NCBI GenBank assembly: GCA_021799275.1
Contig: JAJZAT010000018.1
Coordinates: 661 to 64,660, forward strand
Length of the DNA: 64,000 nucleotides
From: Bacillota bacterium
Lineage (GTDB): Bacteria; Bacillota; Sulfobacillia; JAJZYS01; JAJYTV01
Direction: 5' to 3'
Below the pieces are notes generated by a model. It had not been told where the DNA came from. It did no database searches and was given only the letters and a program-made list of their open reading frames with translations. Position 1 is the stretch's first letter; each line of letters opens with the position of its first letter. This document shows positions 1-64,000 of this stretch, piece by piece. The position numbers and the translations under genes were made by a program.

Positions 1-98
1 ACGTATTCGCTGACGATCTCGAAGCCCTGCGCCGCTGCGAACTCGCGCAAGGGCAGCAGCTGCGTCTGCGGGTCCTGATTCTTATCTGCGGTCGAGAC
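1..98 (-). pseudogene. Serine recombinase (resolvase family), 3' portion; split by transposon, continues off window edge
   Basis: Minus strand from 98 reads VSTADKNQDPQTQLLPLREFAAAQGFEIVSEY, typical sequence after the catalytic Ser of resolvases; an in-frame TAA from the insertion precedes it. Confidence 0.85.
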
Positions 99-114
99 TT
101 ATCCGGCCAATCCG
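99..114 (+). repeat. Left terminal inverted repeat of transposon
   Basis: ttatccggccaatccg; 15/16 match to the reverse complement of 6847-6862. Confidence 0.85.
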
Positions 115-233
115 TGAGCAGGCTCGTGCATACCCACCCGCACACCCATTCCGTCATCCAAAGGGGCTTACGTTGACAGTGATCAGGACACCCTGCGTGT
201 CTTGCATGATCTATTTCGCCTGTGACAGGCACG

Positions 234-1412
234 TCATGGCGAGACAATCAGCTCCCGAACTCCGTGCGACGTACCCAGGATCAGAACCTGGGCGCCGGTG
301 ATCTGCGACCAGCCTCTGTCAAGCGAGGCGGGCTCATTGAGCCTGTATGGGGGCGCGTCAAAGGTGCTGAGGTTGGCGTAGATGAGCTTGCGATGTTCAA
401 GGGGGAAGTTCACGACCATCGTCGTAGGGTCGTCGTAGGGCAGGTAGGCGAAGAAGCCTGGTCCGACACCGAGCAGCGATCCATGGACGTACCATGTCGT
501 GATCCGGCTTGACCCAGGCACCTCGCGCACTACGCGCCAGAAGTACTCGAGGTACGCCGTCGGCCTCGGCACCGACAGCCAAAGGCTACCATCTCCAGCG
601 ATGACCGGGCTACCCTCGGCGTCCCTCAGATAGGGTACACGACCGAGAGGGACCCAACGGGCACTGGTCAGCGACCAGCGAAAGACGTCAGCCCATCTGC
701 TGGAAGTGCCCGACGGAAAGTGCATCTCATAGAGGGTGTCGTCCTCGCCGGTCATCTCGACTGAGTAGTCATAGGGATAGTCATTTGAGACGGGTTGCAC
801 CTGCTGCTGGGGAGGCACGCTCTTCCCCGTGCGCAGGTCGATAGTGCCCTCGCCGTAGTCGACAGGCGGCTCCGAATTCAGTGCGACGGACCAACTCAAC
901 TGGCCCTTGGTTCCTCCGATCTGCCCCGTCGATACGACTACGCGAGCGAGCGGTACGGGGATCCGCACAGGCAGGGGTATTGCCTGAACGGCCCCCTGCG
1001 GGGTGACGAGGTCGAGCGCGTTCGCACGAGATCCTACGGGTCCTGCACAGACCAGGACCGCTTCCGGTCCGCGCGACTGCGCGAACAATGGTTGCTGCAC
1101 ACAAGGGAGCGTCTCGAGTGCCCTCCAGTCTGATCGGCCGAGCGTCTTCGTAGATAGCACGTAGGGTTTGTCGGTGGAGACGCGCAGCAAGGTGTCAGGA
1201 CCCGAGAGCGCATAGGCACCAACCCTTGGGAAGGCCTGCCCGACGACGGCTGCCGGCAGGTTCGCCGCGCGCACTGTGAACGGTCCGACATGCGTCAGCT
1301 GCGACTCGCGTTCCCTGAGCCTATGTGGCGCAGGCGCCCCGCAAGCCGCGAGCAGCACCGCTACCAAAGTGACTGGTAGCCAGGGAACAGCACGAAGAGC
1401 TTGCATTAGCAC
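234..1412 (-). CDS. Hypothetical lipoprotein (transposon cargo)
   Basis: 392 aa ORF, GAGGTGG RBS, lipobox LLAAC after a hydrophobic N-terminus. Confidence 0.7.
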   Translation of the reverse strand: MLMQALRAVPWLPVTLVAVLLAACGAPAPHRLRERESQLTHVGPFTVRAANLPAAVVGQAFPRVGAYALSGPDTLLRVSTDKPYVLSTKTLGRSDWRALETLPCVQQPLFAQSRGPEAVLVCAGPVGSRANALDLVTPQGAVQAIPLPVRIPVPLARVVVSTGQIGGTKGQLSWSVALNSEPPVDYGEGTIDLRTGKSVPPQQQVQPVSNDYPYDYSVEMTGEDDTLYEMHFPSGTSSRWADVFRWSLTSARWVPLGRVPYLRDAEGSPVIAGDGSLWLSVPRPTAYLEYFWRVVREVPGSSRITTWYVHGSLLGVGPGFFAYLPYDDPTTMVVNFPLEHRKLIYANLSTFDAPPYRLNEPASLDRGWSQITGAQVLILGTSHGVRELIVSP

Positions 1413-1441
1413 GCCACCTCAATCCTTATGAATCAACAACT

Positions 1442-2077
1442 CTACTGTGGAATAAGAGAACCTGTCGACTTAGCGCTAGGGAACCCATAAGTTGGTACGC
1501 TGCCTTGCGAGGCAGGCGAGTCGCCGGCCCAATGACGGTACGGGTGACGGAATGGTGTCAACCACAAATGTTTGGTCGGCGCAAAGTTCGGCAATCAACG
1601 ACTACGTAGGCCAGTGGCAGACAAACCTCCAGACATACATAACGACTCCGCACCCGATTCACGAGGAACTCAAGGTGACAGCAACCTTGAATTCTGACGG
1701 ACAGATCGATCCCGGCTCGGTCCAAGTGTTTGAGCTGGCAGATGAGCTCGGCGATGGAGCCCCGTAGCCGCAGTGCTGGCGGCTAGCAAACCCTTCATGA
1801 TGGGTACGTCGGCTGGCGTAGCATAGTTTAGGAGATGCGTTTGGGTCACTACGTACTCAGCCGTGATCGTGGTGGATGTCTGCGACAATGAGGTCTGAGC
1901 GAGTGACTGGCTGTCGATGGTCCAGTGGCGTACACCGGCCTCCTGCGCAAGGAAGTTGTCCGCCGCTGACTCCAATGCGGAAGTCGCCGGTGCAGCAGCG
2001 GTGGCCCCAACGGCTCCGATTGCGACCGACAGCACCAGGGACAAAGCTCCTATGAGCGAGCCGAACTTCTTGTCCAC
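1442..2077 (-). pseudogene. Secreted protein disrupted by an internal inversion (1568-1755)
   Basis: GTG at 2077 with AGGAGG RBS and a signal peptide; the plus-strand fragment (SAQSSAINDY...ELG) reads as its continuation; re-inversion gives one 211 aa ORF. Confidence 0.6.
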
Positions 2078-2163
2078 TGTAGTTCCTCCTCTACGTTTGG
2101 GCCACATGCACATACGGACGCAAGTTGCCACACCTCGGTGATGAAACCACCTCTACGACCAAA

Positions 2164-2340
2164 TCATCCCTGGGGAATGAGCGGACCCGGACCCCCTGGC
2201 GCGTTGCCGCAGGGACCGACACCCCCAGTCGCCGTCACCGAACTCGGCGCCGCTCCGATGGCCTGCACCGCCGACGCCGTCTGCACCGGCAGCAGGAAGC
2301 TTGCAACCCAAAGAAGCGCCAACAGACTTGCCCGCCGCAC
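2164..2340 (-). CDS. Small secreted peptide (58 aa), candidate signalling propeptide
   Basis: GTG at 2340, AAGGCGG RBS-like motif; MRRASLLALLWVASFLLPVQTASA signal peptide plus Gly/Pro-rich tail; divergent from the HTH-TPR regulator. Confidence 0.6.
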   Translation of the reverse strand: MRRASLLALLWVASFLLPVQTASAVQAIGAAPSSVTATGGVGPCGNAPGGPGPLIPQG

Positions 2341-2447
2341 CCTTCCACCCGCCTTCCATGGAAATTCCTGCAGGGGAAGCATGGAGCCGCGGCGAAAGAA
2401 TGTAAATCTTGTTAGCTCTCCAATTTGGTCACACTTGGAGGACTGCC

Positions 2448-3653
2448 ATGCTTGGGCGAGTTCTTCGAGACCACCGGGTCCGGACAGGGCTGAAAGTCGC
2501 CCAGCTTGCGGCTTTGGCGGGGATCCGGCGCGAGACCCTGTCCAGGATCGAAGCGGGTCGCACCCGGGTGGCTGCGGACACCCTCATTAAGCTCACCGAT
2601 TTAATCACGGTTCCGCCAACGGAGTGGGTCAGGCCATGGGTGGAAGAAGAGACCAGTCTCCGCGCTCTACTCTTCATCACCAGGCATCTCATCGACCGGG
2701 GAGAACTTGGTAGCGTCCGCCTCATCTTCGACCGCGTCCGGACCTTGGCACGGCTCAGCCCCAATCACCTCCGCGGCGAGGTCTACCACCAATGGGGGCG
2801 GTACGCCTACGCAGTGGGCTCCTATGGGCGAGCGCTCCACTGGATGAGGCTGGCGGAACGTTCGGCCACGCAATCGTCGGATCCCTATGAAAGGGCCGTT
2901 GCGACGTACAACCGTGCCCTCGCTCTAAGCAGGACGCGCACCATCGCACAGACCGTCGCGAAGTTTGACGCGGCGAGCTCGGGGTTCCAGGACATTGCTC
3001 ACCGGCGCGAACGTGCTTATGCCCAACTGGAACGGGCGAGCTTTCTCTTGAGGATGGGCTCCTATCGCGAGGCGCTGGCAGACTACCGCCACGCCGCCGG
3101 GGATCTGCGCGCCACGCCGTGGTTCTTCGACTGCCGACTTGGCCAAATCATCTGCATCTCCCAGGTCCGCTCTATCAAGACAGCGGCCGGGATTATGCCT
3201 GCGCTCAGTAGCTTGGCGAATGACCCCGAGCGGCAGGCGATGTTTCATCACAACTTCGCAGTCTTCTGTCGACAGCTTGGGCTGCTCGACTGCGCATTGA
3301 CGCATCTGTCCGCGGCGTTGGAAACTGGGACCTCAGACGCCTCGTCGACTGCAGCGACGTTGGCTGAGGCCTGCCTCTGCCGGATCATGGCCGGCGATCA
3401 CCCCGGAGCGCTGCTCGCGTTGGCTCGTTTTGAGTCCCTTCAGGGTTCGAAGGATCCCCAGGACCTTTGGACGATGGCGGCCCTGTCGTTCGTCTTGCGA
3501 GGGGCTTCGCTGGCTATGCCCTCACTGCCCGAGTCACTACGGGATGATCACGAGCACCGTTTAGGAACGGCACTATCGCTGCTGTTGTCCTTCGGTCATG
3601 CCAGTTCGCGAGCGAGTGACAAGGAACTTATCCATCAAGCTAGCAATCACTGA
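2448..3653 (+). CDS. XRE-type HTH plus TPR-repeat transcriptional regulator (RRNPP-like architecture)
   Basis: GGAGG RBS, ATG 2448; HTH LAALAGIRRETLSRIEAG followed by helical TPR-like repeats. Confidence 0.8.
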   Translation: MLGRVLRDHRVRTGLKVAQLAALAGIRRETLSRIEAGRTRVAADTLIKLTDLITVPPTEWVRPWVEEETSLRALLFITRHLIDRGELGSVRLIFDRVRTLARLSPNHLRGEVYHQWGRYAYAVGSYGRALHWMRLAERSATQSSDPYERAVATYNRALALSRTRTIAQTVAKFDAASSGFQDIAHRRERAYAQLERASFLLRMGSYREALADYRHAAGDLRATPWFFDCRLGQIICISQVRSIKTAAGIMPALSSLANDPERQAMFHHNFAVFCRQLGLLDCALTHLSAALETGTSDASSTAATLAEACLCRIMAGDHPGALLALARFESLQGSKDPQDLWTMAALSFVLRGASLAMPSLPESLRDDHEHRLGTALSLLLSFGHASSRASDKELIHQASNH

Positions 3654-5656
3654 TCGAGCAGGACCTTGTCACCATGATGCGCCGCTTCTGTTCCTGTAGG
3701 ATCGGCCGGGCTCTTTAGAAGCGCCTGCAGATTGTCCGCCACATTCTTGTGCCGCCGGACTTCCGTCTCCCAGCCACGCATCGTCGCGTCCCGGATGAGC
3801 AGCGTGACGTCTTCCAGCTGGCGCCGGATCGTCTCCTGCTCCTCCAACAGCGGCAAGAAGGCCGGACAGCGTTCGCAGACGTTGGCGACTGGACAGGCCT
3901 GCTGCGCTAGCTCGCGCAGGCAGTAGCCGTGGGCGAGTCGGGTCTTGAGCTTGCCGCTCTCAATCCAGTTGGAGTCCGGCTCCTCCTTGGATGCGGCCGC
4001 CGCAACCTCGACCATCGCCGGCGAGTACTGGCTCTTCGCTGCGCTGAGCGCTGCCTCGTACTGCTGGCGTACGGTCGCGTCGAAGAGGTTGCCGTAGCGC
4101 AGGCTCATCGTCGCGCTGACGTGTCCGAGCAGCCGCATCAGTGCCGGCAGGCTGATGCCGGCGTTGATCAGGGCCGTCGCGTAGGTGTGGCGGAACTGGT
4201 GGGGGCTGATGTGGATCGGCCGCCCCTTCGCGTCCACGAGGCCGGCAGTCAGCACTGCGCGCCGCAGGGTGTTTCGAATCAGGGCAACGCTGATGCGCCG
4301 GCCGTAGCGCATGAACAGAAACTCGGTGGGGCTGCCGGTCTCGGGGTGCGGCAGCGGCCGCACGGCGCCTCGTGCCTGCGCGACAGCGTCGAACATCGCC
4401 ACCGTCTCCTCGTCGATCGGCACCATGCGCTCCGTGCGCAGCTTGCCGAGCGGCACCTTGAGCCAGGCTCCCTGGCCCGGCACCTGGTGCACGCAGTCGA
4501 GTTCGAGGTTTAGGAGTTCGCCGACGCGCAGTCCCGTGGCGCGCAGGATCTCCAGCGGGTAGCGCTGGAAGGGGGCCTGCAGCGTGTGGATCGCGGCCAT
4601 CAGCCGCGCTTCCTGCTCATGCGGGATGAAGCGTGGCAGGGGCTTGTCCCGTTTCGGGACGTCGCTCGCGAAGAGCAGCCGCCTCTTGGGCGCCTCCGCC
4701 CAGCCCCATTCGGTGATGGTGTCGAGAAAGTACTTGACGTCCAGCACTGCGTGCTGACGGTCTCGCGCGCTGTAGCGCTGCGGCGCGCCGCCTGGCGGCG
4801 TCCACTCGCGCGTCGCGTTCCAGATGAGGTACGGCTCGATGTGCGCGTCCCGGCGCAGATCACCGACGTTCTCCACCTCAGGGTGGTGCTCCGCGAGGTA
4901 GCGGGCGAACGGCACGAGCAAGTGGCAGTAGCCGATCACCGTCGAGGCGCGCCGCGTCGTGGCCATCTGTTCGACGTAGCGCAGCATCGTGGCCTTCAAC
5001 CCCGGCTGCGGCACGCCTTGGAGGTAGCCGGCCCACGAGTGCTCACGCGCGTGGCCGTGGGGCGTGGGCTGCTCGAAGACTCCCAGGTGGTAGAGCACGG
5101 TCTCCGCCGCGAAGACGTGCAGGCGCCAGTAGCCGCCGTCGCGACCCGTCTCCCGCTCCCAGACCTCCGTGGCCCTGCGGAACTCCCGAAAGTCTTCGGG
5201 TGTCAACTCGCGCAGGCGCTTGCCGGTCTGCACCAGAACGCGCATCAGCACCTCAGTCAGCAGGCTTTGGATCAGAAAGGGGGTGAACCCGAGCTGCGGG
5301 GCGATCGCGGTCACCGCGGCGACGTCCTCCGCGTAGGGCGAGTGCGGCGCCAGCCGCACGAGCTGCGGATGGTGCGAGAAGAGGTAGGCGTAACCGGGCC
5401 TCAGGTGACTGTGCAGGAGCAGATAAGAGACGAACGAGTTCTCACTTTGTAGGAGGTCCCCAAGCGCCGTGGCCACCGTGGGGCTTTGCCAGTCGAGACC
5501 GTCGAGGCGGTCAAGCAGCGCCCTCGCGCCGCGCATGCGCTGGTACCTGGACTGGTACGAAAGGCCGAGCCTCAGGGTGAAGTCCGCGTAGTCTGCGAGT
5601 ATCGCGGCGGCGTCCGGACGGGTTGGTACTTCCGTCTTGGCTCTACTCGCCGCCAT
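3647..5656 (-). CDS. Large tyrosine recombinase, Tn554 TnpB-like
   Basis: TGLRVGE, HQFRH, LGH..Y catalytic motifs; C-terminal LAHGYC...C...NVCERCPAF Cys motif. Confidence 0.9.
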   Translation of the reverse strand: MAASRAKTEVPTRPDAAAILADYADFTLRLGLSYQSRYQRMRGARALLDRLDGLDWQSPTVATALGDLLQSENSFVSYLLLHSHLRPGYAYLFSHHPQLVRLAPHSPYAEDVAAVTAIAPQLGFTPFLIQSLLTEVLMRVLVQTGKRLRELTPEDFREFRRATEVWERETGRDGGYWRLHVFAAETVLYHLGVFEQPTPHGHAREHSWAGYLQGVPQPGLKATMLRYVEQMATTRRASTVIGYCHLLVPFARYLAEHHPEVENVGDLRRDAHIEPYLIWNATREWTPPGGAPQRYSARDRQHAVLDVKYFLDTITEWGWAEAPKRRLLFASDVPKRDKPLPRFIPHEQEARLMAAIHTLQAPFQRYPLEILRATGLRVGELLNLELDCVHQVPGQGAWLKVPLGKLRTERMVPIDEETVAMFDAVAQARGAVRPLPHPETGSPTEFLFMRYGRRISVALIRNTLRRAVLTAGLVDAKGRPIHISPHQFRHTYATALINAGISLPALMRLLGHVSATMSLRYGNLFDATVRQQYEAALSAAKSQYSPAMVEVAAAASKEEPDSNWIESGKLKTRLAHGYCLRELAQQACPVANVCERCPAFLPLLEEQETIRRQLEDVTLLIRDATMRGWETEVRRHKNVADNLQALLKSPADPTGTEAAHHGDKVLLDQ

Positions 5657-6734
5657 GCTGTTCACCCGCCTTCACGCGTTGGAGAGCCCGGTCGTACTCC
5701 TCGCGCAGGTGCTGTGCCGTGAGGTGGATGTAGACGAGGCTGCTCTCGATGTGGGCGTGGCCCATGAGGTCCCGCAGCACATGCGCGTCGACGCCGGCCT
5801 GCGCCAGATTGGTCGCGTAGGTGTGCCGCAGGCGATGAGGGTTCCCTGACGGCACGCCCGACCGCAGGCGGTGGTAGCGGAAGATCCGGCGCAGTCCCGC
5901 GGGCATCAGGGGCCTCCCACGGTGGGGACCCTTGGCAGCGAGGAAGATCTGGGGTTCCTCCGACTCCGGTCGCTCGTAGAGGATGTAGCGCTGCACGAGC
6001 CGCAGGGCATCTGCGTCCATCGGCACCACCCGCTCGCGTCCGCCCTTGCCCCAGACGCGCACCTTGCCGCCGGGGAGGTCGAGGTCCTCCATCTGCAGGC
6101 TCAGTAGTTCGCTCGAACGCAGGCCGCCGTACAGCATGAGGAGCGCGATGGCCTTGTCCCGCAGCGTGCGAAAGCTCCCAACGAGACGCTCCACCTCGGC
6201 CGGGCTGAGGCTTCGCGGCAGCCGCTGCGGGGCTTTCAGGCGCAGCTCGCTCCTCGTGACGCGCCGCCGGATGTGGCCGAGGAGCCCGTAGGGCGCTACC
6301 GCCCAGGCGCGGCTCACCTGCCCATGCGGCACCGGATTGCGAGGCATGCTCTCCGGATCGATGCGCAAAAGGTGCTCGTAGAAGCCGTAGATCGCCGCAA
6401 GGCGGCGGTTGATCGTCGCAACCGCGACGCCGCCGGCGCGGCCGTCCTGCAGGCGGTAGACGTTCCTGCCTGGCCGCTGCGGGTTCTCGCGCCGCTTCTC
6501 CCACTCGATGTACCCGAGGAGATCCTGGGTCGTGACCTCCTGGACCTCCTTGCCGGTCGCCTCGAGCCAGCGCCAGAAGGCGAGCAGGTCGTAGGCATAG
6601 GCGCGCACGGTGTGGCGCGAAAACCCGCGCGTCGCGACGTAGCGCAGGTATCCGGCGATGGCCTCGACCTCGTTGCCCACCTCGTCCACGACTGCCCAGA
6701 ACGGCTCCTCTTCGCGTCCCACTACCCGGAGCAT
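5643..6734 (-). CDS. Tyrosine recombinase, Tn554 TnpA-like
   Basis: GLRSSE, GKGGRER, HRLRH, MGHA..Y motifs; overlaps the downstream recombinase; ATG 6734. Confidence 0.9.
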   Translation of the reverse strand: MLRVVGREEEPFWAVVDEVGNEVEAIAGYLRYVATRGFSRHTVRAYAYDLLAFWRWLEATGKEVQEVTTQDLLGYIEWEKRRENPQRPGRNVYRLQDGRAGGVAVATINRRLAAIYGFYEHLLRIDPESMPRNPVPHGQVSRAWAVAPYGLLGHIRRRVTRSELRLKAPQRLPRSLSPAEVERLVGSFRTLRDKAIALLMLYGGLRSSELLSLQMEDLDLPGGKVRVWGKGGRERVVPMDADALRLVQRYILYERPESEEPQIFLAAKGPHRGRPLMPAGLRRIFRYHRLRSGVPSGNPHRLRHTYATNLAQAGVDAHVLRDLMGHAHIESSLVYIHLTAQHLREEYDRALQRVKAGEQHGGE

Positions 6735-6813
6735 GACGCACCCCCTCGCCCCCTGGTGCTTTCGGCCTACGGCCTCCGGCACCAGGGGAGCCTCCCGGAG
6801 CTCTCCCGAGGTC

Positions 6814-6842
6814 ATGCTATCCGCCTTGGAAGGAAGCGTCAA
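6814..6842 (-). promoter_or_regulatory. Sigma-A-like promoter for the transposon recombinases
   Basis: TTGACG-N17-TAGCAT just inside the right inverted repeat. Confidence 0.55.
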
Positions 6843-6846
6843 AGTC

Positions 6847-6862
6847 CGGATTGGCCGGTTAA
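6847..6862 (-). repeat. Right terminal inverted repeat of transposon
   Basis: cggattggccggttaa, followed by a 6-bp spacer ctgaac before the target resumes. Confidence 0.85.
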
Positions 6863-6868
6863 CTGAAC

Positions 6869-6892
6869 TCTCGCATAGATCGCGGTGCGCAC
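6869..6892 (-). pseudogene. Serine recombinase, 5' portion (MRTAIYAR)
   Basis: GGAGGG RBS, then GTG CGC ACC GCG ATC TAT GCG AGA; joins in frame to VST at position 98. Confidence 0.85.
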
Positions 6893-6904
6893 TGCCATCC
6901 CTCC

Positions 6905-6946
6905 AAAAGAAGTCGCGCCAGAACTCGCTACGGGCTTTCTGGCGCG
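6905..6946 (-). terminator. Intrinsic terminator-like hairpin
   Basis: CGCGCCAGAA...TTCTGGCGCG followed by ACTTCTTTT. Confidence 0.55.
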
Positions 6947-7021
6947 GGTGTGGCGCAACGGACATGCCAACGCACGCCGTCACCCCGGTTTGGGTGGCCC
7001 TCCACCCCGATTCGCCGTGGC

Positions 7022-7236
7022 TCACAGGGCGTAGAGCGCACTCAGCATCACGAACAGGGCCAAGGCCACATGCTGGAGGGCGTCCTTGGCGGACTCCACA
7101 GGCCGCGATGCGTCATACCCCCCGTCGATCCGTTCGAGAAGGAACCGGAGGAGCGGCTCGTCCACCTCGGCAAGGCTAGATCGGGATGGCCCCGATACGC
7201 CGCCCTCGCGACCTCCAGAAGCGCCTCTTTCGTCAC
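7022..7236 (-). pseudogene. Small hypothetical gene with apparent 1-nt frameshift
   Basis: MTKEALLEVARAAYRGHPD continues in another frame as SLAEVDEPLLRFLLERIDGG... Confidence 0.45.
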
Positions 7237-7255
7237 TCCTGCACAACCCCACTAA

Positions 7256-7291
7256 GACGACGAACGCCCCGCGTTGCCGCGGGGCGTCGTC
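7256..7291 (-). terminator. Terminator-like hairpin
   Basis: GACGACGCCCCGCG GCAA CGCGGGGCGTTCGTCGTC. Confidence 0.45.
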
Positions 7292-7365
7292 GCGGTCGGC
7301 GCCAGGAAGGCCCGACGTTGCGGAAGAAGCCACCGGTACTTGGCATCCAGCCGAGCGCGCTCCCG

Positions 7366-7710
7366 TTACCTCTCCAATACGGCGACCTCCCGGTGCTCGC
7401 GCGCGGCCACGTGCGCCCGCACTGCCTCCATCCGATCGATCATCTCGCCGGCGACCGCCTGGATCGCGGCACTCGCCTGCTTGACGAGCGCGGGCCCGCC
7501 TTCGTCCCGGCTCCAGTTGGCCACATAGCCGAAGCTGTAGTCCGACGTGTCGAGCCCGAAGCGGCTGCAAACCACGAAGGCCACACCCTCCGCCTCGGCC
7601 TCTTCCGTCGGGCGCCCTGGCTCCCGGCCGCGGCCGTGCTCCAGCAGGTGGTGCCCGAGTTCATGCGCGAGCGTCTTGGCCTGCTGGTCCGGCGCGATCG
7701 CGCTCTTGAT
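7366..7710 (-). pseudogene. ArdC/ImmA-IrrE-like metallopeptidase C-terminal fragment (5'-truncated)
   Basis: KTLAHELGH...EAEAEGVAFVVCSRFGLDTSDYSFGYVANW motif; no N-terminal domain or RBS. Confidence 0.75.
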
Positions 7711-7990
7711 CGTGCTGTGGGTGGTCATCACCATTCCAGGCTACGGCGTTGGCCTTGCGATGGTCGTCCTGAACCCGCTCCAAATCTGGGTCGGGGTCGT
7801 GCTTTCCTTCTCGGTGTGGGCGTCTCTCCATGGTCACACCTCGCCGGAGGAGTTTCATCTTCATCCAGCCGTGCTGGGGAGGCCAGGGGATGGCCGTGTG
7901 GTGGCCGTGCTGAAGCCGCTGACGATCCACGGAGAACCCGGCGCGATTGCAGGTCTCGGCGAAAATCTCAAAGGGTCCAGCCCAAGTTGA
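7709..7990 (+). pseudogene. Membrane protein fragment lacking its 5' end (start lies across the inversion at 10198)
   Basis: High-GC3 frame IVLWVVITIPG...GSSPS whose TGA overlaps the TTG start of the prepilin peptidase. Confidence 0.5.
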
Positions 7991-8427
7991 GCGTCTGGTG
8001 TTTTTGGACGATCTGGGCAGCGTTGCTGGCGGTCGGCGGAGTGGCGTCCTGGACGGACATTACGCGCCGGGTGATACCGAACCGCCTCCTGCTCGCCGGC
8101 GCACTCGCTGTCCTCGGCGTGGACGCGATCTCCGGGCGCATCCTTCCGGCCCTTGAGGGCGGAGCGCTACTGGGGGTGCTTGGCGTCGTTCTATGGATGA
8201 TGGGCTCTGGAGCGGGCGACGCGAAGTATCTGGCTCTTGTAGGCTTGGCGCTCGGACCTGTGATGGGGCTCGCGGCATGGTTTCTTGCCGCACTGACGGC
8301 GGTTCTCTGGCATCTGCCGACAGTCGTCCGCAAGGGCGTGAAGCTGGCAGTGGCCTTCGGTCCCTTCATCGCGTTCGGGTCAGTTCTGGCGCCTTTCCTC
8401 GTTCCGGTTCTCCTGCGAATGCCGTGA
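7987..8427 (+). CDS. A24 family prepilin peptidase
   Basis: WTDITRRVIPN and GAGDAK motifs, AFGPFI C-terminus, multiple TM segments. Confidence 0.85.
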   Translation: MSVWCFWTIWAALLAVGGVASWTDITRRVIPNRLLLAGALAVLGVDAISGRILPALEGGALLGVLGVVLWMMGSGAGDAKYLALVGLALGPVMGLAAWFLAALTAVLWHLPTVVRKGVKLAVAFGPFIAFGSVLAPFLVPVLLRMP

Positions 8428-8469
8428 GGACGGTGTCGGCCGGGCTACTCAGCGTCGGGTCGAGCAAGC

Positions 8470-9009
8470 GTGCCCACGGCGCGCCAGAACGCACTGCCGA
8501 AGGGCCTGACCACGATGTGGGACATCGGCACCTCGAGCCAACCATCCCGGGCTCGGCCCAACGTCACAGAGGGGCGCCGCGCACTCTCCCAGAGGGGGAA
8601 CCATTGCTCCACCGGGGCCAAGAAGATGCTGTTCACCGGCCACCAGGCGACTGCCAGGAACTCGGTGCCGTGGGGCTCTCCACACAACAGCACCCCTACG
8701 AAGTCCACCACAACGCCGACCAATCCCACGTCCTCCACCGCTTCGAGCCAGGGAGGAACATCGATAGTCGCCCCTCCTGAGCCGCCTCCTCTCATCGACC
8801 CGCACCCTCCGCAGCACTACCAGCAGAACCTGCAAGGCCAGATGCAGACGGCGGCAGGCTCGGCGGGGACCTCGCACAGGAAGACAACGGCTCTCCCGTG
8901 GTGGCCGTGGGCGGCAGGTGTCCTCATCGTTCTGGTCGTCGCAGTATGGCAGTACCGCTCTTGGCAGCGGCGCAGGCTCTACAATCTCGGGCGACCTGGG
9001 AGGCAATGA
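8470..9009 (+). CDS. Hypothetical membrane-anchored Ser/Thr/Pro-rich protein (5' end uncertain)
   Basis: S/T/P-rich linker, C-terminal TM plus basic tail; stop overlaps the next ATG. Confidence 0.45.
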   Translation: MPTARQNALPKGLTTMWDIGTSSQPSRARPNVTEGRRALSQRGNHCSTGAKKMLFTGHQATARNSVPWGSPHNSTPTKSTTTPTNPTSSTASSQGGTSIVAPPEPPPLIDPHPPQHYQQNLQGQMQTAAGSAGTSHRKTTALPWWPWAAGVLIVLVVAVWQYRSWQRRRLYNLGRPGRQ

Positions 9010-10169
9010 TGCGCTGGCGCTGGATATCCGCTCTCGGAGCGTTGGCCGCACTCGTGCTGGCGCTGCCGACCGCGCAAGCCCAAGACATTCCGATGTACGA
9101 CGTGACCACGACGAGGCAACGGGTCGTGGTCGATCCGTCCGTAGGGCAGCACCAGTTGTACCTGTCGATGCCGCTCATCCTGGGCCACGAATCTGGCGAG
9201 GCCAGTCTTTCCACGCCCACCGTGATCGGCCAAGACCTCTATCAGTACACCTACCAAGGCAGCACCGGCATCCTCCGTCAGTGGCAGTTACCGCAGGAGA
9301 ATGCGGGTTCTCTCCTGCAACACTACGCGGGCGTGAATCTGCCGAGCAGCGTGTCAGCGAACGCCCAACTCCTGAACCATCTCCCCTTCTCGGTGGGCAC
9401 CTACAGTGCGGCAGGGCAGGATTCCCTCGCGACCAACGCCGGCTGGCAGGCCATCGCGGTCGGCCAGTACCTCTATTGGTGGCGTGACGGAACGTGGCCG
9501 AGCAGCGCGAACGCCGCCGCCCATGTCCACATCTACGGCAACCCGAACGACACGCTCAATCAGGTGGATATGAGCCCCCTGATAACGCCTCCTATCAAGG
9601 TCGACGTCCTCGACGCTGGCGGTAACGAGACCACCGTCACCACGCCAGTCGCGGTCGCTTGTTCATGGAACGGCGGGTGTGCCATGCAGCCGCTTGGCTT
9701 GCCTGCGAGCGACTGGGTGCTCTACCAGAACTACTACACCACCAGGGACTACTCGAACGATGGCGGTGCAGCGATCACCTCCGACCCCACCTACATCCCG
9801 TCCGAACCTCTCTTTGATGGGCATCCAGCCGTGGTCTTCGGGATCGCGTCGCCTTCGCACCCTCGGTTTGAGATGATCGACCTCACCACAGGGCAGTATC
9901 GCGCCGTGGGCGTCGGGACGATCAGCGGTCAGGTGGCCGACACCGTCGTCTATGACCAGAGCGCTAACTTATTGATTGCCCAGGACATCTGGGGTGCGCT
10001 CTACGTGCTCAACCTTCACGGCGCACGCGAGGGAGTCTGGGGTGGCGCGGGTTGGATCAATGAGCCGAGTCCAATCCTGGGGCAGGATATGAGCTTTGAC
10101 CCCAAAACCCAACGGATCCTTGCAATAGGTGGCGGGGGCACCACTCTCGGCATGTTCACGGACATGTAG
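9006..10169 (+). CDS. Secreted beta-rich surface protein, probably 3'-truncated
   Basis: Signal peptide MRWRWISALGALAALVLALPTAQA; ends abruptly at a strand-switch junction. Confidence 0.6.
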   Translation: MMRWRWISALGALAALVLALPTAQAQDIPMYDVTTTRQRVVVDPSVGQHQLYLSMPLILGHESGEASLSTPTVIGQDLYQYTYQGSTGILRQWQLPQENAGSLLQHYAGVNLPSSVSANAQLLNHLPFSVGTYSAAGQDSLATNAGWQAIAVGQYLYWWRDGTWPSSANAAAHVHIYGNPNDTLNQVDMSPLITPPIKVDVLDAGGNETTVTTPVAVACSWNGGCAMQPLGLPASDWVLYQNYYTTRDYSNDGGAAITSDPTYIPSEPLFDGHPAVVFGIASPSHPRFEMIDLTTGQYRAVGVGTISGQVADTVVYDQSANLLIAQDIWGALYVLNLHGAREGVWGGAGWINEPSPILGQDMSFDPKTQRILAIGGGGTTLGMFTDM

Positions 10170-10249
10170 CGGTCGCTCTCCGCGTCACTGTCAAACATCG
10201 GGTTCACTCCCTTCGCGACTTTCGTGGGGGATCGGTTTCATGGGAGCCG

Positions 10250-10378
10250 TCACCTCCGTCGCGTGAGCAGCCGGCCACCGAGCCAGAGGACGCTCATCGC
10301 GACAAAGAACCATGCCCACGGCCTGCCCAGATGCGCGAGGTCGTAGACGAGCCAGCCGAGGTGGTAGAAGGTCCACAC
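10250..10378 (-). CDS. Small hydrophobic protein (42 aa)
   Basis: MWTFYHLGWLVYDLAHLGRPWAWFFVAMSVLWLGGRLLTRRR, immediately after the transglycosylase stop; not in the ORF track. Confidence 0.4.
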   Translation of the reverse strand: MWTFYHLGWLVYDLAHLGRPWAWFFVAMSVLWLGGRLLTRRR

Positions 10379-10381
10379 GGG

Positions 10382-11443
10382 CTAGCCGCCTCCCTTCTCG
10401 GGCTCGATCGTGATGCTGGCCGTGGCGCTGTGCCCGCCGGGCCACCTGGCGGTGACCCGGTAGGTGGCCGATCCTCGCACCCGGATGGCGAACGCCTGCT
10501 CACCCGGCCAGAGCGGCGCGTCTTGCGGGGACAGCGCCATGGGGCGGCCGTTCGCGGTGACGGAAGCGGGCAGGGTTAGGTCGCGGCCGGTGAGCGGGTC
10601 ATGCTGCCGAACGCAGGTGGTCACAGGCTTGCTGGTCTTCGGGTCTGTAGCGGTCTTGCAGACCGTCTTGCCAGGCTTCCACGGTACCGAGAACCTCGCG
10701 CCATAGGGGCCTGCCGCCGCGACGACGAGCCAGACCTGCTGACTCCTCCGCGCCTCCCACTGGTCGTTGCGGTAGTCCGCCGTGCTCCACACGGCGATGG
10801 TCGGGCCCGCCTCGTAGGCGGTGAGGTAGGATCGAACCGACTCCGGGTAGGCGGCGTCGAACGAGGCCTGGCCGCCAGAGCCCGAATTGTACGCCTCCAA
10901 GGCGAACTTGAGGTACTTGTACTGCCGCAACTCGGCCTTCAGCTGGCCAACGCCGGCGGCGATGTTCTTGCCCGGGTCGAACGGATCTTGAGCGATGCCG
11001 AGGGACTGCCACTTCGCGGCCTTCTCGGGTGCGGGCCACCCTCCCGAGTTGATCTGCATGAGCCCCGCATCTTCGGAAAGCGTCTGCGTGCCGGGGTAGG
11101 CCTGGCCGCACTGCTCGCTGGCAGACAGCCCATCAGTGCAGTTGAAGTTCACGGCCAGCACCTGTCCACCGCTCTCGTGCGCCATGACGGCCATGACAAG
11201 CACGTTCGGCAGGCTTAAACCTGTGATCGCAGGCTTACCAAGCCAGAGCGCCGGCCTCGCCTCCGCCGTGCCGATCGGCGGCACCGTCGAGTCCGTGCCG
11301 GTTGCCCCACCGCCCAGGAAAACGGCGATCGCGGACATGAAGATCACGAACAGGACGATGAGCAGCAGCGGCAGCCCGAGCCCCGCACCGATCACCCAGC
11401 GCAGAGCCTTGTTGCCGCCGACCTGCAGGGCCTCCCTAGCCAA
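10382..11443 (-). CDS. Lytic transglycosylase (VirB1-like, SLT domain)
   Basis: AHESGG, AGLMQIN, EAYNSG motifs; N-terminal TM. Confidence 0.85.
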   Translation of the reverse strand: MAREALQVGGNKALRWVIGAGLGLPLLLIVLFVIFMSAIAVFLGGGATGTDSTVPPIGTAEARPALWLGKPAITGLSLPNVLVMAVMAHESGGQVLAVNFNCTDGLSASEQCGQAYPGTQTLSEDAGLMQINSGGWPAPEKAAKWQSLGIAQDPFDPGKNIAAGVGQLKAELRQYKYLKFALEAYNSGSGGQASFDAAYPESVRSYLTAYEAGPTIAVWSTADYRNDQWEARRSQQVWLVVAAAGPYGARFSVPWKPGKTVCKTATDPKTSKPVTTCVRQHDPLTGRDLTLPASVTANGRPMALSPQDAPLWPGEQAFAIRVRGSATYRVTARWPGGHSATASITIEPEKGGG

Positions 11444-11483
11444 GTCGCGCTGTTCGTCCGTGACGCGTCACCTCCTTCCATCG

Positions 11484-11517
11484 AAAAAGCCTCCCGGGCC
11501 AGAGGGCCCGAGAGGCT
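11484..11517 (-). terminator. Intrinsic terminator
   Basis: AGCCTCTCGGGCC CTCT GGCCCGGGAGGCT TTTT. Confidence 0.7.
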
Positions 11518-11553
11518 CATGGGGTTTCTGCGCGAATCGTGGCTATTCTGTGG

Positions 11554-12327
11554 TCACAGTTCGAGATCCCCATCGCGCGCAGGCTTGCGAGGCGGAATAC
11601 GGCCTGCTGGACGGTTGGGCGGCGCGGAAGATTCTCGCGCCGGGCTGCTACTGAGGACCCTGGAGACGACGCCCACTTCCGGGATGTGCCGCACCTCCGT
11701 CGACGCCCGTACCAGTGCAGCCCGCTCCGCAGACCCCACGGTGTCAAGGTTGCCGTCGCCGAAATAGGTCAGTGCCCGGAGACTCTCGGTGGGTTGGAAG
11801 GATACGCCGTAGAGCGCCCGCGCCGCACCGAGGCCCTCCGGGAGGTTCATGCCTGCCCGGAGCAGCGCAGCGAGATCCCGGTAGTCCTTTGCCTCGGCCC
11901 GTTGCGTGATGACCGCCAGCTTGGTTGCCATGAGATCGAGCAGCGACGCCACCTGCAACACGCCGTCGCTGCTGATGTCAGGCTCGCCGACGCGTCCGAA
12001 CTGCATGCCGCCGAAGAATGAAAGGTTCACGGGCGCATCTGCTCCGGAGTCGGAGGTCGATTGCAGAGACACCGAGAGGGTGTCCGGCCGGTCCAGAAGG
12101 GTTGCAGCTGGACCCAAGGGCGCGAGGGCTGCCCGCAACGTAGCCTTGTCCAGTGGGCGGTCGCTGAAGAAATCGAAATCGACCGATTGGCGGTTGCCGA
12201 GTCTCAGGGCGATGGCCGTGCCTCCGTAGAGGACGAAGCCCAGACGGGTCACCGGTTGCAGTCCGGGCCACACACGCCGCTGCTGAGCGGGCAGCACCTC
12301 GAAATGCGGTGTGAACGGTGCACTCAT
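11554..12327 (-). CDS. AbiEii/AbiGii-family nucleotidyltransferase toxin
   Basis: LYGGTAIALRLGNRQSVDFDFF and TKL...R...KDYRD motifs. Confidence 0.85.
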   Translation of the reverse strand: MSAPFTPHFEVLPAQQRRVWPGLQPVTRLGFVLYGGTAIALRLGNRQSVDFDFFSDRPLDKATLRAALAPLGPAATLLDRPDTLSVSLQSTSDSGADAPVNLSFFGGMQFGRVGEPDISSDGVLQVASLLDLMATKLAVITQRAEAKDYRDLAALLRAGMNLPEGLGAARALYGVSFQPTESLRALTYFGDGNLDTVGSAERAALVRASTEVRHIPEVGVVSRVLSSSPARESSAPPNRPAGRIPPRKPARDGDLEL

Positions 12328-12668
12328 GCTAATGCCCGCCGTGGCAGCGGCGGGACGGCGCCGAGGTCACAGAGGCCGAGGCGATAGTGCCAGTAGTGCC
12401 AGGAGCGCTCGTCGAACCAGCCGGCTTGCGCATGGGTAACCACGTCGCGCAGCATCGCGTCGCCCAGGAGCCGCGCGATCCGCTCGATGTCGTCGAAGTC
12501 GCCCATGTTCATCGTCCTGGCAATCACCCGTTCAGGGTAGATAGCGGCTTCTTCCGGCGTCTCCCACCAGACGTAGCGCGCCACGATGGCCCGCCAGGTC
12601 TGGTCGTCGATGCGACCCCGGATGAACGCGAAGCTGGACGGTTTAGCCGTCTGTTCCAGTCGGGACAC
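12324..12668 (-). CDS. Putative antitoxin (DUF6922-like) paired with the AbiEii toxin
   Basis: YVWW...RVIARTMNMGDFDD...SWHYWHYRL; ATGA overlap with the toxin; upstream TATACT -10. Confidence 0.7.
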   Translation of the reverse strand: MSRLEQTAKPSSFAFIRGRIDDQTWRAIVARYVWWETPEEAAIYPERVIARTMNMGDFDDIERIARLLGDAMLRDVVTHAQAGWFDERSWHYWHYRLGLCDLGAVPPLPRRALA

Positions 12669-12733
12669 ACGGGGCACCCCCTTGTGGCGAGTATAGCCTA
12701 AGAGAACCTGCCAGACCGGAAAATCCAAGAGTC

Positions 12734-12928
12734 TCACGCTAGCTGCTGCACAGTCCGACTCCGGCGCCGCTGGGCCAGCGCGGCCCGCGCCGCACGGCGC
12801 CTCTGCAGAGCGGCAAGACGCCGCAGCGCGCCTTCGGCGGCTGCAAGCGAACGACTGCCGCGGCTGCGCAGCAGGCGCACACGGTCCTGAAGCGCCACGA
12901 TGGCCTCCACGAGGTCGGCGTCCGTCAT
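12734..12928 (-). CDS. Small basic helical hypothetical protein
   Basis: 64 aa, GGGGGTG RBS. Confidence 0.5.
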   Translation of the reverse strand: MTDADLVEAIVALQDRVRLLRSRGSRSLAAAEGALRRLAALQRRRAARAALAQRRRSRTVQQLA

Positions 12929-12942
12929 GCGATCACCCCCAG

Positions 12943-12985
12943 CAAAGGCAGCAGCCCTCCCCGGCCGTGTTGGCCTGGGAGGGCT
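12943..12985 (-). terminator. Terminator-like hairpin after virB4
   Basis: AGCCCTCCCAGGCC AACAC GGCCGGGGAGGGCT. Confidence 0.45.
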
Positions 12986-13091
12986 CAGTCTCGCTGTTCA
13001 GCGGTCGCGGCGCCAGGGATCGGCGCCCATAGAAGGGCAGTACGGTGGCTCCACGCGCCGACGCAACGAGGTAGCCATCCAACCGGATCGG

Positions 13092-14879
13092 TTAGCCGTA
13101 CATGAGCGCCGTCTCGTGCGGCGCCGTGTCGATCTTGACCCACGCGCGGTGATTGCCGGCAATCAGGAGGCCCTCGCCGCGCCGTGCACCGCGCAGCTTC
13201 TCCTGCTCGGCCTCCGAGAGCCGGAAGAGCGCGGCGACAGTCGGCAGGTCCTTCGCCTCCTGGCGCAGGAGGATCTTCGTCGAGGCGTTAGCCAGCACAG
13301 GCTCGCCCTCACGAGCCACCTCGGGCGCCAGAAAGTCGACGGCGTTCTGGGTGACGACATTCACCGAGCAGCCATACTTGCGCGCGCGCTTGGACATGCG
13401 CTTCAAAAACCCGAGCGCCTGCGGCACGTTCGGATCGACCAGCATCCACGCCTCGTCCACGACGAGCATCTTGCGCTCGCTGCGGTCCCGACGGATGAGA
13501 TCCCAGGCAAAGCCGAGCACATTGGCGTACTGGGCGCGCTGCACGTTTTCGGGCGCGTTGTCGAGGTCATGGATGTCGAGCACCACGAGGTCGGCATCCG
13601 GCATGGCCACGCTCGGCCCGGCCCAAAGCCCGGCATCGGTGCCAATCGCGGCATCCTCCAAAAGTGCGGCCAAGCCCTGCCACTCCGCACCCTCCTGGCG
13701 CTCGGCGTAGGCATGGAGGTGACCGACATGCGGCCATGCGTCAGGTGCGATGGTGGCCGGGTCGGCATGGAGGGGAATCCCGGCCTCGTCGTACACGGCC
13801 CGAATGGCGCGGGCGAGCAGAGCCTTCTGCATCTCGGTGAGGCCGGGAAGGTAGAGGTCGAGCACGAGGCGCACGCGCTGGATGTGCTGTGCGATGGCCA
13901 GGACGTTCGCATCTTCGTCTTCGTCATCCTCTCGTGGAAGAGGCGGCGCCTGTAGCAGATTGATGCGCTGTCCGCCGCCGCCGGCGTTGACCCAGGCGCC
14001 GTGCAGCTCCCGGCAGAGGTGACGGTACTCGCGCTCGGGGTCGATAATCACGACCCGCACGCCCATGGCCCAGAGGCGCAGAATGAGGAGCTTCATCGCG
14101 TGCGACTTGCCGACGCCAGGCGTCGCAAGCACGGTTACGTGCTGGTTTGCGATCCCGGCATCCGGGGGCGGGGCAAAGGTGTCGAGCAGCACCAGGCCGC
14201 CCGAGGTGTCGTGCCCAAGCACGACGCCGTGGCCGTGGTTGATGCCGCCCGAGGAGAACGGGAAGCTCGCCGCGAGCGTCTCGGCGGGAAGCTGGAACGG
14301 CGCGGTGCCTTGCAGCTCCTTGGGGAAGAGGCCCCAGGGACCGACCGCCCTCATGCCGTCCTCCTGCTTGAACGCGAGCGGCCGTGCGCGCATGCCAGCC
14401 GCGGCGAGCATGCCTTCGAGACGCTTGCAGCGCCGCAGGCCCGTCGCCTCATCGGGCGCCGTGACGAGGGCGAACACGCCGACGGTGAATACGCTCTGCT
14501 GCTCCTGGTCGATCTTGCGCAGCAGGCCCTGGGCGTCCTGGATCTGCTGCTCCATACGCTGCTGCGAGATGGCCGAGCCGCCCTGCGCGAGCTGTCCCGC
14601 GAGCAGGGAGATCGCGCGGCTCATGGCGAGGGTGATCTGCGTCGGGTCGGTCGGCAGGGCGTGGACGGAGAGCGTCACCCCTTCGAGGTTCGCCACCGTT
14701 GCGAGCCAGCCGGCGTCGACGCTCGGTGGGAAGCTCGCCACGGTGTAGACGCGGCCCCACTGGGAACCGAGATCCACGGCCCTGCGCTCGAAGAGCAGGG
14801 CCTCGGGCGCGAAGGCGTTGCGCAGCGCGGCGCCCGGCGTTGCCGTGGTGGTCGCATGCTTCTTGGGCACGGTAGTCAC
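13092..14879 (-). CDS. VirB4-like conjugation ATPase
   Basis: Walker A ATPGVGKS, IIDPEREY, VVDEAW, RARKYG...TQN motifs. Confidence 0.92.
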   Translation of the reverse strand: MTTVPKKHATTTATPGAALRNAFAPEALLFERRAVDLGSQWGRVYTVASFPPSVDAGWLATVANLEGVTLSVHALPTDPTQITLAMSRAISLLAGQLAQGGSAISQQRMEQQIQDAQGLLRKIDQEQQSVFTVGVFALVTAPDEATGLRRCKRLEGMLAAAGMRARPLAFKQEDGMRAVGPWGLFPKELQGTAPFQLPAETLAASFPFSSGGINHGHGVVLGHDTSGGLVLLDTFAPPPDAGIANQHVTVLATPGVGKSHAMKLLILRLWAMGVRVVIIDPEREYRHLCRELHGAWVNAGGGGQRINLLQAPPLPREDDEDEDANVLAIAQHIQRVRLVLDLYLPGLTEMQKALLARAIRAVYDEAGIPLHADPATIAPDAWPHVGHLHAYAERQEGAEWQGLAALLEDAAIGTDAGLWAGPSVAMPDADLVVLDIHDLDNAPENVQRAQYANVLGFAWDLIRRDRSERKMLVVDEAWMLVDPNVPQALGFLKRMSKRARKYGCSVNVVTQNAVDFLAPEVAREGEPVLANASTKILLRQEAKDLPTVAALFRLSEAEQEKLRGARRGEGLLIAGNHRAWVKIDTAPHETALMYG

Positions 14880-14911
14880 TCCTTCCTGATAATCACCGAG
14901 GGTTCAGCAAC

Positions 14912-14936
14912 AGAGAAAGCCGCCCGTCTGGGCGGC
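14912..14936 (-). terminator. Intrinsic terminator downstream of the ICE tRNA
   Basis: GCCGCCC AGAC GGGCGGC TTTCTCT. Confidence 0.6.
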
Positions 14937-14947
14937 CTCGTTGAATT

Positions 14948-15023
14948 TGGCAGGGCCGGAGGGAGTCTCACCCTCGTCCTCCGGAGTTGGAATCCGGCGC
15001 TCTGATAGCTGAGCTACGGCCCG
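14948..15023 (-). tRNA. Non-canonical tRNA-Trp(CCA)-like gene
   Basis: 76-nt cloverleaf CGGGCCG TA GCTC AGCTATCA GAGC G CCGGA TTCCAAC TCCGG AGGAC GAGGG TGAGACT CCCTC CGGCCCT G CCA. Confidence 0.8.
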
Positions 15024-15053
15024 GCACGCCAGCTTACGATCCGGCGCACCCTC

Positions 15054-15082
15054 AAGATATGGGCGAGCCGGGGCGGTGTCAA
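15054..15082 (-). promoter_or_regulatory. Sigma-A promoter of the ICE tRNA
   Basis: TTGACA-N17-TATCTT. Confidence 0.75.
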
Positions 15083-15090
15083 CCAGGCGC

Positions 15091-15743
15091 TCATCCAGCC
15101 ATCCCCCGTTTGAGCATGGGCGGCAGCCGCAGCCCGTCGGGCACGCTCTCGACGGCCGCCTGCCCGCCGTGGAAGGCAAGGAAGAGAAGCTCGCGCCAGT
15201 CGGCTTCCGACATGACGCGCGCCTGCATGCCGGGCGCGCGACCGAGGTCGTCCGCGAGCGCCTGAAGAGACGTGCGGTGCTCGCGCACCGCATCGGGCCC
15301 AGTGCGTGTCACGAGGATGCAGTACTGGCGCTCCACGGCCTCCCCGGAGCGCATGAGCCCATGCACCCAGCCGAGATAGTCGCGCAGCACCGCCTTGCGG
15401 CGCGCGTCTGCGTTTGCGAGCATGCCGTCGAGCGCGGCAAGGTAGGCGTCGAGGTCGACGGGCCGGAAGAGCGAGAGAATCTGAAACGGAACCTCAACCC
15501 GTTCAGCGCCGCGTGGACGGCTCCGACGATGGCCCGCGTCTCGTTCTCGCTCTTGAGCTGCAGGCTCAGCGGCGACACGGCGATCCCCCCGACCGCCGCC
15601 TCGTCCGGCCGGATGAGGCAGCCCTCCCGCAGGTCCGCGAGGGGAAGCCAGTCTTGCGCGGCTTGACGGGACGGCAACGCCGCGTTGTCGGGTGCGGGGC
15701 CGGATGCCTTCTTGGCTCGCAGCAGTGCCGGGAGCTTCATCAC
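15091..15743 (-). pseudogene. Conjugation protein (VirB4-adjacent), frameshifted near 15495
   Basis: ...AQDWLP...ALNGL continues in another frame as EVPFQILSLFRPVDL...; sequence reads ttg ag gtt where ttg gag gtt is expected. Confidence 0.7.
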
Positions 15744-16060
15744 GCGTCATCCCTCCCGAAGTCGTAGGGGTAGAAGTGGCGGGTCCGGCCGTAGGCCCGC
15801 GCGCCCTGGAGCATGTCGAGCATGGAACCACCCGTCGCCATGGGCATGGCCAGGCCGGCGCCGCCACCCGCGGGCAGCAAGAGGAGCAATGTCCTGCCCG
15901 CGATGCCCCAGCCCCCGCCGCTCGGCAGGAGAAGGGACAGGAGGAGCAGCACGACGCCGATCCCAAGGCCGACCCCGGCCGCGCCGAGTTCGCGCCAGCC
16001 CCAGCCGGGCAGGATCTCCCAGCGCTGCGTGATGCGGCGCGGGATGAGGTAGCGGCTCAC
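15740..16060 (-). CDS. PrgI/VirB3-like membrane protein
   Basis: YLIPRRI...GWGWREL plus two TM helices, position upstream of virB4. Confidence 0.65.
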   Translation of the reverse strand: MSRYLIPRRITQRWEILPGWGWRELGAAGVGLGIGVVLLLLSLLLPSGGGWGIAGRTLLLLLPAGGGAGLAMPMATGGSMLDMLQGARAYGRTRHFYPYDFGRDDA

Positions 16061-16347
16061 CTGCCGTCACGCTCTTGCGGGTCGAGGGGTAAGCGCCGCC
16101 CATCTGCCCCGAACAGCCGGTAGAGCCGGGGGTTGCCCCGGCTGCCCTGGTAGCAGTCGGGGCAGTGGACCGTGCCGGAAAAGTCGCGGGCAAAGGCTGC
16201 CTCCGTGTCCGCAGAGGCCCGCCACTTCATGCCGCAGGACGGGCAAGTACCGTGAATGCGTACGCGGCGCAGGCGGATCGCCTCGCCGATCGCGAGCGAC
16301 TGTGACGCTGGAGACCGAGGATCTGCGAGGTCCTTCATCGACGGCAT
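16057..16347 (-). CDS. Small zinc-ribbon protein
   Basis: CPSC and CPDC pairs; translationally coupled within the transfer operon. Confidence 0.6.
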   Translation of the reverse strand: MPSMKDLADPRSPASQSLAIGEAIRLRRVRIHGTCPSCGMKWRASADTEAAFARDFSGTVHCPDCYQGSRGNPRLYRLFGADGRRLPLDPQERDGR

Positions 16348-16350
16348 AGC

Positions 16351-17274
16351 TCAACTGCCTCCCCGCCCGAACAGTCCCATGATCGCCCTGGCGCCGCCAC
16401 CCTGGTTGAGCACGACGCCACCGACGTAGCCGCCGGCGCTCGCAAAGCCGCTGCGGTAGCTCCACTGCTGCAGCAGGTGCGGTCCACGCACAGTCGCCCA
16501 GGCCCAGCCGAGCATCAGCAGGATGACCAGGAACATCTCCGGCGTCGCGGCAGCCGCTGCTCCGGCCGAGGTGGCGATGCCGTCCATGAGCGGCTGGACC
16601 GAAGCCAGCATGCCTTTGAGGCCGAGCCACTGGACGGCCTGGGACAGGGAGAGTACGACGAGCCCTCGCCACCAACTGCTCCACACCCCGCCGTCGCGGT
16701 TGAACTGGCCTAGAGCCACAATCGGCGCAGCCACAACGTAGTACACGAGTTCCGCCGCCCGCACCGCCATCTGCAGGGTCACGATGATGATGGCGACGAC
16801 CGCACCCACGACGCCGAACAGCAGAAAGAGCACTGTGCCGATCACCACGCCTGGCGCGGATGCGATGTCCGTCACGAGCGCGTGCGCGACATGCACACTG
16901 GACGCCATTGGCGCGGACATGTAGGCAGCCGCCAACTCGATCCCGAAGTTGAACACGCCATAGGCGAGGGTGGTGCCCGCCAGCCCGTAGAAGGCGACAC
17001 GCATGAGCCCTTTGCCGAGCGTGCCGGTCACGTCGCTGGATGATCCCTCATTCCACAGCACGTACTCCGTGAGCGCCCGATACGTGAGGTTCAAGAGCAA
17101 GAGCCCGCCCGTCACCGCCACGGAAACGTCGATAACCCCCTGTACCCAGGGCTGCTGCGCCACCGTGAGACTGTAGTGTGAGATGCCAGACAGCACCTGC
17201 GCCAGCAAGCCGAGGGCGCCCGAAAGAATGCCTTGGATCATCGCTGAGAGGCCGCTCATCACGAGACCGCCCAC
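16351..17274 (-). CDS. VirB6/TrbL-like polytopic conjugation membrane protein
   Basis: Multi-TM, RAAEL...VAAPIVA...WSSWWR...SQAVQ pattern; GGAGG RBS. Confidence 0.8.
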   Translation of the reverse strand: MGGLVMSGLSAMIQGILSGALGLLAQVLSGISHYSLTVAQQPWVQGVIDVSVAVTGGLLLLNLTYRALTEYVLWNEGSSSDVTGTLGKGLMRVAFYGLAGTTLAYGVFNFGIELAAAYMSAPMASSVHVAHALVTDIASAPGVVIGTVLFLLFGVVGAVVAIIIVTLQMAVRAAELVYYVVAAPIVALGQFNRDGGVWSSWWRGLVVLSLSQAVQWLGLKGMLASVQPLMDGIATSAGAAAAATPEMFLVILLMLGWAWATVRGPHLLQQWSYRSGFASAGGYVGGVVLNQGGGARAIMGLFGRGGS

Positions 17275-17291
17275 ATGATCACCTCCGTACA

Positions 17292-17335
17292 ATGAGAAGG
17301 CCCGGCGAGGGACGCTATGTCCTCCCGCCGGGCCT
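17292..17335 (-). terminator. Terminator-like hairpin after the pilin gene
   Basis: AGGCCCGGCG...CGCCGGGCCT TCTCATT. Confidence 0.5.
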
Positions 17336-17340
17336 GGCCG

Positions 17341-17685
17341 CTACAAGATGGAGCTGGCGACGGTGGTGAGCAGGCCCGCGCCGGCGATGATCGCGGTGCC
17401 GACGAGCACCTTCTTGATGCTCGCGGTGTGGTGTGCGACGCTCTGCGGGTCGTCGTTGAGGTTGCGGGCCAAGGCGTGGTAGGCCGTCATGAGCCCGCCG
17501 CCCGCCGTGCCGAGGCCGCCGACGGCGACCCCACCGCTCTTGAGCGTTGCAAGGATCGGCGAGGTGATCTGACTCACATCCGCCCCAGCGGCGAACGCCG
17601 GGGCGGCAGCCAGGAGCACCGGCACCGAGGCGGCAGCGGCCATGGTGGCGATGCTGCCCACGCGGGTCCAGTTGATCTTCCGCAC
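17341..17685 (-). CDS. VirB2/TrbC-like pilin
   Basis: 114 aa, signal peptide ending AFA, two hydrophobic helices; GGGAGG RBS; first gene of the transfer operon. Confidence 0.7.
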   Translation of the reverse strand: MRKINWTRVGSIATMAAAASVPVLLAAAPAFAAGADVSQITSPILATLKSGGVAVGGLGTAGGGLMTAYHALARNLNDDPQSVAHHTASIKKVLVGTAIIAGAGLLTTVASSIL

Positions 17686-17793
17686 GTGAAACCCTCCCAT
17701 GGATCGGATTCGGATCGGGGCAAGGTCCGGCCGCCCGCGGCGGCATTGGACGCGGCGACAAGGTTTGTGACCAACACCTCCTTTGGACCTCGC

Positions 17794-17834
17794 AACAAAG
17801 AACAAGGGAGGAGCCTCGCGTGAGGTTCCTCCCT
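17794..17834 (-). terminator. Leader terminator upstream of the transfer operon
   Basis: AGGGAGGAACCTC ACGC GAGGCTCCTCCCT TGTTCTTTGTT. Confidence 0.6.
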
Positions 17835-17924
17835 GAGGCGCAGCCTTGGCTAAAACCCGATATCCCGATCGGCGGCCGTCTGGCGAGTCATAAGCGTAGG
17901 CTCCTCTGCGTCGCCCGCCATGAC

Positions 17925-17942
17925 TGTACCCGGATTGTACCC
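17925..17942. repeat. Tandem TGTACCC repeats, candidate integrase arm-type sites
   Basis: tgtaccc at 17925 and 17936, about 100 bp inside the att end. Confidence 0.4.
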
Positions 17943-18035
17943 CAACCTTGCCGAACTCATATAAAATCGGACGGTCACAGGTGAACCCTGCTGAACCGTC
18001 CAATTTTCGCAAACCGTGCTGTAGAGCCTTAAACT

Positions 18036-18121
18036 TGGTGCCGGGGGCGGGACTCGAACCCGCATGGTGTCGCCACCGGAGGATTTTAAGTCCCCTGCGT
18101 CTGCCATTTCGCCACCCCGGC
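18036..18121 (-). tRNA. tRNA-Leu(UAA)
   Basis: GCCGGGGTGGCGAAATGGCAGACGC AGGGGA CTTAAAA TCCTC ...GGGTTCGAGTCCC GCCCCCGGC ACCA; long variable arm. Confidence 0.97.
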
Positions 18122-18130
18122 ACAGTTTGG

Positions 18131-18139
18131 ATTATAGCA
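18131..18139 (-). promoter_or_regulatory. Extended -10 promoter of tRNA-Leu
   Basis: TGcTATAAT about 10 nt upstream of the tRNA. Confidence 0.6.
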
Positions 18140-18162
18140 TCCGCGCTCTGGGCGAAATCGCC

Positions 18163-20259
18163 CTACACCTTCTCGCGCAGAAACTCGAGCGTGCGCTCCC
18201 AGACGAAGCGCCGCTGCTCGAAGCCGCGCACCATGTGGCGCGATTCCGGCAAGGTGGCGATATCGAAGGGCTTGCGCAGTTCGATGAGGCGCGCCAGCAG
18301 CCGCGCCGTGTGCCGAAAGTGCACGTTCTCGTCCACCATACCGTGCACGATGAGCAGATCGCCCTTCAGCCCCTCGAGGTGCTCGAGGACGCTCGCCTCC
18401 TCGTAACCCTCGTGGTTGTCCGCGTCGGTGCCCATGTAGCGCTCGGTGTAGGCGGTGTCGTACCAGCGGAAGTCGGTCACGGGCGCACCGGCGACGCCCG
18501 CCTTGAACACGTCCGGCGCCTTCGTCAGCGCGGTAAGCGTCATGTAGCCGCCGTAGCTCCAGCCGAAGATGCCGACGCGCCCCGGATCCGCCAACCCCTG
18601 GTCGACCAGGGCCTTCACCCCGATGACCTGATCCTCCAGTTCCACGGTGCCGAAGGAGCGGTCTAGCGGCGCCTCGAACGCGAGGCCCCTCCCAGAGCTG
18701 CCGCGGCCGTCCAGCTTAAGGACGAGGTAGCCCCGCTGGGCGAGGTACTGCACGCGCAGATCCGTCGTCATGTCCCAGCTCTTCACCACCATCTGCGCGT
18801 GCGCGCCGCCGTAGACCGAGACGATCAGCGGCAGCGGCCCCTCGACGCCCTCCGGGCGGTAGAGGGCTCCGTGCAGCACGAGACCGTCCGGCCGCGTGAC
18901 GTCGATGAACTCCGGCGGGCGGAGCCCGAGGGCCTCCGCGTCGAGTCCGGGGACATCGTGGATGGAGACGTCGGCGTCGCCTGCCGTGTCGTGCAGGCTG
19001 GTGCGCACCGGGTGCTGCGGCGTCGTCACCTGCAGGACGTAGCGACGGTGATCAGGCGAGAAGACGGCGTGGTTGACACCCTCCTCCGCGGTCAGCCGGG
19101 TAAGGCCGCGCGCGTCCAGTCCGCCCTCGTAGACATGGCGGACGGTGGGGTCCTCGGCGCTGCCCATGCAGCGGAAGACGCCGGTGTTCTGGTCGAAGTC
19201 CAGAAGCTCGTACATGAGATGGCCCTCGGGCGTCACGGCTTTGGTCTCGCCCTGGGCCGACTGCAGGTAAAGGCGCTGGTAGCCGTCCCGTTCGCTGCGG
19301 AACAGGATGGAGCCGTCATCAAGGAAGCGCGTCGCGTCGTTGACGTTGAACCAGGGGAGGCTCTCTTCCTGCCAGAGGATCTCACCGACGCGGTCCCCTT
19401 CGCGGTAGAGCCGCCAGTGGGCGTGCTGCTGCTCGCGGTCGCACCAGAGAACCATCAGGCCCCGCCCGGTCCAGGCGACACGCAGGATGTACTCGCCATG
19501 ACCCTCGAGCCAGGCGATCTCGCCACCCGCCGCCGGCACGACGCCCAGGGCGACCTTCGCGTTCTCCTGGCCGACAAACGCGTAATGGTGCTCTTCGAGC
19601 CAAGGATCGCCCGACCCCTGGTGCACGATCGTGTAGAGCGGGATGTGCCGCTCGTCCACACGGCAGAACGCGATCTGCTCTCCCCCGGGGGAGACCCAGA
19701 AACCCTCGTCGCGGTCGAGCTCCTCCTGGGCGGCGTATTCCGCGAGGCCGAAGCTGAGCCCGGGCTCCGCCTGCTGCGTCAGCTGGGTGACGGCGCCGCT
19801 GCCGAGGTCCAGCACCTTCAGGTTGCCTTCCTCGACGTAGGCCACCTTCCTGCCGTCCGGAAACAGCCTGGGGGCTTCGGCGTGGGCAAGCGCCGGGATG
19901 GCTTCCAGCGTGCCCCGCACCGGCCCTGCGAGCATCTCGTCGCCGCGCCGCACGAGCAGGGTGTCCTGCGCCACGTCGAAGAAGGTCACGCCCACATAGG
20001 CCTGCCGCATGCGTTCACGGCGCAGTTGCTCGGCAAGCGACGTGGGCTGCGACTGGCCCTGGGCGGCGACCACGACACGGCCCTCGCGCCTCGGGATCTC
20101 ATAGAGCCAGAGATCCTGGGCCAGTTCGCCCTGGCGCGGCTGCACATAGAGAACGCCGCTCCCATCCGGCAGGAAGCGGAGAGATCCTGGATTGCCCCAA
20201 CCAGGGGGCGGCAGTTGCGCGATGTCGTCGAGCGTCACCGGGTCAAAGCGCCTTTGCAC
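18163..20259 (-). CDS. S9 family dipeptidyl peptidase IV
   Basis: GWSYGG nucleophile, HGMVDENVH, DPPIV N-terminal propeller. Confidence 0.93.
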   Translation of the reverse strand: MQRRFDPVTLDDIAQLPPPGWGNPGSLRFLPDGSGVLYVQPRQGELAQDLWLYEIPRREGRVVVAAQGQSQPTSLAEQLRRERMRQAYVGVTFFDVAQDTLLVRRGDEMLAGPVRGTLEAIPALAHAEAPRLFPDGRKVAYVEEGNLKVLDLGSGAVTQLTQQAEPGLSFGLAEYAAQEELDRDEGFWVSPGGEQIAFCRVDERHIPLYTIVHQGSGDPWLEEHHYAFVGQENAKVALGVVPAAGGEIAWLEGHGEYILRVAWTGRGLMVLWCDREQQHAHWRLYREGDRVGEILWQEESLPWFNVNDATRFLDDGSILFRSERDGYQRLYLQSAQGETKAVTPEGHLMYELLDFDQNTGVFRCMGSAEDPTVRHVYEGGLDARGLTRLTAEEGVNHAVFSPDHRRYVLQVTTPQHPVRTSLHDTAGDADVSIHDVPGLDAEALGLRPPEFIDVTRPDGLVLHGALYRPEGVEGPLPLIVSVYGGAHAQMVVKSWDMTTDLRVQYLAQRGYLVLKLDGRGSSGRGLAFEAPLDRSFGTVELEDQVIGVKALVDQGLADPGRVGIFGWSYGGYMTLTALTKAPDVFKAGVAGAPVTDFRWYDTAYTERYMGTDADNHEGYEEASVLEHLEGLKGDLLIVHGMVDENVHFRHTARLLARLIELRKPFDIATLPESRHMVRGFEQRRFVWERTLEFLREKV

Positions 20260-20401
20260 GGGGCGATATGCCTCCTTATTTGCTTACAGGAGGCACTTCG
20301 CCGGTCCAGGATGGATCCCTGTCCTCTGACCAGTGCGAGGACCGTTCGGTCGGGCGCTGAGGCCTTGTGGAACGGAGCCTGCCGTCCCGGAGGAAGGCTT
20401 C

Positions 20402-21673
20402 TCAGGCCGGGTCCAGTTCCGCCAGGATAAGACTCTCTTCGGCGAGCACCGCGGGGCTGTGTCGCAGCGCGAGCCTCGCCTCCTCGAGTCGCGCCCGGCG
20501 CGTCGGCGCCGTCACGAGCGAGATCGTCGCGGGCCCGCCGAGGTGCATCGGCTGCCGCACCGAACGCAGGGCAACTCCCGCCGCCGCGAAAGCTTGGGCC
20601 ACCCGCGCCAGCGCGTCCGGCTCGTCGCGCAGCCGCAGCCGCAGGTAGTACGAGTGGGCGTGCTGACCGAGCGGTACGAGCGGGGCGGGCTCACGCGGCA
20701 GGGCCACGCTGCGGCCGCCCACGCGGCGCGAGCGGGCGGCGTCGATGATGTCGCCGATCACCGCCGAGCTGGTCGCGGGGCCACCGGCGCCGGGTCCCTG
20801 AAAGATCAGTTCGCCGATCGGCTCGCCTCGCACATAGATTGCGTTCTGCGCCCCCTGGACGTCCGCGAGCGGATGACCGAGCGGGATCAGCGTCGGGGAG
20901 ACGCCCAGCGTCAGCCCATCCGGCGTCGCCTCGGCCCGGGCGATCAGCTTGATGACGCCGCCCAGGCTCCTCGCCTCGGCGACGTCGAGCTCGCTCAGGC
21001 CGCGGATGCCCTCCTTCGCCACGGCGTCGACGTCGACCCAGCCGCCGAAGGCGAGCGACGCGAGGATCGCGATCTTGCGCACCGCATCCACGGCGTCGAG
21101 ATCGTCGCCCGGCTCCGCCTCCGCGTAACCGAGCCGCGTCGCCTCCTCGAGCGCCTCCTCGAGGCTCCCGCCCTGCTGCTGCATGCGGCAGAGGATGTAG
21201 TTCGTGGTGCCGTTGACGATGCCGTAGATCGCCTTGAGCCGGTTGCCCGCCAGGGACTCCTGGAGCGAGCGGATGATCGGGATGCCGCCAGCGACCGCCG
21301 CCTCGAAGAGGAAGTCCGCACCCGGCTGCGCCGTCAGCGAAAGCAGTGGGCCGGACCTCGCCACAACCTCCTTGTTCGCGGTGACGACGGACTTGCCGGC
21401 CCTGAGGGCCGCCTCGATCAAGCTCCTCGCCGGCTCGAACCCCCCCACCAGCTCGACGACGATCTCGATGTCGGGATCTCCAAGAATGTCCTCCGCGACG
21501 AACGTGATGCGGCTCTGCATGCCGACCGGGCGCTGCTTATGCTGGTCTCGCACCAGGATGCGCGACACCTCGACGTCTTCGCCGAGCCTGGAGCGGAACA
21601 GTTCGCGCTCGCCGTCGAGCGCCTCCACGACATGCCGCCCCACCGTTCCCAGGCCGACCACCGCTATGCGCAT
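20402..21673 (-). CDS. hom: Homoserine dehydrogenase (with ACT domain)
   Basis: GLGTVG, VVTANK, EAAVAGGIP, NGTTNYIL, GPGAGG motifs. Confidence 0.95.
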   Translation of the reverse strand: MRIAVVGLGTVGRHVVEALDGERELFRSRLGEDVEVSRILVRDQHKQRPVGMQSRITFVAEDILGDPDIEIVVELVGGFEPARSLIEAALRAGKSVVTANKEVVARSGPLLSLTAQPGADFLFEAAVAGGIPIIRSLQESLAGNRLKAIYGIVNGTTNYILCRMQQQGGSLEEALEEATRLGYAEAEPGDDLDAVDAVRKIAILASLAFGGWVDVDAVAKEGIRGLSELDVAEARSLGGVIKLIARAEATPDGLTLGVSPTLIPLGHPLADVQGAQNAIYVRGEPIGELIFQGPGAGGPATSSAVIGDIIDAARSRRVGGRSVALPREPAPLVPLGQHAHSYYLRLRLRDEPDALARVAQAFAAAGVALRSVRQPMHLGGPATISLVTAPTRRARLEEARLALRHSPAVLAEESLILAELDPA

Positions 21674-21767
21674 CTCAGACCTCCGCTTCCCGTTCTCGCG
21701 GCTATTGTAGCGGATCGCCCCCAGGCCAGGTAGCCAAGCCACCGGCGGAACGGAATGCTAGGATGGC

Positions 21768-22748
21768 ATGGGAGGTGTTGGCCTCTTGGCACGACTGATA
21801 CGGGAAGCGGAAGTGGATGCTCTCCTGACCATGGACGAGGCGATCGCCGCCGTCCGCGAACTGGCGAAGGTACAGGGCGAGGTGGGCCTGCAGGAGGAAC
21901 CGCGCAGGCGCCTGCGCACGTCGGGAGCGATCCTCTCGGACCTCTTCGCGGGGCACCCTGCGCTCGGCCTCATCGGCGGCAAAGTCTACGTGGTGGCGAA
22001 GGAGGGCGGCGTGCGCTTTCTGGTGCAAGTCTTCTCGGAGCGGGACGGCAGGCTGCTCGGCCTGATCGAAGGTAATCGCCTGGGCCAGCTTAGGACCGGA
22101 GCCGCCTCGGCCGTCGCCACGGACGCGCTCGCCAATCCGGACGCGAGCCGTTTCGGCATGGTAGGCGCCGGTTACCAGGCCGAGACCCAGCTCGAGGCGA
22201 TCGCGCGCGTGCGCCGTCTCAAGGAGGCCCAGGTGTACGCCCGCAACCGGGACCGGCTGGAGGACTTCTGCCGGCGCATGAGCGAGCGTATCGGCCTTGA
22301 CGTGACACCTGCGGCCAGCCTCGACGAGGCGGTGGCAGGCAAGGACATCGTCGTGACCGCCACGTCCGCGCACGAACCCGTCCTGTTCGGGCGCCAGATC
22401 GAGCCCGGGCAGCACATCAACGCGGTCGGCTCGAACCGCCTGCACGAGCGCGAGCTCGACGGACCGGCCGTGCTGCGCGCGGCGGTCGTGGTGGTGGACT
22501 CGCGTCCCACGGCGAAGGCCGAGGCCGGAGATCTCACGCCGCTCGCCGCGCGCGGCGAGATCGACGCGGAGGAGCTCCCGAACCTCGGCGAAGTGGTGGC
22601 CGGCAAGCGCCCTGGACGCCGGCATCCGGACGACGTCACCCTCTTCCTCTCGCAGGGCATCGCCGCCTGGGACCTCGCGGTGGCCGCCGTGGTGCTGCGT
22701 CGCGCCGAGGCCGCGGGCATCGGCCAGGAGGTGGACCTCCTCTCGTGA
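21768..22748 (+). CDS. Ornithine cyclodeaminase/mu-crystallin family protein
   Basis: LRTGAAS, GAGYQA, HINAVGS, F.SQG.A..D motifs. Confidence 0.9.
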   Translation: MGGVGLLARLIREAEVDALLTMDEAIAAVRELAKVQGEVGLQEEPRRRLRTSGAILSDLFAGHPALGLIGGKVYVVAKEGGVRFLVQVFSERDGRLLGLIEGNRLGQLRTGAASAVATDALANPDASRFGMVGAGYQAETQLEAIARVRRLKEAQVYARNRDRLEDFCRRMSERIGLDVTPAASLDEAVAGKDIVVTATSAHEPVLFGRQIEPGQHINAVGSNRLHERELDGPAVLRAAVVVVDSRPTAKAEAGDLTPLAARGEIDAEELPNLGEVVAGKRPGRRHPDDVTLFLSQGIAAWDLAVAAVVLRRAEAAGIGQEVDLLS

Positions 22749-23563
22749 GCAGCCATCTCGAAGCGGACCTGGGGGGCGGCAGGCGGGCAAGCCTGCAGGA
22801 GTTCGGGCACGAAGGCGAGGTGGTGCTGCTCCTGCCCGGCGCCGGCGCCGATCGCATGGCATTGGGCCTACAGGGTCGCGCGCTGCAGGCCGCGGGCTAC
22901 CGCGCCCTCTCGCTCGACTACCCCGGCCTCGGGCTCGCCGAGGGACCGCTGCCGCGGGACGTCCCCGATCTCGCCCGCTACGCCTTCGCGGCGCTCGACG
23001 CCTTGGGCGTTCACCGCTGCCACATTCTCGGCCAATCCCTCGGATCCGCTGTCGCCCAGGAGATGGCCCTGCTGGAGCCCTCGCGCGCCGCATCCTTGAT
23101 GCTGCTCGCGACCTGGGGCCGCCAGGACGGCTTTCTCGAGCTGCGCGGCCGCATCGTCGCGCTGATCGTGCGCCAGCCGATCGAGGAGCGCCTCGCCATG
23201 CTGCCATACTTCATGGCGTCGCGCACCCTGCTCGCGAGCCTGGGCCAGAGCGGCGGGGCCAGCCTCGGTCTGCGCGGCAGCCAGGCGGTCAGCGACGAGA
23301 CCATGGCGCGCTACCTCGAACTCGCCCGCGACACGGACAGGCTCCAAAGACTCGCCGGGCTGCGCCTGCCCTGCCTCGTGCTGGGAGGCGAGCGCGACCT
23401 CATGACCCCCTGGGACTACGGCAAGGAGGTGGCGGACGCCATCCCCGACGCGCGCTTCCACCTGCTCGAGGGCCCCCGCTCCTCGCACCTCTTCCACTAC
23501 GAGCTCGCCGAGGAGACGAACCGGGAGATCCTGAACTTCCTCCACCGTGTCGCCACGTCCTGA
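22745..23563 (+). CDS. Alpha/beta hydrolase
   Basis: GQSLG nucleophile, GERDLMTP Asp, SSH His. Confidence 0.88.
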   Translation: MSSHLEADLGGGRRASLQEFGHEGEVVLLLPGAGADRMALGLQGRALQAAGYRALSLDYPGLGLAEGPLPRDVPDLARYAFAALDALGVHRCHILGQSLGSAVAQEMALLEPSRAASLMLLATWGRQDGFLELRGRIVALIVRQPIEERLAMLPYFMASRTLLASLGQSGGASLGLRGSQAVSDETMARYLELARDTDRLQRLAGLRLPCLVLGGERDLMTPWDYGKEVADAIPDARFHLLEGPRSSHLFHYELAEETNREILNFLHRVATS

Positions 23564-23578
23564 AAGGGGGCCGGTCGG

Positions 23579-23812
23579 TTGGCATCGCTGTCGGAACTTC
23601 CCGAGAAGGAACGCCGCTTCGCCCTGAAACTCGCCTACTGGTCCTGGTTCTCGCTCTTCCTTGGCGCCCTCGGCATCATCCTGTGGCTGCGCAAGGTGCT
23701 GCCGACGGGCCTGCTGCCGATCGCCTTCGTCTTCGTGCTCCTCTTTGTCGCGCAGGAGATCTGGCAATCGTTCTACATCCGCCGGGTGCTCAGGCGAACG
23801 AAGGGCAAGTAA
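23579..23812 (+). CDS. Small membrane protein
   Basis: 77 aa, two TM helices, AAAGGGGG RBS. Confidence 0.65.
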   Translation: MASLSELPEKERRFALKLAYWSWFSLFLGALGIILWLRKVLPTGLLPIAFVFVLLFVAQEIWQSFYIRRVLRRTKGK

Positions 23813-23853
23813 GAATGCCCCCGCCAGCGGCAGGGGGCATCACCTTGGTCGTC

Positions 23854-24951
23854 TCAGGCGCTGGTCGAGTGGCGCAGGCGGCGTTCGGCCGCCTCGCGGA
23901 TCGCGTCGATCTCCTCTTCCGGAATCGCATGCTCAAAGCGCCTGAATCCCGCCACCGAGAAGCCGTTGCGCCTCGCCATCTCACGGATCTCCCGCACCCG
24001 CTCCGGGCGGATGTCGAGTCCGAGCGTGTACGGCTCGTAGCGCCGCTCGAGCGTCAGAATCATCGTCTCCGCGATGCAGGCCTCGGCATAGCCCGGCGGG
24101 AAGCCGAAGTCGAAATGGAAATCCACCTTGCCCGGCACCGCGATGACGCCGCCGTCGATGACCAGGACGTCGCGGCGGCGCTCGTACACCTTCTCCGACA
24201 CGTTGCGCGGCCTTGCCACGTCGCAGACGACCGACCCCGGTCGCAGGTCCTCGGGCTCAAGCAGGACGCCGGTGGCCGACGAGACGGTGAGGACGACGTC
24301 GGCGGTCTTGGCCGCCACCCGTGCGTCGGTGCCGATCGTGACGTCGGTGTAGGTGCCAAGGTCGTCGATGCTGCGCTTGATGGCCTGAAGCTTGTCGACG
24401 CGCCGGCCGATCAGGCTCAGGCGGCGCACCGATCCCGCCATCGCCGCGGCGACGGCCTGCCCGATGGCACCGGTCGCGCCCACGACGCACGCCTCCGCTT
24501 CCTGCGCCGGGATGCCCATGCGCTCCGCGGCGAGCAGGGCGCCGTCGACGGCCGATGCGGCCGTATAGGAGTTGCCGGTCGTGACGGGGATGTCGAGAGA
24601 CTTCGCCACCGAGACGCCGCGATCGCCCACCACCTTCGTGAAGGCGCCGAGCCCGACGATGCCTGCGCCGAGATCCTCGGCGAGCCTGCCTGCGCGAACG
24701 AGGCGCGGCAGGATCTCCTCGCGGAACGACATCTTCACCATGAGGTTGGCCGACACGGGCACGACGATGAACCAGCCCTCGGCCTCCACCCCGGTGGGCG
24801 AGCGCAAACCGGTGATGTGCGACGCCTTGTAGGGCGGCAGATGGCTGAAGCTCTTCTCGACGAACGATTCGGAGAAGAGCCGGAGCGCAGGGTACTTGCG
24901 GGTGAAGTCATCGAAGCGCAGTGGATGAAGAACGAACGCGAAGCGCTCCAA
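23854..24951 (-). CDS. Shikimate-dehydrogenase-like / acyl-ACP reductase-like NAD(P)-dependent oxidoreductase
   Basis: FAFVLHP, GLGAFT, TTGNSYT, VGATGAIG, DVARPRN, ACIAET motifs. Confidence 0.8.
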   Translation of the reverse strand: MERFAFVLHPLRFDDFTRKYPALRLFSESFVEKSFSHLPPYKASHITGLRSPTGVEAEGWFIVVPVSANLMVKMSFREEILPRLVRAGRLAEDLGAGIVGLGAFTKVVGDRGVSVAKSLDIPVTTGNSYTAASAVDGALLAAERMGIPAQEAEACVVGATGAIGQAVAAAMAGSVRRLSLIGRRVDKLQAIKRSIDDLGTYTDVTIGTDARVAAKTADVVLTVSSATGVLLEPEDLRPGSVVCDVARPRNVSEKVYERRRDVLVIDGGVIAVPGKVDFHFDFGFPPGYAEACIAETMILTLERRYEPYTLGLDIRPERVREIREMARRNGFSVAGFRRFEHAIPEEEIDAIREAAERRLRHSTSA

Positions 24952-25022
24952 CGGTCTACCTCTCCCGTCGTGTGCACAAATCTGTGCACATGGTACCAGA
25001 AGCGAGCCGTCCGTGCAAAGCG

Positions 25023-25355
25023 CTACGCCTCGAGCAACTGTCCCGTCATGGGGTCGAGCGCGACGGTGCGCCCGTCCGCCAGGGATACCAAAAGCGTGTC
25101 GCCCTCTGCGGCCAAGGCGCTGCAGACGGAGCCCGCGAGCCGCTGGTCAACCCGCCACATCTCCCGCGCGGCGTCCGGGACGCCGAAGACGTTGCGGTCC
25201 TGCATCGTATAGGGATCTGGCTCGCAGCGGATGGCCACGACCTCCCTGAACCCGACCACTTGCGCGATCCCGGTCGGGAAGGTGACGGTCCGCTTGGCCC
25301 CGCCTGGCAGAGCCACGCGCAGAGTCCGCTCCTGCACTCGAACCTTGGTCAACAT
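25023..25355 (-). CDS. Hypothetical protein
   Basis: 110 aa, AGAAAGGG RBS-like motif. Confidence 0.55.
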   Translation of the reverse strand: MLTKVRVQERTLRVALPGGAKRTVTFPTGIAQVVGFREVVAIRCEPDPYTMQDRNVFGVPDAAREMWRVDQRLAGSVCSALAAEGDTLLVSLADGRTVALDPMTGQLLEA

Positions 25356-25440
25356 GCGCAGCAGGGCCCTTTCTGTCGACTGGCATACTTAATTTGCCAT
25401 CTGGACCAGGGTTGCGCAAGCCTCCGGCGCTCTCAGGCCA

Positions 25441-25469
25441 TAAAAAGGGCGTCCCACTCGGGACGCCCG
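25441..25469 (-). terminator. Intrinsic terminator
   Basis: GGGCGTCCC GAGT GGGACGCCC TTTTT. Confidence 0.8.
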
Positions 25470-25486
25470 CAATGTTCGGATGTGGA

Positions 25487-25960
25487 TCAGAGCGAGCCCT
25501 CGCCGCGGCCCCGGTGACCGCCCCGCCGCGAGTCGTGATGGCGACGCAGATCTGCCTGCTTGTCCTCGCTCTCCTTCATGAACCGGGCCAGCCGGTCCTC
25601 GAAGTTCTGCGGACGAGCCGGTCCGCGTCCATGACCGCCGCCACCGCCGCCGCCGCCACCGCCGAATCCTCCGCTGCGCGGACGAACCGCGGAAGCCCCG
25701 GGCTTGGCTTGGCGAATGGAGAGAGCGATCTTCTGGTTGCCATCGTAGGACAGGATCTTGACCTTGACCTGATCCTGCTCCTTGACGAAATCCTTGATGT
25801 CGTTGACATAGGAGTCCGCCACCTCGGAGATGTGGACAAGTCCCGTCTTGCCGCCTGGCAGCAACACGAAAGCGCCGAAGCGCGTGATGCCGGTCACCAC
25901 GCCATCGACTACGGAACCGACGACGATCTCTTCCTCCGCCAAAGTCTCCCCGCTTTCCAA
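25487..25960 (-). CDS. yabR: S1 RNA-binding domain protein
   Basis: GITRFGAFV...GLVHISEVA...FEDRLARFMKESED; synteny. Confidence 0.9.
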   Translation of the reverse strand: MESGETLAEEEIVVGSVVDGVVTGITRFGAFVLLPGGKTGLVHISEVADSYVNDIKDFVKEQDQVKVKILSYDGNQKIALSIRQAKPGASAVRPRSGGFGGGGGGGGGGHGRGPARPQNFEDRLARFMKESEDKQADLRRHHDSRRGGHRGRGEGSL

Positions 25961-26105
25961 GCTGGGCTGATGCGCCCAATACCTCTGATACGAAGTTTAG
26001 CGAGGTTCCGCTCGTCCAGTCAAGCAAGCAGGTCCATAGCGCCCGCCGCACAGCGAGTAGACCGGACGCGAGCATCGCGGATTGGGACCGCCGCCGCCGC
26101 GGCAC

Positions 26106-26423
26106 TTAGAACGTGATGACCTGATAGCCTTCATTTACTAGGCGGACGATGTCCTCGCCGACATGCTTCAAGGTGACCGGGGCCCTGCTCAGCTCATCCT
26201 TGATCCGCTTCTGCTCGGCGTGCGCCTGGCAAGCCAGCGGAAGGATGCCCCGAGCGGTGAACGGCTGTGCGCCCTCCACGTGGCCCGGGTCGGTCGGCAG
26301 TTCCACGGCGCTGCCGAAGAAGATCAGGGCGACCTTCTCGACTTCCGGCAGGTTGCTCGCACCCGACGCGACCCCGCGCGCGGATTGCACGCGTGTCGGA
26401 TCTTCCTTGCCGGCGTTCAGCAA
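26106..26423 (-). CDS. DsrE-like small protein (5' end uncertain)
   Basis: LIFFGSAV...PLACQAHA...GYQVITF; probable true GTG start near 26440 is out of frame. Confidence 0.6.
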   Translation of the reverse strand: MLNAGKEDPTRVQSARGVASGASNLPEVEKVALIFFGSAVELPTDPGHVEGAQPFTARGILPLACQAHAEQKRIKDELSRAPVTLKHVGEDIVRLVNEGYQVITF

Positions 26424-26486
26424 GACCAGGATGCGCTCACCTGGCCTCCCCCTGCAGACATTGGCGTAACCCGAATTCGGGCGCCG

Positions 26487-26876
26487 TCACTTCTGTACGG
26501 TGATCACCACAGGCGTGCCGCTCTTGGGCGCGTAGTGCAGGACCTGGCGCACCGCCTGAGCCTCGCCGGTCTGGGTCTTGAGCTGCCTGAGTTCGCTCTT
26601 CAGCTGCGCGGCGTGTCCGTTGACCGCATGCAGCCTCTGCAGCATCTGGCTCTCCTGGGCCTGGACGTGCAGCAACTGCAGCTCACCGATCGCCCCCGCT
26701 CCCACCAGATAGGCGATCGCGGCCGCAAACATCAGGCGGCCGAAGCGCAAGCGCACGCGGCGTCTGGCCTTGCGTCGCGGCCGGCTCTGCCTCTCCTCCT
26801 TCTCCACCGGCGCCTTGCGCGTCGGCGCAGGTGCACGAAGGACCGCGAGGCCGATCGCGTCAGCTGCCTTCGCCAA
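26487..26876 (-). CDS. divIC: Septum formation initiator, DivIC/FtsB family
   Basis: Basic N-terminus, TM, coiled coil, AVRQVLHYAPKSG; synteny after yabQ. Confidence 0.75.
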   Translation of the reverse strand: MAKAADAIGLAVLRAPAPTRKAPVEKEERQSRPRRKARRRVRLRFGRLMFAAAIAYLVGAGAIGELQLLHVQAQESQMLQRLHAVNGHAAQLKSELRQLKTQTGEAQAVRQVLHYAPKSGTPVVITVQK

Positions 26877-27108
26877 TCTCCTCTTCCTCCTCCAGGCTGT
26901 CGTTCTGCAAGGCGAGAGGGTCCCCGTCGATGACGATGACGACCTGGTAGCCCTTCGTCTTGGCGCGATGGAGCAGGGTGGCGACCGTGGACTCGCTCAG
27001 GGAGAGCTGACGCGCGATGACGTCCTGACGTACCCCTGTCTCCTTCAGGGTGACGACCTGCCGCTCCCGGAAGCTGAGGCGCTCCGCTCCCCTGATTTCC
27101 AGGTGCAC
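26860..27108 (-). CDS. Small sigma-70 region 4/LuxR-like HTH protein
   Basis: LSFRERQVVTLKETG...IARQLSLSESTVATLLHRA; AAGGAGG RBS. Confidence 0.8.
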   Translation of the reverse strand: MHLEIRGAERLSFRERQVVTLKETGVRQDVIARQLSLSESTVATLLHRAKTKGYQVVIVIDGDPLALQNDSLEEEEEIGEGS

Positions 27109-27127
27109 CCGCGCCTCGCCTCCTTGC

Positions 27128-27159
27128 TTGTCCACATTTTGTCCACATTTTGTGGATAG
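27128..27159. promoter_or_regulatory. Cluster of three DnaA-box-like 9-mers
   Basis: ttgtccaca twice and tgtggatag, each one mismatch from TTATCCACA. Confidence 0.55.
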
Positions 27160-27168
27160 AATGTCGGA

Positions 27169-27480
27169 TTAGATTCTGTGCCTGCGCCCGGACTCCTGCC
27201 AAGGCGCTCGCAGAATGTGCAGCAGGCCCGCCGCCAGCGCGCCGCCCGCGGCAAAGCCGACAGGCACGTAGGCCCTGAGATCGCCCAAGGTACCCAGGAA
27301 CAGCGCGGCGGCGGCGGCGATGCTCAGGATGCCGATCAAAGCGAACTCCAGCAGGGCACGCCAGAAGCCTCGCCGGCCGCAGGTGCGGGCGACGAGGAAC
27401 CAGAGCGGCACAAGGCAGAGGCCGACGGCGGCGGCCCACAGCAGGCGATCGAACTGCTCCGGCAAGGGCAGGTCGATCAT
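27169..27480 (-). CDS. yabQ: Spore cortex biosynthesis protein YabQ-like
   Basis: Hydrophobic, GDLRAYVPVGFAAG; overlaps yabP. Confidence 0.75.
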   Translation of the reverse strand: MIDLPLPEQFDRLLWAAAVGLCLVPLWFLVARTCGRRGFWRALLEFALIGILSIAAAAALFLGTLGDLRAYVPVGFAAGGALAAGLLHILRAPWQESGRRHRI

Positions 27481-27749
27481 CTGATCAGCCTGCCGAGCCG
27501 CCCCTTGCGCCGGCTTTCCTGCTGGTAGCTGAGCGTCACGATGCTGCCGTCCAGCTGGAGGTCCCCGTTCTCCAGGTCGAGATGCTTGATGTGGAGGTTC
27601 TCGCCCTTGACGGACAGCGTGCCCAGCTGCGTCGTAACGGCGATCTCGTGCTCGTCGAACGATTCCACCTTGGTCACGCCGGTCAGTTCCATGAGATGGC
27701 GGTCACGCAGGGTCAGGGCATGGTGCTTCTCGTCGGCGGCGCCGGCCAT
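27477..27749 (-). CDS. yabP: Sporulation protein YabP
   Basis: LTGVTKVESFDE...LGTLSVKGENLHIKHLDL. Confidence 0.93.
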   Translation of the reverse strand: MAGAADEKHHALTLRDRHLMELTGVTKVESFDEHEIAVTTQLGTLSVKGENLHIKHLDLENGDLQLDGSIVTLSYQQESRRKGRLGRLIR

Positions 27750-27888
27750 TGGGTCACCCCCTGATACGAGATGCTATGCGTGAGGAGGTCGGATGCTGCC
27801 TCGAAGGAGCGTCGGACCCACTGGCGAACTCAGGAGTGATCCCGGGCGCAGCGCCGCGGGACGGCCTTATGCATGAAGGAGTGGTCGG

Positions 27889-28674
27889 ATGTCCCCGATC
27901 TTCGCCCTCTGGGGCCGGATCTTGCGCACCAGGGCCGACGTCTACGTCCAGATGCTGCTGACGGTCGTGGGCGCGGCGCTCCTCGTGGGGCTCGTGGGAC
28001 TGATGGCCGTCGCCGCGCATGGACAGGGTTACGGGCTCGTCATCCTCATCGGCGTGGTGGCCGTGGTCGCCGAGCTCGCGTTCGGCTACGGGGCTGCCCT
28101 CGGCGCCCTTGGCGAGGCCGCGCGCGGCGATGCGCCGACCTCCTTCTGGGTGCGGGGCTACCGCCTCTGGGGACGCACGCTCGGCCTCTTCGGCGTCGAT
28201 CTTCTGGTTGGCATCGTGCTGACGATCGTCATCCTGATCCTGCTCGCCGCCACCGGCTCCTTCTCTGGCCTCAGCCACATCGTGACGTCTCCGGCCACAG
28301 TGAGCGTGGCGGCCGTCCGCCGGCTGTCTGCCGTCGTCGGCATCATCGTCTTCGTGCTGGTGATCGTCGTCGGCCCTTACATGCAGGCCGCCCAAGCGAT
28401 CGTCTACGTCAGCGAGGTTCCCGTGCTGCCGGCCTTCGGGCAGGCGTTCACGGAGGCCTACGGCCGCGGCCGCTTCGGCCACTGGCTTCTGGCGCTCCTG
28501 ATCGCCGTGGTCCTGGACCTCGTCGCCAGCCTGATCGAACAGCTCCTTGGCACGCCCGGCCAGCTCCTGGGCATCCTCCTGAGCCCTGCCGTCCTGTGGG
28601 TCTCGACGGCCCTGGCCTTCGCCGTCTACCGCACGCACAGCCTTGGCTCCGCGCCGGCCGACATCATCTCCTGA
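27889..28674 (+). CDS. Hypothetical integral membrane protein
   Basis: About 6 TM segments, AAGGAG RBS. Confidence 0.7.
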   Translation: MSPIFALWGRILRTRADVYVQMLLTVVGAALLVGLVGLMAVAAHGQGYGLVILIGVVAVVAELAFGYGAALGALGEAARGDAPTSFWVRGYRLWGRTLGLFGVDLLVGIVLTIVILILLAATGSFSGLSHIVTSPATVSVAAVRRLSAVVGIIVFVLVIVVGPYMQAAQAIVYVSEVPVLPAFGQAFTEAYGRGRFGHWLLALLIAVVLDLVASLIEQLLGTPGQLLGILLSPAVLWVSTALAFAVYRTHSLGSAPADIIS

Positions 28675-28686
28675 GGAGGTACCTCC

Positions 28687-28989
28687 ATGCTCCGTCACGT
28701 CTTGCTGCTGAGGTTCAAGGATGGTGTGGCCCCGAACGAGATCGCGGCGCTGGACAGCGCGTTCCGGGCGCTCATCCGGGAGATTCCGGCGGTCGCGGAA
28801 GGACACGTCGGGACGAAGCTCGGCCTGCCGGGCAGCTCGGGCGTGCCTGCCGACTACGCGGTCACGCTGGACTTCCGCTCGCCCGATGATTTCACCGCCT
28901 ATATCGAGGACCCGAGGCATCAGAAGTTTGTGCGCGAGATCCTGAGCCCCTTGCGCGAAGCGGGCTGGTCGGCACAGATCGAGCTCTAG
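28687..28989 (+). CDS. Dabb (stress-responsive A/B barrel) protein
   Basis: MLRHVLLLRFK...F....Y..DPRH. Confidence 0.85.
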   Translation: MLRHVLLLRFKDGVAPNEIAALDSAFRALIREIPAVAEGHVGTKLGLPGSSGVPADYAVTLDFRSPDDFTAYIEDPRHQKFVREILSPLREAGWSAQIEL

Positions 28990-29098
28990 CAGCCGCTCGA
29001 GTCATCGCTGCTCCGGGCGATGCGATCAGGCGCGACACCGATCGGCGATCATCCCGGACCTCTGAAGACGTCGGAGCGCCGCGAAGTGGGGTGGTCGC

Positions 29099-29902
29099 GT
29101 GTCGCAAGCGGCTCTCCTCCTGGCGCTCGGCTCCGCCGTGCTGCACGTGCTCTGGAACGCGGCCGCGCGGCAGGAGAGCGGGCGCCTTCGCTTTATGTGG
29201 CTTCTCGCCGGCTCGTCCGCCGTCCTGGCGCTCCTCCTGTCCGTGGGGCTCTGGCGGGAAGCCGCCTGGCCCGATCTCTGGCCGTACCTGATCGCCACCG
29301 CCGTGGTGCACGCCCTCTACTTCACGTCGCTGGCCGCCGCGTACCGCACCGGCGAGCTGCATTGGGCCTACACGCTTTCGCGCGCCGGTGGGGTGCTGCT
29401 CGCGTCCCTCGCCGCCCTCTGGCTGCTCGGGCAGACCGTCCGCCCCCTGAGCTGGGCCGCCATCGCGCTCGTGCTCCTTGGCAGCGTGCTCGTATCGGGC
29501 AGGCCCCAGCGGCCGCGGGACCTCCTGCGCGTCGCCTGGATCGGCCTCCTGATCGCGGCGTACACCTTCATCGACAGCCGCGGCGTGCAGTACGCGCCGC
29601 CGCTCCTCTACATCGCCCTCCTGTACACCGGCGCCACCTTGCTGACGGCGCCATTCGCCCTGCGGGCCGAGCCCGGTCCCGGCGACCGCCTCGCGCCGAT
29701 CTTCGGCGCCCTCAGCCTCGCGTCGTACCTGCTGCTGCTCTACGCCTACCGGCTGGGTCCGCTGGCGCCCACGGTGGCCATCCGCCAGACGGCGCCGCTG
29801 TTCGCGGCGGGGCTCGGCTACCTCAGGCTGCGCGAGCGCCCGACGCCTCTCGCGTGGGCCGGCACCGTGCTCGTCGTCGTCGGTGCGATCCTCCTTGCCT
29901 GA
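29099..29902 (+). CDS. EamA/DMT family transporter
   Basis: SAVLHVLWN, AYRTGE..WAY.L.R, IAAYTFID, LRE motifs. Confidence 0.85.
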   Translation: MSQAALLLALGSAVLHVLWNAAARQESGRLRFMWLLAGSSAVLALLLSVGLWREAAWPDLWPYLIATAVVHALYFTSLAAAYRTGELHWAYTLSRAGGVLLASLAALWLLGQTVRPLSWAAIALVLLGSVLVSGRPQRPRDLLRVAWIGLLIAAYTFIDSRGVQYAPPLLYIALLYTGATLLTAPFALRAEPGPGDRLAPIFGALSLASYLLLLYAYRLGPLAPTVAIRQTAPLFAAGLGYLRLRERPTPLAWAGTVLVVVGAILLA

Positions 29903-29905
29903 ACC

Positions 29906-30970
29906 CTAGAAGATGCTCGTGTGCCGGAGCTGCGTCCAGATGTCCGGGTTTTCGCCGCCAAGCTCCCAGAGGGCGATGCCGCCCAGGCGCGAGGCCTTGG
30001 CCAGCGCGAGTTTCTGGCCGAACGAGCGCTGGTCCTCATACCAGACGTCGTGGTGCACGCCGCCGTCCGTGTAGCTGAAGTGGTATTCCTGCGACGCCGC
30101 ATCCCAGGTGGGCGAGATGCCGTACTTCTTCAGGAGCGCCTGGGCCTGCAGCGTTGTGACCGTAGTCGTCTGGCCCGAGCTCCTCCAGTCGTAGCCGTAG
30201 GTGGCGACACCGAGGTAGATCCTCTCGCTGCGGATGTGCCCAAGCGCGAAGTTCACGTTGTTGCGCACCCAGGGCAGCGGCGCGACAGGGCCGGGAGGAC
30301 CGCCCTGGTAATGGTGGTCGTAGGCCATGATGACGACCGCGTCCGTGACCTTGCCGAGCGCCGGGTAATCGTACGGATAGCTCATGTCCTTGGTGATCCC
30401 CACCTTGGGGAATACGGCGACGCCGAGCCCCTTGCCCTCGCGGTGCAGGGCCTTGCCAAGGTCGTTCAGGAAGGTGGAGAGGTCGTCCCGGGAGTAGGGC
30501 GCGAGCAGTTCGAAGTCGATCAGCACGCCGTCGTAGCCGTGGCGCTTCACCAGGCTCTCGATCGTGCCGATCATCCGGGTCCGTGTCGAGGTGCTGTACA
30601 TGGGATCGGTGCCGGAATTGCCGATCAGCGGCCAGACGAAGCTGCGGTGGCTGTGCGCGAACTTCGTCACCTGCGGCGCCGCCATGTCGTTCGTCAGGTT
30701 GCCTGAAGCGTTGATGCGGTACCAGTACGGACTCGTGATCTGGATCTGCTTGGCGTGAGCCACAAGGGAAGCCCAGGCTGTGCCCGGACCGGTGCCCTGG
30801 TTCTCGTAGAAGCCGATCACCATCGGGCGCCAGAACAGCGAGAATGCCGTGCGGGGCACGGATGTATGGTGGGGCGACTTGGCCGGCCTCGCAAACAGGA
30901 AGATCAGCAGCACCAGAAAGAGCGCCCCAACCAGCGCGGGATAACGCCAGCGGCGCAGGAGCTCGTCCAT
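29906..30970 (-). CDS. GH18 glycosyl hydrolase (spore cortex-lytic YaaH/SleL-like)
   Basis: YDGVLIDFE, IMAYD, YGYDW, GIALWELG; N-terminal TM. Confidence 0.88.
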   Translation of the reverse strand: MDELLRRWRYPALVGALFLVLLIFLFARPAKSPHHTSVPRTAFSLFWRPMVIGFYENQGTGPGTAWASLVAHAKQIQITSPYWYRINASGNLTNDMAAPQVTKFAHSHRSFVWPLIGNSGTDPMYSTSTRTRMIGTIESLVKRHGYDGVLIDFELLAPYSRDDLSTFLNDLGKALHREGKGLGVAVFPKVGITKDMSYPYDYPALGKVTDAVVIMAYDHHYQGGPPGPVAPLPWVRNNVNFALGHIRSERIYLGVATYGYDWRSSGQTTTVTTLQAQALLKKYGISPTWDAASQEYHFSYTDGGVHHDVWYEDQRSFGQKLALAKASRLGGIALWELGGENPDIWTQLRHTSIF

Positions 30971-31061
30971 GGCTCCCCTCCCTCCGCTTCCTAGGCTGGC
31001 CGATGGCTCTTCAGCGATGCATGGCAAGAAGCGGGCGGGGCATCGCCCCGCCCGCCCAACC

Positions 31062-31334
31062 TCACTCGATCGCGCCAGGTCCCTTCTGGCGCACCCAGAG
31101 CACCTCGTAAAGTTCGTCCGATCCACGCGGCACGGGTCGATCGGGCACCATGAGCACGCGCAGGGCCGTCTCCCTGCCGCCGATGTCGACCACCATCTCG
31201 TCGCCAACGCGGACCTCAGAAGCCGGCTTCGCGGGCTTGCCGTTCAGCGTGACACGGCCTGTTTCCGCGGCGTCGTGCGCGATGGTCCGACGCTTGATCA
31301 CACGCGCCACCTTGAGCCACTTGTCGAGGCGCAG
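31062..31334 (-). CDS. yabO: S4 RNA-binding protein (RqcP/YabO)
   Basis: RLDKWLKVARVIKRRTIA; apparent CTG start 7 nt after GGAGG. Confidence 0.9.
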   Translation of the reverse strand: MRLDKWLKVARVIKRRTIAHDAAETGRVTLNGKPAKPASEVRVGDEMVVDIGGRETALRVLMVPDRPVPRGSDELYEVLWVRQKGPGAIE

Positions 31335-31359
31335 GACGTCACCTCCCTCGAAGCGCGAA

Positions 31360-31395
31360 GGGAGCCGGGGCATCCTGAGGATGTCCCGGCTCCCC
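31360..31395 (-). terminator. Hairpin after the HU gene
   Basis: GGGAGCCGGGACATCC TCA GGATGCCCCGGCTCCC. Confidence 0.6.
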
Positions 31396-31406
31396 GCAGT
31401 GCGCCC

Positions 31407-31682
31407 TTACTTGGCGACCGAGTCCTTGAGAGCCTTGCCGGCCTTGAAGGCGGGCACGCGGCTCGCGGGAATCTTGATCTCCTTCTTGGTCTGCGGGTTC
31501 AGGCCCTTGCGCGCAGCGCGCGACCGAACCTCGAAGGTACCGAAGCCAACGAGCGACACCTTGTCTCCACCGGTCAGAGCTTCCTCGACCGCTTCAACGA
31601 AGGCGGTGACCGCCTTGTCCGCGTCCTTCTTGCTCATCCCGGCGCGTTCGGCGACCTTCGCAACCAGCTCGGTCTTGTTCGT
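31407..31682 (-). CDS. hup: DNA-binding protein HU
   Basis: NKTELV...[18 protein letters not shown]...PAFKAGK; apparent ACG start. Confidence 0.96.
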
Positions 31683-31713
31683 AGGTACCCCTCCCTGTGC
31701 CGATTGTCGACGC

Positions 31714-32925
31714 CTAAGATTCGTCAATTGGCCACCCATTCCTGCTTTGCTCGCCCATAATCTGCGCAGATTGTGCTATTTTCCACGCCTGCGAGGCCTT
31801 TTCCGACCCCGCGGCGGACAGGCGCTGGCCAAGCAGTGCCTCGGCACGCCTGCAGCGCGCCTTCAGCGCAGAGAGCGAGCGGCGCGCCTCGAGTTCCAGA
31901 TCCTCTCCGGCGGCCACGCGCCCCTCGAAAAGTGCGGTGTAGCCGCCCTCTCCAAATTCCTGAATGCCACAGCGCATGAGTTTGCGCATGGCCTTCTCAA
32001 GCGCTGCAAGAGAGGATAATGAGGCGGGTATGCCGTCAAGTTCGCTTTGCCGACGCGTCCCCTCCTCCGTCTTGAGCTGCTCCCAGCGCGGCAGGAAGTC
32101 CTGCGCGCTTGCGTAGTGCTCGTCGCCGAACACGTGCGGGTGGCGGCGCACGAGTTTGCGCCACAGACCGTCCGTGATGTCGCTGAGGGTAAAGGTCCCC
32201 TCTTCGCGACCGAGCTCGCCATGGAACAGCACTTGCAGCAGCAAGTCTCCCAGTTCTTCCACAATCCCATGCAGATCGGCGTCGGAAAGCGCGTCATATG
32301 CCTCCGCGGCTTCCTCCAGCAGATAGGGCAGGAGGCTCAGGTGCGTCTGCTCACGATCCCAAGGGCAGCCGTCCGGCGCGCGCAGGATGGCCATGACGGC
32401 CGCCGCGGCGGCAAAAGGCAGCGCCGTGTCGCCGCCAAACGGCGGCACATAGAGGACGTCCCCCGGCTCGCGCAATGCCGCGAGCTCCGCAAGCGGCCCA
32501 TCCCGCCGTCGCCCGCTGCCGATCAGCAGACCCCGGCTCAGCGTCAAAAGCGCGTCGGGCAGGCCCGGATCGCCGTCACCGTACACGACAACGCCCTGAC
32601 CGGCCGGCCAGGGATCCCGGCGGCTCGCATGCCGGCTGACGCTGGCCCCGGGCAGCCCGAGCTCCAGGACCAGCGGCCGCGCGAACTGCACCGCAGCGCC
32701 CTGCCTGAGTCCCGCGTGTAGCCAGGGGTCGTCCACCTCCGGCCCACCGGGAAGCAACATGACATCATCCGCAGCGAAGCGCTCCGGAAGCTCGGTTGTG
32801 GCCCTGAGCCCCCTGGGTGCGAGGACGGTCCGATCGATGCCTGCCGGCGCGAACAGCCGGCCGGACGTCAAGGGCGGCAGATCCTGCCCGAAGCCGATGC
32901 CGAAGATCCGCACGTGCGCCATCAT
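31714..32925 (-). CDS. mazG: YabN/MazG nucleoside triphosphate pyrophosphohydrolase
   Basis: [40 protein letters not shown]. Confidence 0.9.
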
Positions 32926-34448
32926 CTCCTGCCCAGCAGCATGCTCCGCAGCCGCTGCACCATGCTGCGAAGGGCTTCCCGCTCACCCGGGCCGAACCCT
33001 CCCAGGACTCCCAGCAGGATGAGGTACGTCACGCCGCCGGCCCCGATCGCGACCAGAGTGCCGAGCCCCGTGGAGGGGGCCATTAGGCGCAAGACGACGG
33101 CCATTCCCAGCACCGCGGCGATCGGTGGCAGGGCCCAACTGCCGAGCATCGGCTGCCGCGTGAGGCGGCTCGCGGACGACACGTTCAGGCCGGCCCAGAC
33201 GAGGTAGGCCGTACTCGTGGCCAGCGCGGCGCCGATGATGCCGACCTGCCGAACCAGCACGACGCTCAGCAGGAGCTTCGCGAGCGTGGCGATGCCGAGG
33301 TTCGCGAGCGGCCGCCAGGTGTGCCCCTGTCCCTGCAGGGCGGCCGCCGCCACCTGGCCGAAACCGAACAGCAGCGCGCTCGGCGCGAGCGCCGTCAGGG
33401 TGGGGGCGGCCGCAGGGCTGCCGAAGAAGAGCCGGACGATCGGCCCGCTCAGCATGAAGAGACCCACCGCGGCCGGCAGCAGCCAGCGGAAGGCCGCCGC
33501 CAGCGCGTCGCGCGTCAGGGTCCTTGCCGCAGCCCCGTCGCCCCTGGCCGTCGCCGTGGACACGGCCGGCACCAGCGCCACCGCGATGGCGCCGCTGAGG
33601 ATGGCCGGCAAGGCCACGAGCGGCATCGCGTAGCCGCTTAGGACCCCGTAGGCCCCGGTGCGCATGTGGGCGCCGTAGCCGCGCTGCTGCAGGGCCGACG
33701 GCACGATGACAAGGTCGACGAGTTGCATCATCGGCACGCCAAGCCCTGTCACCGTGATCGGCAGGGCGAGGCCGAGCAGTTCCGTGAGAATCCGCCTGGT
33801 CGGCATGCCGCGGCGTCCCCCGCGCGGCGGCGGCCTGAGGCGCCTCAGGAGCACCAGTACGGCGAGGCCCGCCAGCGCGCCGAGGCCCGCGGCACCGGCC
33901 GCACCGGCGGCTGCCCACGCGACACCCAAGGGACGCAGCACATAGGCGAGGACGATAATGCCGACCACGCGGACGAGCTGCTCCAGCACCTGCGAGATCG
34001 CCGTCGGCGCCATCTGCTGATAGCCCTGGAAGTAGCCTCTCAAGGCCGACATCGCCGCAACCAGCAGCACAGCGGGCGCCACGGCCGCGATCGCGAGCGC
34101 CGCGCGGGGGTCTCGCGCGACGTTCTGAGCCAGCCAGGGAGCCGCGAGAAGCAGTCCTGTGGCGCCCAGGATGCCGAGCACCAGCAGCACGGTCGTGGCG
34201 ACGCGCAGGATGCGCTCGGCTTCGCGATGCGCCCCCCGCGCGACGCTCTGGGCGACGAGACGCGAAACGGCCACCGGCAGACCGCCGGTGGCGATGGCCA
34301 GGGTCAGGGCGTAAGCGGGGTAGGCCATGTGGTAGAGGCCAACGCCCTCCGGGCCGAGGAGCCGTGGCAGAAGCAGCCGGTAGAGTCCGAGGAGGCGGCT
34401 GAGGATGCCCCCGAGCAGGAGAAGTCCGGTACCCTGCCAGAACGCCAA
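32922..34448 (-). CDS. MurJ/SpoVB/YabM family flippase
   Basis: LSRLLG, GLPVAVSR, RGYFQG...TAISQVLEQ; synteny with yabN. Confidence 0.88.
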   Translation of the reverse strand: MAFWQGTGLLLLGGILSRLLGLYRLLLPRLLGPEGVGLYHMAYPAYALTLAIATGGLPVAVSRLVAQSVARGAHREAERILRVATTVLLVLGILGATGLLLAAPWLAQNVARDPRAALAIAAVAPAVLLVAAMSALRGYFQGYQQMAPTAISQVLEQLVRVVGIIVLAYVLRPLGVAWAAAGAAGAAGLGALAGLAVLVLLRRLRPPPRGGRRGMPTRRILTELLGLALPITVTGLGVPMMQLVDLVIVPSALQQRGYGAHMRTGAYGVLSGYAMPLVALPAILSGAIAVALVPAVSTATARGDGAAARTLTRDALAAAFRWLLPAAVGLFMLSGPIVRLFFGSPAAAPTLTALAPSALLFGFGQVAAAALQGQGHTWRPLANLGIATLAKLLLSVVLVRQVGIIGAALATSTAYLVWAGLNVSSASRLTRQPMLGSWALPPIAAVLGMAVVLRLMAPSTGLGTLVAIGAGGVTYLILLGVLGGFGPGEREALRSMVQRLRSMLLGRR

Positions 34449-34541
34449 GGGCCGACACCCCCATACAGTTCATGCGGGCGTCGCCGGCATATGCAGAAGG
34501 GCCGCCGCTCACGAGGAGCGGCGGCCCGGGAGGTTTTCGGT

Positions 34542-35987
34542 CTAGAGCCCGTACATGGCGTGCGCCGCGTGCTGCAGCACCGTCGTCACGAGGGACGGCA
34601 GCAGGCCGAGCACCAGCGTGCCGACGAGCATAGCGCCCACGGCGAACTGCTGGGCCCAGTGCGCCTTCTCGGCCACGGGAGCCTCGGCCTCGGCGTGCTG
34701 GAACATGTATGCGATCGGCCTCAGGTAGTAGTAGAGGCTGATCATCGTTCCCACAAGGATCGCGATGGCGAGCAGCAGGCCGCCCGACGCGACGGCGGCG
34801 CGCAGGATGTAGAACTTGCCCGGGAAGCCCACGAGCGGCGGAATCGAGGCGAGCGAGAGCAGGAAGAGCGTCATGGCGCTCGCTAGCCACGGCCGGCGGT
34901 AGAAGAGCCCGCGGTAGGCGGGAAGCTCCGCGCCCTCCTCGTTCTCGCCCGAGAGTGCGCCGACGACGGCGAACGCGCCGAGGTTCATGAAGGCGTATGC
35001 CACGATGTAGAACATGCCCGAACCGATGCCGGTCTGGCTGTTCGCGACGATGGCGACGACGAGGTAGCCGGCCTGGGCGATACCGGAGTAGGCCAGCATG
35101 CGCTTCATGTTGGTCTGGCGCAGCGCTGCCAGGTTGCCGTAGAGGAGGGTCAGCACCGCGATGAAGCTGAGGACTGGTTGCCAGTGCACCAGCGCGGCAG
35201 GCAGCGCCACGGTGAGCAGGCGCGCCAGCACGCCGAACGCGGCGGCCTTCGTCCCGACCGACATGAAGGCGGTGACCGGCGTCGGTGCGCCTTCGTAGAC
35301 GTCGGGAACCCAGTTCTGGAACGGCACCAGGGCGAGCTTGAACGCGAGTCCGGCCATCACGAGGCCGGCGCCAAGTTCGAGGTAGAGCGGCTGGGTGCCG
35401 ACGTTCTGCAGGAGCGCCGTCTGAATGCCCTGCAGCGTGACCGACCCTGTCGCGCCGTAGAGGAAGGCTAGGCCGTAGAGGAAGATGCCGGAGGAGAAGG
35501 CCCCGATCAAGAGGTACTTCATCGCGGCCTCGCCGGACTTCTCGCGGTGGCGGCGGAAGCCCGAGAGGATGTAGAGCGGCAGCGACAACACCTCGAGGCC
35601 GAGGAAGATGGAGAGGAGTTCGACGGCGGACGTCATCACTATCATGCCGATCGCCGCCCAGAGCACGAGCGCCACGTAATCCGAGCCCGGCTCCACCTCG
35701 CGCAGGCCGAGGAGAAGTCCGGCGAAAGCGGAGATCAGGATGGCGGCATCCATGGCGATGGAGAAGTGATCGGCGACGATGGCGCCGCCGAACGACGCCT
35801 GCACCGGACCCTGCCAGAGGATCGGCAGGGTGCCGAGGGCCACGAGGACACCGATGGCCCCGAGGTAGTTGAGCGCGGGACTGTGCCGCTCGCGCATGAA
35901 GAGCGCGATCAGCAGCACCAGCACGGACGTGACGAGCAGCACGATCTCCGGCAGGATGCCCAGCGGGTTGATGACAGGGAAGTTCAC
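34542..35987 (-). CDS. nuoN: NADH-quinone oxidoreductase subunit N
   Basis: EAAMKY, FKLALVPF..WVPDVYEGAP. Confidence 0.95.
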   Translation of the reverse strand: MNFPVINPLGILPEIVLLVTSVLVLLIALFMRERHSPALNYLGAIGVLVALGTLPILWQGPVQASFGGAIVADHFSIAMDAAILISAFAGLLLGLREVEPGSDYVALVLWAAIGMIVMTSAVELLSIFLGLEVLSLPLYILSGFRRHREKSGEAAMKYLLIGAFSSGIFLYGLAFLYGATGSVTLQGIQTALLQNVGTQPLYLELGAGLVMAGLAFKLALVPFQNWVPDVYEGAPTPVTAFMSVGTKAAAFGVLARLLTVALPAALVHWQPVLSFIAVLTLLYGNLAALRQTNMKRMLAYSGIAQAGYLVVAIVANSQTGIGSGMFYIVAYAFMNLGAFAVVGALSGENEEGAELPAYRGLFYRRPWLASAMTLFLLSLASIPPLVGFPGKFYILRAAVASGGLLLAIAILVGTMISLYYYLRPIAYMFQHAEAEAPVAEKAHWAQQFAVGAMLVGTLVLGLLPSLVTTVLQHAAHAMYGL

Positions 35988-37492
35988 TTGACCTGCACCT
36001 CCGACGTCACGGCGGACGGCCCCTGTGCCGTCGCCCGGACCGATTGCGAGACATGCGTGAGGGCAGGTCCGATGGTCTTGGTGATGGCCTTCGGGTAGAG
36101 GCCGAAGAATACCATCGCCAGGATCAGCGGCGCGATCAGGGCGATCTGCCCGCCCCTGATCTCGGGCCGCTCGCCAGTGGCCCCTTCCAGCGCCCTGGGC
36201 GTGCCGTGCGCGACCTTCTGGAACAGGCGAACGAAGTAGGCCGCCGAGAGGATCACCGCGACGACCGCGATCCACGCCCAGACGGCGTGCGTCATGTAGA
36301 TACCGGTCAGCAGCGTGATCTCCCCTGCGAAGCCTTGCAGACCGGGCAGGCCCAGGCCCGTCAGCACGGCGATCAGGAAGAGGCCGGCCAGGATCGGTCC
36401 GCGTGCCTCGAGTCCGCCGAGCGCCTCGAGGTCCCGCGTGCCGAGCCGCTCCTCGACGAGACCGAAGAGCAGGAAGAGGCCGGAGGCGTAGATGCCGTGG
36501 TTGAACATCTGGAGCACGGCGCCCTGCAGGCCCGTGTAACTGAGGGCGGCGATACCTAGAAGGACGAGGCCGAGGTGCGAGAGCGAGGAGTACCCGATGA
36601 CGAGCTTGCCGTCACGCTGCGCCAGGGCGACGAACGCACCGTAGAGGATGCTGATCAGGGCGAGCACCCCGAGCACGGGCGCAAAGCGCTGCGCGGCGGT
36701 GGGCAGGATCGGCATCGCAATGCGCAGGAAGGCGTAGAGGGCCGTCTTGGACAGCACCGACGAAAGCATCGTCGTCACCGGCGCGGGAGCCTCGGCGTAG
36801 GCCTCAGGCATCCAGCTGTGGAACGGGAAGGTCGGGATCTTCACCATGAAGGCGAAGGCGAATGCGGCGAAGAGCCACATCTGCGTCGAGACCGGCAGGC
36901 TCAGGTGACTGAGCGCCGTGATGGAGAAGCTCCAGTGGCCCAGCTGCAGGAACGCCTCGTAACCGAGCACCACGACTGCAGCCAGCATCAGGAGACTGGG
37001 GACCAGGGAGTAGATCAGGAACTTGATCGCCGCCCGCTGCCGCCTGGGTCCGCCGTAGCTGGCGATCAGGATGTAGGCGGGGATGATCATGGCCTCCCAG
37101 AAGACGTAGAACACGAAGAGGTCCGCCGCGAGGAACACGCCGATGGCGGTCGCCTCGAGCAGCAGGAAGAGGACGTAGTACGTGCGGTCCCGCACCGGTG
37201 TCCAGGCGATGGCCACCGCCGAGACCACGGTTGTCAGGATCAGCAGCACGAGCGAGAGTCCGTCGAGTCCCAGCGACCAGTTCACGCCCCAGGCCCCGAT
37301 CCACGGCACGCTGATCAATGTGCCGTAGCCGCTGCCGTGGCCGTAGGCCGCCGGGATCACGTAGAGCGTCACGAGGAAGGTCAGGACGGCCACTCCGAAC
37401 GCCGTCCAGCGTGCGGCCTTGGCGGGCAGCAGGAGCAGGAGGAGAGCGCCCAGGACCGGCAGGAAAAACAAGACTTCCAGCATTCCCAGCAC
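35984..37492 (-). CDS. nuoM: NADH-quinone oxidoreductase subunit M
   Basis: FYVFWE, VKIP.FPFHSW.P.A..EAP, GLPGL.GF.GE. Confidence 0.95.
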   Translation of the reverse strand: MLGMLEVLFFLPVLGALLLLLLPAKAARWTAFGVAVLTFLVTLYVIPAAYGHGSGYGTLISVPWIGAWGVNWSLGLDGLSLVLLILTTVVSAVAIAWTPVRDRTYYVLFLLLEATAIGVFLAADLFVFYVFWEAMIIPAYILIASYGGPRRQRAAIKFLIYSLVPSLLMLAAVVVLGYEAFLQLGHWSFSITALSHLSLPVSTQMWLFAAFAFAFMVKIPTFPFHSWMPEAYAEAPAPVTTMLSSVLSKTALYAFLRIAMPILPTAAQRFAPVLGVLALISILYGAFVALAQRDGKLVIGYSSLSHLGLVLLGIAALSYTGLQGAVLQMFNHGIYASGLFLLFGLVEERLGTRDLEALGGLEARGPILAGLFLIAVLTGLGLPGLQGFAGEITLLTGIYMTHAVWAWIAVVAVILSAAYFVRLFQKVAHGTPRALEGATGERPEIRGGQIALIAPLILAMVFFGLYPKAITKTIGPALTHVSQSVRATAQGPSAVTSEVQVK

Positions 37493-37495
37493 CTC

Positions 37496-39373
37496 CTACT
37501 GCACCAGAGTGAGGTAGGCCACGATGGCCACACCGCCGATGAGCACCGCCAGGCCGTAGCGCCGCAGGAAGCCGTCCTGGAGCGGCGCCAAGGCCTCGCC
37601 CCAGGCCTTGACCAGTGCCGCGATACCCATCACGATGCCGTCCATCACGATTCGGTCGAACAGGTCGAGCGCAATGCCGAGGTGGTCGGTCGTCCAGACG
37701 AGGGCCGCGTGGCCGATCTCGTCGATGTAGTACTTGTTGTAGAGCACCTTGTGCACGCCGCGCACGCCCTCGGGCAGCTCCGTGCGTACCTCGCCGCGGC
37801 CGAAAAACAGCCACGCGACGTAGATGCCCACCAGGACCAGCACCGCTGTGAGCGCCATAGCGCCCCAGTTCGGCGCCGCCGAGGCGGCTGCGATCGTGCC
37901 GCCGGGGTAGCGGGCGAACACGGGAGCGAGCCAGTCGTCGAAGACGCTCCAGGCGCCCGGCACATTGAGGTACCCGCCGAACAGCGCGCCGACCGCGAGG
38001 ACGATCAAGGGGATCGTCATGACCTTCGGCGATTCGTGCGGGTGGCCGTCGCCACGATACTTGCCGTGGAAGGTGAGGAAGATCAGGCGGAAGATGTAGA
38101 GCGCCGTGAAGAACGCCGTGACGACGCCGACGAGCCAGAGCCAAAAGTGGCCAGAGGCCAAGGCCTGGCCGAGGATCTCATCCTTCGAGAAGAAGCCCGC
38201 GAAGAGCGGCACGCCCGCGTTCGATGCCGCACCGATCAGCATCGTCCAGTAGGTGATGGGCAGCAGTTTCTTCAGTCCGCCCATCTTGCGCATGTCCTGC
38301 TCGCCGCTCACCGCGTGGATCACGGAGCCGGCGGCAAGGAAGAGGAGCGCCTTGAAAAAGGCGTGCATCGTCAGGTGGAAGATGCCCGCGGCGTAAGCCC
38401 CGATGCCCACCGCCAGGAACATGTAGCCCAGCTGCGACACCGTCGAGTAGGCGATGACGCGCTTGATGTCGTTCTGCGTGATGGCGATCGTCGCGGCGAA
38501 CAGCGCCGTGAAGGCGCCGATGCCGGCGATCCACTCGGCCGCGACCGGCGCGGCGTGGAAGATCGGGTACGCGCGCGCCACGAGGTAGACGCCCGCCGTC
38601 ACCATCGTGGCCGCGTGGATCAGGGCGGAGACCGGTGTCGGGCCTTCCATGGCGTCCGGCAGCCAGACGTGCAGCGGGAACTGCGCCGACTTGGCCGCGG
38701 CTCCGAGGTAGAGGAGGAAGGCGATCAGCTCGACCTGGAAGGCCGAGAGCGAGCTCACGTGGCTGAACACGCCGGCGTAGTTCAGGCGGCCGAGGGTCGT
38801 GACCAGGATGAAGATCGCCAGCATGATGCCGACGTCACCAGCGACGTTGAGGACCAACGCCTTGCGGGCCGCCTGCACGGCGCTCGGGCGGGTGTGCCAG
38901 AAGCCGATCAGGAGGTAAGACGCCAGACCGACGCCGCCCCAGCCGACGAGGAGGAAGACGAAGTTGTCCGCCGACACGAGCAGCAGCATCGCGAGGGCAA
39001 AGAGGTTCAGGTAGCTGAAGAAGCGCTGGAAGTTGTCGTCGTCGTGCATGTAGCCGACCGAGTACAGGTGGATCAGGAAACCGACGAACGTAACGATCAG
39101 GAAGAACGTCGTCGACAGCGGGTCGATCAGGAGGCCGAACTGCAGCTTCAGGGCACCGGCGTGAATCCACTGCCAGTACACCGGGTCGAAGCTGCGCTGC
39201 GCCGGCGGCAGCTGCAGCAGGCGCCAGAACACGGACAGGGTCCAGAGGAACGCGGCGCCCATGGCACCCACCGTGACGTACGCGGTTGCCTTACGCCCGA
39301 TGCTCTTGCCGAAGATGGCGGCGATCAGGCTGCCGAGCGCCGGCAGGAGGAGGATAACGATTGCGTCTTGCAT
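37496..39373 (-). CDS. nuoL: NADH-quinone oxidoreductase subunit L
   Basis: KSAQFPLHVWLPDAMEGPTPVSALIHAATMV. Confidence 0.96.
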   Translation of the reverse strand: MQDAIVILLLPALGSLIAAIFGKSIGRKATAYVTVGAMGAAFLWTLSVFWRLLQLPPAQRSFDPVYWQWIHAGALKLQFGLLIDPLSTTFFLIVTFVGFLIHLYSVGYMHDDDNFQRFFSYLNLFALAMLLLVSADNFVFLLVGWGGVGLASYLLIGFWHTRPSAVQAARKALVLNVAGDVGIMLAIFILVTTLGRLNYAGVFSHVSSLSAFQVELIAFLLYLGAAAKSAQFPLHVWLPDAMEGPTPVSALIHAATMVTAGVYLVARAYPIFHAAPVAAEWIAGIGAFTALFAATIAITQNDIKRVIAYSTVSQLGYMFLAVGIGAYAAGIFHLTMHAFFKALLFLAAGSVIHAVSGEQDMRKMGGLKKLLPITYWTMLIGAASNAGVPLFAGFFSKDEILGQALASGHFWLWLVGVVTAFFTALYIFRLIFLTFHGKYRGDGHPHESPKVMTIPLIVLAVGALFGGYLNVPGAWSVFDDWLAPVFARYPGGTIAAASAAPNWGAMALTAVLVLVGIYVAWLFFGRGEVRTELPEGVRGVHKVLYNKYYIDEIGHAALVWTTDHLGIALDLFDRIVMDGIVMGIAALVKAWGEALAPLQDGFLRRYGLAVLIGGVAIVAYLTLVQ

Positions 39374-39376
39374 GTC

Positions 39377-39679
39377 CTACCCCTTCATCAGCGAGAGGTC
39401 GTCGACGTCCACGTGCTCGCGCTTGCGGAACACCATGACGATGATCGCCAGGCCGATCGCGACTTCCGCCGCGGCGACCGTGATCACCAGGAACACGAAG
39501 ATGTGCCCCGCCATGTCGAGATACTGGCGTGCGAACGCCACGAAGCTGAGGTTTACCGCGTTCCACATCAGCTCGACCGCCATGAACATCTGCAGCGGGT
39601 TGCGCCGTGACAGGACGCCTACGCCGCCGATGACGAACAGCACGGCGGAGAGGACAAGATAGTAGCCGATCGGCACCAT
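39377..39679 (-). CDS. nuoK: NADH-quinone oxidoreductase subunit K
   Basis: RRN...M.VELM.NA, VAAAEVAIGLA. Confidence 0.95.
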   Translation of the reverse strand: MVPIGYYLVLSAVLFVIGGVGVLSRRNPLQMFMAVELMWNAVNLSFVAFARQYLDMAGHIFVFLVITVAAAEVAIGLAIIVMVFRKREHVDVDDLSLMKG

Positions 39680-39692
39680 GAGCTTCCCTCCC

Positions 39693-40205
39693 CTACTCCT
39701 GCTCGCGTCCGAGTACGACGACGCCGATGACTGCGACAAGCAGCACGACGGCCGTCAGCTCGAAGGGCAGGAGGTATCGCGTAAAGAGCGCCGTGCCGAA
39801 CGAGGCAATCGTGCCGAAGCTCCCGCCTTGCGGGCCGGCAAGCGTCCCGACCCACCCCGCGCCGACGAGGGAGTGCAGAACCAGCACGAAGAGGATGAGA
39901 CCGAAGAGTCCGGCGATCAGGGTCTGGTAGGCGAGGCGCAGGTGGTGCTCCTCCCTCGGCGGTTTGACGCCCGCCATGAGGAGCGTCACCACGAAGAGGA
40001 AGAGAACCATGACCGCCCCTGCGTAGACCAGCACCTCGACCACGGCGAGGAACTCGGCGTGAAGCAGCAGGAAGAGGACACCGAGCGACAGCATGGTGAG
40101 CACGAGCGACAAGGCCGTGTGCACGGGGTTGCGCAGCGTCACGACGCCGATGGCGCCCGCGACGGCCAGCACGGCTGCGATCCAGAAGACGACGGTGCTC
40201 AGCAT
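39693..40205 (-). CDS. nuoJ: NADH-quinone oxidoreductase subunit J
   Basis: NPVHTAL, VYAGAVMVLFLFV, PFEL. Confidence 0.95.
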   Translation of the reverse strand: MLSTVVFWIAAVLAVAGAIGVVTLRNPVHTALSLVLTMLSLGVLFLLLHAEFLAVVEVLVYAGAVMVLFLFVVTLLMAGVKPPREEHHLRLAYQTLIAGLFGLILFVLVLHSLVGAGWVGTLAGPQGGSFGTIASFGTALFTRYLLPFELTAVVLLVAVIGVVVLGREQE

Positions 40206-40250
40206 CGGAAGACCCCCTTGAGAAGGCCGGGGCACAGCGCCCCGGCCCCC

Positions 40251-41231
40251 TTAGCGTGCAACGGCCACCCAGACGGCGGTCGCGAGCGTGTTGAGAAGGG
40301 CCACCGGCAGAAGCACCTTCCAGCCGAAGGCCATGAGGCGATCGTAGCGCAGCCGGGGCAGCGTCGCCCGCAGCCAGATGAAGAAGTACATGAACGCCGC
40401 GACCTTGATCAGGAACCAGAGCTCCGGCGGCAGCCAGGGTCCGTGCCAGCCGCCGAGGAAGAGGGTCGTGGCAAGGCCGGACACCGTGATCATGTTGATG
40501 TACTCCGCCATCATGTACATGGCCCATTTGAGGCCCGTGTACTCCGTATGGTAACCAGCCACAAGCTCGTTCTCGGCTTCCGGCAAGTCGAACGGCGTGC
40601 GGTTCGTCTCGGCGACCATGGTGATCACATAGATGATGAAGCCGAGGATCTCGGGCACGATGTACCAGAGGTGGTACTGCCGCGCGATGATCGTGTTGAG
40701 GTCGGTGGAGCCCGCGAGGAGCAGAACGCCGGTCACCGCGAGGCCCATCGCGAGTTCGTAGGAGATGATCTGTGCCGTCGAGCGCAGGCCACCGAGCAGG
40801 CTGTACTTGTTCGACGAGGCCCAACCGCCGAGGATGATGCCGTACACGCCCAGGGCGGTGATGGCGAAGATGAACAGGATGCCGATGTCCGGCCCGCCGA
40901 TCTCCATCGGAACGGTCCGGCCGAAGATGTGGAGCGGTGGTCCCCAGGGGATGACCGCGAACGCCACAATGGCCGCCGTGAGGGAGATGAACGGAGCCAG
41001 GAGGTAGATGGCGCGGTCCGCCGCGGTCGGGATGATCTCCTCTTTGAAGACCAGCTTGAGTCCGTCGGCCACGAACTGCATCACCCCGGCCGGGCCGAGG
41101 CGGTTCGGCCCCGGCCGGAACTGGAAGCGCGCGAGCACCTTGCGCTCCAGCCAGGTCATCACGCCGAATGCCGCAAGCAGCAGCACGGCTGTGATGAGAC
41201 CCTTGACGATGATGAGAATGACTGTGAGCAT
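40251..41231 (-). CDS. nuoH: NADH-quinone oxidoreductase subunit H
   Basis: ERK...R.GPNR, AETNRTPFDLPEAE.EL.AGY. Confidence 0.96.
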   Translation of the reverse strand: MLTVILIIVKGLITAVLLLAAFGVMTWLERKVLARFQFRPGPNRLGPAGVMQFVADGLKLVFKEEIIPTAADRAIYLLAPFISLTAAIVAFAVIPWGPPLHIFGRTVPMEIGGPDIGILFIFAITALGVYGIILGGWASSNKYSLLGGLRSTAQIISYELAMGLAVTGVLLLAGSTDLNTIIARQYHLWYIVPEILGFIIYVITMVAETNRTPFDLPEAENELVAGYHTEYTGLKWAMYMMAEYINMITVSGLATTLFLGGWHGPWLPPELWFLIKVAAFMYFFIWLRATLPRLRYDRLMAFGWKVLLPVALLNTLATAVWVAVAR

Positions 41232-41232
41232 C

Positions 41233-43230
41233 CTACTCCGCCCTCCCAGCGAGCTCCGCCTGCGGCACGAGCGAGCGCAGGAACGGATCGGGTGTTACGC
41301 CCTTCTTGTAGATGCTTGGCTTGACTTCGGCGCCGCGCTTGGCCGCGTAGCCGCCCTTGGGCAGAGGTCCGCCCTCGCGCCGGTGGGACTCGAACAGCAC
41401 GGGCAGTTCGGCCTTCACGGCCGCCTCCGTCTCCTCCTGGCCCCAGTCGAGGCCGAGGAGGCGCGCCATCAGCTGCCAGTCGTCGTAGACGCCGCTCGGC
41501 CTGCTGGCACCGGAGTAGTAGCGCTGCGCGCGTCCTTCCATGTTCACGAAGTGGCCATCGGACTCCGCCCAGCCCGCGAGAGGCAGCACCACGTCCGCGC
41601 GCTCGGTCGCCGCGCTCGGCACGACGGCCGCGACCGCGAGGAACGGCAGGCGGTTCAAGCCTTCGGCGACGAGGTCCTGGTCGGTGAACTCGCCGAGATC
41701 CTCCGCAAGGAGGAACATCGCGTCGAGTTCGCCCTTGCCGGCAGCCTCGAGCATTCCCTTGGTGTCGAGCCCGCCGTCGCCTGGCACAAGCCCGACCGCC
41801 TGGGCGCCGAACGAGTTTGCGAGGCCGCCGACCACCATGGTGTAGGTCTCTCCGGACCTCGCCTTGACGGCAGCCTCGATCGCCGAGGCGACGTCCTCGC
41901 CGCGGCCGCTCCAGATCATGAGCACCTTGCGGGCCTTGAGGAACGCCTCGCCGAGCTCGCCGCCGCCTTGGGCGATCTCTGTCAGGGTCTTTGCGACGTC
42001 GTCCGTCTGTAGGTCCTCATGCGGCATGTCGAGCAGGTCCGCACGCCGGCCGATGCTGACGATGCGCAGTCCCTTGCGCTCGAACCGGCGCAGTCTGAGG
42101 CCGAAGACGGGCGCCTCCTCGATCAGCTCGGCGTCCAGCGCAAGCACCAGATCCGCGTCGTTCACGTCGTCGATCCGCCCCACAGGTCCCGGCGCGATCG
42201 CCGTGGTGAGCGGCATGACGCGGTGGTCGAGGTTCTGCGAGCCAAGCTTCTCCTGCATCCAGCGCCGCATCAGGTACTGGGCTTCGAGCGAGCTGCGGCC
42301 GCCGCCGAGCGCGCCTACCCGGCCCTTCATGCCGCTCTCGAGGGCCGCGATCGCCTCGGACCACGATACGGGCACCAGTTGCCCGCTCCGGCGGACCATA
42401 GGCTCCGTGATCCGCTCACCCTCGTGCAGGAAGCCGTAGCCAAAGCGGCCACGGTCGCAGAGCCAACCCCAGTCGATCTCCTCGTTGTCGCGAGACAGGA
42501 TGCGCTTGACCTCGCCGCGCCGCAGCGACAGCCGGATATTGCAGCCGACCGGGCAGTGCGGGCAGATCGACTCGACCTCGTCGAGGTCCCAGGGACGCGC
42601 CTTGAAGCGGAACGGACGCGACGTGAGGGCGCCGACGGGGCAGATCTCGATGGTGTTGCCGGAGAAGATCGAGTCGAAGGTGCGCCCTTCGGCGACGTCG
42701 ACCACGGCGTGGCCACCACGGTCGTGCAGCGTCAGCACAGGGTCGCCGGCGACGTCCTGCATGAAGCGCACGCAGCGCATGCACTGGATGCAGCGCTCCT
42801 GGTCGAGCTCGACGATCGGTCCCAGGGGGCGCGCCTTGTCGAGGTGGCGCTTGTGGTCGGCGAACCGCGTCAGGTTCGGGCCGTAGCGGATCGAGTTGTC
42901 CTGCAGGTCGCACTCGCCGCCCTTGTCGCAGATCGGGCAGTCGAGCGGGTGGTTCGCCAGGATGAACTCGAGCACGCCGGCGTGCGACTTCCTGACGTCA
43001 TCGGTGTCGGTGTAGACAACCATGCCTTCCGCGACCGGTGTGGCACAGGCCGGCTGCAGCTTCGGCATCTTCTCGATGCGCACGAGACACATGCGGCAGG
43101 CCGCCACCGGATCCATGCGCGGATGGTAGCAGAAGACGGGGATCTCGATACCCGCCTGCTTGGCGGCGTCGAGGATCAAGGTTCCGGGCTCGACCTGCAC
43201 CTCGCGGCCGTCGATCGTGAGGGTAATCAA
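41233..43230 (-). CDS. nuoG: NADH-quinone oxidoreductase subunit G
   Basis: IPVFCYH, CRMC, HPLDCPICDKGGECDLQD, CPHCPVGC; TTG start. Confidence 0.95.
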   Translation of the reverse strand: MITLTIDGREVQVEPGTLILDAAKQAGIEIPVFCYHPRMDPVAACRMCLVRIEKMPKLQPACATPVAEGMVVYTDTDDVRKSHAGVLEFILANHPLDCPICDKGGECDLQDNSIRYGPNLTRFADHKRHLDKARPLGPIVELDQERCIQCMRCVRFMQDVAGDPVLTLHDRGGHAVVDVAEGRTFDSIFSGNTIEICPVGALTSRPFRFKARPWDLDEVESICPHCPVGCNIRLSLRRGEVKRILSRDNEEIDWGWLCDRGRFGYGFLHEGERITEPMVRRSGQLVPVSWSEAIAALESGMKGRVGALGGGRSSLEAQYLMRRWMQEKLGSQNLDHRVMPLTTAIAPGPVGRIDDVNDADLVLALDAELIEEAPVFGLRLRRFERKGLRIVSIGRRADLLDMPHEDLQTDDVAKTLTEIAQGGGELGEAFLKARKVLMIWSGRGEDVASAIEAAVKARSGETYTMVVGGLANSFGAQAVGLVPGDGGLDTKGMLEAAGKGELDAMFLLAEDLGEFTDQDLVAEGLNRLPFLAVAAVVPSAATERADVVLPLAGWAESDGHFVNMEGRAQRYYSGASRPSGVYDDWQLMARLLGLDWGQEETEAAVKAELPVLFESHRREGGPLPKGGYAAKRGAEVKPSIYKKGVTPDPFLRSLVPQAELAGRAE

Positions 43231-44507
43231 CGCACTACCTCCCCCATCGGGCAGCCGCCCTTGGTGATGTGCGCCTCGAATTCGTCGTGGAAGAGCTTCA
43301 GGCCCGACCTGAGGGCGCCAATGGCGGCGTCGCCGAGCGGGCAGAAGGTCTGACCGTCGATGTTGCTGCACAGGTCCTCGAGCGTCTCGAGATCGCCCGG
43401 GCGACCCCCGCCCGACTCGATGCGCTGGAGGATCTGGTTCAGCCACATGGTGCCTTCCCGGCAGGGCGTGCACTTGCCGCAGGACTCATGCCGGTAGAAC
43501 TCCATCAGGCGCAGGGTGGAACCGGCGATGCAGGCCCGATCGTCGAGCACGATGACACCGCCGGAGCCGAGCATGGTTCCGGCAGCCTGCAGCGACTCGT
43601 AGTCGAGCGGCGTGTCGAACTTATCGGGCGTCAGGAACGGCACCGAGGAGCCACCAGGGATGATGGCCTTGAATTCGTGGCCTTCGGGCGGCCCGCCGGC
43701 GATGTCGTAGAGGAGTTCCCGCAGGGTTACCTTGCCGAGCTCCACCTCGTAGTTGCCGGGCCTCTTGACGTTGCCCGAGACCGAGAAGAGCTTGGTGCCG
43801 GCGCTCCGCTCCGTGCCGAGCTTGGCGTATTCGGCGCCGCCCATCTCGATGATCGGTACGACGGCCGATAGCGTCTCGACGTTGTTCACGACGGTCGGCA
43901 TGCTGTAGAGACCTGCCGTCGCGGGGAACGGCGGCTTGAGGCGCGGGTTGCCGCGCTTGCCCTCAAGGCTCTCCAGGAGAGCTGTCTCCTCGCCGCAGAT
44001 ATAGGCGCCGGCGCCCAGATAGAGCGTGATCTCGATCTTCTTCCCGGACCCCAGCACGTTGTCTCCGACATAGCCCTTGGCGCGGGCCTCCGCGATGGCC
44101 CGCTCGAGGATCGCGTAGCCGGTCTTGAACTCGCCGCGCAGGTAGATGAACGCGTCCTCGGCACCGATCGCGTAGGCGCTCGCGAGAACGCCCTCGATCA
44201 GGAGGTGCGGAATGCGGTAGATGATCTCCTGGTCCTTGCAGGTGCCCGGCTCGGACTCGTCGCCGTTGCAAACGAGGTAGCGGGTCCGCCCGTCCTTCGG
44301 GAGGAAGCTCCACTTGCGGCCGGTTGGGAATCCTGCGCCGCCACGACCCCTGAGGTTCGAGGTCATGACCTCCTGCAGGACCGCGTCGGGCGTCATGTCG
44401 AGGACGGCCTTGCGCAGCGACTGATAGCCGCCGTGCTGCTCGTAGACCTCGATTCCGTCGATGCCCGGGACGTCGATATTCTTGAAGAGAAGCCGCTTCT
44501 CAGGCAC
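43227..44507 (-). CDS. nuoF: NADH-quinone oxidoreductase subunit F
   Basis: LRGRGGAGFP, GAGAYICGEE, ESCGKCTPCREG. Confidence 0.97.
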   Translation of the reverse strand: MPEKRLLFKNIDVPGIDGIEVYEQHGGYQSLRKAVLDMTPDAVLQEVMTSNLRGRGGAGFPTGRKWSFLPKDGRTRYLVCNGDESEPGTCKDQEIIYRIPHLLIEGVLASAYAIGAEDAFIYLRGEFKTGYAILERAIAEARAKGYVGDNVLGSGKKIEITLYLGAGAYICGEETALLESLEGKRGNPRLKPPFPATAGLYSMPTVVNNVETLSAVVPIIEMGGAEYAKLGTERSAGTKLFSVSGNVKRPGNYEVELGKVTLRELLYDIAGGPPEGHEFKAIIPGGSSVPFLTPDKFDTPLDYESLQAAGTMLGSGGVIVLDDRACIAGSTLRLMEFYRHESCGKCTPCREGTMWLNQILQRIESGGGRPGDLETLEDLCSNIDGQTFCPLGDAAIGALRSGLKLFHDEFEAHITKGGCPMGEVVR

Positions 44508-44982
44508 CGCTCCGGACCTCCTTCGCGGCCTTGTCGAGGAAGGAGCGCAACTGCTCCTTGGTCACGTTGGGATAGAAGTCGAGGTTGATCTGCACCGCGG
44601 GCGCATTCTTGCAGAGCGCGATGCACTCGACCTCTTCCACGGTGAAGAGACCGTCCGGCGTCGTGCCGTTGCGCTGCACGCCGAGCTCCTCATAGAGGAA
44701 CCGCGAGAGCTCGTCGGCGCCGTTGAGCTGGCAGCTCAGCCCGCGGCAGACCTGGATCAGGTACTTGCCGGTGGGCTGACGGTGAAACAGCGTGTAGAAC
44801 GTCAGCACGCCCTCGACGTAGGCCGGCGTCACACCCATCAGGTCCGCGACAACCTGCACCTCGGCCTCGGGAATGTAGCCGAACTCGTCCTCGACGAGGT
44901 GGAGCAGCGGGATCAGCGCCGACGACTTCTTGGGGAAGCGATGTAGCAGATCGTTCGCTTTGGCGAGGTTTTCCGCGTTCAT
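44500..44982 (-). CDS. nuoE: NADH-quinone oxidoreductase subunit E
   Basis: TFY, VCRGLSC, VECIALC..AP. Confidence 0.93.
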   Translation of the reverse strand: MNAENLAKANDLLHRFPKKSSALIPLLHLVEDEFGYIPEAEVQVVADLMGVTPAYVEGVLTFYTLFHRQPTGKYLIQVCRGLSCQLNGADELSRFLYEELGVQRNGTTPDGLFTVEEVECIALCKNAPAVQINLDFYPNVTKEQLRSFLDKAAKEVRSGA

Positions 44983-46190
44983 CGGTCCACCTCCCCGAGC
45001 ACGATGTCGATCGAGCCGATCGCCGCGACGACGTCGGCGAGCATCTTGTCCTGCACGAGTACGGGCAGGGCGGCGATGTTGTAGAACGAAGGTCCCCTGA
45101 CCCGCACGCGGTAGGGCTTGCCCGAGCCGTCCGACACGATGAAGTAGCCGATCTCGCCCTTCGGCCCCTCGACTGCCGAGTAGACCTCGCCGGCCGGAAC
45201 CCTGATTCCCTCCGTGAAGAGCTTGAAGTGGTAGATGAGCGCCTCCATGTTGCGCCCGATCTCCTGCTTGTTCGGCGGGTAGATCTTCCAGCCGGGGACG
45301 TGCCAGTCGCCTTCGGGCAGGTTGTCGATCGCCTGGCGGACGATCTTGAGGCTCTCCTGCATCTCGCGCATGCGCACGTGGTACCGCGCGTAGACGTCGC
45401 CGTCCGTCTCGGTGATGACGTCGAAGTCGAATTCCTCGTAGGACGAGTAGGGGTTCGTCTGCCGCAGGTCCCGCGGAACTCCGCACGCCCGCAGCAGCGG
45501 GCCGGTCCAGCCGTAGTCCAGGGCCTTCTCGGCCGTGATCGGCGCAGTGCCCTTGAGGCGCTCGATCCAGATCGGGTTGCGGTCAAGCAGCGCGTAGTAC
45601 TCCTGCAGCCAGTGCGGGAAGCCGTCGAGGAAGGCGCGCAGCTTCTCCTCGAACCCTGGCGGCAGGTCGTTGAGGAGCCCGCCGACGCGGAAGTAGCTCG
45701 GGTTCATGCGCGTGCCGGCGGACATCTCGATCATGTCGAGGATCTGCTCCCGCTGCTGCATGGTGTAGAAGAAGGGCGACATCGCGCCCATGTCCATCGC
45801 GGCCGTGCCCAGCCAGACGAGGTGGCTCGCGATACGTGAGAGTTCCGCGAACATGACGCGAATGTACTGGCAGCGCTTGGGCACCTCGACGCCGAGCAGC
45901 TTCTCCACACCAAGCACGTAGCCGAAGTTGTTCGTGATCGGCGAGAGGTAGTCCATGCGGTCCGTCAGGGTGATCGCCTGGTTGAACGTGAGATCCTCGC
46001 AATTCTTCTCGATCCCCGTGTGCAGGTAGCCGATGATCGGCTCGCAGGCCCGGATCTGCTCGCCGTCCAGGGCCACACGCACGCGCAGCACGCCGTGGGT
46101 GGCCGGGTGCTGCGGTCCGAGGTTGATCACCATGGGCTTGAGGCCAGTCTCGGGGTCGACCTGGCCGATGGTCGTCTCGATGTCTGCCAT
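44979..46190 (-). CDS. nuoD: NADH-quinone oxidoreductase subunit D
   Basis: GPQHPATHGVLR, GYLH.G.EK, D.VLGEVDR. Confidence 0.97.
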   Translation of the reverse strand: MADIETTIGQVDPETGLKPMVINLGPQHPATHGVLRVRVALDGEQIRACEPIIGYLHTGIEKNCEDLTFNQAITLTDRMDYLSPITNNFGYVLGVEKLLGVEVPKRCQYIRVMFAELSRIASHLVWLGTAAMDMGAMSPFFYTMQQREQILDMIEMSAGTRMNPSYFRVGGLLNDLPPGFEEKLRAFLDGFPHWLQEYYALLDRNPIWIERLKGTAPITAEKALDYGWTGPLLRACGVPRDLRQTNPYSSYEEFDFDVITETDGDVYARYHVRMREMQESLKIVRQAIDNLPEGDWHVPGWKIYPPNKQEIGRNMEALIYHFKLFTEGIRVPAGEVYSAVEGPKGEIGYFIVSDGSGKPYRVRVRGPSFYNIAALPVLVQDKMLADVVAAIGSIDIVLGEVDR

Positions 46191-46203
46191 GCCGATTCCC
46201 CCC

Positions 46204-46671
46204 TTACTCGCGCACCAGCGGCGGCAAGGGGTCCAGCCCCGTGAGGGGGTAGTCCTTGCGCAGCGGGTTGCCCTTCCAGTCGTCGGGCATGAGAATTCGC
46301 CTCAGGTCCGGGTGCCCGCGGAAGCGGATGCCGAACATGTCGTAGCACTCGCGCTCCGCCCAGTTCGCCGAGGCGTACACGTGCGCGATGCTCGGCACCG
46401 TCGGCTCGTCTCCGCCTACCTGGACCTTGAGGCGCAGCCACGCCTTCTCGTCCAGGTGGTACAGGTGGTAGACAACATCAAAACGCGGCTCGCGCCCGAG
46501 GCGGTCCACCGCGGTGACATCGATCAGCATGTTGAAGCCCTGGGACTTCAGGAATGTGACAACGCTCACGATCTCGGCCGCGGGCAACTGGACGACGGTC
46601 TGTCCAAGCGGCTCCGACACCGTCACGCGGTCGCCGAACGACTCCTGGAGGGCGTCGAGAATCTCCTTCAC
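46204..46671 (-). CDS. nuoC: NADH-quinone oxidoreductase subunit C
   Basis: [23 protein letters not shown]...PLRKDYPL. Confidence 0.95.
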
Positions 46672-47195
46672 GCCTGGGCCACCTCCTCGGGTGACGGCAT
46701 CGCCGGCGCCATCGGGCGCCCACCCATGCGGATCTTCTTCTGCAGCTGCATGACGGCCTCGAGCAGTCCCTCCGGTGTCGGCGGGCAGCCCGGGACGTAG
46801 ATGTCCACCGGCACGACGCGGTCCACGCCCTGCACGATGGCATAGTTGTTGAACACGCCACCGACGGACGCGCAGGCGCCCATGGCGATGACCCACTTCG
46901 GCTCAGGCATCTGGTCGTAGAGCTCACGCACGATCGGCGCCATCTTCTGCGAGACGCGCCCGGCGACGATCATGACATCCGCCTGCCTGGGCGACGCGCG
47001 CATCACCTCGGCACCGAAGCGCGACAGGTCGAACCGGGAGGCAGCCGTCGCCATCATCTCGATGGCGCAGCATGCCAGCCCGAACTGCGCCGGCCACAGA
47101 GAGCCGGACTGTGCCCACTGCGCGAGCTTCTTCACGCTCGCAAAAAGGATGGGGCGATCCTCTACTCCTGCCACTGGAATCCTCCTCTCTTCCAC
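46668..47195 (-). CDS. nuoB: NADH-quinone oxidoreductase subunit B
   Basis: [23 protein letters not shown]. Confidence 0.97.
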
Positions 47196-47521
47196 ACGTA
47201 CGCATAGCCGATGGCCAGCACGATGATGAAGAGGACCATCTCCATGAGGCCGAAGAGGCGGAGCTTGTGCATCATCACGGCCCAGGGGTAAAACGACACC
47301 GCCTCGACGTCGAAGATCATGAAGAGCATCGCGACGAGGTAAAACTTGACGGAGAACCGGGGACCGACCGACGTCTCAGGAATGATGCCGCACTCGTACG
47401 TCGCCAGCTTCTTGGCCGACGGCTTGCGCGGTCCGAGCATGCGGGACGCGCCGAGCACACCTGCCGTTATGACAAGTGCGATGGCAATGTACAAAGCGAT
47501 CGGAAAGTATTGCGAGAGCAT
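47162..47521 (-). CDS. nuoA: NADH-quinone oxidoreductase subunit A
   Basis: YECG, FDVE...YPWA. Confidence 0.96.
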
Positions 47522-48259
47522 GCGCCCACCCCCACCGTTCGGAGTCCAACGGACAGTGTATCACACGGCCAGAAGTGTGGGAACGCTAAGTGCTTGCCCC
47601 GAAAAGTGACCATTACCGCTGCCTGCGCGGTCGTGCCAATCGATGGGCCTGCGGATCGCCAGCCGCATACCCAACCAATATATGACTTATTTACTGATGA
47701 TTCTTGGGGCTATATCGGGGGACCCACGACACCCCTAGTACAGACCGATCGTATAGGACGGACTGTCCGTCCGCCTGCAAGTCGCCGCCGCCGTCTCGCG
47801 ATGAGCCGCCGGCGCCGCTGAAATGCGTTCCCAAAACGGGGCGGCCCGAAAGACAAAAACGACCCTAGTACAAGTCTATCACGGACAACAAGCAGTCCTG
47901 CCGACAGACTATGGTCGGGCATGGTCCTTGACCGTATCGAATTCTCGCAGGCCGGGAACCATCGCACATCTTCGCGCATGTCCTGCATGCGACGCATCCC
48001 GCATCTTTTTGGGCAAGGCACGAATCGGCGGTCGCATTTCCGTATTAAAGGGATGTTGCATGGCGGACGCTGCGGCGCAAGGACGGTCAGTCGATGGTTT
48101 CGTCATGGACGCCAGCCAAGGAGTGCTGCGGTCACGCCGGATCGGCGTCTTGTGCCACGATCCGGCGCGCACCGCAGATATGGGTCGACGCGTAGCCATA
48201 CGTCTGCAAGAATGTCATCTGGGTCATACCATACCCGCACCGCATGGGAGGGCGGATGT

Positions 48260-49177
48260 TTGGACCTGCTCGATCTCAGGCTCTTCAGCGCGGCCATGCG
48301 CAACGGCAGCCTGAGTCAGGCCGCCCGCGAGGCGCACTGCTCCCAGCCCACGGTCTCGCGCCGCATCCAGGCCCTCGAAGCCGAACTGGGCGCACAGCTC
48401 CTCGTGCGCGGCTCGCGCACGGTGAGTCCCACCCCTGCGGGGCTTGAGTTCCTCCATTTTGCCGAGACGGCACTCGCCGCCGAGGCCGACCTGCGGGCCA
48501 AGATCGAGCGGCCTTGGCTCCTGCGCGGCAACCTCCACGTGGCCGCCAGCACGACACCTGGCGAAGGGTTCGTGCCGGGCCTGCTGGCGGAATTCTCCCA
48601 GGGCCAGCCGGAGTTGCGGACTCAGCTTCACATCATGGATTCCCGCGCAGTGGAGGAATGCGTCCTGCTGGGTCACTGCGACGTCGGCTTCACCGGTCAT
48701 CCGCCCGCGCCGGGACTGCTCGGCTCGGAGGTGGTCGGGACCGACGAGATCGTGCTCGTGGTGGGTGGCGGCCACCCGTGGTACGACCGGGACGAGATGC
48801 CGGTCGACGTGCTCTGCCGGCAGGATTTCGTGGAACGTGGCGAGGGGTCCGGCACCCGCCGCACCGTCGAGGAAGCGTTGACGTCCGTCGCTCCGGCGTT
48901 CAAGGACCGCCGTGTCGTGCTCACCGTGTCCTCCGCCCAGGCCCTCTTGGCATCGGTGCGTTCCGGGGTCGGCTGCGGCTTCGTATCGCGCGCAAGCCTG
49001 GCCGGTTCGGCGGCGCCGGGTCTGCACGCGCTCAGGGTCGCAGGCGTACCGCTGCACCGCAGCATTCATCTCATCCTGCCGCCGCAGCCTACCGCCAAGG
49101 CTCTGGCCTTCGCCGCCTCCGTCCGTTTGCGCGCCTCGGGCCGCAAAAACCTTGGCGCGCCGCCCGTCGTCCTATAA
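48260..49177 (+). CDS. LysR family regulator (CysL/selenium-associated type)
   Basis: SLSQAAREAHCSQPTVSRRI; AASTTPGE; RGEGSGTR. Confidence 0.88.
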   Translation: MDLLDLRLFSAAMRNGSLSQAAREAHCSQPTVSRRIQALEAELGAQLLVRGSRTVSPTPAGLEFLHFAETALAAEADLRAKIERPWLLRGNLHVAASTTPGEGFVPGLLAEFSQGQPELRTQLHIMDSRAVEECVLLGHCDVGFTGHPPAPGLLGSEVVGTDEIVLVVGGGHPWYDRDEMPVDVLCRQDFVERGEGSGTRRTVEEALTSVAPAFKDRRVVLTVSSAQALLASVRSGVGCGFVSRASLAGSAAPGLHALRVAGVPLHRSIHLILPPQPTAKALAFAASVRLRASGRKNLGAPPVVL

Positions 49178-49202
49178 CCTTGTCGCAGGAGGGATCGCTC
49201 GA

Positions 49203-49445
49203 ATGGCCTACGTGATCGCGGAACCTTGCATCGGCACCAAGGACAAGTCCTGCGTCGACGTCTGCCCTGTCGATTGCATTCACGGCAAGGACGACGACCC
49301 GCAGCTTTACATCGATCCGGACGAATGCATCAATTGCGGTGCCTGCGAGGCGGTCTGCCCGGTCCAGGCCATCTTTGAGGAAGGAATGCTGCCGCCGCAG
49401 TGGGAGTCCTTCATCGAGGTCAACCGAGACTACTTCAAGAAGTAG
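49203..49445 (+). CDS. Dicluster ferredoxin (FdxA-like)
   Basis: C.....SCVDVCPVDC and CINCGACEAVCP. Confidence 0.93.
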   Translation: MAYVIAEPCIGTKDKSCVDVCPVDCIHGKDDDPQLYIDPDECINCGACEAVCPVQAIFEEGMLPPQWESFIEVNRDYFKK

Positions 49446-49446
49446 G

Positions 49447-49480
49447 GAACCGGGCACGGCAAAAGTCCGTGCCCGGTTCC
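49447..49480. terminator. Hairpin between convergent genes
   Basis: ggaaccgggcacgg...ccgtgcccggttcc. Confidence 0.65.
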
Positions 49481-49493
49481 TTCAAGGTCGAAT

Positions 49494-50186
49494 TCAGATG
49501 TCCCGGCCCGCCATGGCTACGCGCAGGAAGCCTTCGGCTCCCGCGTGGCCGAGCACCTCGTCGAAACCCTCCGCGCCGCGGCGCTCGAGACCCTTCGCGA
49601 AGTAGCGCAGCACCTTGGACTTGACCGTCATGGGCCCCGCGCCGAACGCCTCCATCTCCGCGACGCCGAGACGCACCTGGCTCGCGCCTTCGGGCAGCCA
49701 GCCGAGCCCGTGCGTACCCGTCAGGTAGATGCGCTTGCCCGGCAGGGGTTCATCGCCCGGCAGGTCGGCGGCGGCGCGGTAGCTCTTGCCGAGCAGGGAG
49801 AGCACGAGCGGGTAGTCGGCGCTCGCGGCGCGCACCGCCGCGGGCAGGCCAAGGTGCTCCCCGCGCCAGCGCGCCTCCTCCGGGCTGACATCACCGAACG
49901 AGACGTCGTACGGCACGACCTCGAAGTCCTCGGAGATCACGCCGTAGGCCGCGGAAACAATCAGGACGCCCACCGCGTCCTGGCCAAACGTCGCGCGCAG
50001 ATTTGCCACCGCCTCGAATGCCTCGAGAAAGAGCGGCGAGGTGAACATGTCCCGGGCCGGCCGCTTGTGGGCCTTCAGTTCATCGGTGCGACGCCCGAGG
50101 CGCCCCTGGTCCAGGAAGTCCTGCCATGTCAGCGGGTCTTGCGGCGTCTCGGCCTTCTGCCGCGTGCAACCCAGGAGCAGGAGCAT
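49494..50186 (-). CDS. DUF6884/YaaA-like protein
   Basis: LLGCTRQK, PARDMF, IVSAAYGVI, PYDVSF, LGKSY motifs. Confidence 0.65.
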   Translation of the reverse strand: MLLLLGCTRQKAETPQDPLTWQDFLDQGRLGRRTDELKAHKRPARDMFTSPLFLEAFEAVANLRATFGQDAVGVLIVSAAYGVISEDFEVVPYDVSFGDVSPEEARWRGEHLGLPAAVRAASADYPLVLSLLGKSYRAAADLPGDEPLPGKRIYLTGTHGLGWLPEGASQVRLGVAEMEAFGAGPMTVKSKVLRYFAKGLERRGAEGFDEVLGHAGAEGFLRVAMAGRDI

Positions 50187-50397
50187 CCTCGGGCCCTGCG
50201 GCCCGCCAGCGCCGACGGCGTCGGCTTGCGGCAGCATCCTGCCGCACCGGAGCTCCCCCGGGACATCACCGGCAGTGTCCAGCTTTACCATTGGACGTGC
50301 CTCCTTCACCCAAATCGCGCGGGTGACTTGTCTTGGCGTTCGCCATCGGCACCTCAGTACCTTTCGCATGACGGCAACTTTCAGGGAGGTACCCATT

Positions 50398-50901
50398 GTG
50401 GACCCAGGCGACGTCCTTCCGGACGTACTGAGCCCCGGTCTGAAGGTCGTGTTCTGCGGCAGCGCCGCGGGTACCCGTTCGGCGGCGGTCGGCGCCTATT
50501 ACGCCGGACCGGGCAACCGCTTCTGGCCGCTCCTGCACGAACTCGGCCTGACGCCGCGCCGGCTGCGGCCCGAGGAGTTTCGGGACGTGCTCCAGTATGG
50601 CATCGGCCTGACCGATCTGGCCAAGAAGGTGTGGGGCGCCGACGTCGTCCTGCCGAAGGGCAGCGATGACCCGGCCGGTCTGCGCGAGCGCATCCTCGCC
50701 GCACGCCCAGGGGTGCTCGCCTTCAATGGCAAGCGCCCGGCGCAGGCCTTCCTCGGGTGCAGGGCCACGTGCGGGCTGCAGCCGGAAACCCTCGGCGAAA
50801 CAAGGATCTTCGTGCTGCCGTCGACAAGCCGCGCCAACGTCCACTTCGCCACGGACGAACCTGCCTGGCGCGACCTCGCCCGGTACCTCGAGCGACCTTG
50901 A
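50398..50901 (+). CDS. mug: Mismatch-specific uracil-DNA glycosylase
   Basis: VVFCG, YYAGPGNRFW, IGLTDL, VLPSTS. Confidence 0.88.
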   Translation: MDPGDVLPDVLSPGLKVVFCGSAAGTRSAAVGAYYAGPGNRFWPLLHELGLTPRRLRPEEFRDVLQYGIGLTDLAKKVWGADVVLPKGSDDPAGLRERILAARPGVLAFNGKRPAQAFLGCRATCGLQPETLGETRIFVLPSTSRANVHFATDEPAWRDLARYLERP

Positions 50902-50974
50902 TCACTGGCGACCTTGCGGACGCGAAGGGAGTTCCCGCGGCCCATGCCGCGGGGACTCCCTTCGTCGCGTGCCG

Positions 50975-53224
50975 TCAGGGCATCTGCTGCCAGGTCCGGC
51001 CGCCATCGGTGGTGCGATAGAGGCTGCCGATGCCCATCAGCCAGCCGTCGCTGGCCGTCGGGAACTGCATCCCTAGTTGCGTCGAGAAGTCCTGGAGGGT
51101 CATCCGCGTCGTGGAGGCGGTCCAAGTCTTGCCGCCGTCCCGCGTGGCGTACACGACCGTCGTCGCGTTCTGGCTGTACGGGTTTTCCTGCATCGCGACC
51201 CAGCCCACCTGGCTGCTGAGGAAGTAGACGGCCGCCCCCTGACCGCTGCTCTGCCAGGTGTGGACGACGTCGTAGCTCTTGCCGCCGTCGATGGTTCGCG
51301 CGAGGGTCACCGTGCTGGGCTCGGACGAGCTGGCGGCAGGTACCGTCAGGAGCCTGAAGCCTTCGCCCTTCAGGAACGCGAACTGCTGGAACGTCCCCGG
51401 CGTGGCCGGCTGGCTCGAAAGCGTGGTCCAGGTCTTGCCGCCGTCCTGCGTCGCTGAGAGCGCCACGTTCGGGTAGGTCTCGGTCTGCATGATGCCCTGC
51501 TGGGCGCTCGAGAAGCCGAGGTATTCGTTCGGTCCGAGCAGGGCCCCGTTTGCAAGCGGCTGGCTCGACTGCGTCCGCCACGTGCGTCCTCCGTCCGTCG
51601 TCTTCACGAGCGTGACCGACTGCCCGTTCTGCGCCGCGAGGAGCATGTAGCCGACCTTTGGGCTGACGAACGACATCGCCTGCACGGGCTCCTTCGCGCG
51701 GTAGACCTCATGCCAGCTGTTGCCGCCGTCCGTCGTCGCCAGCACGGCTTGCGGGTCCGAGGTCAGGCCGACGCCGAAGCCGTGCCGGGCGTTCGGAAAG
51801 TCCACCTGCTGCGTCGGCGCCAGGGAGGGCAGGAGCTGCGTCCAGGTCTTGCCCCCGTCCGTCGTCTTGACGAGGAACCCGGCCTGCACCGAGCCGCCGC
51901 CCCCCACCGCGTAGCCCACCTCGGGCGACACCATCGAGACGCCGTTCAGGCTCCAGTTCAGGTTCTCCGCCGATTGCGACCACGTCCTGCCGCCGTCGCG
52001 CGTGATCATCAGGCCGCCGGGATAGGGCGCAGCGCCCTCGTTGATCGGCAGCCAGCCCACCTTCGTCGTGATGAACGTGGGCGGTCCGTAGACGGTGCGT
52101 CCCTGCGCGAAGTTGTTCGTGCCGGACTGCGTGCCCTGCTCGAGCGTCCAGTGCTGGCCGCCGTCGGTCGTCTGGTAGAGGTAGCCGCCGAAGGTCGCGG
52201 AGTCCTTGAAGAAGAACCAGCCTTCCTGGGCGCTTGCGAAGCTGACCGCGTCCGAGTAGGTCCAGTAGTTCTGGTCGGGCGCCGTGAACGACGTCTGCCA
52301 CGTCTGGCCGCCGTCCTGCGTCCCGATGAGCTCGGCCCGGCACCCGGCGCCGCCCGCGGTGCCCGGCTGAGGCGTCGTCTGGCAGACCTGCCCCGCCACA
52401 AAGCCGGTGCGCGGCGTCAGGAAGTCCATGTGCACCGGCGCGAAGCCTTGCGGCAGGGTGAGCGCCGCGAAACTCTTGCCGCCGCTCGTGGAGCTCAGGA
52501 TCTTGTCACCGACGTAGGCGTAGACCTGGCCGCCGAAGACCTGGAAGGCCACCCGCATCTGGACGGTGCCGTTGAGGATCGCCTGCGGCCCCGGCTCGCT
52601 CCAGGCGACGCGCCAGCTCTTCCCGCCGTCCTGGGTCGTGAGGATGGCAAGCGGCACCACCTGGGACGCGGCGCCGGTCTGGCCGAGCCCCGTCTGCTGC
52701 GCGAGTACGTAGCCCGTGCCCTGGTGATCCCCCGTAAACCTCAACGCCAAGGCCGTGTAGTCCTTGGGCAGCATCCGTTCCACCCACGACTTTCCGCCGT
52801 CGCTTGTTGTGAGAAGGGCGTTGCGTGATCCGTAGCCGCCGGTCGCCGCCACCACCCAGCCGCGCTGCGCGCTGACGAAGTCGACCGCCTCGGCGCCGCC
52901 GATCACGATCGGCTTGCCGGTGCCGCTGCTGCGCAGCACTGTCTGCCCCTTGTGGTGGTGCGACGCCTGCTGCGGCTTCCCGGCGAGATGCGCGGCGAAC
53001 GGGATGGCCACCAGGACGACGAGCAAGACCGCCGCCCAGTAGAACCAGCGCGTCTGTCCGCCGTGGCCCCTTGGGCGTCTCCTTGCCCCGCGCCGCCCAC
53101 CCTCGCTGCGCTCCAGCATCAGCTTCGAGAGCAGCTTCGGATCGCTCGGCCCGACCTCGTGGTCGATCGCCCCGCCAAGACCCCTAAGGCGCTCCTCGAA
53201 GCGCTCGTCGTCTCTAGCGTCCAT
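50975..53224 (-). CDS. Membrane-anchored BNR/Ycf48-repeat beta-propeller, probable anti-sigma factor
   Basis: Short cytoplasmic N-terminus, TM, about a dozen T.DGG.TW Asp-box repeats; overlaps the ECF sigma gene. Confidence 0.8.
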   Translation of the reverse strand: MDARDDERFEERLRGLGGAIDHEVGPSDPKLLSKLMLERSEGGRRGARRRPRGHGGQTRWFYWAAVLLVVLVAIPFAAHLAGKPQQASHHHKGQTVLRSSGTGKPIVIGGAEAVDFVSAQRGWVVAATGGYGSRNALLTTSDGGKSWVERMLPKDYTALALRFTGDHQGTGYVLAQQTGLGQTGAASQVVPLAILTTQDGGKSWRVAWSEPGPQAILNGTVQMRVAFQVFGGQVYAYVGDKILSSTSGGKSFAALTLPQGFAPVHMDFLTPRTGFVAGQVCQTTPQPGTAGGAGCRAELIGTQDGGQTWQTSFTAPDQNYWTYSDAVSFASAQEGWFFFKDSATFGGYLYQTTDGGQHWTLEQGTQSGTNNFAQGRTVYGPPTFITTKVGWLPINEGAAPYPGGLMITRDGGRTWSQSAENLNWSLNGVSMVSPEVGYAVGGGGSVQAGFLVKTTDGGKTWTQLLPSLAPTQQVDFPNARHGFGVGLTSDPQAVLATTDGGNSWHEVYRAKEPVQAMSFVSPKVGYMLLAAQNGQSVTLVKTTDGGRTWRTQSSQPLANGALLGPNEYLGFSSAQQGIMQTETYPNVALSATQDGGKTWTTLSSQPATPGTFQQFAFLKGEGFRLLTVPAASSSEPSTVTLARTIDGGKSYDVVHTWQSSGQGAAVYFLSSQVGWVAMQENPYSQNATTVVYATRDGGKTWTASTTRMTLQDFSTQLGMQFPTASDGWLMGIGSLYRTTDGGRTWQQMP

Positions 53225-53714
53225 TCGAGATACCCTCCTCGGTCTGGAGAAGCGACCTGAGATGTGCACGGCCGCGATGCAGGATGCTCTTCACGGCCCC
53301 CGTACGCTTTTGCAGCACGCGCGCGATGTCGACGAGCGGCAGATCGAGTCCATAATGAAGAAGGATGGCTTCGCGTTCCGGGTCGGGCAGGCGCCTGAGG
53401 GCGTTCATCAGATCCGGGTCGCCTGCCGCCGCGGGCGGCGCCGGGCGGTCCGGCACGTCGTCCCGCAGTTCCTCGAGGCGCCTCGAACGCCTGCGTTGCC
53501 AGTCGCGTGCCGCATTGAGCGCGATTGTCACGAGGAGCGGCACCGAATATTCCGGACGCTCGCCGTCGATATAACGCAGATAGCGGAGCCACGCCTCCTG
53601 CGCCGCATCGCGCGCGAGCTCCGAGTCGCCCAGCACGCCGTAGCACAGGCGCAGCACGCGACGCTCCTCGCTGCGGTAGAAGCGTTCGAACTCCTCGCCG
53701 CGGTTTTCGTGCAC
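53214..53714 (-). CDS. ECF RNA polymerase sigma factor
   Basis: ARDAAQEAW, IALN.ARD, ALRRLP...REAI.L, IA..L...GAVKS.LHR. Confidence 0.9.
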   Translation of the reverse strand: MHENRGEEFERFYRSEERRVLRLCYGVLGDSELARDAAQEAWLRYLRYIDGERPEYSVPLLVTIALNAARDWQRRRSRRLEELRDDVPDRPAPPAAAGDPDLMNALRRLPDPEREAILLHYGLDLPLVDIARVLQKRTGAVKSILHRGRAHLRSLLQTEEGISNGR

Positions 53715-53839
53715 GTTTGTCCCCCCGCTCCAACCCTCGGGCACAAGGTAGAACGCCCGGGCGATCCCTATGGTTGCACGGCATGCGCCCGACGCCACGC
53801 TATGCTATCGTCGAAGCCAACAAATCCGTTGGAGGAACC

Positions 53840-54793
53840 ATGAGCGAAAGACCGCTGACCGCCGCGCGGGGCTTTGATCCGCGCATTGCCCTGGTCCTCG
53901 AGGAGGTGGGGCGCCGCGTCGTCGGCAAGGAGGATGCGGCGCTCGCCATCGTCTGCGCCATCCTGGCCGGCGGGCACATCCTGATCGAGGACGTGCCCGG
54001 CGTCGGCAAGACGCTGCTCGCGAAGAGCGTGGCCGAGGCCCTCGACCTCCGCTTCCATCGCGTCCAGGCGACCTCGGACCTCTTGCCGGCCGACGTCGTC
54101 GGCGTGCACATCTATGATCCCGAGCAGCGGTCCTTCACGTTCCGCCCTGGCCCCATCTTCGCCGAACTGCTGCTCGTCGACGAGCTCAATCGCGCTTCGC
54201 CGCGCGCGCAGTCCGCCTTGCTCGAGGCGATGGAAGAGGGACAGGCCACGGTGGAGGGGCATTCCTACCCGCTGCCGGAGCCATTCACCGTGCTTGCGAC
54301 GCAGAACCCCGCCGAGCACGAAGGCACATTCCCGCTGCCGCTCTCGGAACTGGACCGCTTCCTCTTCCGCATCCACCTCGACTACCCGAGCGCGGAGGAG
54401 GAGGACCTCCTGCTCGAACGCATGGGCGCAGAGATCCGGCCGCAGCCGCTCAAGGCCGTCCTCGGCAGGGGCGAGATCCTCGATCTGCGGCGGGCGGCTT
54501 TCGCGACGCACGTCGCGCCGTCGGTGCGCGGCTACGTCCAGGCGCTCGTCCGCGCGACGCGCGTCCATCCCGAAGTGGTGCTCGGCGCGAGTCCGCGCGC
54601 GGGTGTCGCGCTGTTGCGCGCGGCGCGGGTCTGGGCCTTCCTGCATGGACGCGGCCATGTGCTGCCCGACGACGTGCGCGCCCTCTCGCCATGGGTGCTC
54701 GGCCACCGCCTGCGCTGCCGCTCGGGCAGCGCAGGCGCGTGCCTGCGCGAGATCATCGCCGCCCTGCCCCTGCCCCGCAGCCTGCAACCGTGA
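53840..54793 (+). CDS. MoxR family AAA+ ATPase
   Basis: EDVPGVGKT, DLLPAD, DELNRA, ATQNP, GASPR. Confidence 0.95.
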   Translation: MSERPLTAARGFDPRIALVLEEVGRRVVGKEDAALAIVCAILAGGHILIEDVPGVGKTLLAKSVAEALDLRFHRVQATSDLLPADVVGVHIYDPEQRSFTFRPGPIFAELLLVDELNRASPRAQSALLEAMEEGQATVEGHSYPLPEPFTVLATQNPAEHEGTFPLPLSELDRFLFRIHLDYPSAEEEDLLLERMGAEIRPQPLKAVLGRGEILDLRRAAFATHVAPSVRGYVQALVRATRVHPEVVLGASPRAGVALLRAARVWAFLHGRGHVLPDDVRALSPWVLGHRLRCRSGSAGACLREIIAALPLPRSLQP

Positions 54794-55842
54794 GGTTCCC
54801 GCGTCTGCGCGGTCCCGGCATCTGGCCGTGGCTGGCTCTGCTGGCGGCGGGCTTCCTGGCCGGCGGCAGGCTTGGCGCCGGCATCGTCGCCGTAACCGGC
54901 ATCGCGGGAGTGCTTGCGGTGAGTGCCGCCCTGGCTCCCGGCCGCGACCCGCAAGCGAACCTGCGCCGCATCCTGCCGTCCGACCCGCCGACCGCCGGCG
55001 ACGACGTCAAGGTTCGTCTCGAGGGGCGCCTCAGTCTAGGCTGGCCTCTCGCCCTTCTGCGCCTCGCGGACGCGCCACCCCCGCCGCTGCACGGCGCGCA
55101 CGGGCCATGGCTGCTCGGCGGGAACCTGAGCGTCGCCTACACCCTGAGAGCCGTACCCCGCGGCGTTTACCGCTTCCGCCGCTGTCAGGCCACGTTGCGC
55201 GATGGACTCGGCCTCCTTGAGCGCAGCATCGACCTCGCGCTGCCGGGCCAGCTCGTCGTCTATCCCGCCCGCATCACCCTGCCAGCGCCCCGGCGGCAGA
55301 CGCAGGCGTCCGGTTCGGAGGAGGTGGCGCGAGGCACCCGGGACTTCCTGCCCGGCGACCGTCCGAGCAGGCTGCACGCGGCCCGCACCGCCCAGCGCGG
55401 CTACCCGCAGGTACGGGAGTCGACCCCACCGCCCGAGCAGGCGCGCACCTTGCAGATCTACTGCCCCGACGCGACGGCGGGCGACATCGAGCTTGCCATC
55501 TCGGTCGCCGCTTCGCTTGCGGAAGCCCTGCTCGACTCCGGCCTGCGCGTCGGTCTCTGCCTGAAGGACTCGAGCCTGCCTCCCGCGCGTGGCCCCGAAC
55601 AGCGAAGCCGCATCCTTCTCGAACTGTCGAGAACCTCCGCCGCGGACCTGGCCGGCGCCGAAGCGCCACCGCCCCTGCCTGACGCTCACGGCGAGCCATG
55701 GCTGATCCTGGGCGGCAGCGCCGCCCTGCGGCCCGACCCACCGGCGCCGGGCACGGTCCTGCGCGTCGGAGCGCAGCTTGGTCCGGGAGCCGTGACAAGC
55801 CTGGACGATCTCGTTACGTGGGCAGGGAGGGCGGAATCGTGA
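54790..55842 (+). CDS. DUF58 domain protein
   Basis: RGVY, D.LGL, VYP, RDFLPGD; MoxR operon context. Confidence 0.8.
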   Translation: MRFPRLRGPGIWPWLALLAAGFLAGGRLGAGIVAVTGIAGVLAVSAALAPGRDPQANLRRILPSDPPTAGDDVKVRLEGRLSLGWPLALLRLADAPPPPLHGAHGPWLLGGNLSVAYTLRAVPRGVYRFRRCQATLRDGLGLLERSIDLALPGQLVVYPARITLPAPRRQTQASGSEEVARGTRDFLPGDRPSRLHAARTAQRGYPQVRESTPPPEQARTLQIYCPDATAGDIELAISVAASLAEALLDSGLRVGLCLKDSSLPPARGPEQRSRILLELSRTSAADLAGAEAPPPLPDAHGEPWLILGGSAALRPDPPAPGTVLRVGAQLGPGAVTSLDDLVTWAGRAES

Positions 55843-57731
55843 GCCGCCAGAGCAGCCTGCTCGTCCTGCGCGGAGTCTGGCTCGGGCTGCTCGTCTGGCC
55901 CTACGCCGTCGCTAGCGGCATGCCGCGTCCCCTGCTCCTGGCCATGCTGCCCGCCGTTCTGGCGCTCCTGGCCGGGCCCGGCGTCCCGCGCTACCTGCTG
56001 CGCTGGGCGGCGTCGCTCCTGCTCGGCCTCGCCGCGGCGTTGCCCACCCTGCTGCCGTCGCAGATCCTGAAGGTGCTGCTTGCGGGTGGCCCGCACGTCA
56101 TCGCCGTCACCGTCACGGGGCTGCTGCTTTGGCTGACGTCCCTGCTCGGCTGGCAGGTGTTCGGCGAGGCGACCGCCAGGTCGCGTCTCGTCTGGCTCTG
56201 GCTGATGGGCACGCTCGTGCTGGCGCTCAACCGCCGCATCTGGGCCATCGGTGCGGACCTGCCGACGCTCCTTTTCCTCGGTCTCGGCGTGCTCCTGCTC
56301 GCGATCGGCGGCGATGAGGAGAGGGTGCCCTGGTCGGCCGTTCCCCTTGGGCTCATCCCGCTCGTCGGCCTTGTCCTGATCGCCTTTTGGCCGCAGTCGC
56401 CCACGCTGACCGTCCCAACACCCGGCAGCGTCGTCCGCGGCCTGGCGGGCCTGCGCATCGCCGTAAGCGGCGCGGCGCTGCCGCAAAAGGTCAACGTGAA
56501 CCAGCCGGTCGCGCTCTCCCCCGCCCCGCTCCTCGTCGTGCGCGGCGCGCCGCATCCCGCGTACTGGCAGGAAGCCACGTTCGACACGTTCAACGGCGTG
56601 GACTGGCTCGAGCCGCCGGGGCCTCGCGAGGCCCTCGCGGCGCACAGTCTGCCGTCTCCGCTCTGGACGCCCGAGACGACCAAGCTGCCCCTGAGCCTCT
56701 GGCACATCACGGTGCAGGAGGTTCTGCCGGGCAGCGTGACGCCGCTCGTCTATACCGGCACCCCCATCGGCCTGACCGTCGAGGCGACCGCGACGGGCGG
56801 CACGTTCCTGCCGGCCGCGCACGCCCTCCTGCTCCCCGGCACCACGAGCTACACGTGGCAGCTCTCCGTGCCGTCCGAGTCTTCGAGCCTTCTGCCGTCG
56901 GCCAGCTTCCTGCCCACCGGCGAGGCGCCGGCCCAGGACCTCGCGGTGCCGGAGGCGCTGCGCCGCGAGCTCCTGCCACTGGCGGAGCGGCTGAAGCGCG
57001 GCGGAGGCGGGCCGTGGGCGCTCGCGACGCGCATCAGGGAGTATCTCGACACGCACGAGGTGTACAACCCCGCGTTCGTGCCGAGCCGCCATGGCGATCC
57101 GATCGGGCGCTTCCTCCTGCGCAGCCACGAGGGCTACTGCGACCAGTTCTCCACCGCCTTCGTCATGCTGGCGAGACTCGACGGCCTGCCGGCACGCTGG
57201 GTGGTCGGCTTCGCGCCGGGCGTCTGGGACGCCACGGCGAAGACCGAGACGCTGAGGGCGGAAGACGCCCACTCCTGGGCGCAGATCGACGTGGCGCCCT
57301 ACGGCTGGATCCGGATCGACCCGACGCCGGCCGGTGGCATCCCGGCCACCCCGAAGCCGAGCACATCGCGGGGCGCCGCCGCGGCGCGGCAAAGCGGACC
57401 CTCCGCCTGGCTGGCCGTCCTTGGGCTGCTCTTGCTCCTGGTCGCCGCCTCGCTCTGGCGCCTCCTCAGCCGGCGCAGCGGGCAGGCCTGGCGCCTCGTG
57501 CGCATCGAGCGGCAGCTCGGCCGCTTGGCGCATGGCCGCTGCGAGGGGCGCCCCACCTGGCGCGAACAGGTGCTGTCGCTGCCACGGGCGGCGCAAGACG
57601 CCGCCTGGCCGGCACTCGAGGTGCTGGAAGCGGCGCACTATGGCAAGGTCCCGCCGGAGACCGCGCAGTTGCATGAAGCGGAGGAGGCCCTGCGCAAGGC
57701 GAAACGCGCCATGCGCGACATCGCCGGTTGA
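55839..57731 (+). CDS. Transglutaminase-like membrane protein (TgpA-like)
   Basis: GYCDQFS, HSWAQ, W..IDPTP triad; N-terminal TMs. Confidence 0.9.
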   Translation: MSRQSSLLVLRGVWLGLLVWPYAVASGMPRPLLLAMLPAVLALLAGPGVPRYLLRWAASLLLGLAAALPTLLPSQILKVLLAGGPHVIAVTVTGLLLWLTSLLGWQVFGEATARSRLVWLWLMGTLVLALNRRIWAIGADLPTLLFLGLGVLLLAIGGDEERVPWSAVPLGLIPLVGLVLIAFWPQSPTLTVPTPGSVVRGLAGLRIAVSGAALPQKVNVNQPVALSPAPLLVVRGAPHPAYWQEATFDTFNGVDWLEPPGPREALAAHSLPSPLWTPETTKLPLSLWHITVQEVLPGSVTPLVYTGTPIGLTVEATATGGTFLPAAHALLLPGTTSYTWQLSVPSESSSLLPSASFLPTGEAPAQDLAVPEALRRELLPLAERLKRGGGGPWALATRIREYLDTHEVYNPAFVPSRHGDPIGRFLLRSHEGYCDQFSTAFVMLARLDGLPARWVVGFAPGVWDATAKTETLRAEDAHSWAQIDVAPYGWIRIDPTPAGGIPATPKPSTSRGAAAARQSGPSAWLAVLGLLLLLVAASLWRLLSRRSGQAWRLVRIERQLGRLAHGRCEGRPTWREQVLSLPRAAQDAAWPALEVLEAAHYGKVPPETAQLHEAEEALRKAKRAMRDIAG

Positions 57732-58637
57732 TCAGACCAGAAGATCGCCCAGGTGGAGCGTCGCGCGCAGGGCTTCGAGGAACGCCCTGGCCGGCTCCAT
57801 GAGCGGGTCTTGTGAAAGGATCAGGAAGATCGGGGCGGTGGGCAACGCGAGGCCCGGCGCCGGCACCTCCATCAGGCGCCCCTCGAGCAGTTCCCGCCGC
57901 ACGGAACGTTCCGGCAGGAACGAGACGCCGATGCCTTCCTCGACGAGGCGCTTGGTGAGCTCGACCTGCGTCACGCGCATCATGCGCGGGTGGATGCCCG
58001 TATGTTCGAGCGACTGCAAAAGGTCTGGCCAGTAGGCCGGGTGGCCGTGGCTCAGCAGGCGCTGCTCCTGCAGCAGGTGGCGCCAGTAGGCAGGGGCCTG
58101 GTCGTGGTCCAGTCCGTCGTGGCGCGCCACCAGCACCACGCGGTCGTGCAGCAGTTCGCGGCAGCGGACGGCGTAGCGGTCCGGATCCGCAGCGATCTGC
58201 CCGATGCCGATGTCGGCCGCGCCACTGTCAAGGAGCGCCGCGATCTGCACGGACGGCAGCACCTCCACGGACACGCGCGCATCGGGGTAGAGGTCCGAGT
58301 AGCGGTGCAGAGCGCGCGGCAAAAGCGTGCGGGCTGGCTCCGGCGAGATCGCGATGGTGAGGTGGTCGGTGGCGAGCTTCTGGTGCTCGCGGACCGCCTG
58401 GCGGCCCAGGTCGTAGGCCCTCAGGGCCTCCTCGGCCTGCGGCAGGAAGACCTGACCCGCCTGGTTCAGGCGGACCCGACGGCCGGTGCGGTCGAAGAGC
58501 GGCTCGCCGAGTTCGAGCTCGAGCTCGCGGATCTGCGCCGACACGGTCGGCTGGCTGAGGCCAAGCCGCTCGGCCGTCTCGCGGAAGTTCTCGAGCCGCG
58601 CCGCGGCCTGGAACGTCCGCAGCACGCGCAGGTCCAT
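57732..58637 (-). CDS. LysR family regulator (CitR-like)
   Basis: ENFRETAERLGLSQPTVSAQI; HPAYW..L. Confidence 0.88.
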   Translation of the reverse strand: MDLRVLRTFQAAARLENFRETAERLGLSQPTVSAQIRELELELGEPLFDRTGRRVRLNQAGQVFLPQAEEALRAYDLGRQAVREHQKLATDHLTIAISPEPARTLLPRALHRYSDLYPDARVSVEVLPSVQIAALLDSGAADIGIGQIAADPDRYAVRCRELLHDRVVLVARHDGLDHDQAPAYWRHLLQEQRLLSHGHPAYWPDLLQSLEHTGIHPRMMRVTQVELTKRLVEEGIGVSFLPERSVRRELLEGRLMEVPAPGLALPTAPIFLILSQDPLMEPARAFLEALRATLHLGDLLV

Positions 58638-58798
58638 CCTCGTCGCCTCCTGGTCTGACTGATCGGGAAAACCGATAAGCTTGCAGCTCCATCTTATCAC
58701 GCCGGCTCAGCCCGCGCCGCCGGGGGTGCCGTCGACCGGGCGGCAAAAATCGAGGGCCGCCCAACCGGACGGCCCTCGAGCATCTTGCGGATCTGGCC

Positions 58799-59821
58799 TC
58801 AGGGCGCGTGCGCAGCCTCCACCGCCATCCTGGCACCGCCCATGCCCAAGGGAAGCACCCGGTAACCGAGGTACGGCCCGATGCGCAGCGGCACCTCCAG
58901 CAGGGCATATCGCCGCTCGACCCCGCCCCAGCGGCGGGCCAGATCGTGCAGCGACACGTCCTCGGGCGCGCGGAATCCGGTGATGTCGCAGCGCTCGGCG
59001 CCTTGCGTCTCGGCCCAGGCGATGGCCGCCCACTGCGCGGCGTAGGCCGCCTGTCGATATCGACCCGAAGCATCCTGGCCGAGATGCTGGCAGAGCGCAT
59101 GCCTGCCGAGGCGCAGCGCGACCGCACCGGCCCGGACCTCTCCCCGCGCCTCCGCAAGGAAGACCTGCGCCTGTCCGCGGGTCTGGAACGCCTTGACGAC
59201 GTGGGCGAAGTCGCTCGGGGTCGCGGCGATGCCCGGCGCCTCCCACGTGCTTCGGTTCCAGAGAGCGAGCAGGGCCCCGAGTTCGTCCTCGCCGGCCTGG
59301 CGCACCAGCACGCCGTGCGCGGTCGCGCGGCGGACCCGAACGCGGCAGCGCCGCTGCACGCGCGTAAAGTCGCTCTCGGGATCGCCGCTCAGGGGAATCT
59401 CCACCGTCGACCGCGGCATCCGCGGCGGCACCGGCTGCGATGCCCGCTGCAGGTACCCCGGCGGCCGCGGCAGACGATCGTCGAGGCGCGGCGCGCAGAA
59501 GAAGGCGAACGCCTGGGGGAACCTTTCGCGCAGTTCCTGTGCCAGACGTCGCCAGACCACGCGCTGGCCCGGGTCCAGCACCGGTCCCCTGGGGGCGTAG
59601 AGAAGCAGGCCCAGCCGTCCCAGGTCGACGGCGATCAGGCTCAGGCTGCCGATCGGCCTGCCCTGCTCCATGAGATAGAAGCGATGGGGCGCCCGGCCCC
59701 TGCCCGCCTGCAGGTCGGCGAACCCCCAGCCCTGCAGCGGGTCGCCGTGCACATGCCTGCCGACGAAGCCGTCGAAGTCGTCGCTTTCCTCGGATCGCAC
59801 CGGTCTCAGCAGCAACGGCAT
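58799..59821 (-). CDS. FemABX-like peptidoglycan bridge aminoacyltransferase family protein
   Basis: PLQGWG, YAPRGPVLD, R.RVRRA..HGV, QW.AI.WA. Confidence 0.75.
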   Translation of the reverse strand: MPLLLRPVRSEESDDFDGFVGRHVHGDPLQGWGFADLQAGRGRAPHRFYLMEQGRPIGSLSLIAVDLGRLGLLLYAPRGPVLDPGQRVVWRRLAQELRERFPQAFAFFCAPRLDDRLPRPPGYLQRASQPVPPRMPRSTVEIPLSGDPESDFTRVQRRCRVRVRRATAHGVLVRQAGEDELGALLALWNRSTWEAPGIAATPSDFAHVVKAFQTRGQAQVFLAEARGEVRAGAVALRLGRHALCQHLGQDASGRYRQAAYAAQWAAIAWAETQGAERCDITGFRAPEDVSLHDLARRWGGVERRYALLEVPLRIGPYLGYRVLPLGMGGARMAVEAAHAP

Positions 59822-59945
59822 GGCCCCCCCAGTCAGGCACAGTCTGGCCGAAGCCCGAGGCGGCGATGCGGAAACCTGGCTGTTCACCGTTAGATTGCAT
59901 AGCGATATATTTGAGCTGGCATGCAAGGCAAAGGGGTGTGGCCCT

Positions 59946-60386
59946 GTGGCCAACGAACCGCTGGTCGAGGAACTCATCGCCGTGCTACGCGCGCTGCGCC
60001 AGATCACGAACCCCGTCCGGCGCGGCGAGATCACGGCCCAGCAGTATTGGCTGCTGCGCCTCCTGCACAGCGACGGACCGCTCAGGGTCTCCCAACTCGC
60101 GGCTCAGCTCGGCATCGGCCAGAGCGCTGCGACCACCGCCTGTCAGAGGCTGGCGAGGCAGGGCCTCGTCACGCGCACCAGGCTGCCAGCGGATGAGCGG
60201 GTCGTCCTGGTGACCCTGACGGATGCCGGTCGTCGGCGTGTGGAGGCGTGGCTCGAAACGCGGCGGGCCGTCCTCGCGGACGTCGTCGGGCCGCTGACGC
60301 CCGCCGAACGTCAGGACCTTGCGGCACTGCTCGCGAAGGTCAGGCAGTCGGCCGAGGGCGTCCGCCGCCGGCCCAACCAGCCCTGA
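59946..60386 (+). CDS. MarR family regulator
   Basis: RL..QGLVTR....DERVV.V.LT..G. Confidence 0.9.
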   Translation: MANEPLVEELIAVLRALRQITNPVRRGEITAQQYWLLRLLHSDGPLRVSQLAAQLGIGQSAATTACQRLARQGLVTRTRLPADERVVLVTLTDAGRRRVEAWLETRRAVLADVVGPLTPAERQDLAALLAKVRQSAEGVRRRPNQP

Positions 60387-60429
60387 AGCGCAGCCCCGTA
60401 CGATCTCTCGCCCATGGGGGGATTCCTGC

Positions 60430-62136
60430 ATGCAGAGGCCGGCCGCGGCCCCTCCCGGGCCGCACTACAAATGGATAGCCCTTTCGAACACCACCCTCGG
60501 CATCTTCATGTCCCTGCTCAATGCCTCGAGCCTGATCATCGCGCTGCCGGCGGTGTTTCGCGCCATCCACCTCAACCCGCTCGACGCCGCGAACTTCGAC
60601 TATCTGCTCTGGATCCTGATGGGCTACATGCTCGTGACGGCGGTGTTCGTCGTGAGCTTCGGGCGCATCGGCGACATGTTCGGGCGCGTGCGCATGTACA
60701 ACCTGGGCTTCGCCATCTTCACCGCGGCCTCGATCCTGCTCTCGATCACCTGGAGCCAGGGCACCCAAGGGGCCATGGAACTCATCATCTTCCGCATGCT
60801 GCAGGCGATGGGCGGCGCGCTGCTCATGGCCAACTCGGCCGCCATCCTCACCGACGCCTTCCCGGCCGACCAGCGCGGCATGGCGATGGGCATCAACCAG
60901 ATGGCCGGTCTCGCGGGCCAGTTCGTCGGCCTCATCCTGGGCGGCGTGCTGGTGACGATCGACTGGCGCTGGGTCTTCCTGATCAACGTCCCGATCGGAC
61001 TCTTCGGCACCATCTGGGCGTATGTGCAGCTTCGGGAGACGGGCGAGCGGCACCCTGCCCGCATCGACTGGTGGGGCAACCTGCTCTTCGCCGCCGGGCT
61101 CACCTTGCTGCTCGTCGGCGTCACCTACGGCATTCGCCCGTACGGCAGCTCGAACATGGCCTGGCTGAGTCCCTTCGTCATGACGACCATCGCCGCGGGG
61201 CTCGTCCTGCTCGGCGTGTTCGTCCTGGTTGAGTATCGCGTGCCCCAGCCGATGTTCGAGATGCATCTCTTCAGCATCCGGGCGTTCTCCGCGGGCAACA
61301 TCGCCGGCCTCACGTCGTCGATCGGCCGTGGCGGGCTGCAGTTCCTGCTGATCATCTGGCTGCAAGGCATCTGGTTACCCATCCATGGCTACGACTTCGC
61401 CGAGACGCCACTCTGGGCGGGCATCTACATGTTGCCGCTGACCCTCGGTTTCCTCCTGGCGGGACCGCTCTCCGGCTATCTCTCGGACCGCTACGGCGCA
61501 CGCCCCTTCGCCACCGGCGGCATGGTGCTCGCCGCCGCATCCTTCCTGCTGCTCATGGCCCTGCCCGCCGACTTCGCCTATCCGCTCTTCGCCGTCATCC
61601 TGTTCGTGAACGGCATCAGCTTCGGTCTCTTCGGCGCGCCGAACACGACGGGCATCATGAACAGCGTGCCCGCCCGCTACCGCGGTGCCGCGTCCGGCAT
61701 GCGGGCGACGTTCCAGAACACGGGCATGCCGCTTTCGATCGGCGTCTTCTTTTCGTTCATGATTCTCGGACTCAGCGCCCACGTGCCTTCCGTCATGCTG
61801 CGCGGCCTGACGGCGGAGGGCGTGCCCGCCGCCCTCGCGGCGCGCCTCTCGCACCTTCCGCCCGTCAGTTACCTATTCGCAGCATTCCTGGGCGAGAATC
61901 CGCTCGCGACGCTGCTTGGACCGAAGATCCTGCACGCCCTGCCGCACGCTTCCGCGGCGCGTCTCGTCGGCCGCTCGTTCTTCCCCTCGCTGATCGCGGG
62001 TCCGTTCCACAGCGGCCTTGTGGTGACGCTCACGTTCGCGATCGTGATGTGTCTCATCGCGGCCGGCGCATCGTGGCTGCGCGGCGGACGTTTCGTCTAC
62101 GAAGAGCAGGCCAGCGAGGGCCATCACCGCGCCTGA
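60430..62136 (+). CDS. MFS transporter (DHA2-like, 14 TM)
   Basis: GRIGDMFGR, FRMLQAMGG, ID.WG, SDRYGAR. Confidence 0.92.
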   Translation: MQRPAAAPPGPHYKWIALSNTTLGIFMSLLNASSLIIALPAVFRAIHLNPLDAANFDYLLWILMGYMLVTAVFVVSFGRIGDMFGRVRMYNLGFAIFTAASILLSITWSQGTQGAMELIIFRMLQAMGGALLMANSAAILTDAFPADQRGMAMGINQMAGLAGQFVGLILGGVLVTIDWRWVFLINVPIGLFGTIWAYVQLRETGERHPARIDWWGNLLFAAGLTLLLVGVTYGIRPYGSSNMAWLSPFVMTTIAAGLVLLGVFVLVEYRVPQPMFEMHLFSIRAFSAGNIAGLTSSIGRGGLQFLLIIWLQGIWLPIHGYDFAETPLWAGIYMLPLTLGFLLAGPLSGYLSDRYGARPFATGGMVLAAASFLLLMALPADFAYPLFAVILFVNGISFGLFGAPNTTGIMNSVPARYRGAASGMRATFQNTGMPLSIGVFFSFMILGLSAHVPSVMLRGLTAEGVPAALAARLSHLPPVSYLFAAFLGENPLATLLGPKILHALPHASAARLVGRSFFPSLIAGPFHSGLVVTLTFAIVMCLIAAGASWLRGGRFVYEEQASEGHHRA

Positions 62137-62239
62137 AGCCGACTTGCCGCATCGCGCCTTTGATGCCAGCAATCCCTTGTCTAGCGCGCCATGCCTCGGC
62201 AGACCGTAACTTCGACCGCAACTAGGGAGGAGTGACGGC

Positions 62240-63931
62240 ATGTCAGGGCGATGGACGAAGGCGGCAGCCCTGGGGCTGCTCGTGGTCACGCTGGCCGGAT
62301 GCTCGACGACGGCCGCGCCGAAGAAGAAGGGGACCGCCGCGGAGCCGGTGCGCAACGCGACGGCGCACGTCACGCGCGGCACGGACCGCATGATCCGCGG
62401 CGCGACGGGACGGGGCTCAGGCAGCATGGGCACCTGGTTCAGCGGCCTTTGGGGAGGATCGAACCGGGGTACCGCGTACGGTACCGGATCCACCAGCACC
62501 CGGATGGGCGCAGGCATGACACGCGGCACCTACCCGACGCCGGTGACGGGGACGGGTGGCGCCAGGACCGGCGGCACCGGCGCCAGCTTCGGCGCTTCTA
62601 GCACCAGGAGGGGCCCCGGCGGCACAGGGCTGCTCGGCGGCACGGGCAACACGGGACTCACCGGCGCGGCCGGCACCCGCAGGGGCACGAGCGGCGCAAG
62701 CATGGGCGGCATGGGCGGTTACGGCATGGGCGGTACGGGCACCGTTCGCGGCATGACCGGAGCCAGCAGCACGCGAACGGGCAGCAAGGGAACCACGAGC
62801 GCAGCCGGCACAATCGGAAAGCCGCTCCGCGTGGTCGGCTTCTTCACCGAGGACGCCTCGAAGAAGGGACTCGTCGCGATCGGCCGCGACCCCAAGGCCC
62901 TGTCGGACCTCTCGCCGTGGTGGTACACCGTGCAATCGGACGGCAGCATCAAGGACACCTCGACGCCCGCCACGCGGGCCTGGGCGGCCAACCACAAGAT
63001 GCCGCTCATCCCGCTGGTCACAAACGGTGGCGAGTACAAGGTGCTCACAGACGACACCGCGATGCGCACGGCGGTCGAGAACCTGACGCAGATTGCCCAC
63101 AAGAACAACTACGCCGGACTCAACGTTGACTTCCAGGGACTTCCGTCTTCGGCCCGCAACGGACTCAACGCGTTCGTCGACGACCTCGCCCACAACCTGC
63201 ACGCGATGAACAAGACCATCTCGGTGGACATCATCCCGACCCAGGCCCAGACGGGCAGCGGCGGAGCCTACGACGAGGTGACCCTGAGCCACTACGCCGA
63301 CTACCTCGTCCTCATGACCTACGACCGCCACGACAACACGAGCCCGCCTGGACCCGTATCGCCCCACAACTGGGTGGTGAGCGCCGTGAAGCACGCGCTC
63401 CAGTCCGGTGTGCCGGCGAACAAGATCCTGCTCGGCGTCAACAGCTACGGCTACAACTGGAACCTCTCCACCGGCAAGGGCACGACGGTTGGGCAGGCGC
63501 AGGCGACGAGCACGAGCGGCACCAAGACCTACAGCTCCACCACCAAGGAGAACAGGGTCACCTACACCAGGAACGGCGTGAAGCACGTCATCTACTACGG
63601 CGGCCGCAAGTCCCTCGCCGACAAGCTCGCCATCGCCCGGCAGTACAAGCTCGCGGGCATCGCGATCTGGAAGGTGGGCTACGAAGACCAGGCCTACTGG
63701 CAGGAGCTCCTGACCAAGAACGGCGACGCGTCCAGCACGACCACCAACGCCACCTCGGGCACCACCGGCAGTGCGGCGGGCGGCTCCGCCGCCAGCGGCA
63801 AGCGCACCGGCCACGCCAAGCCGATGACGCACAGGCCGATCGGCACCCGCACGGGCGGCGCCAAGCACGGCACGAAGACGCACGGCGGCACGGCCCGCAG
63901 CCAGTCCGGCAAGGCTCGCGGCACAAAGTAG
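62240..63931 (+). CDS. Lipoprotein with Gly/Thr-rich region and GH18-fold domain
   Basis: LAGC lipobox; GLNVDFQ, LMTYD, YGYNW, GIAIW. Confidence 0.85.
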   Translation: MSGRWTKAAALGLLVVTLAGCSTTAAPKKKGTAAEPVRNATAHVTRGTDRMIRGATGRGSGSMGTWFSGLWGGSNRGTAYGTGSTSTRMGAGMTRGTYPTPVTGTGGARTGGTGASFGASSTRRGPGGTGLLGGTGNTGLTGAAGTRRGTSGASMGGMGGYGMGGTGTVRGMTGASSTRTGSKGTTSAAGTIGKPLRVVGFFTEDASKKGLVAIGRDPKALSDLSPWWYTVQSDGSIKDTSTPATRAWAANHKMPLIPLVTNGGEYKVLTDDTAMRTAVENLTQIAHKNNYAGLNVDFQGLPSSARNGLNAFVDDLAHNLHAMNKTISVDIIPTQAQTGSGGAYDEVTLSHYADYLVLMTYDRHDNTSPPGPVSPHNWVVSAVKHALQSGVPANKILLGVNSYGYNWNLSTGKGTTVGQAQATSTSGTKTYSSTTKENRVTYTRNGVKHVIYYGGRKSLADKLAIARQYKLAGIAIWKVGYEDQAYWQELLTKNGDASSTTTNATSGTTGSAAGGSAASGKRTGHAKPMTHRPIGTRTGGAKHGTKTHGGTARSQSGKARGTK

Positions 63932-63946
63932 AGGCAGACGACATGT

Positions 63947-63985
63947 GCATCGGGCCCGTCCGCAAGGTCGGGCCCGATGCTTTTC
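63947..63985 (+). terminator. Intrinsic terminator
   Basis: gcatcgggccc...gggcccgatgc tttt. Confidence 0.8.
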
Positions 63986-64000
63986 TGCTTTGCGTCGGAC

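What the first reader, a model, noticed from the sequence alone, without database searches (positions are those of the whole stretch)
1..6892. Tyrosine-recombinase transposon inserted exactly in the catalytic YARVS motif of a serine recombinase gene
Seen: on the minus strand an RBS and MRTAIYAR (6892-6869) rejoin in frame with VSTADKNQDPQTQL (98-1) once 99-6868 is removed. The insert has 16-bp inverted repeats (15/16 match) and two tyrosine recombinases, with no target duplication beyond 3 bp (ACT). Known: Tn554-family elements insert site-specifically into conserved genes such as radC, and RIT elements have inverted repeats and three recombinases. Inference: this is a two-gene hybrid (TnpA/TnpB-like, no TnpC) that uses the conserved RVS codons of resolvase genes as its att site. 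That would let it ride on ICEs and plasmids while disabling their recombinase.
Basis: partly seen in the sequence, partly recalled or inferred. Interest (0 to 1): 0.85.

Follow-up and report, generated by a model that had tools for sequence, protein, structure and literature searches.

The report
Tn554-like transposon splitting a resolvase gene
A 6.8-kb mobile element driven by two tyrosine recombinases sits exactly at the catalytic-serine codons of a resolvase gene, and its wider family turns out to sit habitually inside the active-site codons of other mobile elements' transposase genes.

Summary
Removing window 99-6868 rejoins MRTAIYAR with VSTADK... into a 201-aa serine recombinase. Its remainder lies left of the window, and an intact 89.6%-identical ortholog exists in a sister genome.

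The insert is a Tn554-superfamily transposon:
- 16-bp inverted ends (15 of 16), the only two copies of the motif in the genome;
- a TnpA-like (363 aa) and a TnpB-like (672 aa) tyrosine recombinase;
- no TnpC found;
- 3.6 kb of cargo.

The idea that resolvase RVS codons are its attachment site is only partly supported. Its closest relatives lie in a ParB gene, a MerR/TipAS gene and unidentified DNA. One further copy shows only 9 flanking bases reading YAR.

The wider pattern is more striking. Of 86 distinct flank clusters, 66 lie in transposase genes of other insertion sequences, always at the same conserved motif. A 6-bp element-borne spacer shares only its first two bases with the target (53 of 69 pairs; shuffled mean 20).

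I found no paper describing this target habit.

The parts
6869..6892 (-). 5' end of the split serine recombinase gene (M/V-RTAIYAR). RBS GGAGGG lies at 6904-6899. An alternative in-frame ATG lies at 6898.
   Evidence: ortholog L214 reads MALRVAIYAR at this place
6863..6868 (-). 6-bp element-borne spacer (GTTCAG on the gene strand). It is not part of the target or of the repeat. Its first 2 bases (GT) equal those of the target 6-mer at 98-93.
   Evidence: the same or a one-base-different 6-mer is seen in L112, L246, L111, L097 and L110 at other targets
6847..6862 (.). recombinase-proximal terminal inverted repeat (TTAACCGGCCAATCCG on the gene strand)
   Evidence: the TTAACCGGC core is conserved across related elements
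5643..6734 (-). small tyrosine recombinase, 363 aa, TnpA-like
   Evidence: Pfam Phage_integrase plus SAM-like N domain; 27% identity end to end with Tn554 TnpA, E 2e-42; R206, K230, H300, R303, H326 and Y335 are invariant in alignment A2
3647..5665 (-). large tyrosine recombinase, 672 aa, TnpB-like, overlapping the small gene by 23 nt
   Evidence: Pfam Phage_integrase 346-527; 23% over 460 aa with Tn554 TnpB, E 5e-33, including the C-terminal Cys cluster; R375, H489, R492, H515, Y524 and C591, C597, C600 are invariant and C582 is nearly invariant (90% or more) in A1
2409..3653 (+). cargo: XRE-type HTH plus TPR regulator, 414 aa, shared with the 94% relative L110 only
   Evidence: Pfam HTH_31/HTH_3 and TPR hits; own versus L110 elements align over positions 1-4699 at 94.6%
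1670..2131 (-). cargo ORF, 153 aa, no family assigned
   Evidence: not shared with L110 or L111
234..1412 (-). cargo ORF, 392 aa, hydrophobic N-terminus with LLAACG, no family assigned
   Evidence: not shared with L110 or L111
99..114 (.). distal terminal inverted repeat (TTATCCGGCCAATCCG on the + strand)
1..98 (-). 3' part of the split serine recombinase gene, starting at V9-S10 (catalytic serine). It continues 582 nt in all to contig position 177, left of the window.

Best explanation
What it is. Window 99-6868 is one insertion of 6,770 bp. It consists of a 6,764-bp transposon of the Tn554 superfamily bounded by 16-bp imperfect inverted repeats, plus a 6-bp element-borne spacer at the recombinase-proximal end. 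The element encodes an overlapping pair of tyrosine recombinases: a 363-aa TnpA-like protein, and a 672-aa TnpB-like protein with a C-terminal four-cysteine cluster. It has no TnpC. It carries 3.6 kb of passenger genes. It has split a 201-aa small serine recombinase gene between Arg8 and Val9 of YAR|VS, one codon before the catalytic serine. That gene sits next to conjugation genes.

How it most likely works (inferred). The two recombinases bind the inverted ends and join them into a circle of the form end - 6-bp spacer - end. The circle recombines with a target whose 6-bp crossover region need match the spacer only at its first two bases (GT in this lineage). Exchange of one strand pair followed by replication, or biased resolution, would leave the element's spacer at the proximal junction and the target's own 6 bp at the distal junction. 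That explains the absence of a duplication, and it means excision could restore the gene exactly.

Target choice. This lineage's choice is loose rather than resolvase-specific. The family as a whole lands at conserved catalytic-motif codons of other mobile elements' transposase or recombinase genes. The resolvase hit is one instance of that habit.
For: Shown:
- Anatomy and rejoining of the gene, and an intact ortholog.
- The end motif occurs only at the two ends in the genome.
- Homology of both recombinases to Tn554 TnpA and TnpB taken from a real Tn554 copy, and to the long recombinase of pREL1 listed by Van Houdt 2012 (PMC3414803, passages read).
- The TTAACCGGC inverted ends are shared by relatives from Actinomycetota, Bacillota, Chloroflexota and metagenomes.

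Junction rule:
- In 71 loci with both ends, the borne and target 6-mers agree at positions 1-2 in 85% and 86%, and at positions 3-6 in 17-34%.
- 53 of 69 distinct pairs share the first two bases. Shuffled mean 20.0, maximum 31 in 1000 shuffles.
- All 6 right flanks of the own lineage begin with GT.
- The borne 6-mer stays the same or differs by one base across different targets and genomes.

Targets:
- Of 86 flank clusters (102 loci with 40 nt or more of flank), 66 lie in transposase genes of other insertion sequences. One each lies in a tyrosine recombinase, a serine recombinase and a ParB gene. 17 are unclassified.
- Pfam confirmation on representatives: rve broken at profile position 100-101 of 102, Transposase_mut at 337/379, DDE_Tnp_ISL3 at 225/240, DDE_Tnp_1, Phage_integrase at 154/172, ParB_N, HTH_Tnp_1, Mu-transpos_C_2.
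- 75 of 81 classed insertions have the same orientation as the target gene.
- Target class is clustered on the small-recombinase tree: 38 changes against 60.5 shuffled, as low in 0 of 200 shuffles.

Mobility:
- The same element (99.95% over 4,011 nt) has different flanks in two genomes.
- Cargo differs between relatives beyond a shared 3.14-kb core.

Precedent: a 6-bp spacer or footprint without duplication is described for Tn554 relatives and SEs (PMC10214605, passages read).
Against: - No circle junction or empty site was seen. The public runs are held only as assembled contigs, and none joins across 99-6868.
- The element is single-copy here, and a near-identical site in another serine recombinase gene of the same genome is unoccupied. 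Current activity is therefore unproven.
- The 94% relative has a TAG inside its large recombinase.
- 16 of 69 junction pairs break the two-base rule. These include all 4 counted IS256-targeting loci and the ISL3 one.
- Target arms resemble the element's ends only weakly: 3.6 of 12 bases against 2.6-3.3 in controls. How the site is recognised is therefore unexplained.
- In SEs and Tn554 the 6 bp is reported to move from one side to the other at each hop. Here it looks constant within a lineage, so the mechanism cannot simply be copied from them.
- Target classes were assigned by motif patterns that I wrote from recalled transposase signatures. Pfam was checked only on one or a few representatives per class.
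- Loci are not all independent events.
Confidence: 0.75

Rival explanations
1. One reading: the element is strictly site-specific for the YxRVS codons of resolvase genes, which serve as its attachment site.
For: - The window's insertion lies exactly at YAR|VS.
- L097, an 83% relative, shows 9 flank bases TATGCGCGC (YAR) before its spacer. These are identical to the YAR codons of resolvase genes in G071 (L228) and in the own genome (L006).
- The ParB site of L111 resembles a resolvase site at the DNA level, 11 of 16 bases by eye.
Against: - Of 7 insertions of the own lineage, one lies in ParB_N, one in MerR/TipAS, and three in DNA without a family hit.
- L097's 9 bases also align to the ParB flank of L111 with a 2-nt gap.
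- No resolvase hit (tblastn, E up to 1e-3) appeared in the 30 loci printed.
- A matching site in the same genome is empty.
Confidence: 0.08
2. The element is a domesticated excisable intervening element. Regulated precise excision restores the resolvase gene and so switches the host conjugative element, like the skin or nifD elements (recalled comparison).
For: - The insertion is in frame and leaves the target's own 6 bp intact at the distal junction. Excision could therefore rebuild the gene exactly.
- It carries its own HTH-TPR regulator.
- The target lies beside T4SS genes.
Against: - Relatives with the same recombinases sit in unrelated genes.
- The regulator is shared only with one relative.
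- An ortholog of the resolvase exists uninterrupted in a sister genome.
- No excised form was seen in the contigs laid.
Confidence: 0.07
3. Insertion is essentially random, and only copies in harmless places (other mobile elements' genes) survive selection.
For: Insertions in redundant transposase genes cost the host nothing. The own lineage shows varied targets.
Against: - Within each target family the break falls at the same codon positions. All 31 IS3-type cases fall at the G-x-x|x-DN...E motif, all 28 IS481/Mu/IS21-type cases before P..GK.E, and all 5 IS256 cases before ERLN.EI.RR.
- Orientation is fixed in 75 of 81.
- The two-base rule holds.
Confidence: 0.03

Closest known systems
Tn554 (Staphylococcus / Enterococcus; copy on E. 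faecium plasmid p268-2 read here as L229)
   Same: - Gene order is small then large tyrosine recombinase.
- Both proteins are homologous, including the C-terminal Cys cluster of TnpB.
- There is no target duplication and a 6-bp junction sequence (PMC10214605).
- Insertion is in a conserved catalytic-motif region of a gene often carried by mobile DNA. In L229 the JAB/RadC gene is cut just after HNHPSG (my translation).
   Different: - The window's element has no TnpC/DUF6262, although 60 of 117 related loci have one.
- Its ends are clear G+C-rich 16-bp inverted repeats. No TTAACCGGC core was seen at the Tn554 ends read by eye.
- The target is not radC.
- The 6-mer appears constant rather than copied from the previous site.
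- Cargo is not resistance genes.
Actinobacterial Tn554-related tandem recombinase transposons (Van Houdt et al. 2012, PMC3414803; Famint41/36 type without TnpC, e.g. pREL1)
   Same: One roughly 350-aa and one 611-828-aa recombinase lie adjacent in the same direction, and some lack TnpC. The window's large protein is 32% identical to the pREL1 long one.
   Different: - In the passages I read, that paper gives no ends, no spacer and no insertion-site pattern.
- The host here is a Bacillota relative (best named hits are Thermaerobacter MAGs), not an actinobacterium.
- The element carries cargo.
[quoted passage not shown]
   Same: [quoted passage not shown]
- 13-19-bp imperfect inverted ends.
- A 6-bp spacer in the circle and no duplication.
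- One SE insertion into an IS3-family gene (insJ) is reported.
   Different: - SEs have four core genes (intA, tfp, intB, srap); here the two recombinase genes overlap with nothing between them.
- SE hosts are Gammaproteobacteria.
- In SEs the spacer changes sides at each move.
RIT (recombinase in trio) elements
   Same: Tyrosine recombinases between inverted repeats, about 3.5 kb.
   Different: RIT elements have three recombinases of 315-410 aa. This element has two, one of them 672 aa.
Tn5053/Tn402 'res hunters', and group II introns or homing elements that nest in other mobile DNA (recalled, not tested)
   Same: The target is a conserved feature of another mobile element, so the element travels with its carrier.
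   Different: The enzymes differ (DDE transposase; reverse transcriptase or homing nuclease). Those elements hit res sites or other DNA, not the catalytic codons of the recombinase gene by tyrosine recombination.

Membership tests
Tn554 superfamily | TnpA-type small tyrosine recombinase | tested here: met
   27% identity over 357 aa with TnpA of L229, E 2e-42; Pfam Phage_integrase plus SAM-like domain
Tn554 superfamily | TnpB-type large tyrosine recombinase (about 630 aa) encoded directly downstream | tested here: met
   23% over 460 aa with TnpB of L229, E 5e-33, including the GYC...CP.AN.C..C region; the genes overlap by 23 nt
Tn554 superfamily | TnpC (DUF6262) third gene | tested here: not met
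   No DUF6262 hit on the element's ORFs scanned. No tblastn hit (E up to 1e-3) with five TnpC-like queries in own, L110, L111, L097, L099, L015, L118 or L112. It is present in 60 of 117 related loci. In Pfam, 5 of 5 tested hit DUF6262 and 1 of 5 is over the cut-off.
Tn554 superfamily | no target duplication; 6-bp junction sequence | tested here: met
   The behaviour of the 6-mer (constant versus copied from the previous site) could not be tested.
Tn554 superfamily | insertion at att554 in radC | tested here: not met
   The target is a serine recombinase gene. Tn554 itself sits in a JAB/RadC gene in L229.
Actinobacterial two-gene Tn554-related class (Van Houdt 2012) | adjacent short (about 350 aa) and long (611-828 aa) recombinases, same direction, no TnpC partner | tested here: met
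   paper passages. The host phylum differs.
RIT elements | three adjacent tyrosine recombinase genes | tested here: not met
   Only two recombinase genes lie between the repeats.
SE (strand-biased circularizing integrative elements) | four core genes intA-tfp-intB-srap | tested here: not met
   No gene lies between the two recombinase genes. No TnpC/Srap-like ORF was found. Strand bias is not testable with these tools.
Small serine recombinase (resolvase/invertase) - the target gene | N-terminal Resolvase domain with YxRVS catalytic serine, and a C-terminal HTH | tested here: met
   PF00239 positions 7-144 on the 3' part. The 5' part supplies MRTAIYAR. The ortholog L214 has Resolvase 1-144 plus a weak, sub-threshold HTH_28 hit (E 0.00095, 19.6 bits against a cut-off of 25).

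The most novel reading that the evidence does not exclude
A large, widespread branch of the Tn554 superfamily consists of hyperparasites of other mobile elements. They are compact elements of 3.1-3.5 kb with TTAACCGGC inverted ends. They home, in a fixed orientation, into the DNA that encodes the catalytic motifs of other elements' recombinases: rve, IS256, ISL3 and IS4 transposases, a tyrosine recombinase, and here a serine recombinase. They need only a 2-base match, and they keep their own 6-bp spacer. They would thus both disable and hitch-hike on insertion sequences, plasmids and conjugative elements. This would be the transposon counterpart of inteins and homing introns that occupy active-site codons.
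Probability: 0.5. Interest if true: 0.8.

Novelty: new variant of a known kind. Interest (0 to 1): 0.65.

Why it matters
- It gives ends, a junction rule and a target habit to a class of two-recombinase transposons that was so far described only by gene content.
- If the target habit is real, these elements are natural antagonists and passengers of insertion sequences and conjugative elements. That bears on how transposable-element loads are kept in check.
- It would explain many 'truncated transposase next to two integrases' annotations. For example, the Arthrobacter aurescens TC1 genome paper lists two truncated IS256 transposases beside three Tn554-related genes (PMC1713258, passage read).
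- A tyrosine-recombinase system that integrates with only a 2-base match, without duplication and reversibly, is also of mechanistic interest.
- For this window the practical point is annotation. The resolvase is a split gene, not two pseudogenes, and 99-6868 is one mobile unit with cargo.

Tried and rejected
- Public runs. Nine runs are listed, and no RNA holder is listed. Four runs were laid, all held as assembled contigs. One contig of X3 covers 57-707 without a difference, which is the same insertion in another sample of the same study. No contig joins across 99-6868 and none shows an end-to-end joint. This cannot speak to excision.
- Target arms versus element ends. Agreement is 3.6 of 12 bases, against 2.6-3.3 in controls. 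This is too weak to explain recognition. Only a loose A.CGGC resemblance appears in the consensus.
- Flanks of L110 and L112: no Pfam family. The L241 flank: none. The short flanks of L118/L015 and L099: none. My guess that these are TnpB-type genes of IS607-like elements rests only on a resolvase gene next to L118 and on motifs read by eye. It is not claimed.
- More copies of the own lineage. The end motif is absent from 5 further related genomes, which are 76-95% complete. It gave 0 hits in viral contigs. In 401 sampled genomes of the phylum it matched only the own genome and two genomes of one other genus, which on inspection are chance matches inside an ordinary gene with no recombinase beside them.
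- BIM elements (one recombinase plus an unrelated protein) and RIT elements were considered and rejected on gene content.
- Loci L040-L094 were dropped before all counts. These are 55 of 80 loci, at most 35% identity and mostly partial matches to other recombinase families.
- Supplementary tables of Van Houdt 2012 could not be seen and may list positions of such elements.
- Six literature searches found no paper on transposase-gene targeting by Tn554-like elements. Subscription journals are not covered.

Full report
**1. The observation**

On the minus strand a ribosome-binding site (GGAGGG, 6904-6899) precedes GTG at 6892. Codons 6892-6869 read M/V-RTAIYAR, after which the frame runs into VQLTGQSGL and a stop. 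Window 98-1 reads VSTADKNQDPQTQLLPLREF....

The window starts at base 661 of contig C22. The frame continues into those 660 bases for 193 residues in all. That part matches Pfam Resolvase positions 7-144 of 145. Removing 99-6868 therefore rebuilds a 201-aa small serine recombinase with Y6-A-R-V-S10.

A sister genome holds an uninterrupted ortholog, L214. It is 89.6% identical, carries Resolvase 1-144 plus a weak, sub-threshold helix-turn-helix hit, and reads MALRVAIYAR|VSTTDRDQ at this place.

The inverted repeats are real: 99-114 and 6847-6862, 15 of 16 complementary. Their 13-nt core occurs exactly twice in the 3.14-Mb assembly, at these two ends, and the reversed control gives none.

**2. 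Anatomy**

Read on the gene strand, the order is:
- resolvase 5' end;
- a 6-bp stretch, GTTCAG (6868-6863);
- the proximal repeat;
- a 363-aa tyrosine recombinase (6734-5643);
- an overlapping 672-aa tyrosine recombinase (5665-3647);
- cargo;
- the distal repeat (114-99);
- resolvase 3' part.

Both recombinases hit Phage_integrase. Both keep the catalytic arginines, histidines and tyrosine as invariant columns among relatives.

The cargo is an XRE-HTH/TPR protein (2409-3653, + strand) and two ORFs without a family.

The neighbourhood to the right holds a TraG-like ATPase, TrbL, an SLT transglycosylase, an A24 peptidase and an AbiEii toxin. The split resolvase therefore lies at the edge of a conjugative element.

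**3. Family**

A real Tn554 copy on an Enterococcus plasmid served as reference. It has tnpA of 361 aa, tnpB of 630 aa, tnpC annotated DUF6262, ant(9)-Ia and erm(A), and it lies next to a JAB/RadC gene.
- The small protein is 27% identical end to end with TnpA (E 2e-42).
- The large one is 23% identical over 460 aa with TnpB (E 5e-33), including the C-terminal cysteine cluster.
- It is 32% identical with the long recombinase of pREL1. Van Houdt et al. 2012 list pREL1 among actinobacterial Tn554-related tandems, some without TnpC (PMC3414803, passages read).

The element thus belongs to a kind described in 2012 by gene content. In the passages I read, that paper gives no ends or insertion sites.

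Many relatives of 3.4-3.5 kb carry a third small gene. In Pfam it hits DUF6262 in 5 of 5 tested, with 1 of 5 over the cut-off. By tblastn, 60 of 117 loci have it, but none of the 8 loci of the window's own clade.

**4.

Relatives came from three searches that took no account of flanks.
- Genome contigs with an alignment of the large protein: 517 relatives, best 80 kept. I used the 25 full family members L015-L039 and dropped 55 weaker ones.
- A class-wide scan of 210 genomes: 12 with a match, 7 of 9 in the own family.
- Metagenome contigs with an alignment of the small protein: 291 relatives, best 80 kept, all used.

That makes 117 loci in all. Ends were found through the conserved TTAACCGGC motif and its inverted partner, and 106 loci have at least one end.

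Classed by junction motif:

| Target class | Loci |
|---|---|
| IS3-type rve genes, just before (Y/W/F)DN...E | 31 |
| IS481/Mu/IS21-type rve genes, before P..GK.E | 28 |
| IS256-type, before ERLN.EI.RR | 5 |
| HTH_21 region of rve transposases | 4 |
| IS4/IS1634-type | 3 |
| IS3 orfA | 3 |
| IS30 | 3 |
| ISL3 | 1 |
| ParB | 1 |
| YxR\| (the window, and L097 with only 9 flank bases) | 2 |
| Unclassified | 23 |
| No flank held | 2 |

I wrote the motif patterns from recalled transposase signatures. Pfam on representatives agrees:
- rve broken at profile position 100-101 of 102;
- Transposase_mut at 337/379;
- DDE_Tnp_ISL3 at 225/240;
- DDE_Tnp_1;
- Mu-transpos_C_2 just downstream;
- HTH_Tnp_1;
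- a Phage_integrase gene cut at 154/172;
- ParB_N.

Loci whose flanks are 85% or more identical were then merged. That leaves 86 clusters from 102 loci: 66 in transposase genes of other insertion sequences, one each in a tyrosine recombinase, a serine recombinase and a ParB gene, and 17 unclassified. Of 81 classed insertions, 75 have the orientation of the target gene.

A broader version of it holds: homing to catalytic-motif codons of other mobile elements' recombinases.

**5. The window's own lineage**

These are elements with ends TTAACCGGCCAAT(A/C)CGG and a borne 6-mer GTTC(A/C/T)G. Seven insertions are known.

| Locus | Relation to the window's element | Target |
|---|---|---|
| window | - | resolvase, YAR\|VS |
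| L111 | 83% | ParB_N gene, ...VVHNVRK\|RFDEEG |
| L097 | same element as L111, 99.95% over 4,011 nt | contig starts 15 nt before the repeat; 9 flank bases read YAR |
| L110 | 94%, 7,439 bp | no family hit |
| L112 | decayed copy | no family hit |
| L246 | 1,034-bp internally deleted copy | MerR/TipAS regulator gene |
| L241 | right end only | no family hit |

L097's 9 flank bases are identical to the YAR codons of resolvase genes L228 and L006. They also align to the ParB flank of L111 with a 2-nt gap. That case is therefore inconclusive.

All six right flanks begin with GT.

A second serine recombinase gene of the same genome (L006) has a site almost identical to the occupied one and is empty.

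The lineage carries variable cargo behind a shared 3.14-kb core. The HTH-TPR gene is shared only with L110.

Of 69 elements with both ends, 66 are 2.9-3.8 kb. The only three larger ones (5.6, 6.8 and 7.4 kb) are of this lineage.

**6. The junction rule and the likely mechanism**

In every rebuilt gene the frame closes only if the 6 bases next to the proximal repeat are left out. Those 6 bases are nearly constant within a lineage across different targets. Examples are TGCCTG, CCCCGC and CCTCTC, and GTTCAG here. They do not look like target 6-mers.

Compared with the target's own 6 bases next to the distal repeat:
- They agree at positions 1 and 2 in 85% and 86% of 71 loci, and at positions 3-6 in 17-34%.
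- 53 of 69 distinct pairs share the first two bases, against a shuffled mean of 20.0 and a maximum of 31.
- The 16 exceptions include all 4 counted IS256-targeting loci and the ISL3 one.

I read this as a 6-bp crossover region in which only the two bases beside one cleavage point must pair. Exchange of one strand pair then follows, and replication or biased resolution completes it. That would place the element's spacer at the proximal junction and the target's at the distal one. It would make no duplication, would keep the spacer through successive moves, and would allow exact restoration on excision.

The anatomy and the statistics are shown. The circle, the strand bias and present activity are inferred.

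SEs and Tn554 relatives are reported to have a 6-bp spacer or footprint without duplication. There, however, the 6 bp moves from one side to the other at each hop (PMC10214605, passages read). The constancy seen here would be a difference.

Target arms hardly resemble the element's ends, so what recognises the site is unknown. On the small-recombinase tree the target classes are clustered: 38 changes against 60.5 shuffled, as low in 0 of 200 shuffles. Yet identical proteins occur at different targets (L097/L111 and L126/L127). This fits recognition of short DNA features rather than of a gene as such.

**7. What could not be shown**

No evidence for or against excision could be had from public runs, which are held only as contigs. 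More copies of the own lineage were not found.

**8. Comparison and novelty**

The element is a member of the Tn554 superfamily in its two-gene form. Membership is met for both recombinases, for gene order and for the absence of duplication. It is not met for TnpC or for the radC site. It is not a RIT, SE or BIM element.

In the literature I could search (six searches) the following appear to be undescribed:
- the defined TTAACCGGC inverted ends;
- the retained 6-mer with a two-base rule;
- the family-wide habit of sitting in the catalytic-motif codons of other elements' transposase genes.

One genome paper lists two truncated IS256 transposases beside three Tn554-related genes without comment (PMC1713258). 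In the Tn554 copy read here, the radC-like gene is likewise cut right after its HNHPSG motif.

That the conserved residues near the break are catalytic is recalled textbook knowledge, not tested here. This applies to the glutamate of the DDE triad in rve and IS256 enzymes and to serine 10 of resolvases.

**9. Verdict**

The window's element is a new member, with cargo and without TnpC, of a known kind. The family-level target habit and junction rule make it a new variant worth following up.

Noticed in passing
window 1526-1576: A 51-bp stretch inside the cargo is 100% identical to stretches of two other contigs of the same assembly, one near a contig end (C2:76-126) and one at C47:102104-102154. 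Contigs of public runs break with loose ends at exactly 1526 and 1576. This suggests a short dispersed repeat.
   Followed up: no
window 7366-7734 (-), 10382-17292, 11554-12327 (-): Right of the split resolvase lie an ImmA/IrrE-type M78 peptidase, T4SS-type genes (SLT, TraG-like ATPase, TrbL), an A24 leader peptidase and an AbiEii toxin. The region looks like a conjugative element.
   Followed up: partly
L246 (G071:C93:7714-8747): A 1,034-bp copy has both ends and the GTTCAG spacer but no recombinase genes, and sits inside a MerR/TipAS gene. It looks like a non-autonomous, MITE-like derivative of the window's lineage.
   Followed up: partly
L229:2160-2218 and 8930-9035: In the Tn554 copy on the E. 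faecium plasmid, the upstream JAB/RadC gene ends ...SHNHPSGYELT at the transposon, and the RadC C-terminus (GIELLDHIIVTS...) resumes beyond it. Tn554 itself therefore splits its target just after a catalytic motif.
   Followed up: partly
window 3647-5665 (-), residues 582-600: The large recombinase has a cysteine cluster (C591, C597 and C600 invariant; C582 nearly invariant, 90% or more) and a conserved GYC motif. These are shared with Tn554 TnpB and may form a zinc-binding module of unknown role.
   Followed up: no
L006 (G000:C47:94278-94715): A 470-aa serine recombinase gene of the same genome has a YAR|VS site almost base-for-base like the occupied one, yet it is empty.
   Followed up: partly
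L230 (pREL1 262701-263174): On pREL1 a 157-aa 'DDE-type integrase/transposase' fragment is annotated about 1.7 kb upstream of the recombinase pair. It may be another split transposase. Ends were not looked for.
   Followed up: no
L111 element positions 3331-5508; window 18163-20259 (-): The 83% relative carries a 726-aa ORF as cargo that was not scanned. The window itself has an S9/DPP-IV peptidase gene outside the element. No link was tested.
   Followed up: no
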